Source: a virus. Taken from it: DNA of 64,000 nucleotides. Positions 1 to 64,000 of the stretch are shown in pieces. The translations under genes were made by a program, and so were the position numbers. Below the pieces are notes generated by a model that was not told where the DNA came from, did not search any database, and saw only the letters and a list, made by a program, of their open reading frames with translations. The stretch is taken from IMG/VR virus record IMGVR_UViG_3300042310_000541, positions 1 to 64,000 of that record. One strand, given 5' to 3'. Positions within the stretch are counted from its first letter, which is position 1, and every line of letters starts with the position of its first letter.

Positions 1-79
1 ACTTTCAAATCAAGATTTTCTAAAAATTAAGATGACCTTCAATCCTGAGGGCAGATCTTGTTATATTTAAATATATAAT

Positions 80-92
80 AATCAATAAGTTA
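80..92 (+). promoter_or_regulatory. IHF-consensus-like site (AATCAATAAGTTA = WATCAANNNNTTR) upstream of the first promoter
   Basis: Exact match to the enterobacterial IHF consensus, preceded by an AT tract; a chance match is plausible in AT-rich DNA. Confidence 0.3.
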
Positions 93-113
93 GACTATTT
101 TATTAAACTTTTA

Positions 114-145
114 TTTGTTTTATAACATTTAATGTTATACCTTTG
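114..145 (+). promoter_or_regulatory. Bacteroidota primary-sigma promoter (-33 TTTG, 20-nt spacer, -7 TACCTTTG)
   Basis: TTTG 114-117, TACCTTTG 138-145, ATG at 166. Confidence 0.8.
121..139. repeat. Perfect inverted repeat TATAACATT-T-AATGTTATA overlapping the promoter spacer (operator candidate)
   Basis: 9-bp arms with a 1-nt spacer, read directly from the sequence. Confidence 0.6.
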
Positions 146-165
146 TAGTTACAATACTTAAGGAT

Positions 166-336
166 ATGATTAAATTAACTGAAGAACAATTGGAAATTAT
201 AGAGGTCATAGGTTATACACCAAAACTTATTGAAGATAAAGAAGGAAAATCTGTGGTGGTGATGCTAGACTTTACTTCATTAACAGATGCTCAAAGAGAA
301 AAAGTGTCTATTATACTTAATAGAAATAAAGAATGA
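166..336 (+). CDS. Small hypothetical protein, 56 aa (MIKLTEEQLEIIEVIG...), absent from the ORF track
   Basis: ATG 20 nt after the promoter; its TGA overlaps the next ATG (ATGA at 333-336). Confidence 0.7.
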   Translation: MIKLTEEQLEIIEVIGYTPKLIEDKEGKSVVVMLDFTSLTDAQREKVSIILNRNKE

Positions 337-710
337 TTTTAAACATAACATTAAAGAAAGAGGATAATCTTTTTGAAGCTTATTTAAACTACATCAATCC
401 AATATTTAAGAACAATAAATTAACTGACTTAGAGATAAGGTTGTTAGCTAAATTGCTTGCTATAAAGGACCGGTATAAACAATTAGATAAAGAGAAACTT
501 GACAAGATCTTATTTGATAAAAAGACAAAGAGAGTGATAAGAGAAACACTTAAAATAAGTGAAGCTGTTTTTAATAATACAATGAAGACACTGAGGGCCA
601 AGAACTTTTTGAAATACGATAAGCTTATATTACCAGAAGTTCTACATCCAATTGTAGAAGACAATAGAATAAACATATCATTTACACTGATTAGAGATGG
701 ACAAGACTAA
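333..710 (+). CDS. Hypothetical protein, possible winged-helix DNA-binding protein
   Basis: LTDLEIRLLAKL...IRETLKISEAVFNNTMKTLRAKNFL resembles a wHTH; coupled to both neighbours. Confidence 0.5.
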   Translation: MILNITLKKEDNLFEAYLNYINPIFKNNKLTDLEIRLLAKLLAIKDRYKQLDKEKLDKILFDKKTKRVIRETLKISEAVFNNTMKTLRAKNFLKYDKLILPEVLHPIVEDNRINISFTLIRDGQD

Positions 711-957
711 AGAACTTGTAATAAAAGAATTGTCTGATAAATATAAGCTACCTGAAGAGGTAATACTCAATATGGTAGACAGCCAAGGCTCTTTTGTTAT
801 TGAAGCTCTAAAAGAATTTAAAGAAACAAAAAACTATAAAGTCATACTGCTTCCTAAATTTGGAAAGTTTGCACCTAGTTATAGAAAAATAAAAATGTAT
901 GAAATTAATAAAAATAATAAAAGCTTATTGGAACTACATAACAAAACCAATGAATAA
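697..957 (+). CDS. HU/IHF-like DNA-binding protein
   Basis: VIKELSDKYKLPEEVI...VILLPKFGKF is the HU/IHF pattern; IHF-like genes are typical of crAss-like phages. Confidence 0.7.
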   Translation: MDKTKELVIKELSDKYKLPEEVILNMVDSQGSFVIEALKEFKETKNYKVILLPKFGKFAPSYRKIKMYEINKNNKSLLELHNKTNE

Positions 958-1120
958 AGAAATTAAAAAAGAAAGACTTGATATATGCAAGAATTGTGAA
1001 TACAATAGCACACAAGGATTAATAACAAAAATATCTAAGTGTAAAAGTTGTGGATGCATATTAAATGTAAAAGCTAATGATTTAGAAAGTAAATGCCCGA
1101 AAGACAAATGGAAAAATTAA
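899..1120 (+). CDS. Small Cys-rich putative zinc-binding protein (DUF6171-like)
   Basis: RLDICKNC...CKSCGC...CPKDKW. Confidence 0.65.
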   Translation: MKLIKIIKAYWNYITKPMNKEIKKERLDICKNCEYNSTQGLITKISKCKSCGCILNVKANDLESKCPKDKWKN

Positions 1121-1512
1121 TTATAGATTGCTATATTCCTGAAGGATATGTTCTTTCAAAGAATTCAACAAAGACAGAGATAATATTAGATAATAACTTT
1201 TTAGAATACAGTATAAATATTATACTGAAGGGATACAGAAAGGAAGATAAATTCATTGATCCTATTCTTAATTCTATTCAAGGTCAAGATAAAATTGATT
1301 TTAAAACAATGAATAAAGAAGATGGAATCTTGCAAAAAGATTTTATATATGATTTAAGCTGTGCAACATTACTTTATGATAAGGCCGGAGAAGATGATAA
1401 AGATATTTACGTTTATAAAATAGCAATAAATGAAATAGATATTATATTTGATAATGAAGAAAAAATGAAAGAAATTTACAATAAAATTAAAAATTGGTTT
1501 AAAAATAAATAA
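1093..1512 (+). CDS. Hypothetical protein (start may be the ATG at 1108)
   Basis: ORF fits the operon; no motif recognised. Confidence 0.6.
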   Translation: MPERQMEKLIIDCYIPEGYVLSKNSTKTEIILDNNFLEYSINIILKGYRKEDKFIDPILNSIQGQDKIDFKTMNKEDGILQKDFIYDLSCATLLYDKAGEDDKDIYVYKIAINEIDIIFDNEEKMKEIYNKIKNWFKNK

Positions 1513-1513
1513 A

Positions 1514-1816
1514 ATGGAAACAAAAGTAAAATTTAATTATGTGCCTTATGGCAATGGAGTAATAATAGAGTTTAATCCTCCAAAAAAAGAAACAGAAAGT
1601 GGTATATACTTACCAGACACAGTAGATGCAAAGGAATTGTTAGGAACTGAATACACAGGAGATATTGTAGTTTCAGTTGGACCTGAGTGCAGACAAGTTG
1701 TTGTAGGAGATAAGGTTTATTTTAATATGCAAATGACACCAATTCCACTTAAGTTAGATGGCAAGTTTTACTTGTTATACAAAGAGCAGCATATTGATTT
1801 AATTGAAACAAAGTAA
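1514..1816 (+). CDS. groES: Co-chaperonin GroES (Cpn10)-like protein
   Basis: P-x-G-x-x-V-I-I, mobile loop KETESGIYLPD, VVSVGP, VVVGDKV; 100 aa. Confidence 0.85.
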   Translation: METKVKFNYVPYGNGVIIEFNPPKKETESGIYLPDTVDAKELLGTEYTGDIVVSVGPECRQVVVGDKVYFNMQMTPIPLKLDGKFYLLYKEQHIDLIETK

Positions 1817-2034
1817 TGGAAGCAAAGCCTCAAAAAGAAACACTATTAGATGATGAAGTAAGCTACAATCTTAAAAAGAAGATAATAGACAGACTTGTGA
1901 AAGATAGGCATGTTGATCTTGATGAGGCTTTGATTTTATTTACAGAACCTAAGATTATAATTAATAGACAACCAAAGACATTTGTAGAAGCTGAATTAAA
2001 TACAATGATGGTTAAAAAACAAAGATCATATTAA
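1816..2034 (+). CDS. Hypothetical protein
   Basis: TAATG coupling with groES. Confidence 0.6.
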   Translation: MEAKPQKETLLDDEVSYNLKKKIIDRLVKDRHVDLDEALILFTEPKIIINRQPKTFVEAELNTMMVKKQRSY

Positions 2035-2035
2035 T

Positions 2036-2578
2036 ATGCAATTATTTACAATACAAAATCATTATCCATACATTTCAACTGAAGCATTGTTAATACCTGC
2101 TTTTAGTAATTTATGGAATAGAGATAAAACAAAGGATAAGTCTGTAGCTACAAAAGAATTAGCATATGTTTACTTTATGTCTGATTATAAAAGTATCTAC
2201 AATAATTATCCTAGTGATATGAAAGAAGAAGCTGTTGTTAAAGATTTATTTGCTGGAAAATACTCAGCTGATAAATTAGTTTATGAAGCAATAGATAAGT
2301 ACCAAGACTTGCAAGATACTTTTGCAACAAGGTTTTTAAAGTCAGCAAGAGGGGCAGCTGAAAAGACAATGAATTACTTTGATAACATAGACTACACTGA
2401 GAAAGACAAAAAGGATAATCTTGTTTACAAAGTAAAAGAGGTTACTCAGGCATTAAAGGATTGTGGTTCTATTATTGAAGCTCTTGATAAACTTGTTGAA
2501 AGATCTAATAAAGAACAAGGACTTAAAGAATCTAAACAACGAGGTGGTGGAACCGGTGGTTTTTTTGAAGATAAATAA
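2036..2578 (+). CDS. Conserved protein upstream of TerL, terminase small subunit candidate
   Basis: Position and TAATG coupling to TerL; helical, 180 aa. Confidence 0.5.
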   Translation: MQLFTIQNHYPYISTEALLIPAFSNLWNRDKTKDKSVATKELAYVYFMSDYKSIYNNYPSDMKEEAVVKDLFAGKYSADKLVYEAIDKYQDLQDTFATRFLKSARGAAEKTMNYFDNIDYTEKDKKDNLVYKVKEVTQALKDCGSIIEALDKLVERSNKEQGLKESKQRGGGTGGFFEDK

Positions 2579-4647
2579 TGAACATAGCAGATATTTCTGA
2601 GTGGACCTCAGCTAGACAACATTTTGAAGAGTTTGGAACTTATACTAAATTGTTACCTGGTAGTAAATCTTGGGTTTCATTTTGGGAAGAAGAAAGAAAA
2701 AGATGTAAGTTTGGTTATCATACTGGAAGAGATTTTATTCCTGGTTATTTTTATGACTATCTTAATTTTAATCCTATCTTAAAAGTAGAAGAAATAAAAG
2801 AAGAAAAAACTGAAAGTGGAATAATACTTCTAAATAAAGATATTGTTGATATAGGACAGATAAAAGCAGAAAGGATTGAAGGGTTTCCAACATTTTGGGA
2901 TGGAGATTATGATTGGTTTCATTATTTAGATAATGCAGAAAAGTCTGGAGAGCATGCAATGTTAGCAGGATCCAGGGGTAGAGGTAAAAGTTTTAAAGCT
3001 GCATCAATGATGTGCAGGAATTATTATCACTTTGAAAAGTCTAAATCTTATGCATTTGCTTATTCATTAGAGTTCTTAACAGGTGATGGTATTATAACTA
3101 AAGCTTGGGACTCTATGGATTTTAGAGATACATACACTCCTTGGGGTAAAAGAAGACAATACAAGAATACAGATTTACATAGAAGAAGTTCTTATCAGGA
3201 AATTGATGGAGATGGCCTTAAGATAGAAAAAGGTTGGAAGTCTGAGATAATGGGAATTACTGTTGGAGATGATGTTCAGAAAGTCCGTGGTAAAAGGGGT
3301 AAACTTATTATAATAGAGGAGGCCGGTAATTTTAGAAACTTAACTACCATTCCAACTATTCTAAAGCCTTCAATGCAGCAAGGCAAGAAAACATTTGGTT
3401 TAATATTGTATCAAGGAACAGGTGGAACAACAGGAGCAGCTAGTTCTGGATTTGAAGAATTATTTAGAAACCCTAGAGCTTACTCAATATTTCCAATAAC
3501 TAACAAGTGGGAGCCTGGAAGAGAAAGTTCTGAGATAGGATACTTCTGGCCATCATCAATAAACTTTGATGGAGCGTATGACGAAAAGACAGGTGAAAGC
3601 AATATTGAATTAGCTACAAAATATATAAATGAAGCCAGGGCTATTGCAGCAAAAGCAGCAGATCCAAATACCTTAGCAAGAACAAAGGCTGAAGATCCAT
3701 TAACTCCAGGTGAAATGCTAATGAGAATTAGTGGAACACAATTTCCTGTTGGTTTGTTAAAGGAGCAAGAAGCTGAAGTTTTTACTAAACCACATTTATA
3801 TAAAGATGCAGATTATTATATAAAGTTTCAGTTAAATAAAGAAACACAAAAGTTTGAAGCTAAGAATGACTTTGAAGCTGTTCCTATTTTAAAGTTTCCA
3901 CATTCTGACAATAAAAACATGCCAGGATGCTTTACAATATTTGAACATCCACAAGGAACATATGGTAATTTTGGAACAAGGTATGTTGCAGGAATAGATA
4001 GTTATGACTTTGATGAATCAACAACTACATCTTTAGGATCAATGTTTATTGGTGACTTATATACAAAAAGAATAGTAGCTGAGTACACAGGTAGACCACA
4101 AACATCAAAAGAGTTTTATGAAACTTGCAGACAGGGTTTAATGTATTATGAAGCTGTTGCTAATATTGAAAATAGTAACATAGGTATATTTAACTATTTT
4201 GACAGTAAGAATTGTGGGTATATGATTTGTGATGAACTATCTTTGATAAAAGAAGTAAATGAATCTTTAAAGATAAACTCTAAATCAACAAGAAGAAGAG
4301 GTTTTACTCCTAATGAAAAAATAAATCAAACAGCCAGAGGAATGATTGCAGAATACTTAAAGTCATCAACTAACAATCCAGATCTACCTGAAGAGTTGTT
4401 TGTGCATAAGTTTAGATCTTTGCCGGCAATTCAAGAAATGATACTTTGGAATTTAGATGGTAACTTTGATAGAGTTTCTGCGTTAGGTGCATTGTTATTA
4501 ATAATGAATGACAGACTTAAATACCCAATAGAAGAAAGCTACAAAAAAGAAACATTAGATCCATTTTTTACAAGGCATTTAAAAAACAAACCAAACTTTA
4601 GCTATACACAGGGAGGTTTAATTCTTCCAGATGCATTTATAAGATAA
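2578..4647 (+). CDS. terL: Terminase large subunit
   Basis: Walker A GSRGRGKS, Walker B LIIIEEAG, GTGG coupling motif, nuclease motifs GIDSYD and GNFDRVSA; directly precedes portal. Confidence 0.92.
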   Translation: MNIADISEWTSARQHFEEFGTYTKLLPGSKSWVSFWEEERKRCKFGYHTGRDFIPGYFYDYLNFNPILKVEEIKEEKTESGIILLNKDIVDIGQIKAERIEGFPTFWDGDYDWFHYLDNAEKSGEHAMLAGSRGRGKSFKAASMMCRNYYHFEKSKSYAFAYSLEFLTGDGIITKAWDSMDFRDTYTPWGKRRQYKNTDLHRRSSYQEIDGDGLKIEKGWKSEIMGITVGDDVQKVRGKRGKLIIIEEAGNFRNLTTIPTILKPSMQQGKKTFGLILYQGTGGTTGAASSGFEELFRNPRAYSIFPITNKWEPGRESSEIGYFWPSSINFDGAYDEKTGESNIELATKYINEARAIAAKAADPNTLARTKAEDPLTPGEMLMRISGTQFPVGLLKEQEAEVFTKPHLYKDADYYIKFQLNKETQKFEAKNDFEAVPILKFPHSDNKNMPGCFTIFEHPQGTYGNFGTRYVAGIDSYDFDESTTTSLGSMFIGDLYTKRIVAEYTGRPQTSKEFYETCRQGLMYYEAVANIENSNIGIFNYFDSKNCGYMICDELSLIKEVNESLKINSKSTRRRGFTPNEKINQTARGMIAEYLKSSTNNPDLPEELFVHKFRSLPAIQEMILWNLDGNFDRVSALGALLLIMNDRLKYPIEESYKKETLDPFFTRHLKNKPNFSYTQGGLILPDAFIR

Positions 4648-4657
4648 TAATTTTATT

Positions 4658-4665
4658 TATATTTG
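4658..4665 (+). promoter_or_regulatory. Possible -7 element TATATTTG upstream of portal
   Basis: TAnnTTTG match in the intergenic gap; no good -33 element. Confidence 0.4.
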
Positions 4666-4682
4666 TTATATTTTTATACAAC

Positions 4683-7232
4683 ATGAACTTTACTAGTTTT
4701 AAAAATTTACCTAAACAGGCTATACCGGATAGTGAAAAAGATGAGACGTGGGGCAAAGACTCAGTTGATGCTTGCGAAGGACTTGTCTTGCTATTCAATG
4801 ATACAATAAGAGAGTCAAGATTAAACAAGCAAATAAATTATAATCTTTACAACGGAATACTTAGCAAGGCTGATCTTGAGAAAATGTCAAATCCTTACGG
4901 ATTGCAAGGTCAGACATTTCCTATTAGTCCAAGAAATCTTCCAATATCAAATCCTTATTTTAAAAAATTATTAGGAGAAGAATATAAAAGAAGATTTGAC
5001 TGGCACTTATCTATTGTAAATGAAGATGCAGCTAGTGAGAAACTTGCAGAAAAAAAGCAAATAGTATCAGATGTAGTAACATCAATATTTCAAGAGCAGC
5101 TTCAATTAACTGAAGAACAAAGAGCAGATCCTGAAGTTGCAAAGCAAATAGAAGCTCAATTGCAAGATGCATTAGCAAGAGCTAAGTCTTGGAGACAAGA
5201 AAGAGAAGAGGGTTGTACTAGTATGTTAGAGTATTATGAAAGACAACTTGATTTAAAGACTTTGTTTAATAATGGATATGAAGATGCATTAATTGCAGGA
5301 GAAGAAATATATTGTATTGATGAAGTAAACAATGAGCCGGTAGTAAGAAGATGTAATCCATTGATGACATACTATTTAACTAATCCACATTCTCATTATG
5401 TTGAAGATTCAGACATTGTAGTAGAAGAACAATATGTACCACTGGGAGAAGTTGTTGATAGATATTATAGATTTTTAAAGCCTGATGAAATAGCAGAGCT
5501 TGAAAAAATGAATTTTAATGGTGGTGTTAGAAGTAACAATGGACCATTTGTAAATTATTCAGAAGGAATAACCTGGGCAGATCCTGATTCAGGAATGGAA
5601 TTTGGAGCTATAAAAACAAATATGTCAACTGACTTTAATAACATTAGAGTTGTAAGATGTGTTTGGAGATCAATTAGACAAATATCAATATTGCATTATT
5701 TAGATGAAGAAGGCAATGAGGTTGAAGAACCAATAGCTGCTTCATATAAACCAAACAAAGCTTTAGGAGAGTGGACTGAAAAAATTAACATAGGTGAGTT
5801 TTGGGAAGGAACAAAGATAGCTAATAAATACTATGTTAAAGTTCAACCAAGATCAACTCAATTTAGAAGATTAAACAATATATCTCATTGCCAATCAGGA
5901 TACATTGGATCAATATATAATACAAATTCATCTAAAGCTTTAAGCTTAATGGATATTATAAAGCCATACCAATACTCTATCATAACCATGGCTTACAGAA
6001 CTGAATTAGCTTTTATGAAATCTAAAGGTAAAATTGGTTTTGTTGATAAGGCTTGGATTCCAGATGGAATGGAAATGGACTCATGGATGTATTTTGCAGA
6101 AATGATGGGTTGGGCTGTAATTGATTCTTTTAAAGAAGGAAAGAAAGGAGCCTCTATGGGTAAACTAGCAGGATCAAATGCAACAAGATCTGATTCTATG
6201 AATTTAGAAATGGGCAATTACATTCAGCAGCATATAAACTATATGCAATACCTTGAAGGACAGATTGAAAAAGTCACAGGTATTAATGATGCTAGAAAAG
6301 GAAACATAGCTTCTTCTGCAGGACTTGGAGTAACACAACAGGCACAAGAAGCTTCATCTGAAATGACTGAACAATACTTTAGAATTCATGACAATGTAAA
6401 GCTAAGAGTAATGTCAGCATTGCTTGAGACTTGTAAATTCTGTTTAAGAAATGGAAATAAAACATTTCAATATATATTAAGCGACATGACTTCAAAGATA
6501 TTCTCTATTGATGGAGAGTCAATAAATGAAGCTGAATATGGGTTAATGATGTCTGATGCTACAAATGATGCAGATACATTAAACATATTAAAGAGAGCTA
6601 TGGAGATGGCAATTCAAACTGGAAAAGTTGATGCTAATCAATTGTTAGCTATAACAAGCAATTCTTCAATGTCTGCTATTAAGCATAAATTAAAGCAAAC
6701 AATAGATGATCAGAACAAACAAGCCCAGGCAAATATAGAAGCAGAGCAAAAGGCCAGATCTGAAGAAGCTAAAGCTAGAATGGATTATCAAAATTCATTA
6801 TTGCAGTTAGAGTATGACAAGTTAGATAGAGATGATTTAAATAAACAACTTGACAGAGAGCTTGATATACAACTTGAAGAAATAAAAGCATATGCATTTG
6901 ATGAGGGTCCAAATCCTGTAGATATAAGTAATGCAGCTAATCAAGCATTAAAGCAACAGGAGATTAATCTAAAGCATTTGAATGAACAGTCTAAACTATC
7001 TGAGATACAAAGACAAAGAGATCAAGACAGAATGCTTAAAGAAAAAGAACTTCAACTAAAGAAAGATATTGAAGACAAAAAGATCAAAGCAATTGAAGTT
7101 CAGAATAAGTCTCAAGAACTTATAAATAAAGAAAATGTAAAAATTAAAGAAAAAGAATTAATTGCTAAAGAAAAAATAGAAAAATTAAAATTGCTAGCAG
7201 CAAAAGCTAAAGCTTCAAAAATTAAGAAATAA
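4683..7232 (+). CDS. Portal protein
   Basis: 849 aa after TerL; crAss-portal-like N-terminus (LPKQAIPDSEKDETW, INYNLYNG) and long coiled-coil C-terminus. Confidence 0.88.
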   Translation: MNFTSFKNLPKQAIPDSEKDETWGKDSVDACEGLVLLFNDTIRESRLNKQINYNLYNGILSKADLEKMSNPYGLQGQTFPISPRNLPISNPYFKKLLGEEYKRRFDWHLSIVNEDAASEKLAEKKQIVSDVVTSIFQEQLQLTEEQRADPEVAKQIEAQLQDALARAKSWRQEREEGCTSMLEYYERQLDLKTLFNNGYEDALIAGEEIYCIDEVNNEPVVRRCNPLMTYYLTNPHSHYVEDSDIVVEEQYVPLGEVVDRYYRFLKPDEIAELEKMNFNGGVRSNNGPFVNYSEGITWADPDSGMEFGAIKTNMSTDFNNIRVVRCVWRSIRQISILHYLDEEGNEVEEPIAASYKPNKALGEWTEKINIGEFWEGTKIANKYYVKVQPRSTQFRRLNNISHCQSGYIGSIYNTNSSKALSLMDIIKPYQYSIITMAYRTELAFMKSKGKIGFVDKAWIPDGMEMDSWMYFAEMMGWAVIDSFKEGKKGASMGKLAGSNATRSDSMNLEMGNYIQQHINYMQYLEGQIEKVTGINDARKGNIASSAGLGVTQQAQEASSEMTEQYFRIHDNVKLRVMSALLETCKFCLRNGNKTFQYILSDMTSKIFSIDGESINEAEYGLMMSDATNDADTLNILKRAMEMAIQTGKVDANQLLAITSNSSMSAIKHKLKQTIDDQNKQAQANIEAEQKARSEEAKARMDYQNSLLQLEYDKLDRDDLNKQLDRELDIQLEEIKAYAFDEGPNPVDISNAANQALKQQEINLKHLNEQSKLSEIQRQRDQDRMLKEKELQLKKDIEDKKIKAIEVQNKSQELINKENVKIKEKELIAKEKIEKLKLLAAKAKASKIKK

Positions 7233-7618
7233 TGATAAGACAAATAGATTTACCAATATATGAACAAGAAGTTCATTTAGTTTTAGGAGAAACATCAATT
7301 AGTTGTTGCAATTTAATAAATGACTCTCATGTAAATGAAGATAAGATAGAACCAATAGACTGCAGAGGTTTCTTTTGGGAAACAAATTATAAGTACAGAG
7401 GAATACTAAAGAAAAGATTTTACATAGCATTATCTAAACATGAGTTAGAAAATACAACATTAGAACATGAGGTAATTCATTTAACCTGGTCAGTACTTGA
7501 CAATGTCGGTGTTAAAATAAACTCAAACAATCATGAAGCTTTTGCATATTTGTTTGAATATTTGTTAAAATCATTTAGAAGTAAAATCAAAGAATTAGCT
7601 ATAGACAAGAATAAATAA
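7232..7618 (+). CDS. Small zincin-like metallopeptidase
   Basis: LEHEVIH plus downstream NHEAFAY third-ligand motif. Confidence 0.6.
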   Translation: MIRQIDLPIYEQEVHLVLGETSISCCNLINDSHVNEDKIEPIDCRGFFWETNYKYRGILKKRFYIALSKHELENTTLEHEVIHLTWSVLDNVGVKINSNNHEAFAYLFEYLLKSFRSKIKELAIDKNK

Positions 7619-7629
7619 ATTTACAAACC

Positions 7630-7661
7630 CTTGCAGATGTAAAATAACATTAAGACATTTG
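7630..7661 (+). promoter_or_regulatory. Probable Bacteroidota-type promoter (CTTG-N20-GACATTTG)
   Basis: Correct spacing, one mismatch in the -7 element; ATG at 7678. Confidence 0.5.
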
Positions 7662-7677
7662 TATAATAATTTTAATT

Positions 7678-8757
7678 ATGCCGACAGAAGAAGAGGATTT
7701 TTTTAAAAACTTAGGAATTGAAGTTGAAGAAGACAGTTCATCAAAAAACATTGCTGATGAAGAGAATAAGGGAAAAAGCCCTGAAGAAATTGAAAGTGAA
7801 AAAATTACAGAAGAACCTACTCAAGTAGAAGAAACAAAAAAAGAGGAAGAAGAAGATAGTACTAGTTCTAATATATATTCAGGAATAGTAGATCTTATAA
7901 AAGAAGAAGCAGGCTTGTTTGCAAATTTTGATAAAAAAATTGAAAAGCCGGAAGATTTAATTGAAGGAATTAGATTTGAGATATTAGAAGGAATTGAAGA
8001 TTACAAAAATTCTTTACCAAAAGAATTTAAACAAATAATTGAAGGAGCTGAATCTGGAGTTGATTGGACTACAATGAAAGCTATAAAGGCAAATGAGGTA
8101 AAGTTAAATGCAGTATCTGAATTAGACATTGAGGAAAATGAAGATATAGCAAGAGACATTTTTATTGCTCATTTAAAAGCTACTACCAATTGGAATGAAT
8201 CTAAAATTAAAAAAGAGTGTCAGAAAGCAATAGATTTAGAAGAATTAGTTGACAGAGCTAAAGAAGGTCTGGATGAACTAAAACAGATAAATGCAGAAGA
8301 CGAAAGAAGAGTAGTTGAAGAAGCTAGAAATAGAGCAAAAAGAGAACAAGAGGATCTTAAGCAGAGTTTAATAAATCTTAAAAAAGATGTGTATGAAACA
8401 AAAGACTTAATTCCAAATGTAAAACTTTCAGACAAAGACAAAGCTGACTTGTTTACACAAATGACAAAACCTGTTGAGTTTGACAGTTATGGAAATGGAA
8501 TAAGTAAAGTACAAGCTATTAGAGAAAAAAATCCTGTTCAGTTTGAGAAGATGTTAAATCTTTTAGTTATGAAAGGAGTGTTTGATGAAAAGCCTAATTT
8601 TGATTTTATAGTAAAACCTACTAAAACAAATACAATTAAGAAGCTTGAAGAAACAGCACAAAGAGAACTAGAATTAAGAAAATCAGGTCAGTTTAAAAAT
8701 ATAGAGAAATCAAATTTTGCTGATCAATTAGGAAAAAGCCTTGGAGTAAAGGATTAA
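7678..8757 (+). CDS. Conserved crAss-like acidic protein upstream of MCP (scaffold candidate)
   Basis: Acidic, disordered N-terminus and coiled coil; syntenic position between portal and MCP. Confidence 0.65.
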   Translation: MPTEEEDFFKNLGIEVEEDSSSKNIADEENKGKSPEEIESEKITEEPTQVEETKKEEEEDSTSSNIYSGIVDLIKEEAGLFANFDKKIEKPEDLIEGIRFEILEGIEDYKNSLPKEFKQIIEGAESGVDWTTMKAIKANEVKLNAVSELDIEENEDIARDIFIAHLKATTNWNESKIKKECQKAIDLEELVDRAKEGLDELKQINAEDERRVVEEARNRAKREQEDLKQSLINLKKDVYETKDLIPNVKLSDKDKADLFTQMTKPVEFDSYGNGISKVQAIREKNPVQFEKMLNLLVMKGVFDEKPNFDFIVKPTKTNTIKKLEETAQRELELRKSGQFKNIEKSNFADQLGKSLGVKD

Positions 8758-8786
8758 TATAAACAATAAAAACAAATAAATAAAAA

Positions 8787-10295
8787 ATGTTAAGAATTTC
8801 AAACTTACAAATTTCAGAACCAACCACTTATGGTGGTTTAATTACAGAAGCCAACAATGGTTATCTGTTAGAAAACAAGCCTCAATATGCTTCAAATCTT
8901 GTTGAGCAAATTTACAAATTTGACACTAGTATGGACTTACATACAAGATTGTCAGAATTCCCTATTAAATACTTTAAAACAGATGATGTTTATCGTTGGA
9001 AATTAATGGGCCCATCTGAAAAAAACATTCCATTATTGGAAGCTCGTTTGACTAAGAATGGTGGTGCAATTGCAGCAACTGACCGTGCAGGTTTAGGAGC
9101 ATCTAGATTTTATTTAGTATTCCCTGAGAAGTATTTCTTTGATACTGAAACTATCGTAGGTGAACTAAATGAAAAATACATGGTTCGTATTGTTGAAGAG
9201 CCTATCGTTGAAGGTGGTGTTAACTATGTTTACGAAGTAGAATTTCAAACTAATGATGCAAGCTCATGGTTTCCTTATGAAGAATTACAAGCTGGTAAAA
9301 GATTCAGTAAGGAAGGATCAACTGTAGAAAGAACTGAATCTTCAAGAGGTAGTCAAGATAGTTATATCTCTCCTTTTGAAATGGAAAATTCATTTACTTA
9401 TATGCGTAAGGAATTACATGCTGTAGGTAATATGATTGACAGACCAATTCAATTTACATTTACTTGTCCTGATGGAACAACTGCTTCTACTTGGACTCAA
9501 TATCAAGATTATATCTTTGAAAAGAATTTCCGTTTAGAAAGAAACAGATTGTTGATGTTTGGTCAACCTTCAAAAACTGCTCAAGGAACTCATTTAAACA
9601 AAGGTAAGTCTGGTAACTTTATTGAAACAGGTGCTGGTTTAAGAGCTCAAATGAATCCATCAAACATTGCTTATTACAATAAGTTCTCAATCAAATGGTT
9701 AACTGATTTATTGTTAGGTCTTTCTGTTAACAAGTTAAAAGAAGATCAACGTAAGTTTGTATTCAAAACTGGTGAATGGGGTATGTTAGAATTCTCAAGA
9801 GCACTTGAAGATTATGCATATGGCTGGACAAGGGTTGTTGAAACCAATGTACAAAACATCAATAGAATTGTAGATTCAACTCGTATCTCAATGGGAGCTA
9901 ATAGTAAGATGACTTTCAAAGGTCAGTTTATGAACTTAATTGGTCCTAATGGTATTGAAGTTACTGTTGAACATGATGCTAGTTATGATGACTTAGTAAG
10001 AAACAAGATCATGATGCCAGGAAATCGTGGACCTGCTGAATCACACAGGTTTGACATTTTAGATATTGGTACAACTAATGGTGAAGCTAACATTTGCTTA
10101 ACTGCTCCAGAAGGTTGGTCAGATATTATGGGTTACATCCCAGGTATGAGAGATCCATATTCTATTGGTGCTAAGAAACCTAAAATGATGGTAACATCTA
10201 GAGATTCTTATGAGTATCATAGAATGAGTATCTTTGGTACAATGATTAAGAACCCAACTAAATGTTTACAAATCATTCCTAGTATTCTTGCATAA
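8787..10295 (+). CDS. Major capsid protein
   Basis: 502 aa; crAss-MCP-like motifs (DDVYRWKL, FPEKYF, GKRFS, GAGLRAQM, KTGEWG); CGT-rich codon use suggesting high expression. Confidence 0.9.
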   Translation: MLRISNLQISEPTTYGGLITEANNGYLLENKPQYASNLVEQIYKFDTSMDLHTRLSEFPIKYFKTDDVYRWKLMGPSEKNIPLLEARLTKNGGAIAATDRAGLGASRFYLVFPEKYFFDTETIVGELNEKYMVRIVEEPIVEGGVNYVYEVEFQTNDASSWFPYEELQAGKRFSKEGSTVERTESSRGSQDSYISPFEMENSFTYMRKELHAVGNMIDRPIQFTFTCPDGTTASTWTQYQDYIFEKNFRLERNRLLMFGQPSKTAQGTHLNKGKSGNFIETGAGLRAQMNPSNIAYYNKFSIKWLTDLLLGLSVNKLKEDQRKFVFKTGEWGMLEFSRALEDYAYGWTRVVETNVQNINRIVDSTRISMGANSKMTFKGQFMNLIGPNGIEVTVEHDASYDDLVRNKIMMPGNRGPAESHRFDILDIGTTNGEANICLTAPEGWSDIMGYIPGMRDPYSIGAKKPKMMVTSRDSYEYHRMSIFGTMIKNPTKCLQIIPSILA

Positions 10296-10318
10296 TAAAT
10301 AAATTATATATATCTTTG
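10287..10318 (+). promoter_or_regulatory. Bacteroidota-type promoter (CTTG-N20-TATCTTTG)
   Basis: -7 element at 10311-10318, TTG 20 nt upstream; ATG at 10343. Confidence 0.72.
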
Positions 10319-10342
10319 TAAGATAATAATAATAATATAAAA

Positions 10343-11185
10343 ATGGATTACAAAACACTAAGAACAAAAAAGATGGTTGTCAAGCCTATACTAGGTAGAG
10401 ATGCTTGGTTAAGGCATGGCAGCGTGGGAAGCAAGAAAGAAGAACATTCTTTTGATGGAACTCATATAAACTTTTTTGCTAAACAAAGTAAATCTGGACT
10501 ATTAGAAGATGTGTTAGAGGAACTATCTCAAGATGAGAGAAAAGCTCTTGCAGAAGAAATTAGAATCAAACCTGAAGAATTTAGTATATTTCAACCTGAT
10601 AATTATTTTACAAAACATATGGTTTCTGTAAGTAAAAATCAAAAGACTATTAACTGTAAGAACCCAATTGAATTGTTGGACTACTTAATACTTAAAAAAT
10701 ATACAAATGTATTTAAGGTTCCAGATGGTCCAGAAATGCCTGATCAAAGATTTGAGATAATAGATCAAGAAGCGGAAGTTGTTCAAGAAGCTCAAAAAGT
10801 AGATTTAAAGATGAAGGCCATTTTAGAGTTATCTAAGTATAATGGCTCAGTTGATAAATTAAGAAACATACTATTAGTATCAGGAGTTCAAGGAATTCCG
10901 GCTAATGCAAGTGCAGATTGGTTGTTTACAGAGTGCTACAAAATAGCTGAAAAAACACCAAAGGACTTTATGAAAGTAATGAGTGACCCAATGTTTGATT
11001 TAAAAATCTTAATCAATAATGCTTTAAATGTAAAAGCAATTGTTAAGACAGGTAAGGATAGTTATGAAATGTCATCTACAGGAAAGCTTTTAGGAACAAT
11101 GAAAGAAGTAGTTGCTTACTTTGAGAAGCCTGAAAACCAAGAAGACAGATTAATTGTACAAGCACAGATTAATAAAACAAAATAA
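10343..11185 (+). CDS. Conserved crAss-like protein downstream of MCP
   Basis: Synteny; NPIELLDYLIL and YFEKPENQE motifs. Confidence 0.6.
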   Translation: MDYKTLRTKKMVVKPILGRDAWLRHGSVGSKKEEHSFDGTHINFFAKQSKSGLLEDVLEELSQDERKALAEEIRIKPEEFSIFQPDNYFTKHMVSVSKNQKTINCKNPIELLDYLILKKYTNVFKVPDGPEMPDQRFEIIDQEAEVVQEAQKVDLKMKAILELSKYNGSVDKLRNILLVSGVQGIPANASADWLFTECYKIAEKTPKDFMKVMSDPMFDLKILINNALNVKAIVKTGKDSYEMSSTGKLLGTMKEVVAYFEKPENQEDRLIVQAQINKTK

Positions 11186-11192
11186 CCAATAA

Positions 11193-11900
11193 ATGACAAG
11201 GCAAGACTTTCTAAATAAAATCTATTTAAAGTTTGATAAAGTAGCAGGTCTTGCTTTGCCTGGTTATGAACCAGAAGAAATTGCTGCAATAGCAACTGAT
11301 GTACAAGAGAAATTAGTTCTCAAAAAGTACAACCCAAAAAATCAACCCTCAATGGAAGGATTTGAGGAAACAGAAAAAAGAGTAGCAGATCTAGGAGAAT
11401 TAGTATCTACTGTAGTTCTTACTCCTGCAGCATATAATAATTACTTCAATGTAGATAACGGAGTTTTTGTTAGTCTTCCAAATGTGTACCCAACTAATGT
11501 TTATTGGTTGCCAGTATTTGAAAGTGCAACAATAACAAAGAAATGCAAAGGTAAATATATGAAGGTTGCAATAATTGAAACCAGTCATGTAGAGTTGAAT
11601 AAATTATCAATTGATCCATTCAACAAACCTGAAGCAAGTTCAGATGCCGGAGTATTTAGATTGAGAGTAGATGAATTTAAGCATGAATTAATAACTGATG
11701 GAACATTTGGAGTTATAAATTATAAATTGAGATATATAAAAAAACCTCAGGCAATAGATTTAACAAACAATTTAACATTACAAGTTTCAGAATTATCTGA
11801 TATAGTTCATTCAGAATTACTTCAAGAAACAATAAATGAATTGCTTAAAGATACAGACAATCCAAGATTACAAGCAGAAGTACAAACAATTAACGAGTAA
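11193..11900 (+). CDS. Head-tail ring/adaptor protein
   Basis: PGYEPEEI, GFEETEKRVADL, YKLRYIKKP, ELSDIVHSEL resemble crAss ring proteins. Confidence 0.65.
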   Translation: MTRQDFLNKIYLKFDKVAGLALPGYEPEEIAAIATDVQEKLVLKKYNPKNQPSMEGFEETEKRVADLGELVSTVVLTPAAYNNYFNVDNGVFVSLPNVYPTNVYWLPVFESATITKKCKGKYMKVAIIETSHVELNKLSIDPFNKPEASSDAGVFRLRVDEFKHELITDGTFGVINYKLRYIKKPQAIDLTNNLTLQVSELSDIVHSELLQETINELLKDTDNPRLQAEVQTINE

Positions 11901-11932
11901 ACCCAATTATTAACTAAATATTTAAAAATAAA

Positions 11933-13288
11933 ATGATCGCAAGTCAAAACAACATCAAAATCCTATTATTAGGTGACAATTTAGTAGTAGGCAGTTTGCC
12001 TGCAGCTGGAACACAATTAACTCCAGACAACATGGTATCAGGTGCAATTTGTTTAGCTGATGCAGCTGGCAAAAGAATAGTAGCAGCTGATATTACAGCA
12101 AAAACAGGAAAATACAAAATTGTTCAAGGTCAAGGAGCAGGACTTCCTTTAATCAGTTCAGATTTGATTGACTTTTCAAGCAATCAAACAGTTGTAAACT
12201 TTAAAAACAATGTACCTTCAGTAGAACAAGTTTCTTATGTAGGATATGCTGGAGGTAACACTGTATCAGGTACAGATGATTTACCAGCAGTTCCAACACT
12301 AGAAACAGGATTTGATGGTGATGTTGTGTTTGTAGATTTCAACACAAGTGGTAACAGACAGATTAGAAAGAAATTTCTTTATGTTGCAACAACTGCTGCT
12401 TTAGGTGAAACTAAATCTAACATTGCAAATCAGCTTTGTATCAGTGCAACTAATGTAATCAGTAAAATGATTGAAAAGCCTTACAAAGTAGAAAGAGTTT
12501 CTAACAATACAGGAACACCTAATACAATTACAGCAGGAGCTGTTGCAACTCATTACACCTTTATTAAAGGGTCTAGTATTGTAGCTGGAACAAACAGTTC
12601 AGGGGTTCCAGTAGTAGGAACAACTGAAGTAAATGCAACTATTGTTGCCGGTGATTATGTAAGACCTGGAACAGCAGTTACAGATGCAGTTTATAATTTA
12701 ACAGCAGTAACTTCAGGAACAGCTTCAACAGCAATGACATTGACTTTAGATCAACCATTCCAAGGTGAAACAGTTTCAATTGCAATTGGATCTACAGAGT
12801 ATATTACTGCAGCTAACTTTGAAGCAAGTAAAAAAGGTTTAAAGTTTACTGGTATTGCTAAGACTTATATTCCTCAAGTAATGCGTGGTTTTGAAAAAGT
12901 AAGATTTACTTTTGATCTATCTAGTACTTTTGGTTTAACTGGTAAGACTTATGTAACACCTGCTTTAGAAGGAACTGGAACTTATAATCAAATTGCTGAA
13001 CTTGAAAGATTTAGTCAAATTAATCAAGGAAACAGATATACATCTTACAACCCTCCAACTGTTTATATCAGCAATGCACTTCTTTATGATCCTTCAAAAG
13101 CAGGATTTAACACTTTCTCATTATCATTTACTTATACTGACAACAATGGATTTGTTAACAAGAATGTATTTAACAAAGAATTGTTAATTGCAGGTGTAAA
13201 GAGCAATAACACACAGTTTACTGATACAAATGGTTTGTTTACTTTGTTGCAAACATTGTCAGGAACTACTTTTAACGCTTGGACTTAA
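11933..13288 (+). CDS. Virion structural protein (auxiliary capsid protein candidate)
   Basis: T/G/V-rich beta-type protein; GLKFTG and GTGTYNQIAELE motifs; followed by a terminator. Confidence 0.55.
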   Translation: MIASQNNIKILLLGDNLVVGSLPAAGTQLTPDNMVSGAICLADAAGKRIVAADITAKTGKYKIVQGQGAGLPLISSDLIDFSSNQTVVNFKNNVPSVEQVSYVGYAGGNTVSGTDDLPAVPTLETGFDGDVVFVDFNTSGNRQIRKKFLYVATTAALGETKSNIANQLCISATNVISKMIEKPYKVERVSNNTGTPNTITAGAVATHYTFIKGSSIVAGTNSSGVPVVGTTEVNATIVAGDYVRPGTAVTDAVYNLTAVTSGTASTAMTLTLDQPFQGETVSIAIGSTEYITAANFEASKKGLKFTGIAKTYIPQVMRGFEKVRFTFDLSSTFGLTGKTYVTPALEGTGTYNQIAELERFSQINQGNRYTSYNPPTVYISNALLYDPSKAGFNTFSLSFTYTDNNGFVNKNVFNKELLIAGVKSNNTQFTDTNGLFTLLQTLSGTTFNAWT

Positions 13289-13320
13289 TCAAAGATAAGT
13301 AATTAATTAAAAATTAAAGG

Positions 13321-13359
13321 GCTATGATGCTAAAACACAATAGCGTCATAGCTTTTTTT
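13321..13359 (+). terminator. Rho-independent terminator
   Basis: Stem GCTATGATGCTA / TAGCGTCATAGC (one G-U pair), 8-nt loop, T7 tail. Confidence 0.85.
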
Positions 13360-13554
13360 ATTTTAAATCAATCTAATTATAATTATGAATTAATAAAAAT
13401 AATAGAAGATAACAGGGGTAATAATATAAAAGCTTCAGAAAGAATAAGTAGATTAGAAAAATATATTCATAATAAATTAATAAAACACCAGTATATTCCT
13501 AAAATTAAATTTGATGGCAATACAGAATGTTTTTCACTTTTAAATTTAAATTAA
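13360..13554 (+). pseudogene. Remnant C-terminus of a GIY-YIG/T5orf172-type homing endonuclease
   Basis: RLEKYIHNKL...YIPKIKFDGNTECFS; the only ATGs lie inside the terminator stem. Confidence 0.5.
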
Positions 13555-13555
13555 T

Positions 13556-14128
13556 ATGGCTTTAAAATTAAAAATAGATGCTTGTGCTAAGAATTGTAAA
13601 TACTTTTTATTTACAGAATTAACAGGAGCTTACAATGCCTTAACAAATACAACAGGATATGGAGCACCTAATCCTACTGTTGGATCTGCAACATCTGCTG
13701 TATTAACAGTAACAGATCCAGATGGAACTGAAACAGTAATAGATTTATTTGATACTTCAGTATTTCCAAATAGCACTGAGTCAGGTATAAACATACTAAA
13801 TACTCAATTAGGTTATGATCAATCAGATAAGTTAAATACAGGAATATGGGAATTTAATTATGTAGTTGTAACTCCTCAAGGAACTTACACTAAAAATCTA
13901 AAGACTTTAATTGCTTGTAAAATACAATGTGAGATAGATGACTTAAAATTACAATTAATAAACAATTGTAATGCAGTTGAAAAGATTACATTGTTCAATA
14001 AAATAAAAGAACTTGAAATGCTTTTAATGGCTGCTGAAGCTGCAGCTAAATGTGGAAACTATACACAAACAATGACACTAGTTGATTCTTTAACTGACTT
14101 TATAGCAAACAATGATTGTGGTTGCTAA
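13556..14128 (+). CDS. Conserved virion protein (tail hub/fibre attachment candidate)
   Basis: TELTGAY...TGYGAPNP, GIWEFNY, Cys-rich C-terminus; leads the fibre cluster. Confidence 0.5.
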   Translation: MALKLKIDACAKNCKYFLFTELTGAYNALTNTTGYGAPNPTVGSATSAVLTVTDPDGTETVIDLFDTSVFPNSTESGINILNTQLGYDQSDKLNTGIWEFNYVVVTPQGTYTKNLKTLIACKIQCEIDDLKLQLINNCNAVEKITLFNKIKELEMLLMAAEAAAKCGNYTQTMTLVDSLTDFIANNDCGC

Positions 14129-14157
14129 TTTAAATAACAATAATAATAATTATAATA

Positions 14158-15207
14158 ATGGCTTGTACAGATTGTAATGATGTAGATATAAATACTGGTC
14201 CAGATGGCTATAATGGTTGGTCACCTATTTTAGCATTAGTAAAAAGTACTTGTAGTGGAGATGATGTTACAGTGCATAGATTAATTAGTTGGACAGGTGG
14301 TACTGGCACAAGGCCTGAGTATTTAGGCGATATAATGACAGATGCCTTTTTATTGACGACTCCTATTTATTTAGGAAATTCTGGCTTTGTAACCAACATT
14401 TGTAGTGCAACTAATTTAAAACCTGCTGATGGTACTCCTGGTACTCCTGGTAGCGATGCTAGCATTACAGTAGAAGAAATAAATGGAACTCCAACAGGAA
14501 CTCCATCAATAGTTAAATTTGGACCAAACACTATTACATATAGTGGAACGGGAAATAATACTGCTACTTATGATCCAACAGGAGATTGGATTAATATAGC
14601 TTATACAGGTGGTGATATTATAAATGCTGATTCAAATCCATTTTACACATCAACTCGTTGTAATGCAATAGGTTCAGTTATTCCGCTTGCTGCTTTTCAG
14701 CCTTATAAAGGAGATGGTGCAGTATATACAGGATATTCCTCCAATGCTTCTTTCAGAAGATTAAAGTATAAGATAAATGATGATAAGACTATTACCATAG
14801 CAGGAAATCTGATAGCTACTTTTTCAGGTACAACAACATTAAATATGGTAAGTAATTCAACAGGCGGCATTTCTGGTGATGTACCTGAGCCAGTGGATCA
14901 CTTTTTTATAAGGAATTGTTTGCTAAATTTTCAATTTAAAAATACTTCTAATGTAATTACTCCTATTGCAGCCTTTGGAACAACTGTACAGCAATTTAAA
15001 TGTACTTTAGTTTTATACGAAGGTAATGGTAAAAATGTAGTTATTAATTCTTTAAAATTTATAGGTATATACGAAGGTTTAGTTAATCTATATAATTCAG
15101 CTATTCAAGTAAGTGGCTTTGAAAGAATATCAGGTTTGACTTTTGCATCAACTTATTCATTAGGAATTATTATAGAACATACCTTTTCACAAAGAATTGG
15201 TGCTTAA
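14158..15207 (+). CDS. Tail fibre-like protein A
   Basis: N-terminus CxxC-DGYNGWSP shared with the next gene; C-terminal part shared with 16229..17158. Confidence 0.6.
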   Translation: MACTDCNDVDINTGPDGYNGWSPILALVKSTCSGDDVTVHRLISWTGGTGTRPEYLGDIMTDAFLLTTPIYLGNSGFVTNICSATNLKPADGTPGTPGSDASITVEEINGTPTGTPSIVKFGPNTITYSGTGNNTATYDPTGDWINIAYTGGDIINADSNPFYTSTRCNAIGSVIPLAAFQPYKGDGAVYTGYSSNASFRRLKYKINDDKTITIAGNLIATFSGTTTLNMVSNSTGGISGDVPEPVDHFFIRNCLLNFQFKNTSNVITPIAAFGTTVQQFKCTLVLYEGNGKNVVINSLKFIGIYEGLVNLYNSAIQVSGFERISGLTFASTYSLGIIIEHTFSQRIGA

Positions 15208-15225
15208 CAAAAAAAAATAAAATAA

Positions 15226-16227
15226 ATGTGCACAAATTGCAATGATATAGAAATAAATACAGTAACAGATGGATACAATGGCTGGTCACCAGAATTAGGT
15301 GTCAGCACAGATTGTACTGGTAAATCTGTTATAAGATTAATTAGTTGGATTCCAGGCTCAGGAGATAAGCCATCATTTAATGGTAACATTATGACTGACC
15401 AATATCTTATTGATAATCCAATTTACTTAGGCGTAAATGGATTTACAGATGCTTGTGATGAAGCTACAGATATAACAGGAGATGATGGCGCTGCTGGAAC
15501 TACTGGTCCAACTGGAGAGCAAGGTAATGACGGAGCACCTGGAACTAATGGTTGTAATCCTAATATTACTATTACTGCTCAAGTTTCAGGAGAAGGAGAA
15601 GTAAGACCTTACGATGTTACAGTTTTACCAATTGGAGAAGGAGCTCCTTGTAATCCAGAATACAGTTTTATATTTCCAATAGAAATGATTACTGAGAATG
15701 CAGAGTTAACTACTGCTATTGATGCTGCTGTAGCATTAGCTATGTCTCCAGTAACTACAGTAATAACTCCTACAATAGGTACAGGTATTGAATGGGATTT
15801 AAAATGCTCTGGTTCTGGAACTTTTATACTAGACACTAATTCTACTGATGGTAGTTTTATTTCTTATTCACAAATAGGTAATAAAATGACTATAAATTTT
15901 AATATAGCAATAGAATCAGATACTCCAGGTTCAGGTGTTTGGTTAGAAATGAAAATTCCAAATGCTAAAACATCTAATGCTAATACATTAGGTACGTATA
16001 AAGAAATCAATTCAATAGCATTTTCTAGTAATCTTGGATATAGTCCTGTAGCTGATGGTAATAATAGTTTTATAATTACAACAGATTCAATAACTTCAAG
16101 TAGTTATTTATTGATTGGTAGTACAAAATTACAAAGTGGTTTTAGTGGAAATACTGTACAACAAATTTCATGTACAGGCTCAAGTATTTATAATTTTCAA
16201 GGTCAAATAACAATAACAACAGATTAA
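15226..16227 (+). CDS. Tail fibre-like protein B with a short collagen-like repeat
   Basis: Paralogous N-terminus; about 8 G-X-Y triplets at 15478-15552. Confidence 0.65.
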   Translation: MCTNCNDIEINTVTDGYNGWSPELGVSTDCTGKSVIRLISWIPGSGDKPSFNGNIMTDQYLIDNPIYLGVNGFTDACDEATDITGDDGAAGTTGPTGEQGNDGAPGTNGCNPNITITAQVSGEGEVRPYDVTVLPIGEGAPCNPEYSFIFPIEMITENAELTTAIDAAVALAMSPVTTVITPTIGTGIEWDLKCSGSGTFILDTNSTDGSFISYSQIGNKMTINFNIAIESDTPGSGVWLEMKIPNAKTSNANTLGTYKEINSIAFSSNLGYSPVADGNNSFIITTDSITSSSYLLIGSTKLQSGFSGNTVQQISCTGSSIYNFQGQITITTD

Positions 16228-16228
16228 A

Positions 16229-17158
16229 ATGATAGAAATAGTAATAAATTTTGAAGGGGCGACAAAAACAATAGGTGACTTTGAAGGTAGATCTTTTGAA
16301 ATAACAGGTACTGGTGCACTTACAGCAAATTACACAATAGCTACTAGCGCAGAATTAAATACAGGATTAACATTCTTATTTTACTATAAAGGCCTTGTAA
16401 ACAAAGCAGCTTATAACTTTAATATACTAGGTACTAATTTAACTGATTTACAATTAAGTAGAGAATCTACAATAGAAGCTGTTTACAATGGTACTAGTTG
16501 GGATTTAAATGTATATATTAATACAGTTAGTGATGACTGGGTAGCTGCATCAATTTCTGGTACTTGGCAAAATATACCTTATGATGATGGAGATATTATT
16601 AACTCTGGTTCAACTACAGGTAGTTACACAAATACTGCTGGTACTGAGGGCGCTAATTACTTAGGTCAATGGAAAGCTTACAAAGGTACTGCTACTAACT
16701 ATTCTAATGCAACACCTTCTAATAGAAGGTTAAAATATAGAAGGAATCTAGATGGTACTGTACAAATTATGGGCCATTTAAGAAAACAATTTGCTGTACC
16801 TAGTGCTACTACTAGTATTAAATTAGATGATAGTTTATACTCTAATACAATTGTATCTCCTACACAAGCTGTAGTTATGGATACTAAAGTATTGTGGTAT
16901 TATGAATTGCCTAATCCTATATCAGATTTAGGAACTAATTTAATACAAGTTTTACCTTGTGATTTATATGTAGAAGATACTACTGGTGATAATAATGATG
17001 TATTTTTTAGTAATAATAAAATATGGGTAGGTAAAGGTACATTAATGGTTTATAATACATTTATAAGCTTATACTCAGCTGATACAATTACAGGATTAAC
17101 AGCTAGCAGAAATTATACACTGTCAGCATTTATTAACACATCTTATATAGATTTATAG
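16229..17158 (+). CDS. Tail fibre-like protein C
   Basis: WQNIPYDDGDIIN...RRLKYRRNLDGTVQIMG module paralogous to protein A. Confidence 0.55.
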   Translation: MIEIVINFEGATKTIGDFEGRSFEITGTGALTANYTIATSAELNTGLTFLFYYKGLVNKAAYNFNILGTNLTDLQLSRESTIEAVYNGTSWDLNVYINTVSDDWVAASISGTWQNIPYDDGDIINSGSTTGSYTNTAGTEGANYLGQWKAYKGTATNYSNATPSNRRLKYRRNLDGTVQIMGHLRKQFAVPSATTSIKLDDSLYSNTIVSPTQAVVMDTKVLWYYELPNPISDLGTNLIQVLPCDLYVEDTTGDNNDVFFSNNKIWVGKGTLMVYNTFISLYSADTITGLTASRNYTLSAFINTSYIDL

Positions 17159-17159
17159 A

Positions 17160-19814
17160 ATGATATACACACAACAAGAGATAAATAATTTTTATTCAAA
17201 ATACAGTTGCTGTTTTGCTTCATTAGCAACAGATTATATTAATAGTCTTGCTATTGGTGCTTTTGATTGTGGACAAAAACTAGATAAATTATTGCAATTT
17301 AAAAGTTATTTAGAAATACTTGAATGTTATAAAGTTGATACTTGTATAATTAATCAACCTTTAATAGGAACTTTTGGACCACAAATAGATTTACCAGAAG
17401 GAGCTTCAGCTCCTACAGTTTATTCGTTTTATAAAAATGAAGTTTTAATTTCAAATGCTTATACAATTGAAGATATTGTAAATTACTTTATTACTTTAGG
17501 ATTTGGAAGTATAACTGATGTACCATTTTTTCAGCCTGACTTATATTTACCTTTAGTAGGTTGGGAAGCTGGTGATTATGATTATGCTACACAAGTATTA
17601 TATACAACTAATCCATCTTTATTCTACACATTAAGTAATATAATAACAGCTACAATTAATCCGCCTAATTATACAGGTGAACCTTTATATGCTACTTATG
17701 GTGATATTCCAGATACTTATGATATTGTTTGGGAGGGAAGTGATTTTCATCCAACTATTACTTGGGGTAAATTAGTTTTAATAGAAGAAAATTGTGAAGA
17801 ATATACAGAAGAAGAATTAAATTGTATTTCTAATGAAAATTTAGATACATTGTTATTTTGGATGAAACAACAATGTTTGAATATAAAAAACAAGCCTACA
17901 ATAACAGAAGTAGAATGTGTAGAAGTAAGTGAGAATGAATTTTCAATTTCAATAAATGATTCAATAACTATTGAAGCCGGAGATTCTATTGAAGTATCAA
18001 GGAATGGAAATATATATACAATAACTAATCCACTTCCAGATTTAGAAGTAACCATTGAAGCTGGAAATAATATAGTAGTAACAGGAACCTATCCTAATTT
18101 TACAATAACTGCTATTGGAGGTGCAGGAGGATCTGTTGATTGGGGAACTATTGGAGGAGATGTAATTGATCAAACAGATTTAATTACTTACTTAGAAGAT
18201 AACTATTACCCATTAAATACTAATCCTGCTAGTTACTTAACAGAAAACTCTTTAATGGTTGATGTAACCAATGCAGAGTTACTAGCAGAAATAACTGCAG
18301 CAACAATTGTAAAAGGAGTTATATATAGAGTAACAGATGCTACTGGAGGAGTTGTACAAGTTGTTGGGAGAGGCCCAGGTTTTCTTAATAAAGCTGCTTA
18401 CAGAGAAGGTAAGGTAGATATATCAACAATACAAAAAATTGGTATTTATGGTACTTATGATCCTGTAGCAAATACTTTTTTAGAGCAAGGAAGAATAACT
18501 ACGCAACCTACAGTTAATGAAGATGCTCAACATGGTTATTATGTAGGACAAGAATTAAAAACTTTAGATACTGGATTAACTTATGTATGTACTGACAATA
18601 CTAATACATCAGCTGTTTGGACTTTAGTTCCAGGAGGAGGCGGTTCTTTAGATTTAGAAGTAAATGGAACGCCAAATGTAGACCAAACACTTTTAAATTT
18701 AATCGAGGGAACAAACATTGATATAACAGACAATGGAATTGGCGGTGTAACAATAAACTCATTAGCGGATAGATACTCAACATCGTCTAATTCAACTAAT
18801 ACTATTAACACTGGTAACGGAAAAATATTCACAGTTGATGCTAATTTAGCTTACATTCCATTGCAAGAAGTATTGATAGTTAATGACTCAACACATCATA
18901 TGCACGGAACTGTAGCAAGTTATAGTGGCACTACACTTGTTGTTGATGTAAACTCTAAGACAGGTACTGGTAGTTTTAGTTCGTGGGTAATCAATCTTGA
19001 TGGTGTGCCAGTTGATGCGATAACAGGAGTAGGAGTAAGCAATCAATTAGCTTACTTTACAAGTGGGCAAGTTGTAGCATCGTTAGATACTGCAACCTAT
19101 CCATCGTTAACGGAATTGGCATTGGTTAAAGGTGTTAGTGGTAGTGCTATTCAAACGCAAATCAATGGTAAGATTACCAACCCAATGACAACGGGTGGTG
19201 ACATAATATACGGTGGTGTTTCTGGTGTTCCAACAAGATTAGCAGCAGGAACAAACGGACATGTTTTAACATTAAGCAGTGGTTCACCTGTATGGGCTGC
19301 TAGTGGTGGAGGTGGTGGGGGTATGACAAATCCAATGACAAACAGTGGAGACATAATAATTGGTTCAACAAGTGGTTCACCAATTAGATTAGGAGCTGGC
19401 TCAAATGGTCAAGTTTTAAGTTTAGCATCTGGTTCACCTGTATGGTCTACAGAAAAAGGTTCATTTGGAGTTACTTTTGATGGACAAGGAGGAGTAGTTT
19501 CAGTAGGAAAAACAGATTGGGTATCTATACCATATAACTGCACTATAACAGGATGGGAAATTACAGCAGACCAAGTAGGTAATTGTGTTATTGATGTATG
19601 GAAAAGCACATTTGCTGCTTTCCCACCTACTGTTGCTAATAGTATAGCAGGATCAGAAAAGCCAACATTAGCAAGTGTTAGAACAAATAGCGATTTATCA
19701 CTATTTCCTGCATGGGCAACAGTAACTGCTGGTGATTGCATTATGTTTTACGTTGAATCTTGTTCAACATTAACCAAAATAAATTTAATTGTTTATACAA
19801 ATATAATAATATAA
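17160..19814 (+). CDS. Long tail fibre protein
   Basis: Fibre-type motifs (IEAGNNIVVTG, WGTIGGDVIDQTDL, GQVLSL) and an internal repeat. Confidence 0.7.
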   Translation: MIYTQQEINNFYSKYSCCFASLATDYINSLAIGAFDCGQKLDKLLQFKSYLEILECYKVDTCIINQPLIGTFGPQIDLPEGASAPTVYSFYKNEVLISNAYTIEDIVNYFITLGFGSITDVPFFQPDLYLPLVGWEAGDYDYATQVLYTTNPSLFYTLSNIITATINPPNYTGEPLYATYGDIPDTYDIVWEGSDFHPTITWGKLVLIEENCEEYTEEELNCISNENLDTLLFWMKQQCLNIKNKPTITEVECVEVSENEFSISINDSITIEAGDSIEVSRNGNIYTITNPLPDLEVTIEAGNNIVVTGTYPNFTITAIGGAGGSVDWGTIGGDVIDQTDLITYLEDNYYPLNTNPASYLTENSLMVDVTNAELLAEITAATIVKGVIYRVTDATGGVVQVVGRGPGFLNKAAYREGKVDISTIQKIGIYGTYDPVANTFLEQGRITTQPTVNEDAQHGYYVGQELKTLDTGLTYVCTDNTNTSAVWTLVPGGGGSLDLEVNGTPNVDQTLLNLIEGTNIDITDNGIGGVTINSLADRYSTSSNSTNTINTGNGKIFTVDANLAYIPLQEVLIVNDSTHHMHGTVASYSGTTLVVDVNSKTGTGSFSSWVINLDGVPVDAITGVGVSNQLAYFTSGQVVASLDTATYPSLTELALVKGVSGSAIQTQINGKITNPMTTGGDIIYGGVSGVPTRLAAGTNGHVLTLSSGSPVWAASGGGGGGMTNPMTNSGDIIIGSTSGSPIRLGAGSNGQVLSLASGSPVWSTEKGSFGVTFDGQGGVVSVGKTDWVSIPYNCTITGWEITADQVGNCVIDVWKSTFAAFPPTVANSIAGSEKPTLASVRTNSDLSLFPAWATVTAGDCIMFYVESCSTLTKINLIVYTNIII
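19176..19445 (+). repeat. Two ~120-bp repeats at 150-bp period encoding TNPMT..GDII.G..SG.P.RL.AG.NG.VL.L.SGSPVW
   Basis: 19176-19295 versus 19326-19445. Confidence 0.85.
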
Positions 19815-19818
19815 AAAT

Positions 19819-20064
19819 ATGACTTATAAAATTTTAAGTACTAGACAGGCTGATACAATTTTATTTACTGAAGTTGAATACACTTTAGGAGAAACTACTA
19901 TAATTGTTGAAATAGCACACTTTAACCCTAAATCAAAAGAAGAAGTTGAAGTAAATATTTTAAATAGGGCTGATTCTGAATTGCAAAATATTCAAATGAC
20001 TCAACAAATAAAACAATTATTGCCAAGTATAGAACTAAACCAAATTAAAGATATAACTATCTAA
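19819..20064 (+). CDS. Small protein, possible fibre chaperone/adaptor
   Basis: Lies between two fibre genes; TAATG coupling to the next gene. Confidence 0.5.
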   Translation: MTYKILSTRQADTILFTEVEYTLGETTIIVEIAHFNPKSKEEVEVNILNRADSELQNIQMTQQIKQLLPSIELNQIKDITI

Positions 20065-22178
20065 TGGCTCATTATTTTAGGTTAACTGGTACAAATTGGG
20101 GAAATACAGGAGATTGGTCATCAACGCCTTCTCCTACATACACCCCGGTAGCTAATGTTCCTTCGGTTACTGATGATGTTATATTTGAGGCAGCTTCTGG
20201 TAATTGCATAGTAAATGGTATAAATAGAGTTTGCAAGACTATTAACTTTACAAATTATATACATGAGATCCAGATGACATTTAATATTACCGTTTCTGGT
20301 AATATTACTTTTGGAGCAAGTATGCAAGTTAATCCAATTGGTTCAGGAGCTATGATATGTGCTGTTACATCAACAATAATTACAAATGGATTTGTATGGC
20401 CAAACGCATTTAACTTTGGTGTGACAGGAATTTCTCAGACATACACATTAGCAGATAATATGGGGGTTAACGGATTAGTTACATGCGTAGGAACAACTGC
20501 ATTAACAATCAATGGCGCATTTACGTTAACATGCAACGGAGGTTTAGTGTGTACAACAGCTACCAGTGGAACAGCAACAATTAGATTAAGAGGAGGTAAT
20601 TGGAGTGGAACTTGTAACAATACATTAAACTTAGACTCAACAGGAACTATTACATTAACAGGTAATATTGGTAGAGCATCAGGTACATTAACATGGGCTG
20701 CAGGAACTATTAATAATTCAGGAAACTATTCTTTGACGTATACTGGAGGATCTGTAAATGTTGGAAACAACATATTATGGTATAATATTACTTTAGGTAC
20801 TAGTGCTGCTGTAACATTAGTTAATGATTTATATGCTACTGAAACTCTTTTTTTTGGTAATGGAGGAGGTGCTAATGGTGCTGCATACAAAATTTATTGT
20901 AATAGTTTACAACATAATAATAACACTAATAATATTATTGGATCAGCAACAATAGAGTTTACAGGTGTAGGTACAGGTACTTGGTCTTCTAGTGGCTCAT
21001 CGGTAGCTTTTGGTCAGCCAGTTATTATAAATAAAAGTGGCGGTACTTTAACAATAGCAGATGGAAGAATACACGGGGTACTAACAGGTACTACTAGTTT
21101 AATGCACACTGCTGGAACTGTTATATGTTCTGGTACATATAGATCATATAATAGTACGCTTACAACAAATGGAATGACATTTAATAACGTAAGTTTTGGT
21201 GCTGCTGGTTCAACTATAGCAGTTACATTAAACAATAATATGGATATAGCTGGTAATTTAACTGTAACGTCAACCGCAGGTTTAACAATAAATAATAGCC
21301 AAATTAATTTAAACGGTTCGTTTATTAATAATATGACAGCTGCAAGCTCTGGAGGAACAACAATTATTAATATGGTTTGGACAGGTAATATACAGACTAC
21401 AGGGACACCTACAAACTGGACTAACCCGATAACAATTAACTCACCATCAGGAACAATAACTTGGTCAGGAACTAATGGATATAATGGAAATCTAATCTAT
21501 ACAGCAGGAACAATATTTTCAACTGGTTCTATATTAAATAGAAGTAGTGGAACAATGACAATTAATGCAGTAGGTTTTAATTTAGCAACATTAAATTTAT
21601 TAGGTTTTTGTCAATTTTTAGGAACAAATGGATTTACAATAAGAAGCTTAAACTGCACAACTGCTGGGGTTGTATCAAGATGGACTCCGACAAATGAGTA
21701 TATAATTACAACAGCATTTAATAGTGGGCAAACAGATGGAGTTTCTAAAATTACTTATACATCAACAAATAACGCAGTAATAACAGCTACATTTGCAACC
21801 TCTATTATGACAGTAAGTGCAGTTACTTCTGGTGTTATTTCAACAGGAGATACAGTATTTGGTGAAGGTGTAGGAACAGGAGTTACAATTTCTTCTCAGC
21901 TTACAGGAACACCAGGAGGCATTGGGACTTACAGTCTTTCTGCAGTAGTTGGCACGCTTACCCCAGGAAGAACAATTATTACATCACCCAATACACCATC
22001 TTATCCAAAAATAACTTTAACTAATGGTGCAACACAATCTTTATACTATACAAATGCAATTGATGTAAATTCAAATAATGGTCAAACTATTTGGTCATTT
22101 GGATCAACCTTATTAAGAGCATTTAATTGGAATATAGGCACAAGACCTAATGGATTTAGTTTTGCTTGGGTACGTTAG
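20064..22178 (+). CDS. G/T/N-rich beta-helix-like tail spike/adhesin
   Basis: W.NTGDWS...VPSVTDDVIF N-terminus and repetitive small-residue beta strands. Confidence 0.6.
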   Translation: MAHYFRLTGTNWGNTGDWSSTPSPTYTPVANVPSVTDDVIFEAASGNCIVNGINRVCKTINFTNYIHEIQMTFNITVSGNITFGASMQVNPIGSGAMICAVTSTIITNGFVWPNAFNFGVTGISQTYTLADNMGVNGLVTCVGTTALTINGAFTLTCNGGLVCTTATSGTATIRLRGGNWSGTCNNTLNLDSTGTITLTGNIGRASGTLTWAAGTINNSGNYSLTYTGGSVNVGNNILWYNITLGTSAAVTLVNDLYATETLFFGNGGGANGAAYKIYCNSLQHNNNTNNIIGSATIEFTGVGTGTWSSSGSSVAFGQPVIINKSGGTLTIADGRIHGVLTGTTSLMHTAGTVICSGTYRSYNSTLTTNGMTFNNVSFGAAGSTIAVTLNNNMDIAGNLTVTSTAGLTINNSQINLNGSFINNMTAASSGGTTIINMVWTGNIQTTGTPTNWTNPITINSPSGTITWSGTNGYNGNLIYTAGTIFSTGSILNRSSGTMTINAVGFNLATLNLLGFCQFLGTNGFTIRSLNCTTAGVVSRWTPTNEYIITTAFNSGQTDGVSKITYTSTNNAVITATFATSIMTVSAVTSGVISTGDTVFGEGVGTGVTISSQLTGTPGGIGTYSLSAVVGTLTPGRTIITSPNTPSYPKITLTNGATQSLYYTNAIDVNSNNGQTIWSFGSTLLRAFNWNIGTRPNGFSFAWVR

Positions 22179-22230
22179 AATTTAATTATAACTATTAAAA
22201 AACAGCCTTTGAGGCACTAATATCTAAATT

Positions 22231-22413
22231 ATGAAAGAGAATAAAACATCAAATGGAGCAGTATTAAGAATATTTACATCAGGATTATTTACAGGATCTC
22301 TTATAGAGTACAGTAGAAATAATGACTTTGAATGGCCTATCTTAATAGGCTATGCTATTGCTTTAGGATTTGGCATAGCTAGTTATATATTCTTGAGAAA
22401 AGGATATAAATAA
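22231..22413 (+). CDS. Small membrane protein
   Basis: Hydrophobic WPILIGYAIALGFGIASYIFL. Confidence 0.5.
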   Translation: MKENKTSNGAVLRIFTSGLFTGSLIEYSRNNDFEWPILIGYAIALGFGIASYIFLRKGYK

Positions 22414-22421
22414 TAAAAATT

Positions 22422-22637
22422 ATGTTAGAAATTGTAATATATGTTGTATTAGCAATAGTAATAATAGCCTTACTTATTAGATATGAATTTAAAAAATTGG
22501 AAGCAGAAGTTTTTCAACGCATTAAAAGGCTTGGAATTAAAGCACTTAGTATTATTGGGATTATCAATATATTTACTATTGGGAGTGAGCAGTTGCCTGA
22601 GAACAACGATAGCTCAGATGAGCAGGAAACAGATTAA
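22422..22637 (+). CDS. Small membrane protein (1-2 TM)
   Basis: N-terminal IVIYVVLAIVIIALLI, second hydrophobic stretch. Confidence 0.5.
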   Translation: MLEIVIYVVLAIVIIALLIRYEFKKLEAEVFQRIKRLGIKALSIIGIINIFTIGSEQLPENNDSSDEQETD

Positions 22638-22657
22638 AAACACTATAAAATGTAAAA

Positions 22658-23158
22658 ATGGAAGCACTAGTAATAATAATAATAAGTTGGATACTTTACA
22701 TAATAATATCAGCTACTAAGGGAATACTAGATGCTTATATTTGGCATTACTGGTTAGAGAGTTGGTTTAAAAAGATTATGAAGTATCCTAATGCTTTAAA
22801 AGATATGCAAAAAGAAGGTAAATACATACACATGATAGGTTCTATTATTGTAGCTTCACCTCTATTGTTAATACTTATAACATCATTATTAGGTTTAAAA
22901 CCTTTAGCTGTGTTATTCTTAGGTATTAGTTTATCTTCAATTAACCCTTTATTCCATTTAGGTTATATGTTTAAGACTAGAAATAAATTAAGTCCTCAGG
23001 TTTATCCTAAAGGGTTTAAAGATATTAGTGTAATATCAGATGGTAACACAGACAAATACAAAAAATTAACTAACAAACTATTCAATACTTATAAAAAAAG
23101 AGTTATCTTTGCAATCATTAGTATTATATTCTTAACACTAACAATTATATTTAAATAA
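22658..23158 (+). CDS. Multi-pass membrane protein
   Basis: 3-4 hydrophobic segments. Confidence 0.6.
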   Translation: MEALVIIIISWILYIIISATKGILDAYIWHYWLESWFKKIMKYPNALKDMQKEGKYIHMIGSIIVASPLLLILITSLLGLKPLAVLFLGISLSSINPLFHLGYMFKTRNKLSPQVYPKGFKDISVISDGNTDKYKKLTNKLFNTYKKRVIFAIISIIFLTLTIIFK

Positions 23159-23161
23159 ATT

Positions 23162-23491
23162 ATGATCCATCATTATCAAGAAGAATTAAATGCATTTGTA
23201 GAAAAAGCAGCAGAGTTTTTTGGATTAACATCCGTTGGAATTTATGGGCAATTCATAGTAATGCTTGGAACAATTAGTTTCTTACGATTTGGAGAAGCTA
23301 CTAACTTATTTGTTATACCAAACTATGATTGGTTAACAGTAGCTGGACTTGCTCTAGGAATTACAGCTAAATTCTTTACAACTTGTGTAGGAGCAATTGC
23401 AACCTTTAAGTTTGTATCACAAGTTTCTAGAAACATAATAAACTACTTTGAAAAGAAGAAAGATGCTAACAACTCAACAGATAATAAATAA
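23162..23491 (+). CDS. Holin candidate
   Basis: Two hydrophobic segments, charged C-terminus, overlaps the endolysin. Confidence 0.5.
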   Translation: MIHHYQEELNAFVEKAAEFFGLTSVGIYGQFIVMLGTISFLRFGEATNLFVIPNYDWLTVAGLALGITAKFFTTCVGAIATFKFVSQVSRNIINYFEKKKDANNSTDNK

Positions 23492-23930
23492 ATATGGTAA
23501 GCCAACACAAAATGGCTCTCCTTACTTAGTTTCTATAAAGTTACCTTATCCTATGAGATTAGCTTGGGATAAAAATACTAAAGTAACTACTATGAGATGT
23601 CATAAACTAGTAGCTGATAAGTTCTTAGCTGTGTTTAATGATATTTTAAAAGCTTATGGTTATGCTAAAATAGTAGAGTTAGGAATTGATTTATTTGGAG
23701 GGTGCTTTAACTTTAGAGCTATGAGAGGAGGATCTGATTATTCAACTCACTCTTGGGGAATTTCCGTTGATCTGGACCCAGAAAGAAATCTTCTACATGA
23801 AACTAAAAATACTGCTAGATTTGCTAGACCTGAGTATAAACCAATGATAGAAGCTTTTTATAAAAATGGATTTATAGGATTAGGACCTGAAAAAAATTAT
23901 GATTGGATGCACTTTCAAATAAAAGAATAA
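23463..23930 (+). CDS. Endolysin, peptidase M15 family (L-Ala-D-Glu peptidase-like)
   Basis: GCFNFR.MRGG..STHSWGISVD and DWMHFQ zinc-binding motifs; ATG at 23463 preferred over the TTG at 23448. Confidence 0.85.
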   Translation: MLTTQQIINKYGKPTQNGSPYLVSIKLPYPMRLAWDKNTKVTTMRCHKLVADKFLAVFNDILKAYGYAKIVELGIDLFGGCFNFRAMRGGSDYSTHSWGISVDLDPERNLLHETKNTARFARPEYKPMIEAFYKNGFIGLGPEKNYDWMHFQIKE

Positions 23931-24161
23931 ATGAGATATAAAAACTTAAACACTTACGAGAAATTTAAACTCCTTGGATTAATAATTAAAGCTGTTTTTG
24001 GTTCAATAGGAGGTGCTGTAATATTAGAACAGAATCATCCTTACTTAGCTTTGCTTATATTAGCAATAGGAGCAGGGGCCAATGAATGGGTGTCCTTTTT
24101 GAAAGATAGAGAAATGACTAACATAACTAATAAAATAGAACATGAAACTACCTTCATATAA
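23931..24161 (+). CDS. 2-TM membrane protein (holin/antiholin candidate)
   Basis: Two hydrophobic helices directly after the endolysin. Confidence 0.5.
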   Translation: MRYKNLNTYEKFKLLGLIIKAVFGSIGGAVILEQNHPYLALLILAIGAGANEWVSFLKDREMTNITNKIEHETTFI

Positions 24162-24696
24162 AAGAGTTATAATTGTAATCTATATATTACTAACACTTGT
24201 AGCTTTAGGTGCTTGTAATGGCTCTAAAAGAGCTACTAGGAAGTTTGAGAAAGCTGTTAACAAGTTTGGACAGAAAGAAGCTGCTAACTATGTAATATCT
24301 AACTATCCTGAATACTTTAAAACTGTAGCTAAAACAGATACTATTTTTAGTGTAGACACTATTTATATTGCTGAGAAAGATGGGGTTATCACAGATCCAA
24401 TTATATTACATGACACTATTTACATTAAAACTAAAGACTTTAGTGCTAATATAAATAAAACTACTGGTAAGGGTACATATAAGATACCTGCTGATACTAT
24501 TGTAGAGCATGACACAATACCTTTTATTGTTAAAGTTCCTTGTCCTGATTATGATTCATTGAAGCTTAAGTCAGCACAGGAATCAGAATTAGAAATAAAA
24601 AACAGCAAAAGAATATCTATAATATTTATTATTATATCTATTGTTTTACTAGCCTCAGTAGTGTATGAAAAATACAAGTATATTGATAAGAAATAA
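24142..24696 (+). CDS. Lipoprotein with C-terminal TM helix: unimolecular spanin candidate
   Basis: Signal peptide with lipobox LGA-C; C-terminal ISIIFIIISIVLLASVVY; located in the lysis cassette. Confidence 0.65.
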   Translation: MKLPSYKRVIIVIYILLTLVALGACNGSKRATRKFEKAVNKFGQKEAANYVISNYPEYFKTVAKTDTIFSVDTIYIAEKDGVITDPIILHDTIYIKTKDFSANINKTTGKGTYKIPADTIVEHDTIPFIVKVPCPDYDSLKLKSAQESELEIKNSKRISIIFIIISIVLLASVVYEKYKYIDKK

Positions 24697-24733
24697 TACA
24701 AGCCTAATTTAGCAAGTTATATTTACAATAAAA

Positions 24734-24765
24734 TTTGCTAAATCAAATTAATTAATTTAATTTTG
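24734..24765 (+). promoter_or_regulatory. Bacteroidota promoter (TTTG-N20-TAATTTTG), probably giving a leaderless mRNA
   Basis: Perfect consensus; ATG only 4 nt after the -7 element. Confidence 0.75.
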
Positions 24766-24769
24766 CATA

Positions 24770-25459
24770 ATGAATATAACTCCAACTCTTAATCAGTTAG
24801 CTTTTAACTTATTAAATATTATAAGAAATAAGAGTACATCTCAAGATCCAATATCACTAAGACAGATAAAATTCAATATCTTAGCTGGTAGGTCTTTGCT
24901 GATAAGACAAAATTCAAATAAAAATTACTCTACAGACAGTGACATAATTCAAACATTAAAATGTGTTACAGTTAAATTAGTTGATTCTTCTGAGTGCCCT
25001 GGAATAACAACAGGCTTTAAATTATTAAGAACAGTTGACAAGATTCCATCTATAATTGAAAACTATAGTGGTAAGTTAATAACAAGAGTTGGCCCAGTTG
25101 GAATTAACTTAAAACCATTTTCAGTAATACCTTATGCCAGAGTTCCTTACTTTGGGCTCAATAAATTTACATCAAAACAAATTGGATGCTTTTTTCATAA
25201 TGGATATATTTATTTAATTGGAGATGATATAACTAGGTTAAAGAAAATAAACATTCAAGCTGTGTTTGAAAATCCTGAAGATGTAGCTGAGTTTACTGAT
25301 TGTGAAACAGGTGAAAAATGCTATTCAGATGATTTAAGCTTTCCTATTAAATACTCAATGGTTCCAATTTTAACTCAAATGGTTATTGAGAAATATCTTG
25401 GATTGCAATCTAAAGCTTTGGAAGACAAATCAAATGATGGAAAAACAGACTTTAAGTAA
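24770..25459 (+). CDS. Tail ring protein
   Basis: TLNQL, ISLRQIKF, LLRTVDKIP, AVFENPEDV motifs typical of crAss-like ring proteins. Confidence 0.6.
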   Translation: MNITPTLNQLAFNLLNIIRNKSTSQDPISLRQIKFNILAGRSLLIRQNSNKNYSTDSDIIQTLKCVTVKLVDSSECPGITTGFKLLRTVDKIPSIIENYSGKLITRVGPVGINLKPFSVIPYARVPYFGLNKFTSKQIGCFFHNGYIYLIGDDITRLKKINIQAVFENPEDVAEFTDCETGEKCYSDDLSFPIKYSMVPILTQMVIEKYLGLQSKALEDKSNDGKTDFK

Positions 25460-25980
25460 TGGAGCAGATTAAAAGAAGCAAAGGTAAATTTAAGGCTGAT
25501 TATAAAACAAATGATTTGTTTAAATTTTACAAAAGCAGAATAGAAAAAGGCAGTATTTATGATCAAAATAAAACTGTGTTTACAAAAATAATAAGTGAGT
25601 ACAATGATAAGATATACAGAGAGCATATTATAATAAATGCTTATGAGTATAGACTTGCAGGAAGACTTGGAAAAATAAGTATAAAGCAATTTAAAAGAAA
25701 GCTTAAATTAAATGATCAAAATAAATTAGTTTCAAAATTATCTTGTGACTACAAAAAAACAAAAGAGCTTTGGGCCAGTAATGAAGAAGCTAAAAAAAAT
25801 AAAAAGTTAGTTTATCATACAAATGAGCACACTGATGGTTATGAGTTTAGATGCCATTGGAATAAAAAAACAAGCAATGTTCCTTGTAATAAATTCTATC
25901 AGTTTATACCTGTTAGAACTAATAAAAGGTTTATAGGAAAATGTTTTAGTGAAGGTTTAAAACTTAAATTCTACGAATAA
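25459..25980 (+). CDS. IHF-like protein of the crAss tail module
   Basis: YRLAGRLGKISI, DYKKTKELW, YHTNEHTDGY, YQFIPVR; adjacent to the tail tubular gene. Confidence 0.6.
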   Translation: MEQIKRSKGKFKADYKTNDLFKFYKSRIEKGSIYDQNKTVFTKIISEYNDKIYREHIIINAYEYRLAGRLGKISIKQFKRKLKLNDQNKLVSKLSCDYKKTKELWASNEEAKKNKKLVYHTNEHTDGYEFRCHWNKKTSNVPCNKFYQFIPVRTNKRFIGKCFSEGLKLKFYE

Positions 25981-26879
25981 TGTTTACAGATAAATACATA
26001 TCAGTTTTCTCAATTATAGCTAATTTAGTAAGAGATGGAAACTATGAGCAATCAGACTTAATTGAAAATGACTTGATAGAGTGGGCAGCAGATTGCCTTG
26101 ATCTTGTTGGAGTTCCAGGACAATACATTGATAAAGTAACTTGCCTTACTGGTGAAAGAGGAAGATTTAAACTTCCAATTGATTACCATCAAAGAGTTCA
26201 GGTTTCTGGATTATTTAATAATTCAATGCAGTTCCCAATGAGGGAAAATACTGGTTCATTTCATGGAATGATAAGATCATGTGGATGCATTGAAAATTGT
26301 GGTTGCACAAATACTACTAGTGCAGTTAATTATGAAATGCCAATAAGTGAAGATGAAAATGGAAATCCTGTATTTAATTTTTCAAACAGTTTTAATGTAG
26401 GATTTAATAAAAATATATTTATTGGAAATGTAGGCAATGTAATGCCAAATGATCCAACTTATAAAATAAACGACAATTTTATTATAACTAATCTTGATAA
26501 TACAGATTGTAAGTTATTGTTAAATTACAAAGCTTTCCCAATTGATGATTGTGGCTATCCAATGATACCAGATAATATTAGCTACAAGTTAGCAGTGCAA
26601 TGGTACATAGCAGAAAAACTAGATAGAAAATTATGGAGATCTGGAAGACTTGCAAAAGATGTTTGGTTAGAAAGTGAAAAAAACTCATTGTGGTATATAG
26701 GAAAAGCAAACTCTGCTGGACTTCAACCATCATTAGATAAGTTAGAAAGCTGGAAAAATCAAACTCTACAATTGCTTCCAAGTATAAATAGGCATTCAGA
26801 GTTTTTCCAAAGAATGGGACAACAACAAACATTAAGACTAGGACAAAGACCAAATGTAAATAGAAATTACTACTTATAA
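25980..26879 (+). CDS. Tail tubular/ring protein (P22 gp4-like)
   Basis: YKAFPIDDCGYPMIPDN..YKLAVQWYI, WYIGKA; synteny. Confidence 0.7.
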   Translation: MFTDKYISVFSIIANLVRDGNYEQSDLIENDLIEWAADCLDLVGVPGQYIDKVTCLTGERGRFKLPIDYHQRVQVSGLFNNSMQFPMRENTGSFHGMIRSCGCIENCGCTNTTSAVNYEMPISEDENGNPVFNFSNSFNVGFNKNIFIGNVGNVMPNDPTYKINDNFIITNLDNTDCKLLLNYKAFPIDDCGYPMIPDNISYKLAVQWYIAEKLDRKLWRSGRLAKDVWLESEKNSLWYIGKANSAGLQPSLDKLESWKNQTLQLLPSINRHSEFFQRMGQQQTLRLGQRPNVNRNYYL

Positions 26880-29800
26880 TGAATCAAACTATAAATACAT
26901 TCACTGCTGGTATAAATCAGGATTTAGCTAAGTCTCTATATAAAGAAGGTAATTACCTAGATGCTAGCAATATTACTTTACTTACAGACTCTGGATTAAG
27001 TACTGCTGTTGTTCAAAATAAAAAAGGAAATAAACTGCAAGTTAAATTTCCATTAACTATTCCAGCTTCTAATTATGAAGCAAGTGGGGAGTATCCAGTT
27101 TCAATACCTGCTCAAGACAATTTGATTGTTATTGGAGGATCTGTTATTATAGATAGTTCAGGAATAGAAACTTTAATATTTTTTACTAAAAGCAGAACCA
27201 CTTCAAACTCAAGTTATGAAGGATATGGTCAAATATGGAAATGTAATTTCTTAGGGACAACTGATGATATATCAGGTACTATTAATGGCTACCAGTTAAG
27301 CGTTAATTTTCACATGATTTACAATAGATTTTTAAATTTTAAATTTGTTACTAAATTAAAAGTAATTAGTAAATTTGAAAATAGTAATATAGCTAGAGTT
27401 TATTGGAGAGATAGTTTTAATCCATTAAGATCTTTTAATACAATAGGGCCTAACAATGCTTTACTTGAAACACCAGTAAGAACTTTGCCTATTGTTTCTG
27501 GAGTTAATTTAGATGCTCCAGTTATAAGCAGACTAATTAAAGGAAGTTTACCTGAAGGTAAATATCAATTAGCTTATAGATTATTAAGTAAATACGGTGA
27601 TTTAACTAACTTTAGTACTTGCAGTAATTTAATAGATGTTATTGAAGGAGATGAGTTTAATAGTGTATTTGGATACCCAGCAGGAGATACATTGACATTT
27701 ACAAATGATGGACAAGCCAAACAAGATACTAAAGAATTTATAGATTCAGGGAAAGGTATTGAGTATTACTTAGCAAAAGTAGATAAAGATTATGATTTAA
27801 TTCAGTATGCTTTAATTCATTATAGTCAACCAAATATACCTGAAATATATGTTTATCCTTACAAAGAAGTATCCTTGCATGTAAAGCAATATGAAAGCTT
27901 TACTGATTTGTTTACAGATACTTATATATTAAATTTAGATGAGTTTAATGTAATGTATTCACCATTTGAAACAGCTGAAGCAATAGCTGTTAAGGATAAT
28001 ATTTTATATGCAGCAAATACTAAAAATGAGATGTTTAAAGTAAATGCTGACTTTAGAGCTTATAGATATGACTCTGGAGGATATGCTATTACATATGAAT
28101 TGGATGGAACTGCTAATACTTTTACTACTAATTACCCTAATGACAATTTATTAGATGTTATAAATTCTTATAATGATGAAAGCGGTAAAATCTTTGGATT
28201 AAATCCTGGAGGAAATCCGTCAACCTGGTATAATAGTCATCAGTTTAAATACAAACAAGATGGTGTTACATTAGGAGGTCAAGGTCCTAATATAAGTTAT
28301 ACTTTTGCAGCTACTCCAATATTAGTTGATGTAGGAATAGGATTAGCTGTTAACTCTGCCCCATTAATAAAGACAAAAGTTGATAACAACAATGTGCTAC
28401 AAAGTGTACCTTACCATATTACTAATAACAATGGAAGTTTTAGTTCATTAAAATCTCCTTATAAAGCTAGCTGTCAAGTATCTTGGCAAAGAGGTGAAGT
28501 TTATAGATTTGGTATAGTATTTATAAATACAAAAGGACAAACTTCTTATGTAAATTGGATAGGTGATATTAAAATGCCTGACTTTAATGAAAGTAACCGT
28601 GATTTTTCTTTGTTATCAGCTAACAGTGATGGTAATTTATATATGTATTCAACTTATATAAACTTTGATGTTACAGTTCCTGAAGGATTAGGAGAAGATA
28701 TAAGTGGATTTAGAATAGTTTATGTTGAAAGAAGAGATAATGATAAGACTAGATTTGGAACTGCAATAACTGGCGGGTTAAATAATTTTGATAGACCAGG
28801 ATTAGCAGGAGAAGCAAGAGAAATAGTTTCTTCAATTGTAGCTACAGTTATTTGCTACAAAATAGCTAGGTATATAGATGATATAGATGGAGCTGCTGAT
28901 TTATTTAAGATTAAAGAAGGCCTTAGAAACAAAATTATAACAACTGTTGCTGCTGCTTTAGCTCAAAAATTACAAATTTTGCCTGATGCTGCTTTTCAAA
29001 GAGTAGTTAGTTCTGAAGATATAGCTGATTTTGTAGATAATGTTTTAGATGGAGCTGTTAATACTGATGGAGGTCTGGGGGTATTTGGATCTTTAGTAAA
29101 AACTATTCTTCCAAAAACAATTGAAAGAATTAAAGAATCTGTTAAAGAAGATTTAAGAAGTGTTTTAGCTGCAAAAGTAGCTGGAATACATCCAAATGTT
29201 TTAAGCTTAGGTCAAATAGGTTTTGCTTATTCAGGCTTTCCAAGCTCTACAGGAGGATTTGGAATTTTAGGTTATACTATTTCACCAGAAATAGATTTTG
29301 ATAAATATACTTTTAAACAAGGAGATTATTTAAAACCTATTAATAAATTTGGTCAAGATCAAAAAATAATACATGAGTTACATAGAGATAACACTGTGGG
29401 TCTTTATAATATATTAGATAGTTCAGCTTATTTAAAAAAATGGTATAAAGGAGCTATTATTCCTTGGAATCAAGTAGCTGATAGTGACTCAAGAAGAATC
29501 TATATAAAAAATCAAAAAGTATTAATTCCTGGAGAATTGTTAGGAACAGGATTTGAGGACGTATTTACTAATGGTATTGGAGGTTCTGGAGAATTAGATT
29601 ATGTTTTATCAAATAGTTACATAGCGACTATTCCTCAAGCTGATAATTTAGGACGCATATTTAATAGTGCTTCTTTAATAGCTACTGACATAGCAATAGC
29701 TGTAAAACATGGCTTTGAAAACGCTAATAATTCTGTGTTTCAATTTTCTACTGCTGTGAATTTTCTAAATAAAGTATTAAGGCCTCATAGCGTTTTAGGG

Positions 29801-31777
29801 ATTGGAGATAAAAAACAATTTATAGCAGCAACATGCTCCTTTAGCGAAGATGGTAGTTCTGGAATTCCTCGTGATTCGTGGGGTGATCCTTTAGACACCA
29901 GTTGGCTGGATTATGAATCTCATTTAGAGGGACTAAAAGACGAACTATTAAATGATGCTCGAGAATCTATTAGATTGGTAGATTATATAGGTGATTATAC
30001 AGTAAGTTACAATAGACCTATTAGTATTAATCAATATGGTGGAATAGGATTTTCAAGCAGAGCTAATAATGAGTATATTCCAGCAAGTGAATTTAGAGCT
30101 GTTACTGATAAATCAACAGCAGCTAGAACTTATTCAATCAAAGCAAATTTAGGAGATACTTATCTAGGTGTTTATGATGCTGTTAATTACTGTTACTACT
30201 ATAATGCAGTTAAACCAAATGGTTATCAACCTCCTATAAGAAGTAAAAAAGGACTGTATGAAATATTTCCTTGTGAATCTAGTTTTAATTTTAATCTTAG
30301 AGAAGGTGAGCATCCAATCACTAGTTTATCATTAGATGATTTAAAGGAAAATTCTGAATTTAAAACCGATAGTCTAAGTAATCCAGATCAAAGTAAGTTA
30401 TTTAAATTTGTTAAGAAAACAACTAAAGCTATTAAAAGAACTGAGGGTGTTGGAGTTGCTGGAGCAATTGGTGTTGGCGCAGTTATTGTAGGAGGAGCAG
30501 CATTAGCCCCAATTGCAATAGGAGCTTATATACTTTACAAAAGAAGAAATGCAGCTAAAAAAATAGCTAAAGTTGCTGATACAGGTCAAACTGTTTTAAC
30601 AACAGAAAGATTTTTATTATCTGAATTTAAATACAATGATGTATTCCATCAAAAATATAATATAAATAGATTTTTTCCCCCAAGCTTATTCTTTGATAAT
30701 GAAGTAGATGAATATTCAAATAGGATTTGGAATTCTAAATTAAAGATAGATGGAGAAATTATTGATAGCTGGAGAGATTTTCAATTTGTAGATTATCTTG
30801 ATGTAGAAGGGACTCAAGGTCCTATTACAGAATTAATTGTTAATAAAAATAAATTATTATTTTATCAACAAAATGGAATTGGAGTAGCTAGCAGTAATGA
30901 AAGAGGGGCTGTGCAAGGAGAAAGTGGTAATATTGTTTTATCTAATAATAAAATATTATTAAGATATGATTATATAACCAAAGAAACAGGTACAGCTTTT
31001 CAAGAGGGCATAGTAAATACAAATAGCAATGTTTATCATTATGATAGTAATATTAATAAAATTTTTAAGTTAGGAGAAGGATTAGAATGTATTTCAGACA
31101 ACTTAGGTTTATTTAGTAAGTTTCAAACTATAACTAACAACATTAATAAAAATCCTAAAGGTGCTATTGGTATATATGATGTAAATTATCAAACAGTTTA
31201 CTTTACATTTAAAGATTTTCAAAATTCTAATAATGATTTTACATTGGGGTTCAATGAAAAGCTTGGAGTTTTTGAAAGCTTTTATAGTTTTAAACCTGAT
31301 ATATATTTAAACTTAAATCAAAGAGTATTTAGCAGCTTAGGCAATGATGAATGCTACTGGCATAATAAAGGTGATTATGGAAGTTTCTATGGTACTTACT
31401 ATCCAAGTTCTGTTAAGTTCTTAACTAATGAAAATCCTACTTATACTAAAGTATGGGATAATCAACAGTTTCAAACTGAGGTATATGATACTAATGGAGT
31501 CCTACTTAACTTAGATACAATAGATACAATACAACACACAACAGAAAACCAAGATGCAGGTTTAATAACTCTTGTACCTCAAACTAATATTAACAAAGTA
31601 GAAAGGGATTGGAAATTACAAATACAAAGAGATTTAGCTAATGCTACTTACTCTACTTTATCTAAACCTAGATTAAGAGATTTGTATTTACAAACTGAAT
31701 TAACTTTTACAAATGAAGATAATAAGAGATTTATATTGCATCCAATAACAACATTTTATAGACAATCAATACATTAA
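26879..31777 (+). CDS. Tail stabilisation/muzzle protein (P22 gp10-like)
   Basis: NTFTAGINQD..Y.DA.N start, RGEVYRFGIVF, WIGDIKMP, GDTY, DSWRDF...YLDVEG..GPI, FESFYSFKP, KPRLRD. Confidence 0.8.
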   Translation: MNQTINTFTAGINQDLAKSLYKEGNYLDASNITLLTDSGLSTAVVQNKKGNKLQVKFPLTIPASNYEASGEYPVSIPAQDNLIVIGGSVIIDSSGIETLIFFTKSRTTSNSSYEGYGQIWKCNFLGTTDDISGTINGYQLSVNFHMIYNRFLNFKFVTKLKVISKFENSNIARVYWRDSFNPLRSFNTIGPNNALLETPVRTLPIVSGVNLDAPVISRLIKGSLPEGKYQLAYRLLSKYGDLTNFSTCSNLIDVIEGDEFNSVFGYPAGDTLTFTNDGQAKQDTKEFIDSGKGIEYYLAKVDKDYDLIQYALIHYSQPNIPEIYVYPYKEVSLHVKQYESFTDLFTDTYILNLDEFNVMYSPFETAEAIAVKDNILYAANTKNEMFKVNADFRAYRYDSGGYAITYELDGTANTFTTNYPNDNLLDVINSYNDESGKIFGLNPGGNPSTWYNSHQFKYKQDGVTLGGQGPNISYTFAATPILVDVGIGLAVNSAPLIKTKVDNNNVLQSVPYHITNNNGSFSSLKSPYKASCQVSWQRGEVYRFGIVFINTKGQTSYVNWIGDIKMPDFNESNRDFSLLSANSDGNLYMYSTYINFDVTVPEGLGEDISGFRIVYVERRDNDKTRFGTAITGGLNNFDRPGLAGEAREIVSSIVATVICYKIARYIDDIDGAADLFKIKEGLRNKIITTVAAALAQKLQILPDAAFQRVVSSEDIADFVDNVLDGAVNTDGGLGVFGSLVKTILPKTIERIKESVKEDLRSVLAAKVAGIHPNVLSLGQIGFAYSGFPSSTGGFGILGYTISPEIDFDKYTFKQGDYLKPINKFGQDQKIIHELHRDNTVGLYNILDSSAYLKKWYKGAIIPWNQVADSDSRRIYIKNQKVLIPGELLGTGFEDVFTNGIGGSGELDYVLSNSYIATIPQADNLGRIFNSASLIATDIAIAVKHGFENANNSVFQFSTAVNFLNKVLRPHSVLGIGDKKQFIAATCSFSEDGSSGIPRDSWGDPLDTSWLDYESHLEGLKDELLNDARESIRLVDYIGDYTVSYNRPISINQYGGIGFSSRANNEYIPASEFRAVTDKSTAARTYSIKANLGDTYLGVYDAVNYCYYYNAVKPNGYQPPIRSKKGLYEIFPCESSFNFNLREGEHPITSLSLDDLKENSEFKTDSLSNPDQSKLFKFVKKTTKAIKRTEGVGVAGAIGVGAVIVGGAALAPIAIGAYILYKRRNAAKKIAKVADTGQTVLTTERFLLSEFKYNDVFHQKYNINRFFPPSLFFDNEVDEYSNRIWNSKLKIDGEIIDSWRDFQFVDYLDVEGTQGPITELIVNKNKLLFYQQNGIGVASSNERGAVQGESGNIVLSNNKILLRYDYITKETGTAFQEGIVNTNSNVYHYDSNINKIFKLGEGLECISDNLGLFSKFQTITNNINKNPKGAIGIYDVNYQTVYFTFKDFQNSNNDFTLGFNEKLGVFESFYSFKPDIYLNLNQRVFSSLGNDECYWHNKGDYGSFYGTYYPSSVKFLTNENPTYTKVWDNQQFQTEVYDTNGVLLNLDTIDTIQHTTENQDAGLITLVPQTNINKVERDWKLQIQRDLANATYSTLSKPRLRDLYLQTELTFTNEDNKRFILHPITTFYRQSIH

Positions 31778-31780
31778 GAT

Positions 31781-34700
31781 ATGCCTGATGAAAATAAAAA
31801 ACAAAGAACTTATGAAGAAGTTCAAGGTGAAATAAATTTCTTAACAAACAAAAAAAAAGAGTATCAAAAGAAAGTATCTGAAGCTATAGATAAAGTTGAA
31901 AGTGACCCAGATAAAGTAGCTAAGCTTAAAACATATGTTAACAATCTTACTCTTGGAGCTACTGAAAAAGAAAGGAAATTCTGTATAGGTTCAGCTTGTT
32001 ATACTTTAAATCAAGCAGGAGAATTGTTAAAGTACACATCTAATGCTTCAGTAGAAAAAGATATAACAAGTGGAAAGTTAAAAGGTTATCATTATGATTA
32101 CAATTTAAATGATGTAGAGCCTGGCGATATATTGCAATTAAACAAAAAAACAGAGAAGGGTCTTAGAGGAGCTCCTTATCATGGAATGCTAGTAAAAAAA
32201 GTTGAGAAAGATAAGTCTGGAAATGTGACTGCAGTAGAGTACTATGGAAGTCAAGGATTAGCTGAGTCATTTGGAACACATAGAATAGAAGGAGTATCTC
32301 TTGATAACTATAGAGCTGATAAAACAAGTCATGAAGTAATTAAAAAAGATTTTATACCAAATTCTCTTTATGCAGAAAGAGATGCAGTTAAACCCATAGT
32401 TAAACCTATAGTTAAAAAATATGTAGATTATGAGCCAAATCAGACTATTGGTTACTTAGGGAGTAACGATGAGTCTGAAGATAAAAAGAAAAATAGAGCA
32501 GAGTATATAGATAAAATGATGGGTAGAAAAGAAGAGCTTATGAGAGCTTACAATCTATCTAACAATGAATATAATGATTTAGTAAAATTATCAGCTGGAA
32601 TTATTGACCAAGAATCTGAATATGGAACATCAGCAAGATATAAAGCAAAGAATATTCCTGGAGTTCAATTTGTAGGTAAAATATTAAAAGGTGATATTAA
32701 AGAAGCTTTTTCTCTAGATGAATATTCTACTGGAGCTGGGCAGGGAAAAGAAAAGTACTTTCCATCTAAAGCAGGTAAGAAATTTGGTATAACTCCAGAT
32801 AGTAAAGAAGCTACATTACTTACTGTATTAGATAGATATTCAAATCAAGTTTCAAGTGAATTAAAAGGAACTTCAGCAGCTTATTTAAAAACAGCTAATG
32901 TTTATAAAGGAATGTCAAGTGATAATAATGAATATGCAAAATCTGTTTTAGATAAAGCATCTTCATTTGGATTAACAAACTACGATCATAGTAAAGCTAG
33001 TTTAATTAATATAAAAAATAAAGCAATTGAAAAAAAACAAAATTTAATGCAACAATCATTTGCTCCAGTTGTTAAACAGGAGAATTTTGTTAATATTAAA
33101 AAAGAACCAGTTGTTAAGTTTGAGTATGGAGGTTTATTAAATAGCTTAGATAATAATAAATTTCAAGATGGCGGTGAGTTTGGTGATTATAAACAAGCAG
33201 GCCCAGTAGAAGATAGGCCATCTGAATATGTGGGAAAAGCAGGAATGACAGGAATGATGAGAGCTAAAATAGCTACTGAAGCTAATTATGGAAATCCTTC
33301 TGCATTAAGAATAGTATCACCTAATCCTAACAAGTATACTTTTACAGGAGAAGAAAAAGATTGGAGAGGAAATCAAGCTTCACCAGCAGGTACTTATGGA
33401 ACACATTTTATGAGTTCTTTTGGTAATCAAGCAAGACCTGGGTTACAAGAAGTTAATGGTAAAATGCAGTATTTTCAAGATCCTCCAAGAAATAGTAAAG
33501 AAAATATTAATTTTTCAAGGCCTGAAGATGCTAACTATTTTGCTGAAAACTATAAAGATGTTGCCCCAATGATGAGGGGTACAGCTCCAGATGTTACTAA
33601 TGCTACAGAGTATGTAAAAGGTTGGTATAACTCGCCTATGTATGATAAAATATTAAGAAACCAAATTGCAGATGCAGGTATAAAAAGTCCTAGACGTACA
33701 GAAAGAATTGTAAAAAGATATAACAATAATTTTAATAAAGATCTTAATAATTCATTTTATGATGTTACTCCTGATATAGTAGACAGTCCTGAATATTATG
33801 GAAGAAGCATTAATGATTATAAAGGAGGTAAAAAAATAAATTTAAATAAGAATTTTGTAGAAAGTAATCCTAAATTAGTTAATAGTTTGTTTTCACATGA
33901 ATTAGCTCATGATAATTTAATGACAGATATGGATGAAAAATATATAAATAAAAATACTCCACAATATAATCCAACAATACACAATGAAAAAACATATAAT
34001 AAACTTACACATCCTGGAGAAGTAAGATCTCAAATACATTCTATTAGACAGCTAAGTGGAGAAAATAAAATTTATGACCCACTTACCCAACCTTTTAAAA
34101 AGGAATACTTAGATAAAGTAAATGAGTCTTATAAACAAGGGACTGGAGATAAAAAATATGAAAATTACAATCAATTACAAAGATTAAGACAGTTTTATTC
34201 AGATGATCAGATTACTGAGATGATGAATACTATAACTAAATCTAATTCTAATGATGGAAAGGTTTATGCAAAGAATGGAGGTTGGTTAGATGGTTTAACT
34301 ACTAACAAGTTTGATATGGGAGGTTTATTAGATGGTTTAGATAAAGGTACTCAAGTTCCTGATGCTACAGCTACAGCTAAACCTGTAGTAGATTTAAACT
34401 TTGCTGTAACACCTGCACAAAAACAAGTTGCTGCTAAAAATAAAAGACAAGCAGAAGTTGATATGCAAGTAGACCATCCTGAGTTTTATCGTAATCAGAA
34501 TTTTCTAGATAAGAAAGCTGTTAAGCCTTACAATGTTGAAGATTATAAAAAAGGTATAAAAGAACCTGGATTACAAACTAGTGCAGATCCTATTGATTTA
34601 GTAGGTACAGGTGTTTATAAAAACATTTTTAAAAATAGTGTAAGGGCTATTTACCCTACAATGGAAAAAACACTTTTAAAAACACAAAATTTAGCTGGAA

Positions 34701-35461
34701 AAGCTATAACTTCAAAACCTGTAAATCAAATTGTTGATAAATTTAATAAAGCAGGAAAAGCAGAACAGAAAGTACAACAAGGTAGTGATTACATTGATAA
34801 TTGGTATGAAAATCCTTTAATAAATGAGAGGTACAATAATTTTAGAAATAAGGGGGCAATAGATTCTTATAAATCAACGAAAGCTGGGGATATTATAAAT
34901 TTAATTAAAGGTAGTAATAAACCAAGATATTCAGAAGTTTTAAGCAATCCTAAAAGTAACATAAAATTATCTTTAGATTATGAAAAATTAGATCGTAAAC
35001 CACTTAGTAATATGGGTATAGCTTATGACTATGGAGATACTTATGTAAATAAATTAGCTAAAAATAAAGCTAGTGTTGCTGCACATGAAAGAACCCATCA
35101 ATACTTTCCTGGTTTTACTTATAATGAAGCTGAAATAAAAGCTTTAAGAGAACCTTTTAAATTAGGTAATACAAAATATGAAAGATACTTAAAGAAGCCA
35201 CAAGAACTACATGCTAGAATTAATGAAGCTAGATTTCAATTAGGATTAAAACCTGAAGACAAAGTTACTTCAGAAATGTTAAAAAAGTTAAAAACAAATA
35301 CACCAGGTATGAAAAAAATGTTTAATTCTGTTAAAGATGAAAAAGCTCTAATAAATTTATTTAATAATTTTTATACACCTGCTGCAATAGTAGGTGTTGG
35401 AGCCAAAGCGCTAGAACAAGATAAAAAACAAAACGGAGGTTGGTTAGACAATTTAAAATAA
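31781..35461 (+). CDS. Modular virion cargo protein: CHAP/NlpC-like + lysozyme-like + two zincin modules, separated by GG motifs
   Basis: FCIGSAC...GDILQL...YHGML; GIIDQESEYG; HELAH (33896) and HERTH (35084). Confidence 0.6.
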   Translation: MPDENKKQRTYEEVQGEINFLTNKKKEYQKKVSEAIDKVESDPDKVAKLKTYVNNLTLGATEKERKFCIGSACYTLNQAGELLKYTSNASVEKDITSGKLKGYHYDYNLNDVEPGDILQLNKKTEKGLRGAPYHGMLVKKVEKDKSGNVTAVEYYGSQGLAESFGTHRIEGVSLDNYRADKTSHEVIKKDFIPNSLYAERDAVKPIVKPIVKKYVDYEPNQTIGYLGSNDESEDKKKNRAEYIDKMMGRKEELMRAYNLSNNEYNDLVKLSAGIIDQESEYGTSARYKAKNIPGVQFVGKILKGDIKEAFSLDEYSTGAGQGKEKYFPSKAGKKFGITPDSKEATLLTVLDRYSNQVSSELKGTSAAYLKTANVYKGMSSDNNEYAKSVLDKASSFGLTNYDHSKASLINIKNKAIEKKQNLMQQSFAPVVKQENFVNIKKEPVVKFEYGGLLNSLDNNKFQDGGEFGDYKQAGPVEDRPSEYVGKAGMTGMMRAKIATEANYGNPSALRIVSPNPNKYTFTGEEKDWRGNQASPAGTYGTHFMSSFGNQARPGLQEVNGKMQYFQDPPRNSKENINFSRPEDANYFAENYKDVAPMMRGTAPDVTNATEYVKGWYNSPMYDKILRNQIADAGIKSPRRTERIVKRYNNNFNKDLNNSFYDVTPDIVDSPEYYGRSINDYKGGKKINLNKNFVESNPKLVNSLFSHELAHDNLMTDMDEKYINKNTPQYNPTIHNEKTYNKLTHPGEVRSQIHSIRQLSGENKIYDPLTQPFKKEYLDKVNESYKQGTGDKKYENYNQLQRLRQFYSDDQITEMMNTITKSNSNDGKVYAKNGGWLDGLTTNKFDMGGLLDGLDKGTQVPDATATAKPVVDLNFAVTPAQKQVAAKNKRQAEVDMQVDHPEFYRNQNFLDKKAVKPYNVEDYKKGIKEPGLQTSADPIDLVGTGVYKNIFKNSVRAIYPTMEKTLLKTQNLAGKAITSKPVNQIVDKFNKAGKAEQKVQQGSDYIDNWYENPLINERYNNFRNKGAIDSYKSTKAGDIINLIKGSNKPRYSEVLSNPKSNIKLSLDYEKLDRKPLSNMGIAYDYGDTYVNKLAKNKASVAAHERTHQYFPGFTYNEAEIKALREPFKLGNTKYERYLKKPQELHARINEARFQLGLKPEDKVTSEMLKKLKTNTPGMKKMFNSVKDEKALINLFNNFYTPAAIVGVGAKALEQDKKQNGGWLDNLK

Positions 35462-35467
35462 TTAATT

Positions 35468-37471
35468 ATGACAAAGCAAGAAATACTTAAAACACACAAG
35501 ATGACCGAGAAGGAGTTCTACAAGAAGTTTCCTACTTTAGAAGCATATAATCAATTTCAAATGGGAGGTTCTTTATCTCCTAAACAAAAGTTTCAAGGTG
35601 GTGGTTTTGCTCTTCCAGTTGATCCTAGTGTTATGCAAAATATTACAAAAACAGTTCCAACTTTTGGAAATGGGGCAGGTGGAGCAGTTGGAGCTTCTGC
35701 AGGAGGTGCAGCAAGTGGATTAGGTTCAGCAGCAGGACCAGCAGCATCAGCTATATCAGCAGTTCCTGAATTAATACAAGGAGCTAAACAACCTAGTGGT
35801 CCTGAAAAAGGGAAAGCTGTTGGTAAAACAATCGGTTCTACAGCAGGAGGTATTGGTGGGGCCATTGCAGGTTCAATCCTATTACCTGGAGTTGGTACAG
35901 TTATCGGAGGTATGTTAGGTAGTACACTTGGAGGAATGGCTGGTGGAGGTATTGGTAAAATGGTAGGTAATCAAAACCAAGAGTTTAAGCAAGAAACTAA
36001 TCAATTTAAGATGGGTGGTGATTTTACAGATTTTAAAGGATATACACATGAAGATGGAGGTGTGACATTTCCAGGAACAAACATTGAAGTTGAAAAAAAT
36101 GAAACAAAAGCTAAACTTCCTGATGGAAGAAAAGTTATTTTTACAAATTCAAATGAAATTCCGTATAAAGGAAAAAGAACTTATGCCCAAGAACATAGAT
36201 CTATAGAAAAAAAGTATTTTAGAAATGACTTAACTGATATGAATACAAAGAAAAGATTGATACCAAAATTATTTGAAGATCAAGAAATGAAAAAAGAACA
36301 AAAGCAAGCAATGATGTTAACTGATTTAAAAAATCAATATATGATGTATGGAGGCAAATTAAGAATGGCTCCAGGAGGAGAAATTAATTACAATTATCCA
36401 ATGAGTGAAGACAGAACTACATCAGTAGCTGGTGGTTCTCCTGGATATATAAAGCCTAAATCATTTGCAGCAATGCCTGTAGATCTTAATCCTAAACCCT
36501 TTTTAGCATATCCAACTGGACCTAAAAATACAAAAGATTTTCAAGATTGGATGGATGTAAATAATCCTACTTGGTACAAGGGTGCAAAATTTAGTGAGAA
36601 TCCTGATTATAAAGGCTATTATGGAACTTATGGAAGCAATACACAAAATGCTTACAAAAATTTTAGTAATGATTATGAAATAATGATTGGAGATCAACAA
36701 AGACGTAAGGATTTAAATTTAACTCCAATGCCTAGAATGGGAATAACAAAACCAGATGATTTAAATCCTAAGATAAATGATAAAATGTTAGATGTTCCTG
36801 ATTTTTATCATAGTCCAGGTAAAAGTAAACCTAAAGTTTATGATGGACCTTCATATGCAAATTTAGCTGCTCAAAGCTTGGGAGATGCTTATAATATTGG
36901 AAGAGGATTAAAAGGGCCTGATCCTGTAGACTTTGAAAGAGTTAAACCTTCATTTATGTATGCAGATCCAAAGCCTGCTATTACTGCTATGAATAATGCA
37001 ACAAGTACTAGCTTTAATAACGCTAGAAATTCTATAAATAATAGTGGTGCAGGAAGAGCTGAAAGACTAACTTTCTTAACACAAACTGCTGGACAAGAAA
37101 GCTTAAAAAGAGGATTAGGTGAAGCTCAAATAAAATCAGAGTATGATAAAATGAATACAAATACTTACAATTCAATTGCTAATCAAGCTAAATCTCAAAA
37201 TGCTCAAATTCAAATGGCTGAATCTGAAGCTAGACAGAAAGAACAAGATGCAGCAAGAAGTTCAATAAGTACTGGTCTTTCTGGTTTAGGATCTAAAGTA
37301 GGAGGATTTAATAGTGCAAAAAGTTCTTGGAATAATCAAAATGATTTACTATCTTTGATGCGTAACAAAGGCTTTTATCCAGTTGAAGGAAAAGATGGAA
37401 AAATGATGTGGAAAAAAGACGGAGTGAATGTTCCTTATGAAGTAGGAATAACAAGTGCTTTTGGAAAATAA
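35468..37471 (+). CDS. Virion cargo/ejection protein with glycine-zipper membrane segment
   Basis: GxxxG-rich segment GKTIGSTAGGIGGAIAGSILLPGVGTVIGGMLG; GYTHEDGGV...EVEKNE motif; repeated FxMGG. Confidence 0.6.
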   Translation: MTKQEILKTHKMTEKEFYKKFPTLEAYNQFQMGGSLSPKQKFQGGGFALPVDPSVMQNITKTVPTFGNGAGGAVGASAGGAASGLGSAAGPAASAISAVPELIQGAKQPSGPEKGKAVGKTIGSTAGGIGGAIAGSILLPGVGTVIGGMLGSTLGGMAGGGIGKMVGNQNQEFKQETNQFKMGGDFTDFKGYTHEDGGVTFPGTNIEVEKNETKAKLPDGRKVIFTNSNEIPYKGKRTYAQEHRSIEKKYFRNDLTDMNTKKRLIPKLFEDQEMKKEQKQAMMLTDLKNQYMMYGGKLRMAPGGEINYNYPMSEDRTTSVAGGSPGYIKPKSFAAMPVDLNPKPFLAYPTGPKNTKDFQDWMDVNNPTWYKGAKFSENPDYKGYYGTYGSNTQNAYKNFSNDYEIMIGDQQRRKDLNLTPMPRMGITKPDDLNPKINDKMLDVPDFYHSPGKSKPKVYDGPSYANLAAQSLGDAYNIGRGLKGPDPVDFERVKPSFMYADPKPAITAMNNATSTSFNNARNSINNSGAGRAERLTFLTQTAGQESLKRGLGEAQIKSEYDKMNTNTYNSIANQAKSQNAQIQMAESEARQKEQDAARSSISTGLSGLGSKVGGFNSAKSSWNNQNDLLSLMRNKGFYPVEGKDGKMMWKKDGVNVPYEVGITSAFGK

Positions 37472-37503
37472 TAATAACAGCAAAGCAAATTTAAAAAAAT
37501 AAT

Positions 37504-39609
37504 ATGAGATTTTTTAAACCAGAAAGCAAAGAATATATTTCAGATTTTGTTCCGCAAGATATAAATGCAATTTATAAAATGAAGCAAAATTTAGATGCTG
37601 ATAATGAAAAAACAGAAACAGCTATAGGATTAGCTCAAAATGCATTTAATTTAAAGCCGGGAGAAATGACCGCAGGTCTGGCAAATAATTTAAACAAAAT
37701 GTATAATAATGAATCTCAAAAAATAGCAGATAATTATTATTCTGGAAACATAGATGATTCTACAGCTAGAGTTCAAATATCTAAATTAACAAATCATTTT
37801 AATAATAATCCAGAAGTTCAAACTGTTCAATATGATAATGAGTTAATTCCTGTAGCTTCAGCCTTAAGAGCAAATCCTTTATTTGGAGATTACGGAATAT
37901 CTAAAGGAAAAGATCCTCAAACTGGAAATTGGAAACCAGTTCAAAAGTCAATGACTAGATCTGAACTTCAGGATGCTTATAAAACTTATTTTCCTGGAGA
38001 TGGATTTAAGGAATTAAGTCCAGTTTTGAACTCAATTATGCCAGATGTTGTAGAAGGAAATACTTCATTTGAAGGATATGAACAAGGTAAAACTACAGCT
38101 CTTGGAGAAGGATTGTATAGCGTAAAAACATCATCAGGATGGAAAACAGTTAAATTAGATGAAAATAAAGTAAGAAGAGAAATTCATGGTTGGGTTGATG
38201 CTAATTGGGAAAGAAATAATTATGAGCATTATGTTTATGGAAGAAAAAGCGGAGACTTTAATACTCCTATGGATTGGGAAAATTATATTGTAAATCAATT
38301 TGTAGGTTCTAGAAATGATAGATCTTCCTCAAAAGGAGAATCAATAAATCCAGCTATAAAACCAGGAAGCAAAACTGATGAAGAAGATAATCAATTAGTT
38401 CCAGAAGGAGGAATAGTAAGTTCTCCAATGGGAGATATATTAGGAGATAATTATAATAACCTAAAAAAATCTGGATTTGTAACAGATGATGGAATTTTTG
38501 ATTTTGAAAAACTAGCAGAACCAAGTACTGTTTTTAAGATAAATGGAGTTAATTACACTATAGATGATATTAATAATGAAAATCTTCCTTCAGGATATAA
38601 ACAAAAATATATAGGTGGTCAATATGGACTTGAGCGAGCAATTGAAGGTCCAGGAGGCGTTATAATAAAAAGTAAAATTGAAAATAAAGCTGAAAAAGAA
38701 AAGCAAGCTTTTGAAATGATGAATAAAATGAAGATAGCTTTAGGCTCAGAAAAGTTAGTAGAACTTGGAATAAATCCTAATGCAATAGTTCCATCAAAAG
38801 ATTGGCCTGTAATGTCATTAGCATTTAATGAATTATCAAAAACAAAAGGATTTGGAGTTCAAATGACTAATGCGTCAAGAGATTTAATTAATGAAAAAAT
38901 TGCTAAATATGGACTTGGAGACTATACTGTTTCTGTGAACAATAGCCCATTTGAAGATCATCAGAAAATGAGTGATGATTCATCTGAATCTCTTTATAAA
39001 AAAGGAAATAAAGTTGTCGTAAGAAATAGAATTTCAGGATCAGGAAGTGGCAATGAGAATATACTACAAGGTGAAATATTAGATGAGAACAATCAATTTG
39101 TAGCAACTGTTAATTTGAAGCCTAAAAATGAAGCTGAAAATAATTATTTTAAAAACATGAAATCAGTTGAAGATAAGTCAATAGCATTTATGACAACCGG
39201 AGATTTTGTTCAATTTGCAAACAAAAATGACAGAAAATTATATTCAAAAGAAACTATAAAAAATACAATGAATAAAAATGCTGAAGCTTATATACAAAAA
39301 CTAGTAAATGCATATGGAAAATCTAAAGGAGAAGCAATAATGAATGCATTAAATATAGATCCGAATAATGCAGAAGCTAAAAAAAATATATTGCTTTTAG
39401 ATAGGACTGTTATGGGTGATGGAAAAACTTTTGTTTATACATATGTCAATGCAAACAATCCTTCAAATATAATTTATATAAATAGTGAAGGAAGAGTATT
39501 TAATAGCATTGGAGAGTTGAAGGTTAATTTAGACAGCAAATGGTATAGAACAAGTAGTGGTTTAGGAAGAGGAACTAAAGATTTTGAAAAAACAGAAGGA
39601 GAAAAATAA
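37504..39609 (+). CDS. Virion cargo protein, function unknown
   Basis: N-terminal YISDFVPQD; position between ejection protein and vRNAP. Confidence 0.55.
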   Translation: MRFFKPESKEYISDFVPQDINAIYKMKQNLDADNEKTETAIGLAQNAFNLKPGEMTAGLANNLNKMYNNESQKIADNYYSGNIDDSTARVQISKLTNHFNNNPEVQTVQYDNELIPVASALRANPLFGDYGISKGKDPQTGNWKPVQKSMTRSELQDAYKTYFPGDGFKELSPVLNSIMPDVVEGNTSFEGYEQGKTTALGEGLYSVKTSSGWKTVKLDENKVRREIHGWVDANWERNNYEHYVYGRKSGDFNTPMDWENYIVNQFVGSRNDRSSSKGESINPAIKPGSKTDEEDNQLVPEGGIVSSPMGDILGDNYNNLKKSGFVTDDGIFDFEKLAEPSTVFKINGVNYTIDDINNENLPSGYKQKYIGGQYGLERAIEGPGGVIIKSKIENKAEKEKQAFEMMNKMKIALGSEKLVELGINPNAIVPSKDWPVMSLAFNELSKTKGFGVQMTNASRDLINEKIAKYGLGDYTVSVNNSPFEDHQKMSDDSSESLYKKGNKVVVRNRISGSGSGNENILQGEILDENNQFVATVNLKPKNEAENNYFKNMKSVEDKSIAFMTTGDFVQFANKNDRKLYSKETIKNTMNKNAEAYIQKLVNAYGKSKGEAIMNALNIDPNNAEAKKNILLLDRTVMGDGKTFVYTYVNANNPSNIIYINSEGRVFNSIGELKVNLDSKWYRTSSGLGRGTKDFEKTEGEK

Positions 39610-39615
39610 AATAAT

Positions 39616-42600
39616 ATGCCAGAAAACGAAAACGAATTTATATTTAGCAAAGATTTAAAGTTAAGCAAAACAGATCCAAATTTAAAAGTAACTCCATCTG
39701 GAACAAGCGGAGTTCTTAGTGGAGCTTTTGGAAATACAGATTTTGGAGAATCACAATTTGATTCACCAGATTTACCTGCATCAAGTATAATGAGCGGTGA
39801 ATACAAAGATATTAGAGGAGATATTCAATCAAAAACTGATAAATGGTTTAATGCTGTTCCAAGATTAATATCTAAAGTAGGAACTGAAGTTGCTAAAACT
39901 CCTGCATATCTTTATGCATTAGGAGAAGCTGTTGCTACAGATAAGTCATTAGCTGAGTCGTTAAATAATTCATGGTTAAATGCACTTCAAAATTTAGATG
40001 ATAAAACTAAAAAAGAATTTGCTATTTACAAACCTAAATCTGTTGTTGAAGGTAATTTATGGGATAACATTTCTTCTGCATCATTTTGGACAGATGAAGG
40101 AGTTGATGGTGTAGGATTTTTACTTGCTATGATGGCTCCGGCAGGAGCTTTAAGATTAGCAAATCTTTCAGGAAAAATGACTAAGTTTGGAATTGGTATA
40201 AATACTGCTAAGAATTTAGAGTTAGGAGCTGGAACATTATTAAATACAACATTAGAGTCAGCTGCTGAATCTAAAGGATTAGTTGATAAAATTAAACCAA
40301 TGCTTGATGAGCAATGGGCTGAAAAAGTAGCAAATGGAATGGATCCAGAATTAGCTGAGAAATTAAAAAATGAAATGCTTAATAAGGCAGGTTTTGATTC
40401 ATTTATGCAAAACATGATTCTTATTGCAGGCCCAAATTTCTTAATGAATAAAAAAATGTTAGGAAGATTTATTCCTGATAAAACTTCAATGAGTGCAATT
40501 GAAGATGCATCTGGTAAATTTATTGCACCTATTAAACTTACTAAAAAGCAAATTGCGGGTAATTATGGAAAAAGCTTATTAGAATCTTCTGTATCAGAAG
40601 GTTTAATTGAAGAAGGTGGTCAGTTTGCAATTGAGAATTACAATGAAAAAGTTGCATTAGGTTCAAATGATGTAAGTTTAATTAGTGAATATATTGATGG
40701 CTTGTCAACAACTGAAGGTCAAAAGTCAGTATTTCTTGGTGCTTTTTTAGGTTCAATGAGTGCTGTTGCAGGAGAATATGGCAAAGCAGCAAAAGACTTT
40801 AAAAAAAATACAAACTTATATTCAATGATGAAAAAAAATGAAGATGCTTATATATCTTCAATTAATGAGTTGTATGATGTAAATGAAAAAGGAGAGCCAC
40901 AGTTAAATCCTAAAAGAACTGCAGAGTATTTAGTTGCAATGCATAAAAACATGACTGATGCTGAACTAAAAGATGATTATGCAAGACTTGGCAATGAAGA
41001 AGGTTATGCATTTATAGCTAACAAAGACTTTACTAGATTTGCAGCAAGTTATTTAATGAATGGTGGTAATGTTGATGGATTAAACAAACATATAGATGAA
41101 CTGTCAGCTAAGTTATTAGAAAATGAAAAAAAATCAAATCCAGATAAAAATGACTTAGATGAAGTTAAATTTAAATCTGATTTAAAACAAAAAGCTAAAC
41201 AATTAGAAAAAGCTATTAAAAGTATTGACAGTTCAGTTAATGTAAAAGTTAAATCAGAAAACAAACCTTTGCTTGCTAAGTTTGCAAATGATTTATTTAA
41301 CACAGCTTTAAATGAAACGTCAAATCAAATGTTTATTAAAGATAGAATAAATGATTTAAATTTAAGACGTTTAGAATTAACCAATGCTTTGTCAGCTGAC
41401 ATTCCTCAAAATAAAATAGAGGCAGATAAAATAGAAAAACAAATAGAACTTTACAATAAAGATTTTGAAACATCTGTAAAAGATTATGAAAAATTGTTTG
41501 ACAAAAATGAACAAGAAATAGCTTTTGCCTGGTATGAAAAGCAAGATGTAAAAACTGATAAAGATATTGAAAAAACAAAAAAAAAAGTTAAAAAGAATGA
41601 TATAAAAAGCTTTGCTGAAAGAATAAGAAATGGCGAAGATGTGTATTCTGACGAAGATCAGGCATTTTTTAATGAAAACAGGAAGGAAATTGAAAAAGAA
41701 TTAAACTCAAATCCTGCAAACGAGGTTATTGAAACTCCATTCACAGAAGAAGATAATGAAGTTGATTTAGAAAATAAAAGAAGAAAGAATGCTGATGACC
41801 TAATGCATATAAGTAGCCTTAGAGAAAAAGCTAAAAAACAAAAAGAACTAGAAGAAACATTGAGCAATTCTACTGACTTAAATGGCTTGTCAGATAGAGC
41901 TCAAGTGAAGTACTCTGGAATGGAAGGAAGAATTTATAAGCATGAAAATGAAAACCTTTATATATTTGTAGATAACAAAACAGGTAAAGAATATGAAATT
42001 CCTCAAGATGAAGAATTTGGATATGATGGAAAATTGCATGATTATGGAATATTTGAACTAGGAAAAGAAAACTCAATATTTGACATTATTACGATTAATG
42101 ATAGCGGAAATTTTGTTATTAACAATAAAGAATATATAAATAACTATTCAAATCCATTAAACGCAATAAATAGAGATAAAAATGGCAATATTATATCAGT
42201 AACATTGTCTAATAAAAAAGGACAACCAAGAACTTTTAAAAAGTTTGCTGATGAAATGGCCTATGCAATATTATTACAAACCTATGATAAATTAGAAAAT
42301 GAAAGCAAAAGAACTAGAGAAGAAACTAAAAGAAAGCTTACAGAGCCAATTACAGAACAAGACAGTCAAAGAAAAGAACAAGATAATGACGGAAGCAATT
42401 CAGAAGAGTCTAGAAAAATAGAAGAAGCAATTGCAAAATTGCAACAAGGAATAGAAGAATCAAGAAATGAATTAAACAATACAGAAAAAGATAAAGAGCA
42501 AGCCGAGTTTTTTGAGTTTGCAATGCAGTCTGAAACATCTGAGGAGTTATTAGAATATGTTGAATTATTAAAAGGAAGCAAATACACTGATGCGTTAAAT

Positions 42601-45600
42601 GGTTTATATAAGCAGTTGGTAGAAAGCGAAAGAGAAAAAAAGAAAGAAAAATTAACTGAGCAAGATTTAATTTCTGAATTGTTTGGAAATCCAGAACAAG
42701 AGTATCCTGAGGATTTTGAAATTCCATCAGCTGATGAAGTTGATGATTCAGAACCTATTATAAATCAAGACAAAGGGAAAAAAGCTAAAACAGTAACTAA
42801 AACTAATCAAGGTTTTGATGGTATTATTTACAGAGACATCAACAAGGATGATCATTCTTTAATTGGAGAATCTCAGAATACTTATATATTAAGAAACTTT
42901 AGAACTAAAAATACTATTGAGATAGCTAAATCAGACTTATCTCAATTTGAAAGAATAAATAAAGTTCAAAACCAAAGAGTTTTTAGATGGATTAATAAAA
43001 ATGAAGTTAAAGGATACAGATTAAGAATTGTTACAAAAAATAACAACATTGATTTATACAGAGAGATACTTCAAGATAATCCAGATGCATTATTATACGA
43101 AACAAACAATCCTAATTATACAGGAATTTGGACTGTTATTACTAATGATAAAAATGAAATAGTAAGAGTTGATGGTAAACTATTAGCAATGACACTTGAA
43201 ACTGTTGATAGAGTTTTAAATGATGATTTAATTGTAGATAAGAAAAAAGGGACAGAAGATATAGCAGCAATTAGAGAAGCAGCTATTAATACTACAGATC
43301 CTAATGCTTATTTTGAAGTTAATAGCAAGTCTAATGGTATAGCTCAATTTGAAAATAAAGAAAATGGTAAAAGAGTTAGAAATTCTGTTATAGGAAGAAT
43401 AATAAATAAATTTTCTGATACATTTAAACTTACATTAGCAACTCAAAAAGGAACATATTTAAATGGAATACCTCTTGATTTAGGAAAGCTTTATATTGAA
43501 GATAAAGATGGTAGAGTATTAGATTTATTGCCAAGATTAATTAATGAATCAGAAATTAATTTGATTATAAATTTATTAGAACAAGAAATTACCGGCAATA
43601 AAGAAATTGATAAACCAATTGATGAAATAAAAAAGATTATTTCATTTAAGAAAACTGCAAATCCACAATATCAATTATACATTAGCAATGGAGAATTGTT
43701 TTTTGGAGAAGATTCACTTAATAAAAATAATTTTGAAGAGAAAATAGAAGATTTAATTAGCTTTTTAGAATCAAAAAGAGTTAATGCAAATAATTTATAC
43801 ATAAATAAAAATATACAAGTACCAACAACAAATGGTAAAGGAAAAACTATTAGCTATGCTGAGTATTTATTAGAAGGTGAAAATCCTATGTTTGGAACAG
43901 ACCTTAAAGATAAGTCAAATATTCAGTTTCTTAACCAATACTTAAGATATAATCCTACTATTAAATATGCAGAAGAAGTTGTTGAAGACAGTGATTTACC
44001 AACTGAAGATGATATAAACAGTGGTGTAATAATTGATTCATTAGGAGTAAGTGAAATTGACAATAAGAAAAATGAAATAGAATTAGTCGCTAGAGAAATA
44101 AATAGGCTTGTTGGATTAAGAAGTAATGATAAAGTAGTAAGACAAGCAATAATTGATTCTAATAATAAAAAAATAACATTAGAAGAACTAGATACTATAA
44201 CTAAAAATTGGAATAATGCAAATGGATTGACAAATGCTTTTGCTAAAATTACTAGATTAAGAAGAGAGTTAGATGTTTTAGAAGGCAAACCCATTGCAAC
44301 AACTCCTGTTTCTACAGATACTAAAGCTGATATAGAAAGAAGAAATACTTTTACAAGAGCTACTCAAATGAAAGTATTACCAAAAGGAACTCCTATTTTT
44401 GGTGGTAAAACAGCAGATGGCAAAACTGAATTTTTAGATGATAAATTACAATTTAATAATGGTGATAGAATTACTTTTTTTGCAGAAAAAGAAAGAACAG
44501 GTATTTATAAAGATGGGAAAATAGTAGAAACTGGTACAAATAATCCTTGGGGATTAGTTGGAATATTAATGGATGTTAAAGGATATATTAAAAACCAATC
44601 TAATATTAATACAGAACTAGCTGCTTTAGAAAATAAAGGTAATATTGCAATTGATTCATTATTAGTAGATGAACCAACAAATATTATTGCTCCTAAATTA
44701 ATGACTGTTCAGGTTGATTTATTATCATTAAGTATTGATGAATTAAAAAATGTAGCTACACAAATTAGACAGAAAGCTGTTGATGCTAGACAGGCAGAGA
44801 AAGAAGGAAAGACAATTATTGGTGGCTCTCAAGCAATTGAAAGTGATTATCAAGCAGTTAAAAAATATATTGCAGATTTAGTTTCTTTAAATAATACAGG
44901 TCAAGATGCAGAAATAGTTAATCAAGAAAAAAATACAACTCCGCCTAAAAAGAATAAACCAAGGAGAGATGAATTAAACAGATTAAGATCAAGAACTGCA
45001 GATACAACTTTAGTTGATAAAAAAGAAATTGAATGGTTTAAATATAATTTTCCAACAATTCCTATTGATAAAGTTATAGGTTTAATTGAGCAGAAATCAA
45101 TGGGTAGATTCTTATCTTCTGCAAGAGTATTATTGTCTGATCAAGCTGTAACTGGTACATTGTATCACGAAGCATTTCATGCTGTTACTCAGTTGTATTT
45201 AACCAAAGAAGAAGTAGATAGATTGTATAAGGAAGTTGCAGAAAGAACTGGAATTACTGATAGATTTGAAGCTGAAGAATTATTAGCTGAAGACTTTATT
45301 AACTATAAAAAAAATGGGGCAGTCCTAAAAGGAGCGCCACAAAGAAACACATTATTTAGAAAAATATTAAATGCAATTAAAGACTTCTTAGGATTAAAAG
45401 CATCTGATATTAATGAAGTTTACAGAAGACTTGACAGTGGTTATTACAGAAATAGCAAAGTTGTAGGACTAAAAGAATTTAGCAGTTTAAACAAAGATAG
45501 TGACAAAGAATTTGTTACTAAAGAAAAAGGTACAAAGTTTCTTATTGATACTTTAGACGGAATGGACTTAATGTTTTTTAATGCTACTCTTCATCCAGAC

Positions 45601-48600
45601 TCTGCTAATAAAAACATATCAAATATTATATATAATAAATTTTTAGATCTTTATGAAGCTGAAGAAAATCCTGAGTTAATTGATGCTTATGATTTTATTA
45701 CTGATAATTTTGAAAGAGTTAATTCATTATGGAAAGAAAGACTTTCATCTCTTGGCTTTAAATTTTCAGAAGATAGATTTGATTATACTGAAGATTCTGA
45801 AGAAAGAGGAACTGAAACTCTTGATGAAAAAGAAGAACAAGTAAAAGAAGATTTAAAAGGAACAAAAGATCAAAACTTTGTAAATCAAAAAGACTTACTT
45901 ACTTCAAGCTCAAAAATGTTAATCAAATCTTTAAAAAGATTAAATTACAAAAATGACTTAGGACTAGAAGTTCCATTAGATTTTGGACAAACTTATAATT
46001 ACTTAATAAAGAATATTGCTGGAACTGGCAATAACTATCTTGACATTATGGATAAGCTAAAAAGCTTAGTTAAAGATAAGCCAGAAATTCAACAATTAAT
46101 AGATATGCTTGGAGAAACTGGAGACAGTATATCTAACAAGCAATTTAACTTGCAAACTGCTTTTACTAAAGATTTTAATAAGACAAGAACTGATAGTTTA
46201 ATTACAGTTATTTCACCTAATGGAGCTATAAGAATTATAGATGCTACAAAGATGAATGATGCTGATATGGTTAAAGAGATCTGGAATAGTAATTTAGTAT
46301 CTCTTTTCCCTCAGAATGAAGCAGGAAATCAAGTTATACCTAATGTAAAAGAATTTATTAAAGTAAGAGATAATATTGAGTTCTTAGGTAAGATTGGCAT
46401 TCAATTTAATGAATATGCATTAGATTATTTAAATGAAAATCAAAGTGAGCTAACAGATTCTGTTACAGCTATAAAAAACTATTTAATTGCTCAAGACGGA
46501 AATGTAAATTCTTTATTTTCAAGTAAGTCTGATCTTTATAAAAGGATAGATAATTTAATAAATATAGAGGCTAAATATGCTCCTTATGTAAATGAGCTAA
46601 GCTTTATATCAACAGAAGGCAAGACAGTTTATTCTGTTGGTGAGAATAATGGATTATCAAGAACTATTAATGAAATTAATAAGTCAAAAAACTTGACTGA
46701 ATTAAGACAAAGACTTCCTCATCTTGATACTGTTACAGTTAGAAACAGTCAATACATTAAAAAACTATTTGATGAAAATGGTGTAAAAATACCAGGAGCT
46801 GAGGTTAAGTTATATTTGCAAGATGGTATTAAATCATCTTCAGATGCTGACAATCAAGTTAGGCAATCAACTAGAAAGTCTACTATTGGTGATTTAATGA
46901 CACAACAGTTTAACTCTTTGTTGCAAAAAGGAATATCTTCTTTTATTGTTTCAGCTGATAAATCATCTGAATTTGGAATTGGACTTTCTTTAAAAGAAGG
47001 AAATCTTGTTATACCAATTGATTTTGTTGAGAATAATTTTAATTCACCTAAAATAAAAGAAATATTTAGAGGCTATTTTGAAGATGAATTAAATAGAATT
47101 GCTTTATTTATTCTTGATGAAGTTGGTAATAATATTGATTACTACAGAAAAGAAGCTAAAAACTTTACTATATTTCAAGATATTATTCCATCTGACACAA
47201 GAAAGAGTATTATAAAGAAATTAGATGAACTTAAGAATGAAGGAAAGTCTTATAAAGACGCAAAAGCAAATATAGAAGAATTGCTTGACAATAATTTTGA
47301 AGCTGTTAATAAGAAAACAGTTGAATTCTTTGAAAATTATGAAAAAGAATTGACTAAAATGTCAAAAAAGTTTAAGTTAATAAATGGAGATAATTTTAGT
47401 GGAATAACAGATGATGTTAAAAGCAAGCATTCTAATGAAGCTTTAATAAGAGCAATTGCAATAAATAGTTATATTAACAATGTTGAACAAACAAAATTAT
47501 TTACCGGTGATTTAGCTTTTTATAAAGCAATATATAAAAGAAGTGCTGCATTTGCAGGTACTAAAGAAATACCAAGAGTTGACAGTGCTATTAATTCATA
47601 CTTAACTAAGAATTTTCCTAGAAAAGATGGTAAGGTTCAAGATGGTATGGAAAATGTCGTTGTATTTGAAAATGTTGAGACTCAAAAATTAGAGCTTGAT
47701 GAATACTTAGATGCTTATAAAAAGAAAGGAATTAGCAATGAAGCTGCTTTAAAAATACTTGGATTTACTAAAGCAGATATTGAAAAAATAAATAGAAAAG
47801 AATCTATAGAAAAGTCTAAGGGAAAAGCTTATGCTAAAATGGATGAAGGTGATGCTATGGGTTGGTGCACTATTGATTTTTACAGAGAGTTTATGAATAG
47901 ACTTTCTAATTGGTCAGATGCTCAAGAGTTTGCTTATCAAAAGATGCAAATGCAAAAGTTTGATGATGAAGGAAATTTGACAGAAGGAGAGTTATTGACT
48001 GGAAAAGAAATACAATTATTTCAACAATTAAAACTGCAGTATGCTGGTCCACAAGAAATGACAGGTTCATTATTTGCACCTGCTTATCATAAATTTACTG
48101 TACTTCCATTATTACCAGAGTTAGTTAAAGGTAAAAACATATCTAAGACACTTAAGAATATGACTGATAGTGCTGCTGGATATGGTTTATTTGGTTCAGG
48201 CTCTAAGGTTGGTACTGTTACAAATGCAAATGGTGAATTAACTCCATTTTATACAGGTAAAAACAATGGACAAATAAATTCTGAAGGATACAACATTCAA
48301 AGAGTTTATTATAATTTTTTAGGATTACAACAAAAACCATCTAAGCCACATGATACAGCTGTATTTTCTACTCAGTTTAGAAAAACACCTTGGATTGGAT
48401 CTTTTGAAAATGGCAAAGAGTTAATTGAAGGAGCAATGCAAAGATTTGAAGATTTTTCAAATCTTATTAATCAAAAAACTCAAGATGCAAAAGATGAATT
48501 GTTAATTGAATTAGGAATTAGACCTGGAGATACAACATACACTTCTACTAATGTTGAAAATTTAGTTAATTTATTACAAGATGAAGCTAGACAAAGAAAT

Positions 48601-51600
48601 CTTCCTGATAATTTAATTGAATCAATTGATTTTAGAATTGAAGAAGGCAAACAAATTCTTAAAACTAAATTTGATGCTGTTGTAAATAAAGACAAAATAA
48701 CTTCTATGTTAATGTCTTTAATAGATGCAAGAATCATCAGACAGCAATTTAATGGTGATGCATATGTATTATCATCAGTTGCAGGATTTGAGCCTATAGG
48801 TGAAAGATCTAAGGGCCCTAATGAAGCATTAAGAGGATATACAATAGATCCTGTTACAGGTAAAACACTTCCAGCTGAAGTAATGATACCAATGAGTAAA
48901 AATTATTATCCATTATTTAAAATGTTTGGTAATAATTTAGATAAGTTAAATGAAGCTATAAGAAATAAAGACCCAAAGATTGATCAAAGAGTTTTAGAGT
49001 TGATTGGATGTAGGATTCCAGGACAGGAACATAACTCTAATGAGTATTTAACTATTAAAGAATTTCTTCCTGAAGCCAGTGCAACTACAATGATTGCTCA
49101 TCCTGAGATTGTAGCTAAAGCAGGTAGTGACTTTGATAATGATAAATTATTTACATACAGAGCTAAAATAAATCCAGATGGATCTTATGACACTAAAAGT
49201 ATTGATAATGGCATTGTTAAAGTTTTAAAAGATCAAATATCTCATGAAAGTAATTTTACAAAACTTATAACTCCAAACTCCACTTCTATTGTAGATGAAT
49301 TTGTTGAACATTTGAAATATATAAATTATAAAAACAGGTTAACAATAAAGAATAGAACTGCAAAAGAACCTGCAAAAATAATGGATGAAGATAAGTATTT
49401 AGAAACACTAAATCAAGAAGGTGTTAAATACTCTGACTTATTAAAAATAACAAAACAAATTGAAGCCAGGTATAAACTATGGTTAGCTAAAGATGAAGTT
49501 GGGCCAGTAGCTATTGCTAATGCTTATGGGCCAATAGCTCAAGCTGGAAACTTAACTGCAAATCAATTCTTTTTTAGAGAAACTATTCAGAAAGGTGTAA
49601 AAATTACAGAAAGAGTTCCTGTTAATATAAGATTAAAGCATAATAAAACTGATGATGGTAAGATAAATCTTGCAGCTTATTTAGATGCAGAAAAAGTTAA
49701 CCCTATAACACAGGTTAATGGACAACAGATTAACATTGTTGTGGATGCTGCAAATGAAGTTGAACCTTCAGTAGCTTATTTAAATATGGTTATGGAAACA
49801 TTGCCTGTTTATTTATATTTGAATAGAGCCGGTGTTGAATTTCAAACTGTTGCATCTTTTATGACTCAAAATATAATGACAGAGTATTTAACCTTAAAAG
49901 GTATATCTAACTCTGCATTGTCAAAAGTACTTGGCCTTGATGCAGACTCAAATGCAATTACTCAAGCTAGAAAGAAATACGTTGATTATTTGCTTAATAA
50001 TATTGCAGAATTAAAAGGAAAAGAAGAAAATCTTCCTGCTTTTTTAGCTGAGCATCAAAAAGATGAATTAAGCAAAAGTGATTTAATGGATTATTTAGAA
50101 GTTGAAAATCAAGAAGGTATAGAGTATGCAATTACTCAACTTCAAGTTTTAGATGATTATACTGAATACAGAGAACATGCTAGAATGTTAAATGAAGCTG
50201 TAAGAACAACTAATCATGATTCAGCAGGTACTGGACAAAATCTAATATCAGTTGAAGAGAAAAAATTGCTTGAAATAAAAGTTGCTAAAGCTGGTTTTAT
50301 TAATGGACTTGAAAGAGTTAAAGATACATTTTTAGGTGCTTTTAATCAAGATGAATTAGCATTAAAAGCTTATAGTCCTTTCTTCTATACAAAGAGTGAT
50401 TCTGTTGTAAAAAATAACACAATTTATTTATTGCAAGAAGTAAAGAATAATAACTTTATTTTTAGCAAAGATGATTCAGTAAAGACAGGTAATTTAATAG
50501 AGAATGATTTTATTAATTTTATAGTTCAAAATTATGGCTATGAAAATCCTTCTCAAAGAATGGATGAATTGTTTAGAGGAGAAAATAGTATTGCTAAAAG
50601 AGTGTTAGAATTAAAGAACAGAGCAAAAAGTTTAAATAAACCTAAAGATGAATTAACCAGTAGAGAATTAGAAGAAAAAGAAATTGTTGATAATATTTTA
50701 ATATCTCAATTGTATCCTATGTTAAGGACTGAAAAGAAGTCTGTTGACAATATAAAACTTTTTAATAAAAAGATTGATACATACACAAGCAATCAATTGA
50801 CTGAAGCTTTTAGGCAATTAATGTCATTAGATCCGGAGTTAACAAAAGATATTATAGACTTAGGAATACTGCAATCAGGATTAAATAACAGTCCTATTAC
50901 ATTCTTAGGAATTATACCTAATTCTTATTATAGTGAAGTTGTCAATAAAGGATTTGACAAATTCTCTGAAATGAATAATAAAGATGAAATTATAAAGCAA
51001 TTTAATCAATTATTTTTAAGAAACAATGCTAAAGATAGATTTATAAGCAAAGTTGCTTATGTTAAAGGTTTAAATAAAGAAGAATTAGGAGATGGAATGT
51101 TTGGTAAGAATTTCTTAATGAAAAATTACATTCCTTCAATGAAAGACAATGTTGAAACTAATGTTGAATCTACTGAAAAATCTAATGTTCAAGATCCAAA
51201 AACACCAGAGTTTAATAAACTTCCAGGTAAATCACTAACACCTAGTATGACTTATGCTGGTATAGGATCTAGACAAACACCACAAGAAGCTCTTGATCTT
51301 ATGACTCAAATTGCTAAGTATCTTGATGATTTAGGTTATACATTAAGAAGTGGTGCAGCAGAAGGTGCAGACACAGCATTTGAAAATGGAGCAACAAAAA
51401 AGGAAATATTTAAAGGATTTGATAAAACAGGTCAAAGAGAAATAAATGTTGCTAATGAAATACATCCTGATCTTCAGGGTGCTATGAATGCATCTAAATC
51501 TAAAAAAATAAAATCAAGATTAGCTGAAGGTGCAACACAAGAAGAAGCTGAAAAATCAGGTGAAAAATCTGCATGGGCTGTTCAAAACTTAATGGCTAGA

Positions 51601-54600
51601 AATACTAATCAAGTATTTGGTGCTAATTTAGATACACCAGTAGATTTTGTATTATTCTGGGCACAAGAAATTCCTGGTTCAATTAGACCAAAAGGTGGTA
51701 CAGGACAAGCTGTAGAAATGGCAAGAAGAAAAGGTATTCCTACTATTAATATGGCAGATGCTAATTGGAAAGAACAATTAAAAGCAGCTATTGCTAATAA
51801 GTCTTCTGCTCAACCTGCCACTAGTGTTAAACCTACAATAGATACATCAAGAGAGTGGAAAAGTGATTTAGAGTCAAGACCAGTTTACACTTCAGAAGGA
51901 GTTAATACTATGAGAACAAGTGATGCTAATGCTTTTGAAAATTTTGGCAATCCTTTTAGTGAAGCTGGATATGGAGGAACTATAAAAGTTGATAGTGTTA
52001 AAGAAGCAGTTTTAGCATATAAAGAATGGCTGTTAGGTAATAATTATCAAGATGTTAAACCACAGCAAAGAGAATGGATACTTAATCAAATAAATTCAGG
52101 TAAACTTGATGGAGCTACATTATTGTATGCAGGAAAATTAGAAGCAAGAGGACAGGGTATGCATCCTATAGCATTAGCTGAAGTTGTTGAACAATTAAGA
52201 ACTACTCAACCATCTACTAGTGTTGACCAAGAATTTAAAAAAGGAGTAGAAATATCTTCTAATTCTAAAGGATTAGCTGCAGCTCTTACTAATCCAACAG
52301 AATTAGCTAAATCTAAAGGTAATCTTGCACAATCTTATCCTGTTCAATTAGATTTATTAATAGGAGTTAATAAAAAAGGAATCAATTCAAAAACAGGTGT
52401 TGCAGAAGACTCTGAAGCTGCTTATCAAGCATTAAAAGATACAGCTACTAAAGATGAAGGGCCTAATAGTACTTACAATCTTATGGTAGATATTATAAAA
52501 GCTAAACTTGAACAACATCCTAGACTTGCAAGTGAAATAAAGAAACTAGGTGGTTCTGATTGGATATTATCCTCTACACATCAGCCAACTTCTAAAAATA
52601 GTGTTTGGGAGACAGGAGGTAAAAATTGGTTTATTAAAGCTCTTAATGATGCTTATTTATTAACTGGAAATAATTTTAAAACTAAAATTGATCAATTTAA
52701 TTATACTTATAATCCAAATACAGGAGAAGTAATACACAACTCTAAAACTGGAGATAAAGTAGAAGATAATGAAACTCAAATAAACAAAGTGTTAGCTCAA
52801 TATGCTGTAGAAAGTGGATATGATATTAAAACATTTAACAATGCTGAATATGTAAAAATAAATGATAAAGTTTTAAATGCAAAAAGCGGAAATTTAGTTA
52901 CTCAAAAACAAATATTAGATTTATTTAATAACGCTGAAGCAGTTAAAAATATTGACAATAATACTCAAGAAGTATCAGTTGATAATACTTTTACATTTGC
53001 TGATGGTGTATCAATAAATACCGGCAATATAAAATTAAATGAACAGCAAAAGCAAGCATTGCAATTAGCTGTAAATGCAATAAATAATAAACAAACTAAA
53101 TTTGTACTTAAGGGATATGCAGGAACAGGAAAAAGTACAATTGCTAAATTTATACAATTTTACATAGAAAAAAAACATAGGGGAGCAAAGCAAATTGCAT
53201 ATGCAGCTCCTATGCACAAAGCTTCTATCAATTTATTGATTCAATTAATAAGAGGTGGAAATTTAAAATCATTACCAAATACTGTTGCTAAATTTTTAAA
53301 TAAAAGAAAAATTGATGGTAAATTTGTTCCAGGTCCAAAAAACTTAATGCCTATTAATGGAGTTGCAATTATAGATGAATCATCCATGATTGATAATATA
53401 GACTATAATGACATAGTAAAACTTGCTAAAGATAAGAATTCAACTGTTATATTTATGGGTGATCCAGCTCAGTTGCCACCTGTAGCAAGTAATACATTAA
53501 GCCCTGCTCTAACATATACTCAAGACAATGAAGGTGTAGAATTAACTGAAGTTATGAGACAAAAAGAAACTAATCCTGTTTTAAATCTAGTTACAGCTAT
53601 AAGAAGCAATCTTTTAAAAATAACAGAAAGTTTTTCTTTTGATTCAAATGTAAATGATAAAAAAGAAGGAAATGAATTTATTAAAGATAGAACGCAATTT
53701 ATGGATAAAATAAATGAATTATTTTCTTCAGATGAATATAAAAAAGATCCTACATATGCAAAAATAGTAACTTATTCTAATAATTCTGTTTATAATTACA
53801 ATCAAACAATTTTTGCAAAAATGAATATAGATGAGCCATATGGTGTTGGTTCTGTTCTTATGGGATATGAACAATCAACTCCTGAGCCAGTTGTTCATAA
53901 TGGCCAAGACTATGAAGTAGTAGAAAATAAATACAAAGATGAAGACAATTCATATCTTCTTTCAGCAAATATTAATGGTTCTACTTATGAAATTAAAGGT
54001 AAAATTTCAGGCTGGAATGTAAAAATTAAAAGAATCTTTAATGAAGAAGATACTGCATTAATTAAAAGTAGTGGTTCTACAGCTTCATTATTAGATTCTC
54101 AAGAAATATTTATAATTAATCCATATGATGACAGCAATATAGATATAATGATGCAATTTTTAAAATTCAAAGAAGTGATTTCAGATAATAGTATTCCTTG
54201 GAGAAGCAGAGCTGATGCTAGTGAAAGATTAGATAGATTGTTTAGCAAATATCAATTTCCTGAAGATTTGCTAATGTTTGAAGGAAAACCTACAACTTTA
54301 TCTATGCTTAAAAACAAAAGACCTGATTTGTTTAAACTTCAAGAAAATGGTAAAACAAAATTTGAAGAATTAAATATTAAAGCTTTTTATAATAAAAACA
54401 TAGATTATGGATATGCTGTAACATCACACAAAGCTCAAGGTTCTACATACAAAAATGTATTTGTTGATTATCAAAATATGGATAATCCATTCAACAACAG
54501 GGTGATTAGCTACAATGGAGATGCATATGGAAATGAAAGAAATATGTTAAAATATGTTGCATTAAGTAGAACATCTGGAATGAATTACATATACACCAGT

Positions 54601-54840
54601 AAAGCTACAAATAATATTTCCAAATCTAAAGAAAATAACGTACCTTTGACTTCTGAAGATGACATTATTTTAGATACATTAGGTGAAAGCACTTATGATT
54701 CATCATTAAGGAAGTTAAGAGATGCATTTTCAATGTACAATGGATTTTTTAATTCAAATGGAATAACAAACATAGATCAATTAAATAAATTGAGTGAAAG
54801 TAAATTAGATGAATTATTAGTTAAATATTGCAAAATATAA
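39616..54840 (+). CDS. Giant virion RNA polymerase polyprotein (5074 aa) with zincin, SLOG-like, DUF4326-like, NADAR-like and SF1B helicase modules
   Basis: RIPGQ...GSDFDNDKL catalytic loop (49129-49143); HEAFH (45166); YAGIGSR..SGAAEGAD..GGTGQAV; FGNPF; SEAAYQ..KAKLEQHP; GYAGTGKST, IIDESSM, GDPAQLPPV, TSHKAQGSTY, YVALSR. Confidence 0.88.
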   Translation: MPENENEFIFSKDLKLSKTDPNLKVTPSGTSGVLSGAFGNTDFGESQFDSPDLPASSIMSGEYKDIRGDIQSKTDKWFNAVPRLISKVGTEVAKTPAYLYALGEAVATDKSLAESLNNSWLNALQNLDDKTKKEFAIYKPKSVVEGNLWDNISSASFWTDEGVDGVGFLLAMMAPAGALRLANLSGKMTKFGIGINTAKNLELGAGTLLNTTLESAAESKGLVDKIKPMLDEQWAEKVANGMDPELAEKLKNEMLNKAGFDSFMQNMILIAGPNFLMNKKMLGRFIPDKTSMSAIEDASGKFIAPIKLTKKQIAGNYGKSLLESSVSEGLIEEGGQFAIENYNEKVALGSNDVSLISEYIDGLSTTEGQKSVFLGAFLGSMSAVAGEYGKAAKDFKKNTNLYSMMKKNEDAYISSINELYDVNEKGEPQLNPKRTAEYLVAMHKNMTDAELKDDYARLGNEEGYAFIANKDFTRFAASYLMNGGNVDGLNKHIDELSAKLLENEKKSNPDKNDLDEVKFKSDLKQKAKQLEKAIKSIDSSVNVKVKSENKPLLAKFANDLFNTALNETSNQMFIKDRINDLNLRRLELTNALSADIPQNKIEADKIEKQIELYNKDFETSVKDYEKLFDKNEQEIAFAWYEKQDVKTDKDIEKTKKKVKKNDIKSFAERIRNGEDVYSDEDQAFFNENRKEIEKELNSNPANEVIETPFTEEDNEVDLENKRRKNADDLMHISSLREKAKKQKELEETLSNSTDLNGLSDRAQVKYSGMEGRIYKHENENLYIFVDNKTGKEYEIPQDEEFGYDGKLHDYGIFELGKENSIFDIITINDSGNFVINNKEYINNYSNPLNAINRDKNGNIISVTLSNKKGQPRTFKKFADEMAYAILLQTYDKLENESKRTREETKRKLTEPITEQDSQRKEQDNDGSNSEESRKIEEAIAKLQQGIEESRNELNNTEKDKEQAEFFEFAMQSETSEELLEYVELLKGSKYTDALNGLYKQLVESEREKKKEKLTEQDLISELFGNPEQEYPEDFEIPSADEVDDSEPIINQDKGKKAKTVTKTNQGFDGIIYRDINKDDHSLIGESQNTYILRNFRTKNTIEIAKSDLSQFERINKVQNQRVFRWINKNEVKGYRLRIVTKNNNIDLYREILQDNPDALLYETNNPNYTGIWTVITNDKNEIVRVDGKLLAMTLETVDRVLNDDLIVDKKKGTEDIAAIREAAINTTDPNAYFEVNSKSNGIAQFENKENGKRVRNSVIGRIINKFSDTFKLTLATQKGTYLNGIPLDLGKLYIEDKDGRVLDLLPRLINESEINLIINLLEQEITGNKEIDKPIDEIKKIISFKKTANPQYQLYISNGELFFGEDSLNKNNFEEKIEDLISFLESKRVNANNLYINKNIQVPTTNGKGKTISYAEYLLEGENPMFGTDLKDKSNIQFLNQYLRYNPTIKYAEEVVEDSDLPTEDDINSGVIIDSLGVSEIDNKKNEIELVAREINRLVGLRSNDKVVRQAIIDSNNKKITLEELDTITKNWNNANGLTNAFAKITRLRRELDVLEGKPIATTPVSTDTKADIERRNTFTRATQMKVLPKGTPIFGGKTADGKTEFLDDKLQFNNGDRITFFAEKERTGIYKDGKIVETGTNNPWGLVGILMDVKGYIKNQSNINTELAALENKGNIAIDSLLVDEPTNIIAPKLMTVQVDLLSLSIDELKNVATQIRQKAVDARQAEKEGKTIIGGSQAIESDYQAVKKYIADLVSLNNTGQDAEIVNQEKNTTPPKKNKPRRDELNRLRSRTADTTLVDKKEIEWFKYNFPTIPIDKVIGLIEQKSMGRFLSSARVLLSDQAVTGTLYHEAFHAVTQLYLTKEEVDRLYKEVAERTGITDRFEAEELLAEDFINYKKNGAVLKGAPQRNTLFRKILNAIKDFLGLKASDINEVYRRLDSGYYRNSKVVGLKEFSSLNKDSDKEFVTKEKGTKFLIDTLDGMDLMFFNATLHPDSANKNISNIIYNKFLDLYEAEENPELIDAYDFITDNFERVNSLWKERLSSLGFKFSEDRFDYTEDSEERGTETLDEKEEQVKEDLKGTKDQNFVNQKDLLTSSSKMLIKSLKRLNYKNDLGLEVPLDFGQTYNYLIKNIAGTGNNYLDIMDKLKSLVKDKPEIQQLIDMLGETGDSISNKQFNLQTAFTKDFNKTRTDSLITVISPNGAIRIIDATKMNDADMVKEIWNSNLVSLFPQNEAGNQVIPNVKEFIKVRDNIEFLGKIGIQFNEYALDYLNENQSELTDSVTAIKNYLIAQDGNVNSLFSSKSDLYKRIDNLINIEAKYAPYVNELSFISTEGKTVYSVGENNGLSRTINEINKSKNLTELRQRLPHLDTVTVRNSQYIKKLFDENGVKIPGAEVKLYLQDGIKSSSDADNQVRQSTRKSTIGDLMTQQFNSLLQKGISSFIVSADKSSEFGIGLSLKEGNLVIPIDFVENNFNSPKIKEIFRGYFEDELNRIALFILDEVGNNIDYYRKEAKNFTIFQDIIPSDTRKSIIKKLDELKNEGKSYKDAKANIEELLDNNFEAVNKKTVEFFENYEKELTKMSKKFKLINGDNFSGITDDVKSKHSNEALIRAIAINSYINNVEQTKLFTGDLAFYKAIYKRSAAFAGTKEIPRVDSAINSYLTKNFPRKDGKVQDGMENVVVFENVETQKLELDEYLDAYKKKGISNEAALKILGFTKADIEKINRKESIEKSKGKAYAKMDEGDAMGWCTIDFYREFMNRLSNWSDAQEFAYQKMQMQKFDDEGNLTEGELLTGKEIQLFQQLKLQYAGPQEMTGSLFAPAYHKFTVLPLLPELVKGKNISKTLKNMTDSAAGYGLFGSGSKVGTVTNANGELTPFYTGKNNGQINSEGYNIQRVYYNFLGLQQKPSKPHDTAVFSTQFRKTPWIGSFENGKELIEGAMQRFEDFSNLINQKTQDAKDELLIELGIRPGDTTYTSTNVENLVNLLQDEARQRNLPDNLIESIDFRIEEGKQILKTKFDAVVNKDKITSMLMSLIDARIIRQQFNGDAYVLSSVAGFEPIGERSKGPNEALRGYTIDPVTGKTLPAEVMIPMSKNYYPLFKMFGNNLDKLNEAIRNKDPKIDQRVLELIGCRIPGQEHNSNEYLTIKEFLPEASATTMIAHPEIVAKAGSDFDNDKLFTYRAKINPDGSYDTKSIDNGIVKVLKDQISHESNFTKLITPNSTSIVDEFVEHLKYINYKNRLTIKNRTAKEPAKIMDEDKYLETLNQEGVKYSDLLKITKQIEARYKLWLAKDEVGPVAIANAYGPIAQAGNLTANQFFFRETIQKGVKITERVPVNIRLKHNKTDDGKINLAAYLDAEKVNPITQVNGQQINIVVDAANEVEPSVAYLNMVMETLPVYLYLNRAGVEFQTVASFMTQNIMTEYLTLKGISNSALSKVLGLDADSNAITQARKKYVDYLLNNIAELKGKEENLPAFLAEHQKDELSKSDLMDYLEVENQEGIEYAITQLQVLDDYTEYREHARMLNEAVRTTNHDSAGTGQNLISVEEKKLLEIKVAKAGFINGLERVKDTFLGAFNQDELALKAYSPFFYTKSDSVVKNNTIYLLQEVKNNNFIFSKDDSVKTGNLIENDFINFIVQNYGYENPSQRMDELFRGENSIAKRVLELKNRAKSLNKPKDELTSRELEEKEIVDNILISQLYPMLRTEKKSVDNIKLFNKKIDTYTSNQLTEAFRQLMSLDPELTKDIIDLGILQSGLNNSPITFLGIIPNSYYSEVVNKGFDKFSEMNNKDEIIKQFNQLFLRNNAKDRFISKVAYVKGLNKEELGDGMFGKNFLMKNYIPSMKDNVETNVESTEKSNVQDPKTPEFNKLPGKSLTPSMTYAGIGSRQTPQEALDLMTQIAKYLDDLGYTLRSGAAEGADTAFENGATKKEIFKGFDKTGQREINVANEIHPDLQGAMNASKSKKIKSRLAEGATQEEAEKSGEKSAWAVQNLMARNTNQVFGANLDTPVDFVLFWAQEIPGSIRPKGGTGQAVEMARRKGIPTINMADANWKEQLKAAIANKSSAQPATSVKPTIDTSREWKSDLESRPVYTSEGVNTMRTSDANAFENFGNPFSEAGYGGTIKVDSVKEAVLAYKEWLLGNNYQDVKPQQREWILNQINSGKLDGATLLYAGKLEARGQGMHPIALAEVVEQLRTTQPSTSVDQEFKKGVEISSNSKGLAAALTNPTELAKSKGNLAQSYPVQLDLLIGVNKKGINSKTGVAEDSEAAYQALKDTATKDEGPNSTYNLMVDIIKAKLEQHPRLASEIKKLGGSDWILSSTHQPTSKNSVWETGGKNWFIKALNDAYLLTGNNFKTKIDQFNYTYNPNTGEVIHNSKTGDKVEDNETQINKVLAQYAVESGYDIKTFNNAEYVKINDKVLNAKSGNLVTQKQILDLFNNAEAVKNIDNNTQEVSVDNTFTFADGVSINTGNIKLNEQQKQALQLAVNAINNKQTKFVLKGYAGTGKSTIAKFIQFYIEKKHRGAKQIAYAAPMHKASINLLIQLIRGGNLKSLPNTVAKFLNKRKIDGKFVPGPKNLMPINGVAIIDESSMIDNIDYNDIVKLAKDKNSTVIFMGDPAQLPPVASNTLSPALTYTQDNEGVELTEVMRQKETNPVLNLVTAIRSNLLKITESFSFDSNVNDKKEGNEFIKDRTQFMDKINELFSSDEYKKDPTYAKIVTYSNNSVYNYNQTIFAKMNIDEPYGVGSVLMGYEQSTPEPVVHNGQDYEVVENKYKDEDNSYLLSANINGSTYEIKGKISGWNVKIKRIFNEEDTALIKSSGSTASLLDSQEIFIINPYDDSNIDIMMQFLKFKEVISDNSIPWRSRADASERLDRLFSKYQFPEDLLMFEGKPTTLSMLKNKRPDLFKLQENGKTKFEELNIKAFYNKNIDYGYAVTSHKAQGSTYKNVFVDYQNMDNPFNNRVISYNGDAYGNERNMLKYVALSRTSGMNYIYTSKATNNISKSKENNVPLTSEDDIILDTLGESTYDSSLRKLRDAFSMYNGFFNSNGITNIDQLNKLSESKLDELLVKYCKI

Positions 54841-54848
54841 TAATCAAA

Positions 54849-55346
54849 ATGGACAAAAAAAAATTATTAAATGACAAAGTTGTAAAAGCTTTAAATTATA
54901 GAATACAACAAGAAGAGCAATCTTCAAGAATTTATGAACAAATGTCTTTATGGCTTAACAATAAAGGTATTTTAAATTGTTCAGAATTATATAAAAGGTA
55001 TGCTGATGAAGAATTAAAGCATTCTCAAATTGCTAAAAACTATTTATTAGATTATGGATATACTCCAGTTTTAGCTGCATTGCAATCTCCTGCAATGGAT
55101 TTAAAAACTTTAACTGATGTATTTGAAACAACTTTAGAGCATGAATTATTGATAACTAAACAATGTGAAGAATTAGCATCTGAAGCATTGAAAGAAAGTA
55201 ATCATGTTCTTTATAGTTTAGCATTAAAATACTGCTCAGAACAACAAGAAGAAATAGGCAAGGCTATTACATTAATTGATATTAACAAACTAAGCAATGA
55301 TGTACTTGTTGTAGATCATTACATTGGTGATAAACTATTAGGATAA
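54849..55346 (+). CDS. Ferritin (non-heme, FtnA-like)
   Basis: ALNYRIQQE..SS..Y, EELKH, LEHE..IT, SEQQEE ferroxidase pattern; ATG at 54849 preferred. Confidence 0.8.
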   Translation: MDKKKLLNDKVVKALNYRIQQEEQSSRIYEQMSLWLNNKGILNCSELYKRYADEELKHSQIAKNYLLDYGYTPVLAALQSPAMDLKTLTDVFETTLEHELLITKQCEELASEALKESNHVLYSLALKYCSEQQEEIGKAITLIDINKLSNDVLVVDHYIGDKLLG

Positions 55347-55347
55347 T

Positions 55348-58300
55348 ATGATTAGCTGTCCTTTAAAATCATTGCAGCAGTGGAAAGATCTTGTTAATAT
55401 TTATGGAGAAAATAAAGCTACAGGATTGTGGGTTAAATATGAAGGTTATCCTCCTGATTATCTTTATTCTCCAAAGCAAATTGAACCTATTCCTTTAAAT
55501 GAAGAGTCTGAAGCTATATATAAACAATACAATCTTATAAACAAAAATGGAGGAATAAAGAACTTTTTGTCAATGAAAACTGCTAATAAATTTGCAGCTT
55601 CATTAAATCAAAGTCCTAATTATTCTTTTTATGTAAGAAATACTCCCGGTGGAATAAAGATATTATTGTATCCTAAAAAAGTTGTTGAAGAAAAAAAAGT
55701 TGAGGAGCCTATTAATAGAAATGGAATTCAAGGTACTTTATTTAGTAAGTCAAATGTTGAAAAATCAAATTCTGCTGTATCTCAAATTTTAAATAGATTA
55801 AAAAAAGAACTTCCTATTGAAATAGCAAATGCTGTTACAGTATTAAGAAACGTACCAAAAAGTATATTAGGTAAAAATAATTTATTTTTATCTATAAAGA
55901 ATTTTTTAGAAGACAATGGAATAAAAGATGAAATATTAATCAATTGGGTAGGTGTAAACAAAGATTCATTAGGACATCCTAAAAATTTAAAATCAGAACA
56001 GCAAATATTAGATATAATTCAAGAAAGATTAACTAAAAAGCAAAAAGAATCTAATTACAATGAATTTAAAACAAATCCATTAGCTTTGGAGAGTTTTAAA
56101 AATTGGAATAAAGCTTTGGAAAAATATCCATTACCATTTCAAGAAGCAATGCTAACGCATGCATTAAAATGGCTAAATAATCCAGTTAGAAGATCTAAAT
56201 ATGTATTGCAATTAAGCGATGTAGCCTTGCAACAAACCTATGGAATATTAGCAAATAAGCCACATGAGTTAAACAGAATAGGTAAATTATATGACCAAGA
56301 AGTATTAAAAACTGTTTCTGATGCAGTAGGACATGAGCCTTCAGCAAGTGGTAAAGGGTATTGGGTACATATTCCAAGAACTGAGTTAAACACTGTAAGT
56401 CAAGACATTGAGAATGCAAAAAAAGAAATTCAAAAATTAGAGTCTACAACAGCCTTAGATAAATTTAAAAAACGATATACTGATAAAAAAGAAAGCATAG
56501 CTAATACTAAGCATAATATTGAAAAATGGAGTAAACAAGAGGATGCTAAAGATGATGTAATAGCTTCGCAACAAAGATTAAAAATATTAGAAAGTGAATT
56601 AGAAGATATTCTTTTTAACAAGGAAAGTATTGAAAAAAACTATCAAAAAGAATTAGATGATGTTTTATTGTTAAGAAAAAAAGAATTAAAAGAATTAGAG
56701 AGTTTAAAAGATAATGATAATAGTTCTCAATTCAAAGCAAATGTAGAACTACTTAGAAAACTATCTCCTTCTACTTGGTGCACAGCATCAGGTATGGCTT
56801 CTCATTATGTAGAAAATTATGACAATTATTTATTAATTGTTGATGGAGTTACAGTTGCAGGTATTGAAGCTACTAATCAAACTACTTCAGAATATGAAAC
56901 ATTTGACAGGTTTGAATTAAATGGAAATAATTATACAAAAATAGATACATATAGAAAAAATGGTGAAAAAATAACTAAAGAAGACTATAATTTAGCAATA
57001 GAAACAAAGAAAAAAGAAGGTAAAATACAAGTAAAAGAAGTAACCTCAAGAGGTAATAATGGAATAGCATCTATTGACCATTATGATGATATATTAGCTT
57101 TCTTTGAAAAACATAATTTAGATACTAATAATGAGTCTTTAAATAGGGCTAAAAAAGCTAAAGAGAAAGGTAAGGAAGATAAAGACATCTACGAACAGGA
57201 ACCAGAAGATCAGATGTATTACCCTGCATGGGACGAGGGAGATGATAGAGATGATCCAGGTTTAGAATACAGAAGAGAAAGAGAAGAATGGGACAGGGAG
57301 ATGCAAGAAGATTTAAACTGGAGAAATTCAGAAGTTGAAAAATTAAATACTGTAGAAGAAGTTTTACAAAATCCTGATTATTTAGAATTTTTTGAAAATT
57401 TAAAATATGAATTAAAAAATAACGAAGAAATTGCAAGAGAAGGAATAAAATATAACAGTTATTATATAACTTATTTAGATTCAAATTTACCATTTTATAA
57501 TGAGCTTGTTAAAATAGCTCTAGAAGACAATCCAGATGTTTTTCAGTATTTACCACAAGAAGTAAAAGAATTGCCAGATTTAAGAGAAATTTATAATGAA
57601 TATCTTTTAGATAAACATGATGATTTAAATGATCCTTTAGATGACGGTTTGCCTTTTTCAAAAACTGAAAATTCTATACAAGGTTATTATGATCCAAAAA
57701 CAGATAAAGTTGTAATTATAGCTGAAAATACTCCTTTAGAAGAAGCATCTAAAGTTGCAATACATGAAGTAGCTCATAGAGGTATGCTTAGAATGGCTAA
57801 AGAATTAGGTGGAGAAAAAGAATTATTTAATGCTTTAAAATCTGCTGAAAAACAATTAATGGAAAAACTACCTGAGCTTTTAAAAAGAACAGGGCATACT
57901 TCATTAGATAATTTAATGCTTGATTATGGCTTTGACAAAAACTCAGAAGAAGGAAAGTTTAAATTATTGCAAGAACTTGCTGCAAGATGGGCTGAAACAT
58001 TAATAGATAAACCTAAGCCTAGTTGGTGGAAAGATTTATTGCAAAAAATAGGTGATTGGATAAAACAATTTACCGGTAAAGTATTAACAGAAAAAGAAGT
58101 AGATGAATTAATTGGTGGATTTGTTAAATATGGCACTCAAAATTTAAATGACAAAAATTTAAAAAGCAATGCAGAAGCTCAATATAGTAAAAAAAATGAA
58201 GAGCAGGATCCTGTTAAGAAAAAAGAACCTGCTAAAAAAATAGGTAAAATTGAGCAATATTTTCAAACAAGAATTGCTAAGCTTACTAAAGATTACTCAT

Positions 58301-60720
58301 TAGCTAAGAAAGATTCTCAAAAAGAAGCTATTGAAAAAGAACTTGAACTTACAAAACAAAAGTATGCTAAGTCTAAAGAAAAAGATCTTAAAAGAGAAGC
58401 TGAATATGAATTTGGTAAACATTCATTAGAATTAGTTGAACAGAGAATTAATTTTTTATTAAAGGATAAAGGCCAAAGATTTAGCACTGATTTAGAATAT
58501 GTTAATGATGTATTAGATATTTGGTTTGGTATTCCTGATCTTACAAATGAAGTAATAAGACTTAGAGAAAAAACACAAGGACTAAAGGATGATTATTTAT
58601 TAGAAAATGTTCATGATAATACAACAGCAAAAGTAAAACCTACATTAGAGCAAATAAAACAGCAAACAGAAGATATAGGAACTTTTAGAGAATGGACAGG
58701 ATCATTAATTGATGTTGCAAATTATATAGCTTCAACAATAGGTAATATAATCAAGACATCTCAAACTAAAATAGAAAGACAATCTAATGCTATTTTTAGA
58801 GAAATTGAATTAAAGATTGAAGAAGTAAGTAAAACAAAAGATATTAATGAAATTTATAAAGAAATAATATTCTTAAATGAAGATTCTGATACAAAAACAT
58901 TAATACCATTATCTCAATTAAGTAAGGTTTCTCCAGAAGCACAAGAGTTTTATAAATTCTATCAATCAAAGCTTGAAGAATTAATGAAAATTACTCCAAC
59001 TCTAATGAGAAGAAATGATGCTGGAGAGCTTGAAACATTTGTTTTAAACAAGTATTTTATACCAAATGTGTATATAGCTGAAACATTAAAAGAAAAGCTC
59101 TTAAGACAAAGAAAAACACTATTTGGAATTTTCAAAGAAAGAAAGCTTGGAGATACTGTGAAAGATGAAAATCTTAAAGCTGATATAATTGATCTTGAAT
59201 ACATAAAGAAAATACCTTCAAGTGTTAAATCTGATGACTTAGGCCATTCATTATTTATGTTTGCAAAGAGTATGTATCATTACAATGAAATGAGTGATAT
59301 TCTGCCTAAAGTAAGATTATTGCAAAGATCTATATTTGATACAGAATATGTGCAAGGATCAAATCCTAATTCAACTAAAACAGGAAAAGATTCAAAGATG
59401 TGGAACATGGTTGAAGGTTTTATTAAAGCTCAAGTAAAAGGTGAAACTAAAAAAGATGAAGGGAAAAAGGGTTTATATAAAAAAAAGGGGGTAGATGGGG
59501 AGGAAGTTGAAGTTTATTTAGATGCAACCGGATCAATTGATAGCTTATTAAGATGGAATTCATTATTAAGGATTGGTTTATCTCCAATAACAGCATTGGC
59601 CAATGTTAGTTTTGGTAAGATAAGTAATTTCTTTGAAGGATTTGCTGGACAATTTTATACAAGAAAAGATTTAAGAATAGCTGAAAAATTGTTTTGGCAA
59701 CAGAATTTTAATAAAGATTCTGTTATGAATAGAATATTAGCAGATGGTAATATTCTTCAAGAATTAACTGATAAAGAGCAATCTGAAAGCTTAAAAACAT
59801 CAGAAAAAGATTCTATTGATAGATTGTCAGAAATGATGTATTCACCTCAAAAATGGGGAGAAAAATACATTCAATCAAGTACTTTCTTAGCTATAATGCA
59901 TAAGGAAGGATATATTAACTCTGATGGAGAATTAACTGATAGCTATAATGAATTGTCTGATAAATCAAAACAACAACTATTCAATAAAGTTCAGAGAGTA
60001 AATCATATGCTTCATGGAAGATATTCTCCTCAAGAGTCAGGAATAGGTCAGCAAAGTGTTATTTATAGAGCTGCTTCTCAATTTAGGAAATGGATGCCAT
60101 CAGCAATTGAAAATAGATTTGACGCTAAGCATTATGATGAAAGACTTCAAGCAGATATTGAAGGAAGATACAGATCATTTGTAAGAAATTTTGTATTAGA
60201 ATTATTTGTTAAAGGTGATGTCAAATCAGCTTTTTACAATTTAATAATGCCTGTTTTAGATGCAGAAAAAGCATTAGCTTCAGGGTTAAAGCCTCATGAA
60301 ATATACAATATGAGAAAAATGCTTATTGAAACAACTTCTTTTTTAGTTGTTACATTATTGTATGCTGCTGGAACTGCAGGTGATGATGATGATGATAAAG
60401 AATTAAGAAGAAATCCTTTATTCAAAACAACAATGTTAACTTTAAATAGAGTTAGTGGAGATATTGCATTCTTTTATTCTCCAACACAGATAAACAATTT
60501 AGGAGCAAATGCTTTTCCAGTGCAAAAATTAATGAAAGATTTAATAGATATATCTCTTGAAGTTCCAAGATTTTTTACTGACAAAAGTGAGTTTACATCA
60601 GGTATAAATAAAGGCAAAGAAAGGCTTCCTATTAAAGTGTTAGGGTTAATACCGGGAAGCAGACCTGTTACAGATTTTACTAAAATATTTAGTAAATTTG
60701 AACTAGATGAAATAAAATAA
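55348..60720 (+). CDS. Large virion cargo/polyvalent protein with a WCT (PcfJ-like) module, DUF4116-like repeats and an MPTase-type zincin
   Basis: LSPSTWCTA (56776); GYYDPKTDKVVII...HEVAH (57763)...ELAA; crAss-like C-terminal region (QFRKWMP, IEGRYRS). Confidence 0.65.
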   Translation: MISCPLKSLQQWKDLVNIYGENKATGLWVKYEGYPPDYLYSPKQIEPIPLNEESEAIYKQYNLINKNGGIKNFLSMKTANKFAASLNQSPNYSFYVRNTPGGIKILLYPKKVVEEKKVEEPINRNGIQGTLFSKSNVEKSNSAVSQILNRLKKELPIEIANAVTVLRNVPKSILGKNNLFLSIKNFLEDNGIKDEILINWVGVNKDSLGHPKNLKSEQQILDIIQERLTKKQKESNYNEFKTNPLALESFKNWNKALEKYPLPFQEAMLTHALKWLNNPVRRSKYVLQLSDVALQQTYGILANKPHELNRIGKLYDQEVLKTVSDAVGHEPSASGKGYWVHIPRTELNTVSQDIENAKKEIQKLESTTALDKFKKRYTDKKESIANTKHNIEKWSKQEDAKDDVIASQQRLKILESELEDILFNKESIEKNYQKELDDVLLLRKKELKELESLKDNDNSSQFKANVELLRKLSPSTWCTASGMASHYVENYDNYLLIVDGVTVAGIEATNQTTSEYETFDRFELNGNNYTKIDTYRKNGEKITKEDYNLAIETKKKEGKIQVKEVTSRGNNGIASIDHYDDILAFFEKHNLDTNNESLNRAKKAKEKGKEDKDIYEQEPEDQMYYPAWDEGDDRDDPGLEYRREREEWDREMQEDLNWRNSEVEKLNTVEEVLQNPDYLEFFENLKYELKNNEEIAREGIKYNSYYITYLDSNLPFYNELVKIALEDNPDVFQYLPQEVKELPDLREIYNEYLLDKHDDLNDPLDDGLPFSKTENSIQGYYDPKTDKVVIIAENTPLEEASKVAIHEVAHRGMLRMAKELGGEKELFNALKSAEKQLMEKLPELLKRTGHTSLDNLMLDYGFDKNSEEGKFKLLQELAARWAETLIDKPKPSWWKDLLQKIGDWIKQFTGKVLTEKEVDELIGGFVKYGTQNLNDKNLKSNAEAQYSKKNEEQDPVKKKEPAKKIGKIEQYFQTRIAKLTKDYSLAKKDSQKEAIEKELELTKQKYAKSKEKDLKREAEYEFGKHSLELVEQRINFLLKDKGQRFSTDLEYVNDVLDIWFGIPDLTNEVIRLREKTQGLKDDYLLENVHDNTTAKVKPTLEQIKQQTEDIGTFREWTGSLIDVANYIASTIGNIIKTSQTKIERQSNAIFREIELKIEEVSKTKDINEIYKEIIFLNEDSDTKTLIPLSQLSKVSPEAQEFYKFYQSKLEELMKITPTLMRRNDAGELETFVLNKYFIPNVYIAETLKEKLLRQRKTLFGIFKERKLGDTVKDENLKADIIDLEYIKKIPSSVKSDDLGHSLFMFAKSMYHYNEMSDILPKVRLLQRSIFDTEYVQGSNPNSTKTGKDSKMWNMVEGFIKAQVKGETKKDEGKKGLYKKKGVDGEEVEVYLDATGSIDSLLRWNSLLRIGLSPITALANVSFGKISNFFEGFAGQFYTRKDLRIAEKLFWQQNFNKDSVMNRILADGNILQELTDKEQSESLKTSEKDSIDRLSEMMYSPQKWGEKYIQSSTFLAIMHKEGYINSDGELTDSYNELSDKSKQQLFNKVQRVNHMLHGRYSPQESGIGQQSVIYRAASQFRKWMPSAIENRFDAKHYDERLQADIEGRYRSFVRNFVLELFVKGDVKSAFYNLIMPVLDAEKALASGLKPHEIYNMRKMLIETTSFLVVTLLYAAGTAGDDDDDKELRRNPLFKTTMLTLNRVSGDIAFFYSPTQINNLGANAFPVQKLMKDLIDISLEVPRFFTDKSEFTSGINKGKERLPIKVLGLIPGSRPVTDFTKIFSKFELDEIK

Positions 60721-60745
60721 GCCAGAAATTAATCTGGCTTAGTTT
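60718..60745. terminator. Hairpin terminator between convergent gene blocks, probably bidirectional
   Basis: TAAGCCAGA-AATTAA-TCTGGCTTA, A-rich before and T-rich after. Confidence 0.75.
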
Positions 60746-61039
60746 TTAATCTAAACTTTTAGTAATTATATCTAATAAATTAAAATAATTTGAAATGTAT
60801 TTTTCTATATTAGAATCAATATTATGATCAACACCTGAAAGCACTTCATTTAAATTAGTGTAAAATCTACATGAATTAAACTTTAATTTAATTTGTGTGT
60901 ATTTAAAACCATTTATTTTAATAAGTTGCTGAAATTGATTGTCTAAATAATTAGTTATAGAAGGATCATCTATATCAAGACCATAATGACCTTCTTCTAA
61001 ATAATCTTTATACTTTGTGTTAAATTCTTTTGATGTCAT
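60746..61039 (-). CDS. Conserved hypothetical phage protein
   Basis: QIKLKFNSCRFY resembles the QIKEKFGxLRFY small phage protein family. Confidence 0.55.
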   Translation of the reverse strand: MTSKEFNTKYKDYLEEGHYGLDIDDPSITNYLDNQFQQLIKINGFKYTQIKLKFNSCRFYTNLNEVLSGVDHNIDSNIEKYISNYFNLLDIITKSLD

Positions 61040-61044
61040 ATTTT

Positions 61045-62139
61045 TTATCTATCAATGTGAATACCAATCATTACTGGAAACCTTGGATTACCATCATCTG
61101 TCCACTCAAAAAATCTAATATTAGCTAATTTGCCAATATATAAATGCTTGTTAGCTAATAAATCAACTCTATCTTCATGAGACATTTTAACACCGGCTTT
61201 AAATATAGAAGAAGATACACCTGAAAGCTTATTGACTGAATACTTTAGTAAAGGAGTTCCATGCAATGAATTAGCATCATTAGGCAATATATCAATAATT
61301 TCTGCATCTAAATCTTGAAAGTTTTTGTACTTTAACAAGTTAGAACTTCTTCCATTAATTTTATATTCTGAGTTTCCCCATCTAATAATAGAACCTTCAT
61401 ATCCATTTGATATATATGAATTATGAAATGAATTAATTTCTTTATCATTTAAAATAGACATAGTTGTTACTATTTCAGTATTTTGTATTCCTTCAATTAA
61501 TTTTTGAGCTTTATTAAATCTTTTAGTAAAGTTTTCTTCAATTATACAATCATAAACATTGTATTTTATCTTTTCAGTTATTCCACTTCTATATTTTTTT
61601 ATAGCTTTCATATTTTCTTGAAAAGTTCCTAATTCCATTGAATATAATTCTCCATCTAAAATACAGTCTTCCATAATAAAAGATAAAGATAGTTTAATAT
61701 GATCCATATTTTCAATTACCTTACCATCTCTAGAAATCAATTTAACTACATTATTTTTTATAAAAGCTAAACATCTTTGGCCATCTAATTTAGGTTGAAT
61801 ATAAACTTTGTCTTTTATCCAATCAATTTTATGCTTTTCATCATCATAAGATTTAGCTAACATTGGAAGTATTACTACTTCAGTTTTAGCTTCTTCTATT
61901 GTTTCAAAATAACCTTCAGTTAATTTACCTTTATATTCACTTTCAAGCTCTAGTAATGCTTGTTCTTCAGGACTAGTTTCATTAGATTTACCTATATTTT
62001 TAGGCTTACATTGCTTAGAATGTTGAACTAATTTTCCACCTAAAATACCTGCTTCTTGTATTAAAATACCATCTTCTGTCCAAATATTCCATACTCTAAT
62101 CTTAGATTTAGAGTCAAGCTTGTATAATGTTTTTTCCAT
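61045..62139 (-). CDS. lig: ATP-dependent DNA ligase
   Basis: PMLA, QPKLDGQR, LDGELY, YEGSIIR, LLKYK, PRFP motifs. Confidence 0.92.
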   Translation of the reverse strand: MEKTLYKLDSKSKIRVWNIWTEDGILIQEAGILGGKLVQHSKQCKPKNIGKSNETSPEEQALLELESEYKGKLTEGYFETIEEAKTEVVILPMLAKSYDDEKHKIDWIKDKVYIQPKLDGQRCLAFIKNNVVKLISRDGKVIENMDHIKLSLSFIMEDCILDGELYSMELGTFQENMKAIKKYRSGITEKIKYNVYDCIIEENFTKRFNKAQKLIEGIQNTEIVTTMSILNDKEINSFHNSYISNGYEGSIIRWGNSEYKINGRSSNLLKYKNFQDLDAEIIDILPNDANSLHGTPLLKYSVNKLSGVSSSIFKAGVKMSHEDRVDLLANKHLYIGKLANIRFFEWTDDGNPRFPVMIGIHIDR

Positions 62140-62149
62140 ATTATTATTT

Positions 62150-62181
62150 TAAAAAATTGCCAGGCGACTTTAGCTTCCTGG
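62150..62181 (-). terminator. Possible terminator/attenuator hairpin upstream of the ligase
   Basis: Minus strand CCAGG-N12-CCTGG followed by CAATTTTTT. Confidence 0.4.
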
Positions 62182-62294
62182 ATTAATATAAGCACACTAT
62201 TATACTATCTTATATAGCTATCTGATATTAACTTCTAGCTGCTAATCAGAGAACTCAATAATTGAATGAACTTAATCATATTATTGGTGCAATT

Positions 62295-63098
62295 TTATTC
62301 TAAATCCTTAAGATTAAATATTCTTTTATAGCCTACTTCATATCTTTGATTATGTGGAGCATCAAAAAGAAAACAGCATATGCCGGCTTTATTAAGGTCA
62401 ATAAAATTTTCAAACCTATCATCAACAAACAATTCAATTCCACTTTTCTTAGCCATTTCAACCTTACTTTCATTGTGGCCTATTGAATAAACAGGCATGC
62501 ATGGAAAACCATTTTTATCTAACCATTCTTCTGTCCATTCTTTAGGAATTGACCTGGATGTGATGTAACAATGTGGTTCAAAATGTATATCTGAAGGTTT
62601 TGTTTTAACAGGAATAGACATCCAAAACTCTTTATCATCTTTAACAAGATCAAATTTGTCTTTAATGTGTCTGTCAAAATTCCAAACTTCAGGAACTTCT
62701 TGTCCATATCTCTTGGTCCAATGAGAAATAAAATCAGCTAATACCTCATCTATATCTAATCCTATTTTAGGTCTAGATAAATAAGTGTGAAGTCTATTGT
62801 CAAATTCCGGCCTGTACTTATAATAACTAATTAGCGCCATTGCATTCCAGGCTACATGAGCTATGTGCAATAAATTAGTTTCTTCATCAAAGTCAACACC
62901 TTGTTTAAATTTAGCTAAATGTCTTTCAAGTGAAGCAACAGTGCTCATCCAAGGAAGTCCTAATAGCCAATTATTTGGAGCATACTTTTTTGCACCTTTT
63001 GTGAACACTTCTGCTAATTTTTCAATAGCAAAAGGTTCCAAAAGATCATATCTTATTTTTCCAGAATTAAAACGTAGTCCTATTTCTTTATTTTCCAT
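62295..63098 (-). CDS. DUF5664 (dATP/dGTP diphosphohydrolase-like) fused to a HAD 5'-nucleotidase-like domain
   Basis: GKIRYDLL..GAKKYAPNNW..SLERHL..DEETNLLHIAHVAWNA, then LDIDEVLAD, ITSR, FVDD. Confidence 0.8.
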   Translation of the reverse strand: MENKEIGLRFNSGKIRYDLLEPFAIEKLAEVFTKGAKKYAPNNWLLGLPWMSTVASLERHLAKFKQGVDFDEETNLLHIAHVAWNAMALISYYKYRPEFDNRLHTYLSRPKIGLDIDEVLADFISHWTKRYGQEVPEVWNFDRHIKDKFDLVKDDKEFWMSIPVKTKPSDIHFEPHCYITSRSIPKEWTEEWLDKNGFPCMPVYSIGHNESKVEMAKKSGIELFVDDRFENFIDLNKAGICCFLFDAPHNQRYEVGYKRIFNLKDLE

Positions 63099-63104
63099 TG
63101 TTAA

Positions 63105-63431
63105 TTACCTATTATCTCCAGAGCCACTTATGACATTTCTAGCTTGACGATCTCTAAGCTTTGCAATGTTATTTGCAGCAATATCTTCAAGACTTAAACC
63201 TAAATCTCTTGCTAATGCTGCACAATACCATAACACATCTCCAATTTCATCACCTATCTTTGCATTAAGTTCAGGAGTAAATATTCCGCCATTATCTCTT
63301 AATACTTTCTTAACTTTTCCTTGAACTTCTCCAGCTTCATTTCCTAAGCCTAATGCAGGATAAATTATTAATTGCCCTTCTCCATAAACTGCAGTAACAG
63401 TTGCTTCTTCTTGATATTTTTTAAATTCCAT
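63105..63431 (-). CDS. mazG: MazG-like nucleotide pyrophosphohydrolase
   Basis: YPALGLGNEAGEV..KVKK..DEIGDVLWY..NIAKL..R. Confidence 0.88.
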   Translation of the reverse strand: MEFKKYQEEATVTAVYGEGQLIIYPALGLGNEAGEVQGKVKKVLRDNGGIFTPELNAKIGDEIGDVLWYCAALARDLGLSLEDIAANNIAKLRDRQARNVISGSGDNR

Positions 63432-63432
63432 A

Positions 63433-64000
63433 TTATTTTATTGGACAAGATCCATTATCACAATCCTGTATATCAAAATCACTTTCTTTAACAGTTATAT
63501 TATGTATTGGCCTTGTGTTTTTAATTAATTCTTCGTATTGTTCTTTTGTTATTGTTTCATAAGGAGCTTGTTTAAATCCATGTCCTTGATAAAGCAAAAA
63601 TGATAATGTCTTAAAGTTATCTTTGTAATTTTCTTTCAAATACTCTTTAATATCTTCTAAATCTTCTTTGTTGTAATAAATAGTACAACTAACAGAGTTA
63701 TCAGACCATTCAGCTTGAAGTCTTTTAACTATTTCTATTTGTTGTTTCCAGCCAAAAGATGAAGCTACAGGAGTATTTTCAGGAACCTTACAAGGGAATT
63801 CAACAACCATTGTGTTATTGTCTAAACTTCCATCAAAATTAATCTGTGGTTCAATTTTATATCCATGATCATTACAAGTTGTAAGTAATTCACTTCCAGA
63901 TGCTATTCTTATTCTTCTTATGTAATAAGGGCCAGCAGGACTTGGATGTGCACCAGGAGTTACACCAGGAAGTAAACTTAATGTTCCACTTGGTTTACAT
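63433..64000 (-). CDS. nrdJ: Ribonucleotide reductase, class II (B12-dependent) type, C-terminal part; truncated by the window edge
   Basis: The frame stays open past the ORF-track start to the window end: CKPSGTLSLLPGVTPG.HP..YYIRRIR; WSDNSVSCT, QAPYE, C-terminal DCDNGSCPIK. Confidence 0.85.
   Translation of the reverse strand, partial: CKPSGTLSLLPGVTPGAHPSPAGPYYIRRIRIASGSELLTTCNDHGYKIEPQINFDGSLDNNTMVVEFPCKVPENTPVASSFGWKQQIEIVKRLQAEWSDNSVSCTIYYNKEDLEDIKEYLKENYKDNFKTLSFLLYQGHGFKQAPYETITKEQYEELIKNTRPIHNITVKESDFDIQDCDNGSCPIK

Follow-up and report, generated by a model that had tools for sequence, protein, structure and literature searches.

A candidate polyvalent virion RNA polymerase of a lake crAss-like phage, with SLOG-, DUF4326- and NADAR-like modules and an SF1B helicase

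The giant gene and its RNA polymerase core

We analysed a window of 64,000 nucleotides, corresponding to positions 1 to 64,000 of the IMG/VR virus record IMGVR_UViG_3300042310_000541. Its + strand carries a block of virion genes in which the terminase, portal, major capsid protein and tail genes are followed by a single unbroken open reading frame (ORF) of 5,074 aa, called P0001. The features of this ORF are as follows:

39616..54840, + strand: giant ORF P0001, a virion polyprotein that fuses an N-terminal region and a zincin-like region with an RNA polymerase (RNAP) core and a C-terminal module string
45163..45186, + strand: YHEAFHAV (HExxH motif) of a candidate zincin-like protease, region aa ~1781-1960
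47824..49155, + strand: RNAP core stretch with homology to g066, the catalytic RNAP subunit of Cellulophaga phage phi14:2, and with DFDND at its end
49129-49143, + strand: DFDND, aa 3172, end of the RNAP core stretch
51244..51801, + strand: module S, SLOG-superfamily DprA-like domain, aa 3877-4062, with a phrog_768 match
51811..51828, + strand: QPATSV linker at the S/A junction
51802..52230, + strand: module A, DUF4326-fold domain, Cys-free variant (conserved core 51841-52200)
52207..52224, + strand: QPSTSV linker at the A/B junction
52231..52671, + strand: module B, remote NADAR-fold domain, Cys-free variant (conserved core 52252-52656)
52672..53028, + strand: module C, conserved module of 95 aa (core aa 4353-4445) and linker to the helicase
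53029..54606, + strand: SF1B Dda/RecD-type helicase, motifs I (53113), Ia, II (53368), III (53458), V (54421) and VI (54553)
54607..54837, + strand: C-terminal tail of 77 aa, common to some related giants (P0070, P0153)

A sequence-only reading of this DNA had described an ORF of this length running on past DFDND. We found one open frame with DFDND at aa 3172, followed by five modules (S, A, B, C and the helicase). All the motifs quoted in that reading occur in the ORF where it had placed them, and independent evidence agrees with its module borders within a few codons.

The assignment of the core to gp66-type virion RNAPs is supported by homology as well as by DFDND. In tblastn searches, the core aligned with phi14:2 g066 (E 1e-16, 24.6% identity), the alignment ending at DFDND. 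A phmmer search with the core against the PDB gave no match, in line with the known divergence of these enzymes. The HExxH region matched no Pfam or peptidase family model and is kept in 34 of 61 related giants; a zincin-like protease has been described for gp65 orthologs (10.1101/2020.03.07.982082).

Homologies and predicted folds of the C-terminal modules

As judged from sequence comparisons, the domain resemblances downstream of the core are not due to chance, because family models match the helicase and SLOG modules with E values of 5e-25 to 1e-63, and homologs with strongly conserved motifs number dozens to hundreds for A and for B. The helicase, which had been taken to be complete, indeed has intact SF1B motifs (I, Ia, II, III, V and VI, with Walker A GYAGTGKS at 53113). 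It matches Pfam AAA_30 with 88.8 bits (cut-off 27; E 5e-25), in addition to AAA_19 and PIF1, and is related to phrog_325 (Dda-like; 1e-63), RecD2 (1e-23) and T4 Dda (3upu; E 1.7e-8). It is the sole AAA_30 helicase of the 75.5-kb record, in which a second SF1 helicase was not seen, and the closest proteins are replication-module SF1 helicases of gut crassviruses. Fusions of an RNAP with a helicase are also found at six IMG/VR loci and in gut crassvirus cr50_1. The cr50_1 protein (QOR58058.1; uncultured, Crassvirales, Cohcovirus; 4,774 aa; annotated 'DNA helicase') joins an RNAP core and a C-terminal SF1 helicase in one ORF like P0001, but it is devoid of S, A and B, and the helicase part alone matches. 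The sequence-only reading had proposed that the helicase assists transcription-driven genome entry, an idea that comes from N4 and would be an extrapolation for crAss-like phages. Supplying a single-stranded template would be a better-grounded role, since gp66-type RNAP prefers ssDNA: gp66 transcribes ssDNA or denatured DNA, and native dsDNA hardly (10.1101/2020.03.07.982082).

The SLOG/DprA-like call for module S was borne out by its match to phrog_768 (E 4e-46, 180 of 191 profile positions covered). Among PADLOC models, it matches PsyrA (5.5e-7) and ShosA (2e-4), and the match to Pfam DNA_processg_A (DprA) has an E value of 1e-4 and 22 bits, under the cut-off of 29.6. Its motifs are YAGIGSR (51253), SGAAEGAD (51349), RNTNQV (51598) and GGTGQAV(E) (51694); in SLOG domains, Gly-rich nucleotide-binding motifs follow strands 1, 2 and 4. 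Free-standing homologs of module S occur in 1,397 phage records, with at least 80% coverage in 1,323 of them; these proteins are annotated as DprA-like and are often encoded beside an RNA ligase. Module C had no family match in Pfam, NCBIfam and PADLOC searches.

Module A of the window has no Pfam (PF14216) or NCBIfam match, and it can be assigned to the DUF4326 family by profile searches and predicted fold. Profile A1 retrieves P0181 and P0182 among 5.8 billion sequences (E 4e-5 and 6e-5), both of which are bona fide Pfam DUF4326 proteins (E 5e-22 and 3.5e-18), and hhalign aligns A1 with P0181 over 58 columns (prob 98.7%, E 4e-16). Proteins P0171, P0172, P0176 and P0180 are intermediates with sub-threshold Pfam DUF4326 matches (E 0.017-0.11). 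In a Foldseek search of BFVD with the AF2 model of module A (pLDDT 88), a Pseudomonas phage DUF4326 protein ranked first (E 2.8e-4, TM 0.50/0.51, 135 columns), and DUF4326 names account for about half of the best 50 hits; the predicted fold had no match among solved structures. Thus, the DUF4326-like call stands at the profile and fold levels, but the canonical C-x-C-x(3-4)-C-H motif near the C-terminus is absent. The motifs FGNPF (HFGNPF-type; 51943) and AYKEWL (52015) are present. Where canonical members have LGCWCAPLACHG, LVCFCHPKECHG or LGCWCAPKECHG, module A has LLYAGKLEARGQGMHP, i.e. a Y-x-G-K-x3-R-G-x-G-x-H loop (52120-52167) replaces CxC..CH. The K, R, G, G and H residues are invariant in the alignment; all 23 A1 rows are devoid of Cys, and His alone is retained from the canonical motif. 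As the only strongly conserved motif of DUF4326 is missing, the chemistry of module A may differ or be lost.

The NADAR-like call for module B similarly holds at the fold level, with the Glu and Lys of the superfamily kept, but the module lies outside Pfam NADAR. The window's module B gave no match to PF08719 at E<=10 and none in NCBIfam; 4 of 50 free-standing homologs have sub-threshold Pfam NADAR matches (best E 0.021), and hhalign comparisons with single NADAR sequences were non-significant (P0173, prob 1.5%; T4 gp30.3, prob 2%). Its predicted fold is that of YbiA, with core helices flanked by small beta elements, and its motifs include SEAAYQ (52411) and MVDIIKAKLEQHP (52483). Residues D4265, E4267, K4274, H4322 and W4331-E4332 are invariant, and the D, E, K, H and W-E set is conserved across 27 giants and 50 free-standing B proteins; Glu and Lys are invariant in alignment A2, and in A3 Glu is invariant and Lys nearly so. 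The ADP-ribose site of the P. nicotianae NADAR comprises conserved Glu E43 and Lys K50 (PMC11543638). Alignment of profile A3 with 8bau and YbiA places E4267 on E43 and K4274 on K50, with the same 7-residue spacing. In a weak alignment, P0001 has a Leu at the position of the catalytic acidic residue E125/D171, and the invariant His4322 is found four residues further on; in another, His4322 pairs with the His of a His-type Pfam NADAR (P0173 'LTH'). This nearby invariant His could be the sole possible stand-in for the acidic residue.

The loss of CxC..CH from A and of the acidic residue at the E125-aligned position of B would fit a tail that serves DNA handling only. A and B would then be non-catalytic binding or scaffold domains whose ancestral chemistry is lost, and the DprA-like module would bind ssDNA and the helicase unwind, jump-starting transcription, replication or recombination. 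That DprA is the only Pfam match of S, the DprA-like labels and RNA-ligase neighbours of its free-standing homologs, and a helicase that resembles those of crassvirus replication modules and has no second SF1 counterpart in the record all agree with this explanation. We nevertheless deem it unlikely: the polar residues of A and B are very strongly conserved, a pattern typical of active sites, and the modules share 50-80% identity in proteins that have an identity of ~23% in the RNAP core.

Module distribution and cysteine depletion

Sequence comparisons identify modules A and B as movable cassettes. At E<=1e-3, a 50%-clustered library contains 651 homologous proteins; no match was found among 50,697 GenBank phages, and both modules recur in metagenomes, in hundreds of giant DFDxD proteins. 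Among 61 related giants, A and B occur together in five and S in one, A and B being mostly alone, and hence S, A and B need not act together. B sits on either side of the RNAP core depending on the giant. Partners are swapped in natural fusions, with a canonical DUF4326 joined to a B-type module in P0271 and an A-type module to a canonical Pfam NADAR in P0173. A different SLOG clade, cpYpsA (PF12694), is fused to B in P0021 and P0023, and AlkB, a nucleic-acid lesion-repair domain, adjoins an A-type module in P0045.

P0001 has 3 Cys in 5,074 aa. Its C-terminal tail has none in 1,121 residues (p 6e-6 versus the rest of the proteome), and the adjoining cargo block has 7 in 9,458 (0.07%) versus 153 in 13,296 elsewhere (1.15%; p 2e-27). 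All 62 of 62 related giants have a Cys content under 0.15%. In contrast, free-standing B homologs have 2.0% Cys, including conserved cysteines, and canonical DUF4326 proteins retain CxC..CH. This extreme depletion, which the tail has in common with the cargo genes beside it, strengthens the injected-payload reading by lending support to a putative co-ejection of the tail. As a simple signature in the sequence, the cysteine purge could help predict ejected phage proteins.

The same data bear on whether the C-terminal third is delivered at all. It might be cleaved off during assembly by the zincin-like protease, or made late, and serve replication or repair in the producer cell. Cleavage is expected of fused gp65-66-67 polyproteins (10.1101/2020.03.07.982082), QP[AS]TSV linkers flank module A on both sides, and the helicase resembles replication helicases. 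We consider this scenario very improbable, as the tail shows the cargo-specific cysteine purge, unlike its free-standing relatives, and B lies before or after the RNAP core depending on the giant. In addition, no internal Bacteroidota-type promoter motif was found on the + strand from 43735 to 55566.

Proposed function and comparison with known systems

Beyond the architecture, homologies, folds, modular distribution and cysteine purge described above, we infer the packaging and cleavage of the tail, its enzymatic activities and their target. In this lake crAss-like phage, the gene may encode a virion cargo protein of the polyvalent type whose RNAP tail modules are ejected for template opening and ADP-ribose reversal, a proposal that we rate as an even call. 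It would be a gp65-gp66-type fusion (zincin-like region and two-barrel RNAP) extended by exchangeable cysteine-free enzyme cassettes, of which the whole chain or its cleavage products would be packaged and ejected ahead of or alongside the DNA. The place of the gene in the virion block and the lack of an internal promoter motif agree with this proposal. After entry, the Dda-type helicase (5'-3' on ssDNA) would open the incoming duplex, and probably thereby supplies the single-stranded template required by gp66-type RNAPs. Removal of ADP-ribose adducts or signals is the probable task of the NADAR-like, DUF4326-like and SLOG modules. The NADAR-like module might act as an ADP-ribose N-glycohydrolase on exposed ssDNA or soluble products and undo DarT1-type guanine ADP-ribosylation, and the other two might bind or trim the freed ADP-ribose or nucleotide species. 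Published predictions (PMC9503650, PMC5512222) and experiments on other phage NADARs (PMC11825919) are consistent with the injected counter-defence payload of the sequence-only reading, which would reverse DarT modification or handle nucleotide signals.

The same packaged protein might instead use S, A and B on small molecules rather than DNA. NAD-derived signals or toxins (cyclic ADP-ribose isomers, ADPr-1''P etc.) would be destroyed or sequestered at time zero. SLOG would bind or cleave the N-glycosidic bond of adenine, the other ribosyl bond would fall to the NADAR-like module, and a terminal phosphate to the DUF4326-like module. Iyer et al. predicted soluble ADP-ribose derivatives, not DNA adducts, as the targets of phage SLOG/DUF4326/NADAR sets, including SLOG + DUF4326 + NADAR/Macro sets of DNA viruses, some of them among virion genes (PMC9503650). 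The conserved Lys/Arg/Gly-rich loop of module A would suit phosphate binding, and the cpYpsA-B fusions also agree with this possibility. However, A, B and S are mostly single in related giants and tethered to DNA-tracking enzymes, AlkB lies beside an A-type module, and the NADARs assayed so far all act on ADP-ribosyl-guanine in DNA (PMC11125620). We therefore regard action on small molecules as possible but rather improbable.

A broader version of the template-opening and ADP-ribose-reversal proposal is put forward tentatively, with more doubt than belief: environmental crAss-like phages may keep exchangeable, cysteine-free, ejectable cassettes on their virion RNAPs, here as a cis-acting template-preparation and lesion-reversal unit. 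The pool would include NADAR-like, DUF4326-like, SLOG, AlkB-like and SF1B helicase modules. The helicase would make ssDNA for the RNAP, and antitoxin-like modules (NADAR resembling DarG1, DprA-like resembling ShosA/PsyrA) would neutralise host toxin-antitoxin defences that hit this exposed ssDNA, before phage gene expression begins.

Should the tail be delivered and active, these abundant phages would carry their counter-defence ready-made in the particle, in physical linkage with the enzyme that transcribes first. This logic differs from that of early-gene anti-defence proteins such as AdfN. It would also offer a possible mechanistic answer to the source of the template for the ssDNA-preferring gp66-type RNAP. 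Finally, two large Pfam-undetected families are defined, a Cys-less DUF4326 family and a NADAR-fold family with clear mutational targets (E4267, K4274 and H4322).

The concept itself is already known from polyvalent proteins, SLOG-DUF4326-NADAR sets and phage AdfN; the combination of RNAP and modules and the cysteine-free variants appear to be undescribed so far. With phi14:2 gp66 and the fused gp65-gp66-gp67 crAss-like polyproteins (Drobysheva et al. 2021; Yutin et al. 2018), P0001 shares a homologous RNAP core with DFDxD, a gene in the virion block and giant size, and, with the fused proteins, an HExxH region upstream of the core. In contrast to gp66 (about 2,180 aa; devoid of SLOG, DUF4326, NADAR and helicase), it adds about 1,200 C-terminal residues that carry these domains.

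AdfN (T4 gp30.3 and the Bas32/Bas60 NADARs, orphan DarG1-like anti-DarTG1 factors) strips ADP-ribose from guanine in ssDNA, as do all the other NADARs tested (PMC11125620, PMC11825919), and defeats DarTG1 (PMC11825919). Module B is likewise a phage-borne NADAR-superfamily domain and a plausible DNA ADP-ribosylglycohydrolase for counter-defence. Unlike AdfN, which is small, free-standing and made after infection, it is part of a giant ORF, its activity is predicted, and it has no detectable sequence affinity with T4 gp30.3.

The polyvalent proteins that phages and conjugative elements encode (Iyer et al. 2017, PMC5512222) are likewise virion-associated polypeptides, each uniting numerous unrelated enzymatic domains. 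They are predicted to be processed by proteases and to be delivered along with the DNA, so as to counter defence and jump-start transcription and replication. P0001 has such multiple disparate domains, together with the HExxH region conserved in 34 of 61 giants without a peptidase model match. NADAR, SLOG and crAss-type RNAPs are absent from that survey, and its helicases are mainly SNF2/SF2 enzymes fused to methylases rather than an SF1B enzyme on an RNAP. The ADP-ribose-processing SLOG-DUF4326-NADAR/Macro architectures of DNA viruses (Iyer et al. 2022, PMC9503650) combine the same three superfamilies in one polypeptide, and for them, as for P0001, early deployment against NAD/ADP-ribose-based immunity is predicted. 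P0001 differs from them in that its DUF4326 and NADAR versions are Cys-free, Pfam-undetected and without match in GenBank phages, and in that its set, typically free-standing elsewhere, is built into the virion RNAP.

A giant open reading frame with a polymerase core

The IMG/VR virus record is linear and 75.5 kb long, with an estimated completeness of 79%, and the window covers 64 kb of it. On the + strand, a block of terminase, portal, major capsid and tail genes is followed by several very large ORFs. The largest of them (39616..54840) reads through 5,074 codons without interruption, and the G+C content of the DNA is ~29%. Residues 2737-3180 of its product show homology to Cellulophaga phage phi14:2 g066 (E 1e-16), whose product is a crAss-like virion RNA polymerase (RNAP) characterised by experiment; the match stops at DFDND, aa 3172. 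Further matches are to RNAP genes from Bacteroides and Flavobacterium crass-like phages. An HExxH motif is present at aa 1851, and the region around it is conserved in 34 of 61 related very large proteins from metagenomes (hereafter giants). In some crAss-like phages, gp65 (zincin-like), gp66 (the RNAP) and gp67 form a single fused polyprotein that is probably cleaved (10.1101/2020.03.07.982082). By its sequence, the HExxH region fits this published fusion as a candidate zincin; none of the peptidase family models matched the giant ORF.

The core is followed by a C-terminal string of modules, here called the tail. All the motifs quoted for it in the sequence-only reading were found where that reading had placed them.

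Tail modules (residues of the 5,074-aa product) and a gene of the opposite strand (nucleotides)
aa 3877-4062, +: module S, SLOG/DprA-like; match to phrog_768 'DprA-like DNA recombination-mediator protein' over nearly the whole profile (E 4e-46)
aa 4063-4205, +: module A, DUF4326-fold by profile and predicted fold
aa 4206-4352, +: module B, remote NADAR fold by AF2 model and profile
aa 4353-4445 (52672-52950), +: module C, conserved ~95 aa between B and the helicase
aa 4472-4997, +: helicase; AAA_30 (5e-25), phrog_325 (Dda-like, 1e-63), RecD2 (1e-23), T4 Dda (1.7e-8)
62295-63098, -: 267-aa protein with phrog_37590 and MazG-like dATP/dGTP pyrophosphohydrolase family matches

The MazG-like gene opens a minus-strand replication and nucleotide module (ligase, RNR, exonuclease, primase).

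The phrog_768 match bears out the SLOG/DprA-like character proposed for module S. Pfam DprA matched at 1e-4, under its cut-off, and the PADLOC models of the DprA-like antitoxins PsyrA and ShosA matched at 5.5e-7 and 2e-4. Module S carries three Gly-rich motifs, which we take to be typical of SLOG domains. Its free-standing homologues occur in 1,397 GenBank phage records, often adjoined by an RNA ligase. The proposal that the tail includes a complete SF1B helicase also holds, as motifs I-VI are all intact and the family models agree; no other SF1 helicase was seen in the record.

Modules related to DUF4326 and NADAR

Single-sequence scans with Pfam and NCBIfam gave nothing meaningful for modules A, B and C, or for the C-terminal stretch beyond the helicase. 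A profile of the module A family (A1, 23 homologues), searched against 5.8 billion sequences, recovered two bona fide PF14216 proteins (E ~5e-5), and hhalign related the module A profile to DUF4326 with 98.7% probability. The best BFVD match of the AF2 model (pLDDT 88) is a DUF4326 protein (E 2.8e-4, TM 0.5), and approximately half of the top 50 BFVD matches carry that name. The alignment with DUF4326 is collinear up to the end, yet in every A1 row Y-x-G-K-x3-R-G-x-G-x-H stands in place of the DUF4326 CxC..CH motif. Module A is therefore a DUF4326-fold domain that belongs to a distinct, Cys-less subfamily. Thus, its resemblance to DUF4326, noted from the sequence, extends to profile and fold but not to the CxC..CH motif or to a Pfam match. 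The conserved loop of Lys, Arg and Gly residues is a putative phosphate-binding site.

The linkers QPATSV (51811-51828) and QPSTSV (52207-52224) flank module A, and T-Q-P-S-T-S-V-like stretches stand before A or B modules in several homologues. These linkers may serve for cleavage or mark sites of recombination. We do not claim a general cleavage site, since no more than 4 of the 62 giants have the strict pattern [ST][QE]P[ST]T[ST][VI].

Of the 48,161 PDB representatives with which the module B model (pLDDT 83, pTM 0.79) was compared by alignment, the top three are precisely the three NADAR structures. Foldseek searches of the PDB were not significant for the model of either A or B, and phmmer/hmmsearch of A1 and A2 (the profile of module B in giants) against PDB sequences gave no match. 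The module B family comprises a large set of free-standing proteins of ~130 aa from bacteria and metagenomes (364 matches). These homologues (P0207, P0223, P0254, P0241 and others) form a family without annotation, with members in cyanobacteria (Microcoleus, Microcystaceae), Agitococcus, Deinococcota and many metagenomes. When a profile built from 50 of these proteins (A3) was run against the PDB, YbiA came first (E 0.012), followed by 8bau (0.29). In these weak profile alignments, the invariant Glu and Lys of the family correspond to NADAR E43 and K50, the importance of which was shown by mutagenesis (PMC11543638). Which residue fills the third catalytic position of NADAR, Glu, Asp or His, varies with the subfamily (PMC11125620); the invariant H4322 is close to this position, and two weak alignments differ on its equivalence. 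The NADAR-like assignment of module B is thus upheld at the level of the fold, with Glu and Lys weakly aligned to E43 and K50, but not by a Pfam match. That the tail is purely DNA-handling, with non-catalytic A and B modules, seems to us improbable.

With hhalign, the B-family profile showed no significant relationship to T4 gp30.3 (probability 2%) or to the Pfam-positive NADAR protein P0173 (1.5%). We therefore do not assign module B to the gp30.3/AdfN clade, for which it showed no specific affinity. A PADLOC scan of module B gave no DarG-type match, and a B-profile scan of bacterial genome contigs returned patterns but no confirmed relative.

Cassette exchange and cysteine depletion

Residues 4063-4471, searched against 1.84 billion representatives at E<=1e-3, matched 651 proteins, many of them 3,000-5,600 aa long. 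Among the 61 giants, DFDxD is present in 51, B in 38, A in 24, both A and B in 5 and S in 1, with the modules arranged in differing orders and positions. Module C (F.TK.DQF.YT.N..T.EVIHN.K.GDK.E.NETQINKV), which has no family or fold match, is found in at least 14 other proteins, including two giants (P0145, P0153) in which it is upstream of a helicase. Modules are 50-80% identical between giants whose RNAP cores share ~23% identity, a contrast in sequence which indicates that they are probably exchanged as cassettes or else far more strongly constrained than the core. In IMG/VR, B is inside a giant ORF at 32 of the 33 loci that have it, usually with DFDxD, and a helicase is downstream of B at six loci; in 50,697 GenBank phage records, tblastn with either module as query found nothing. 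P0271 is a canonical DUF4326 fused to a B-type domain, and P0173 is an A-type domain fused to a Pfam-positive NADAR. This exchange of partners supports both a functional pairing of A with B and the equivalence of B to NADAR. Fragments of related proteins joining a cpYpsA SLOG (circularly permuted YpsA, PF12694) to a B-type module (P0021, P0023), or AlkB (PF13532) to an A-type module (P0045), show further cassette types in this class of proteins.

The giant protein is part of a block of large, putative cargo ORFs.

Large ORFs of the putative cargo block
31781-35461, +: cargo-block ORF
35468-37471, +: cargo-block ORF
37504-39609, +: cargo-block ORF
39616-54840, +: giant ORF
55348-60720, +: cargo-block ORF

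The giant protein has 3 Cys in 5,074 residues, and none in the 1,121 from S through the helicase. The five ORFs, from 31781 to 60720, total 7 Cys in 9,458 residues (0.07%), versus 153 in 13,296 (1.15%) for the remaining 38 ORFs (Fisher p 2e-27; depletion of the tail alone, p 6e-6). Cys content is <0.15% in 62 of 62 giants. No Cys occurs in the A1 or A2 alignment, whereas free-standing B homologues have 2.0%, with a nearly invariant Cys adjoining the invariant His, and canonical DUF4326 proteins keep three conserved Cys. This argues that the modules were remodelled to the constraint acting on the cargo genes beside them, and we count it as a further line of evidence for delivery. The RNAP-associated proteins of PhiCrAss001 belong to the capsid cargo and must partly unfold for passage through the tail (PMC10172136). 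By analogy, the cysteine purge is plausibly an adaptation to such an unfolding route, and Cys depletion of the cargo block might represent a sequence signature of ejected proteins. A 172-aa ORF (54828-55346, phrog_16594) overlaps the stop of the giant and precedes the next cargo gene; with 3 Cys (1.7%), it is not depleted and hence is probably not cargo. The + strand from 43735 to 55566 showed no Bacteroidota-type promoter motif, which gives no indication that the tail is expressed separately. It is very doubtful that the tail is cleaved off and never delivered.

Possible roles of the tail and known systems

As a transcription template, ssDNA or denatured DNA serves the gp66 polymerase well, and native dsDNA poorly (10.1101/2020.03.07.982082). 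A covalently linked Dda-type helicase would supply it with single-stranded template, perhaps assisted by the DprA-like module S through binding of ssDNA or nucleotides. ssDNA is also the substrate modified by DarT toxins, and every NADAR assayed takes ADP-ribose off guanine in ssDNA (PMC11125620, PMC11825919); DarTG1 is overcome by phage AdfN proteins (PMC11825919). Our preferred reading, to which we give about an even chance, is that the tail might be a cis-acting unit for template preparation and adduct removal, delivered with the genome. Its main rival, degradation of soluble ADP-ribose-derived signals by the SLOG/DUF4326/NADAR set, is the published view of such sets (PMC9503650) and seems to us rather unlikely here.

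Crass virion RNAP polyproteins, polyvalent proteins, the SLOG-DUF4326-NADAR association and NADAR-based counter-defence by phages are already known. The survey of polyvalent proteins (PMC5512222) makes no mention of NADAR, SLOG or crass phages, and a literature search for Crassvirales RNAPs linked with NADAR found no paper. The virion RNAP as a carrier of S, A, B and helicase modules, the two Cys-free subfamilies missed by Pfam (A-type and B-type) and the cysteine purge across the whole cargo block appear to be undescribed. In the gut crassvirus cr50_1, RNAP and SF1 helicase are likewise fused, in one protein of 4,774 aa. This protein, QOR58058.1 (MT774375.1, 1-10626), is annotated simply 'DNA helicase', yet it has a crass RNAP core and a C-terminal SF1 helicase, and cr118_1 has a similar annotation ('exonuclease V' / 'DNA helicase') over its RNAP match.
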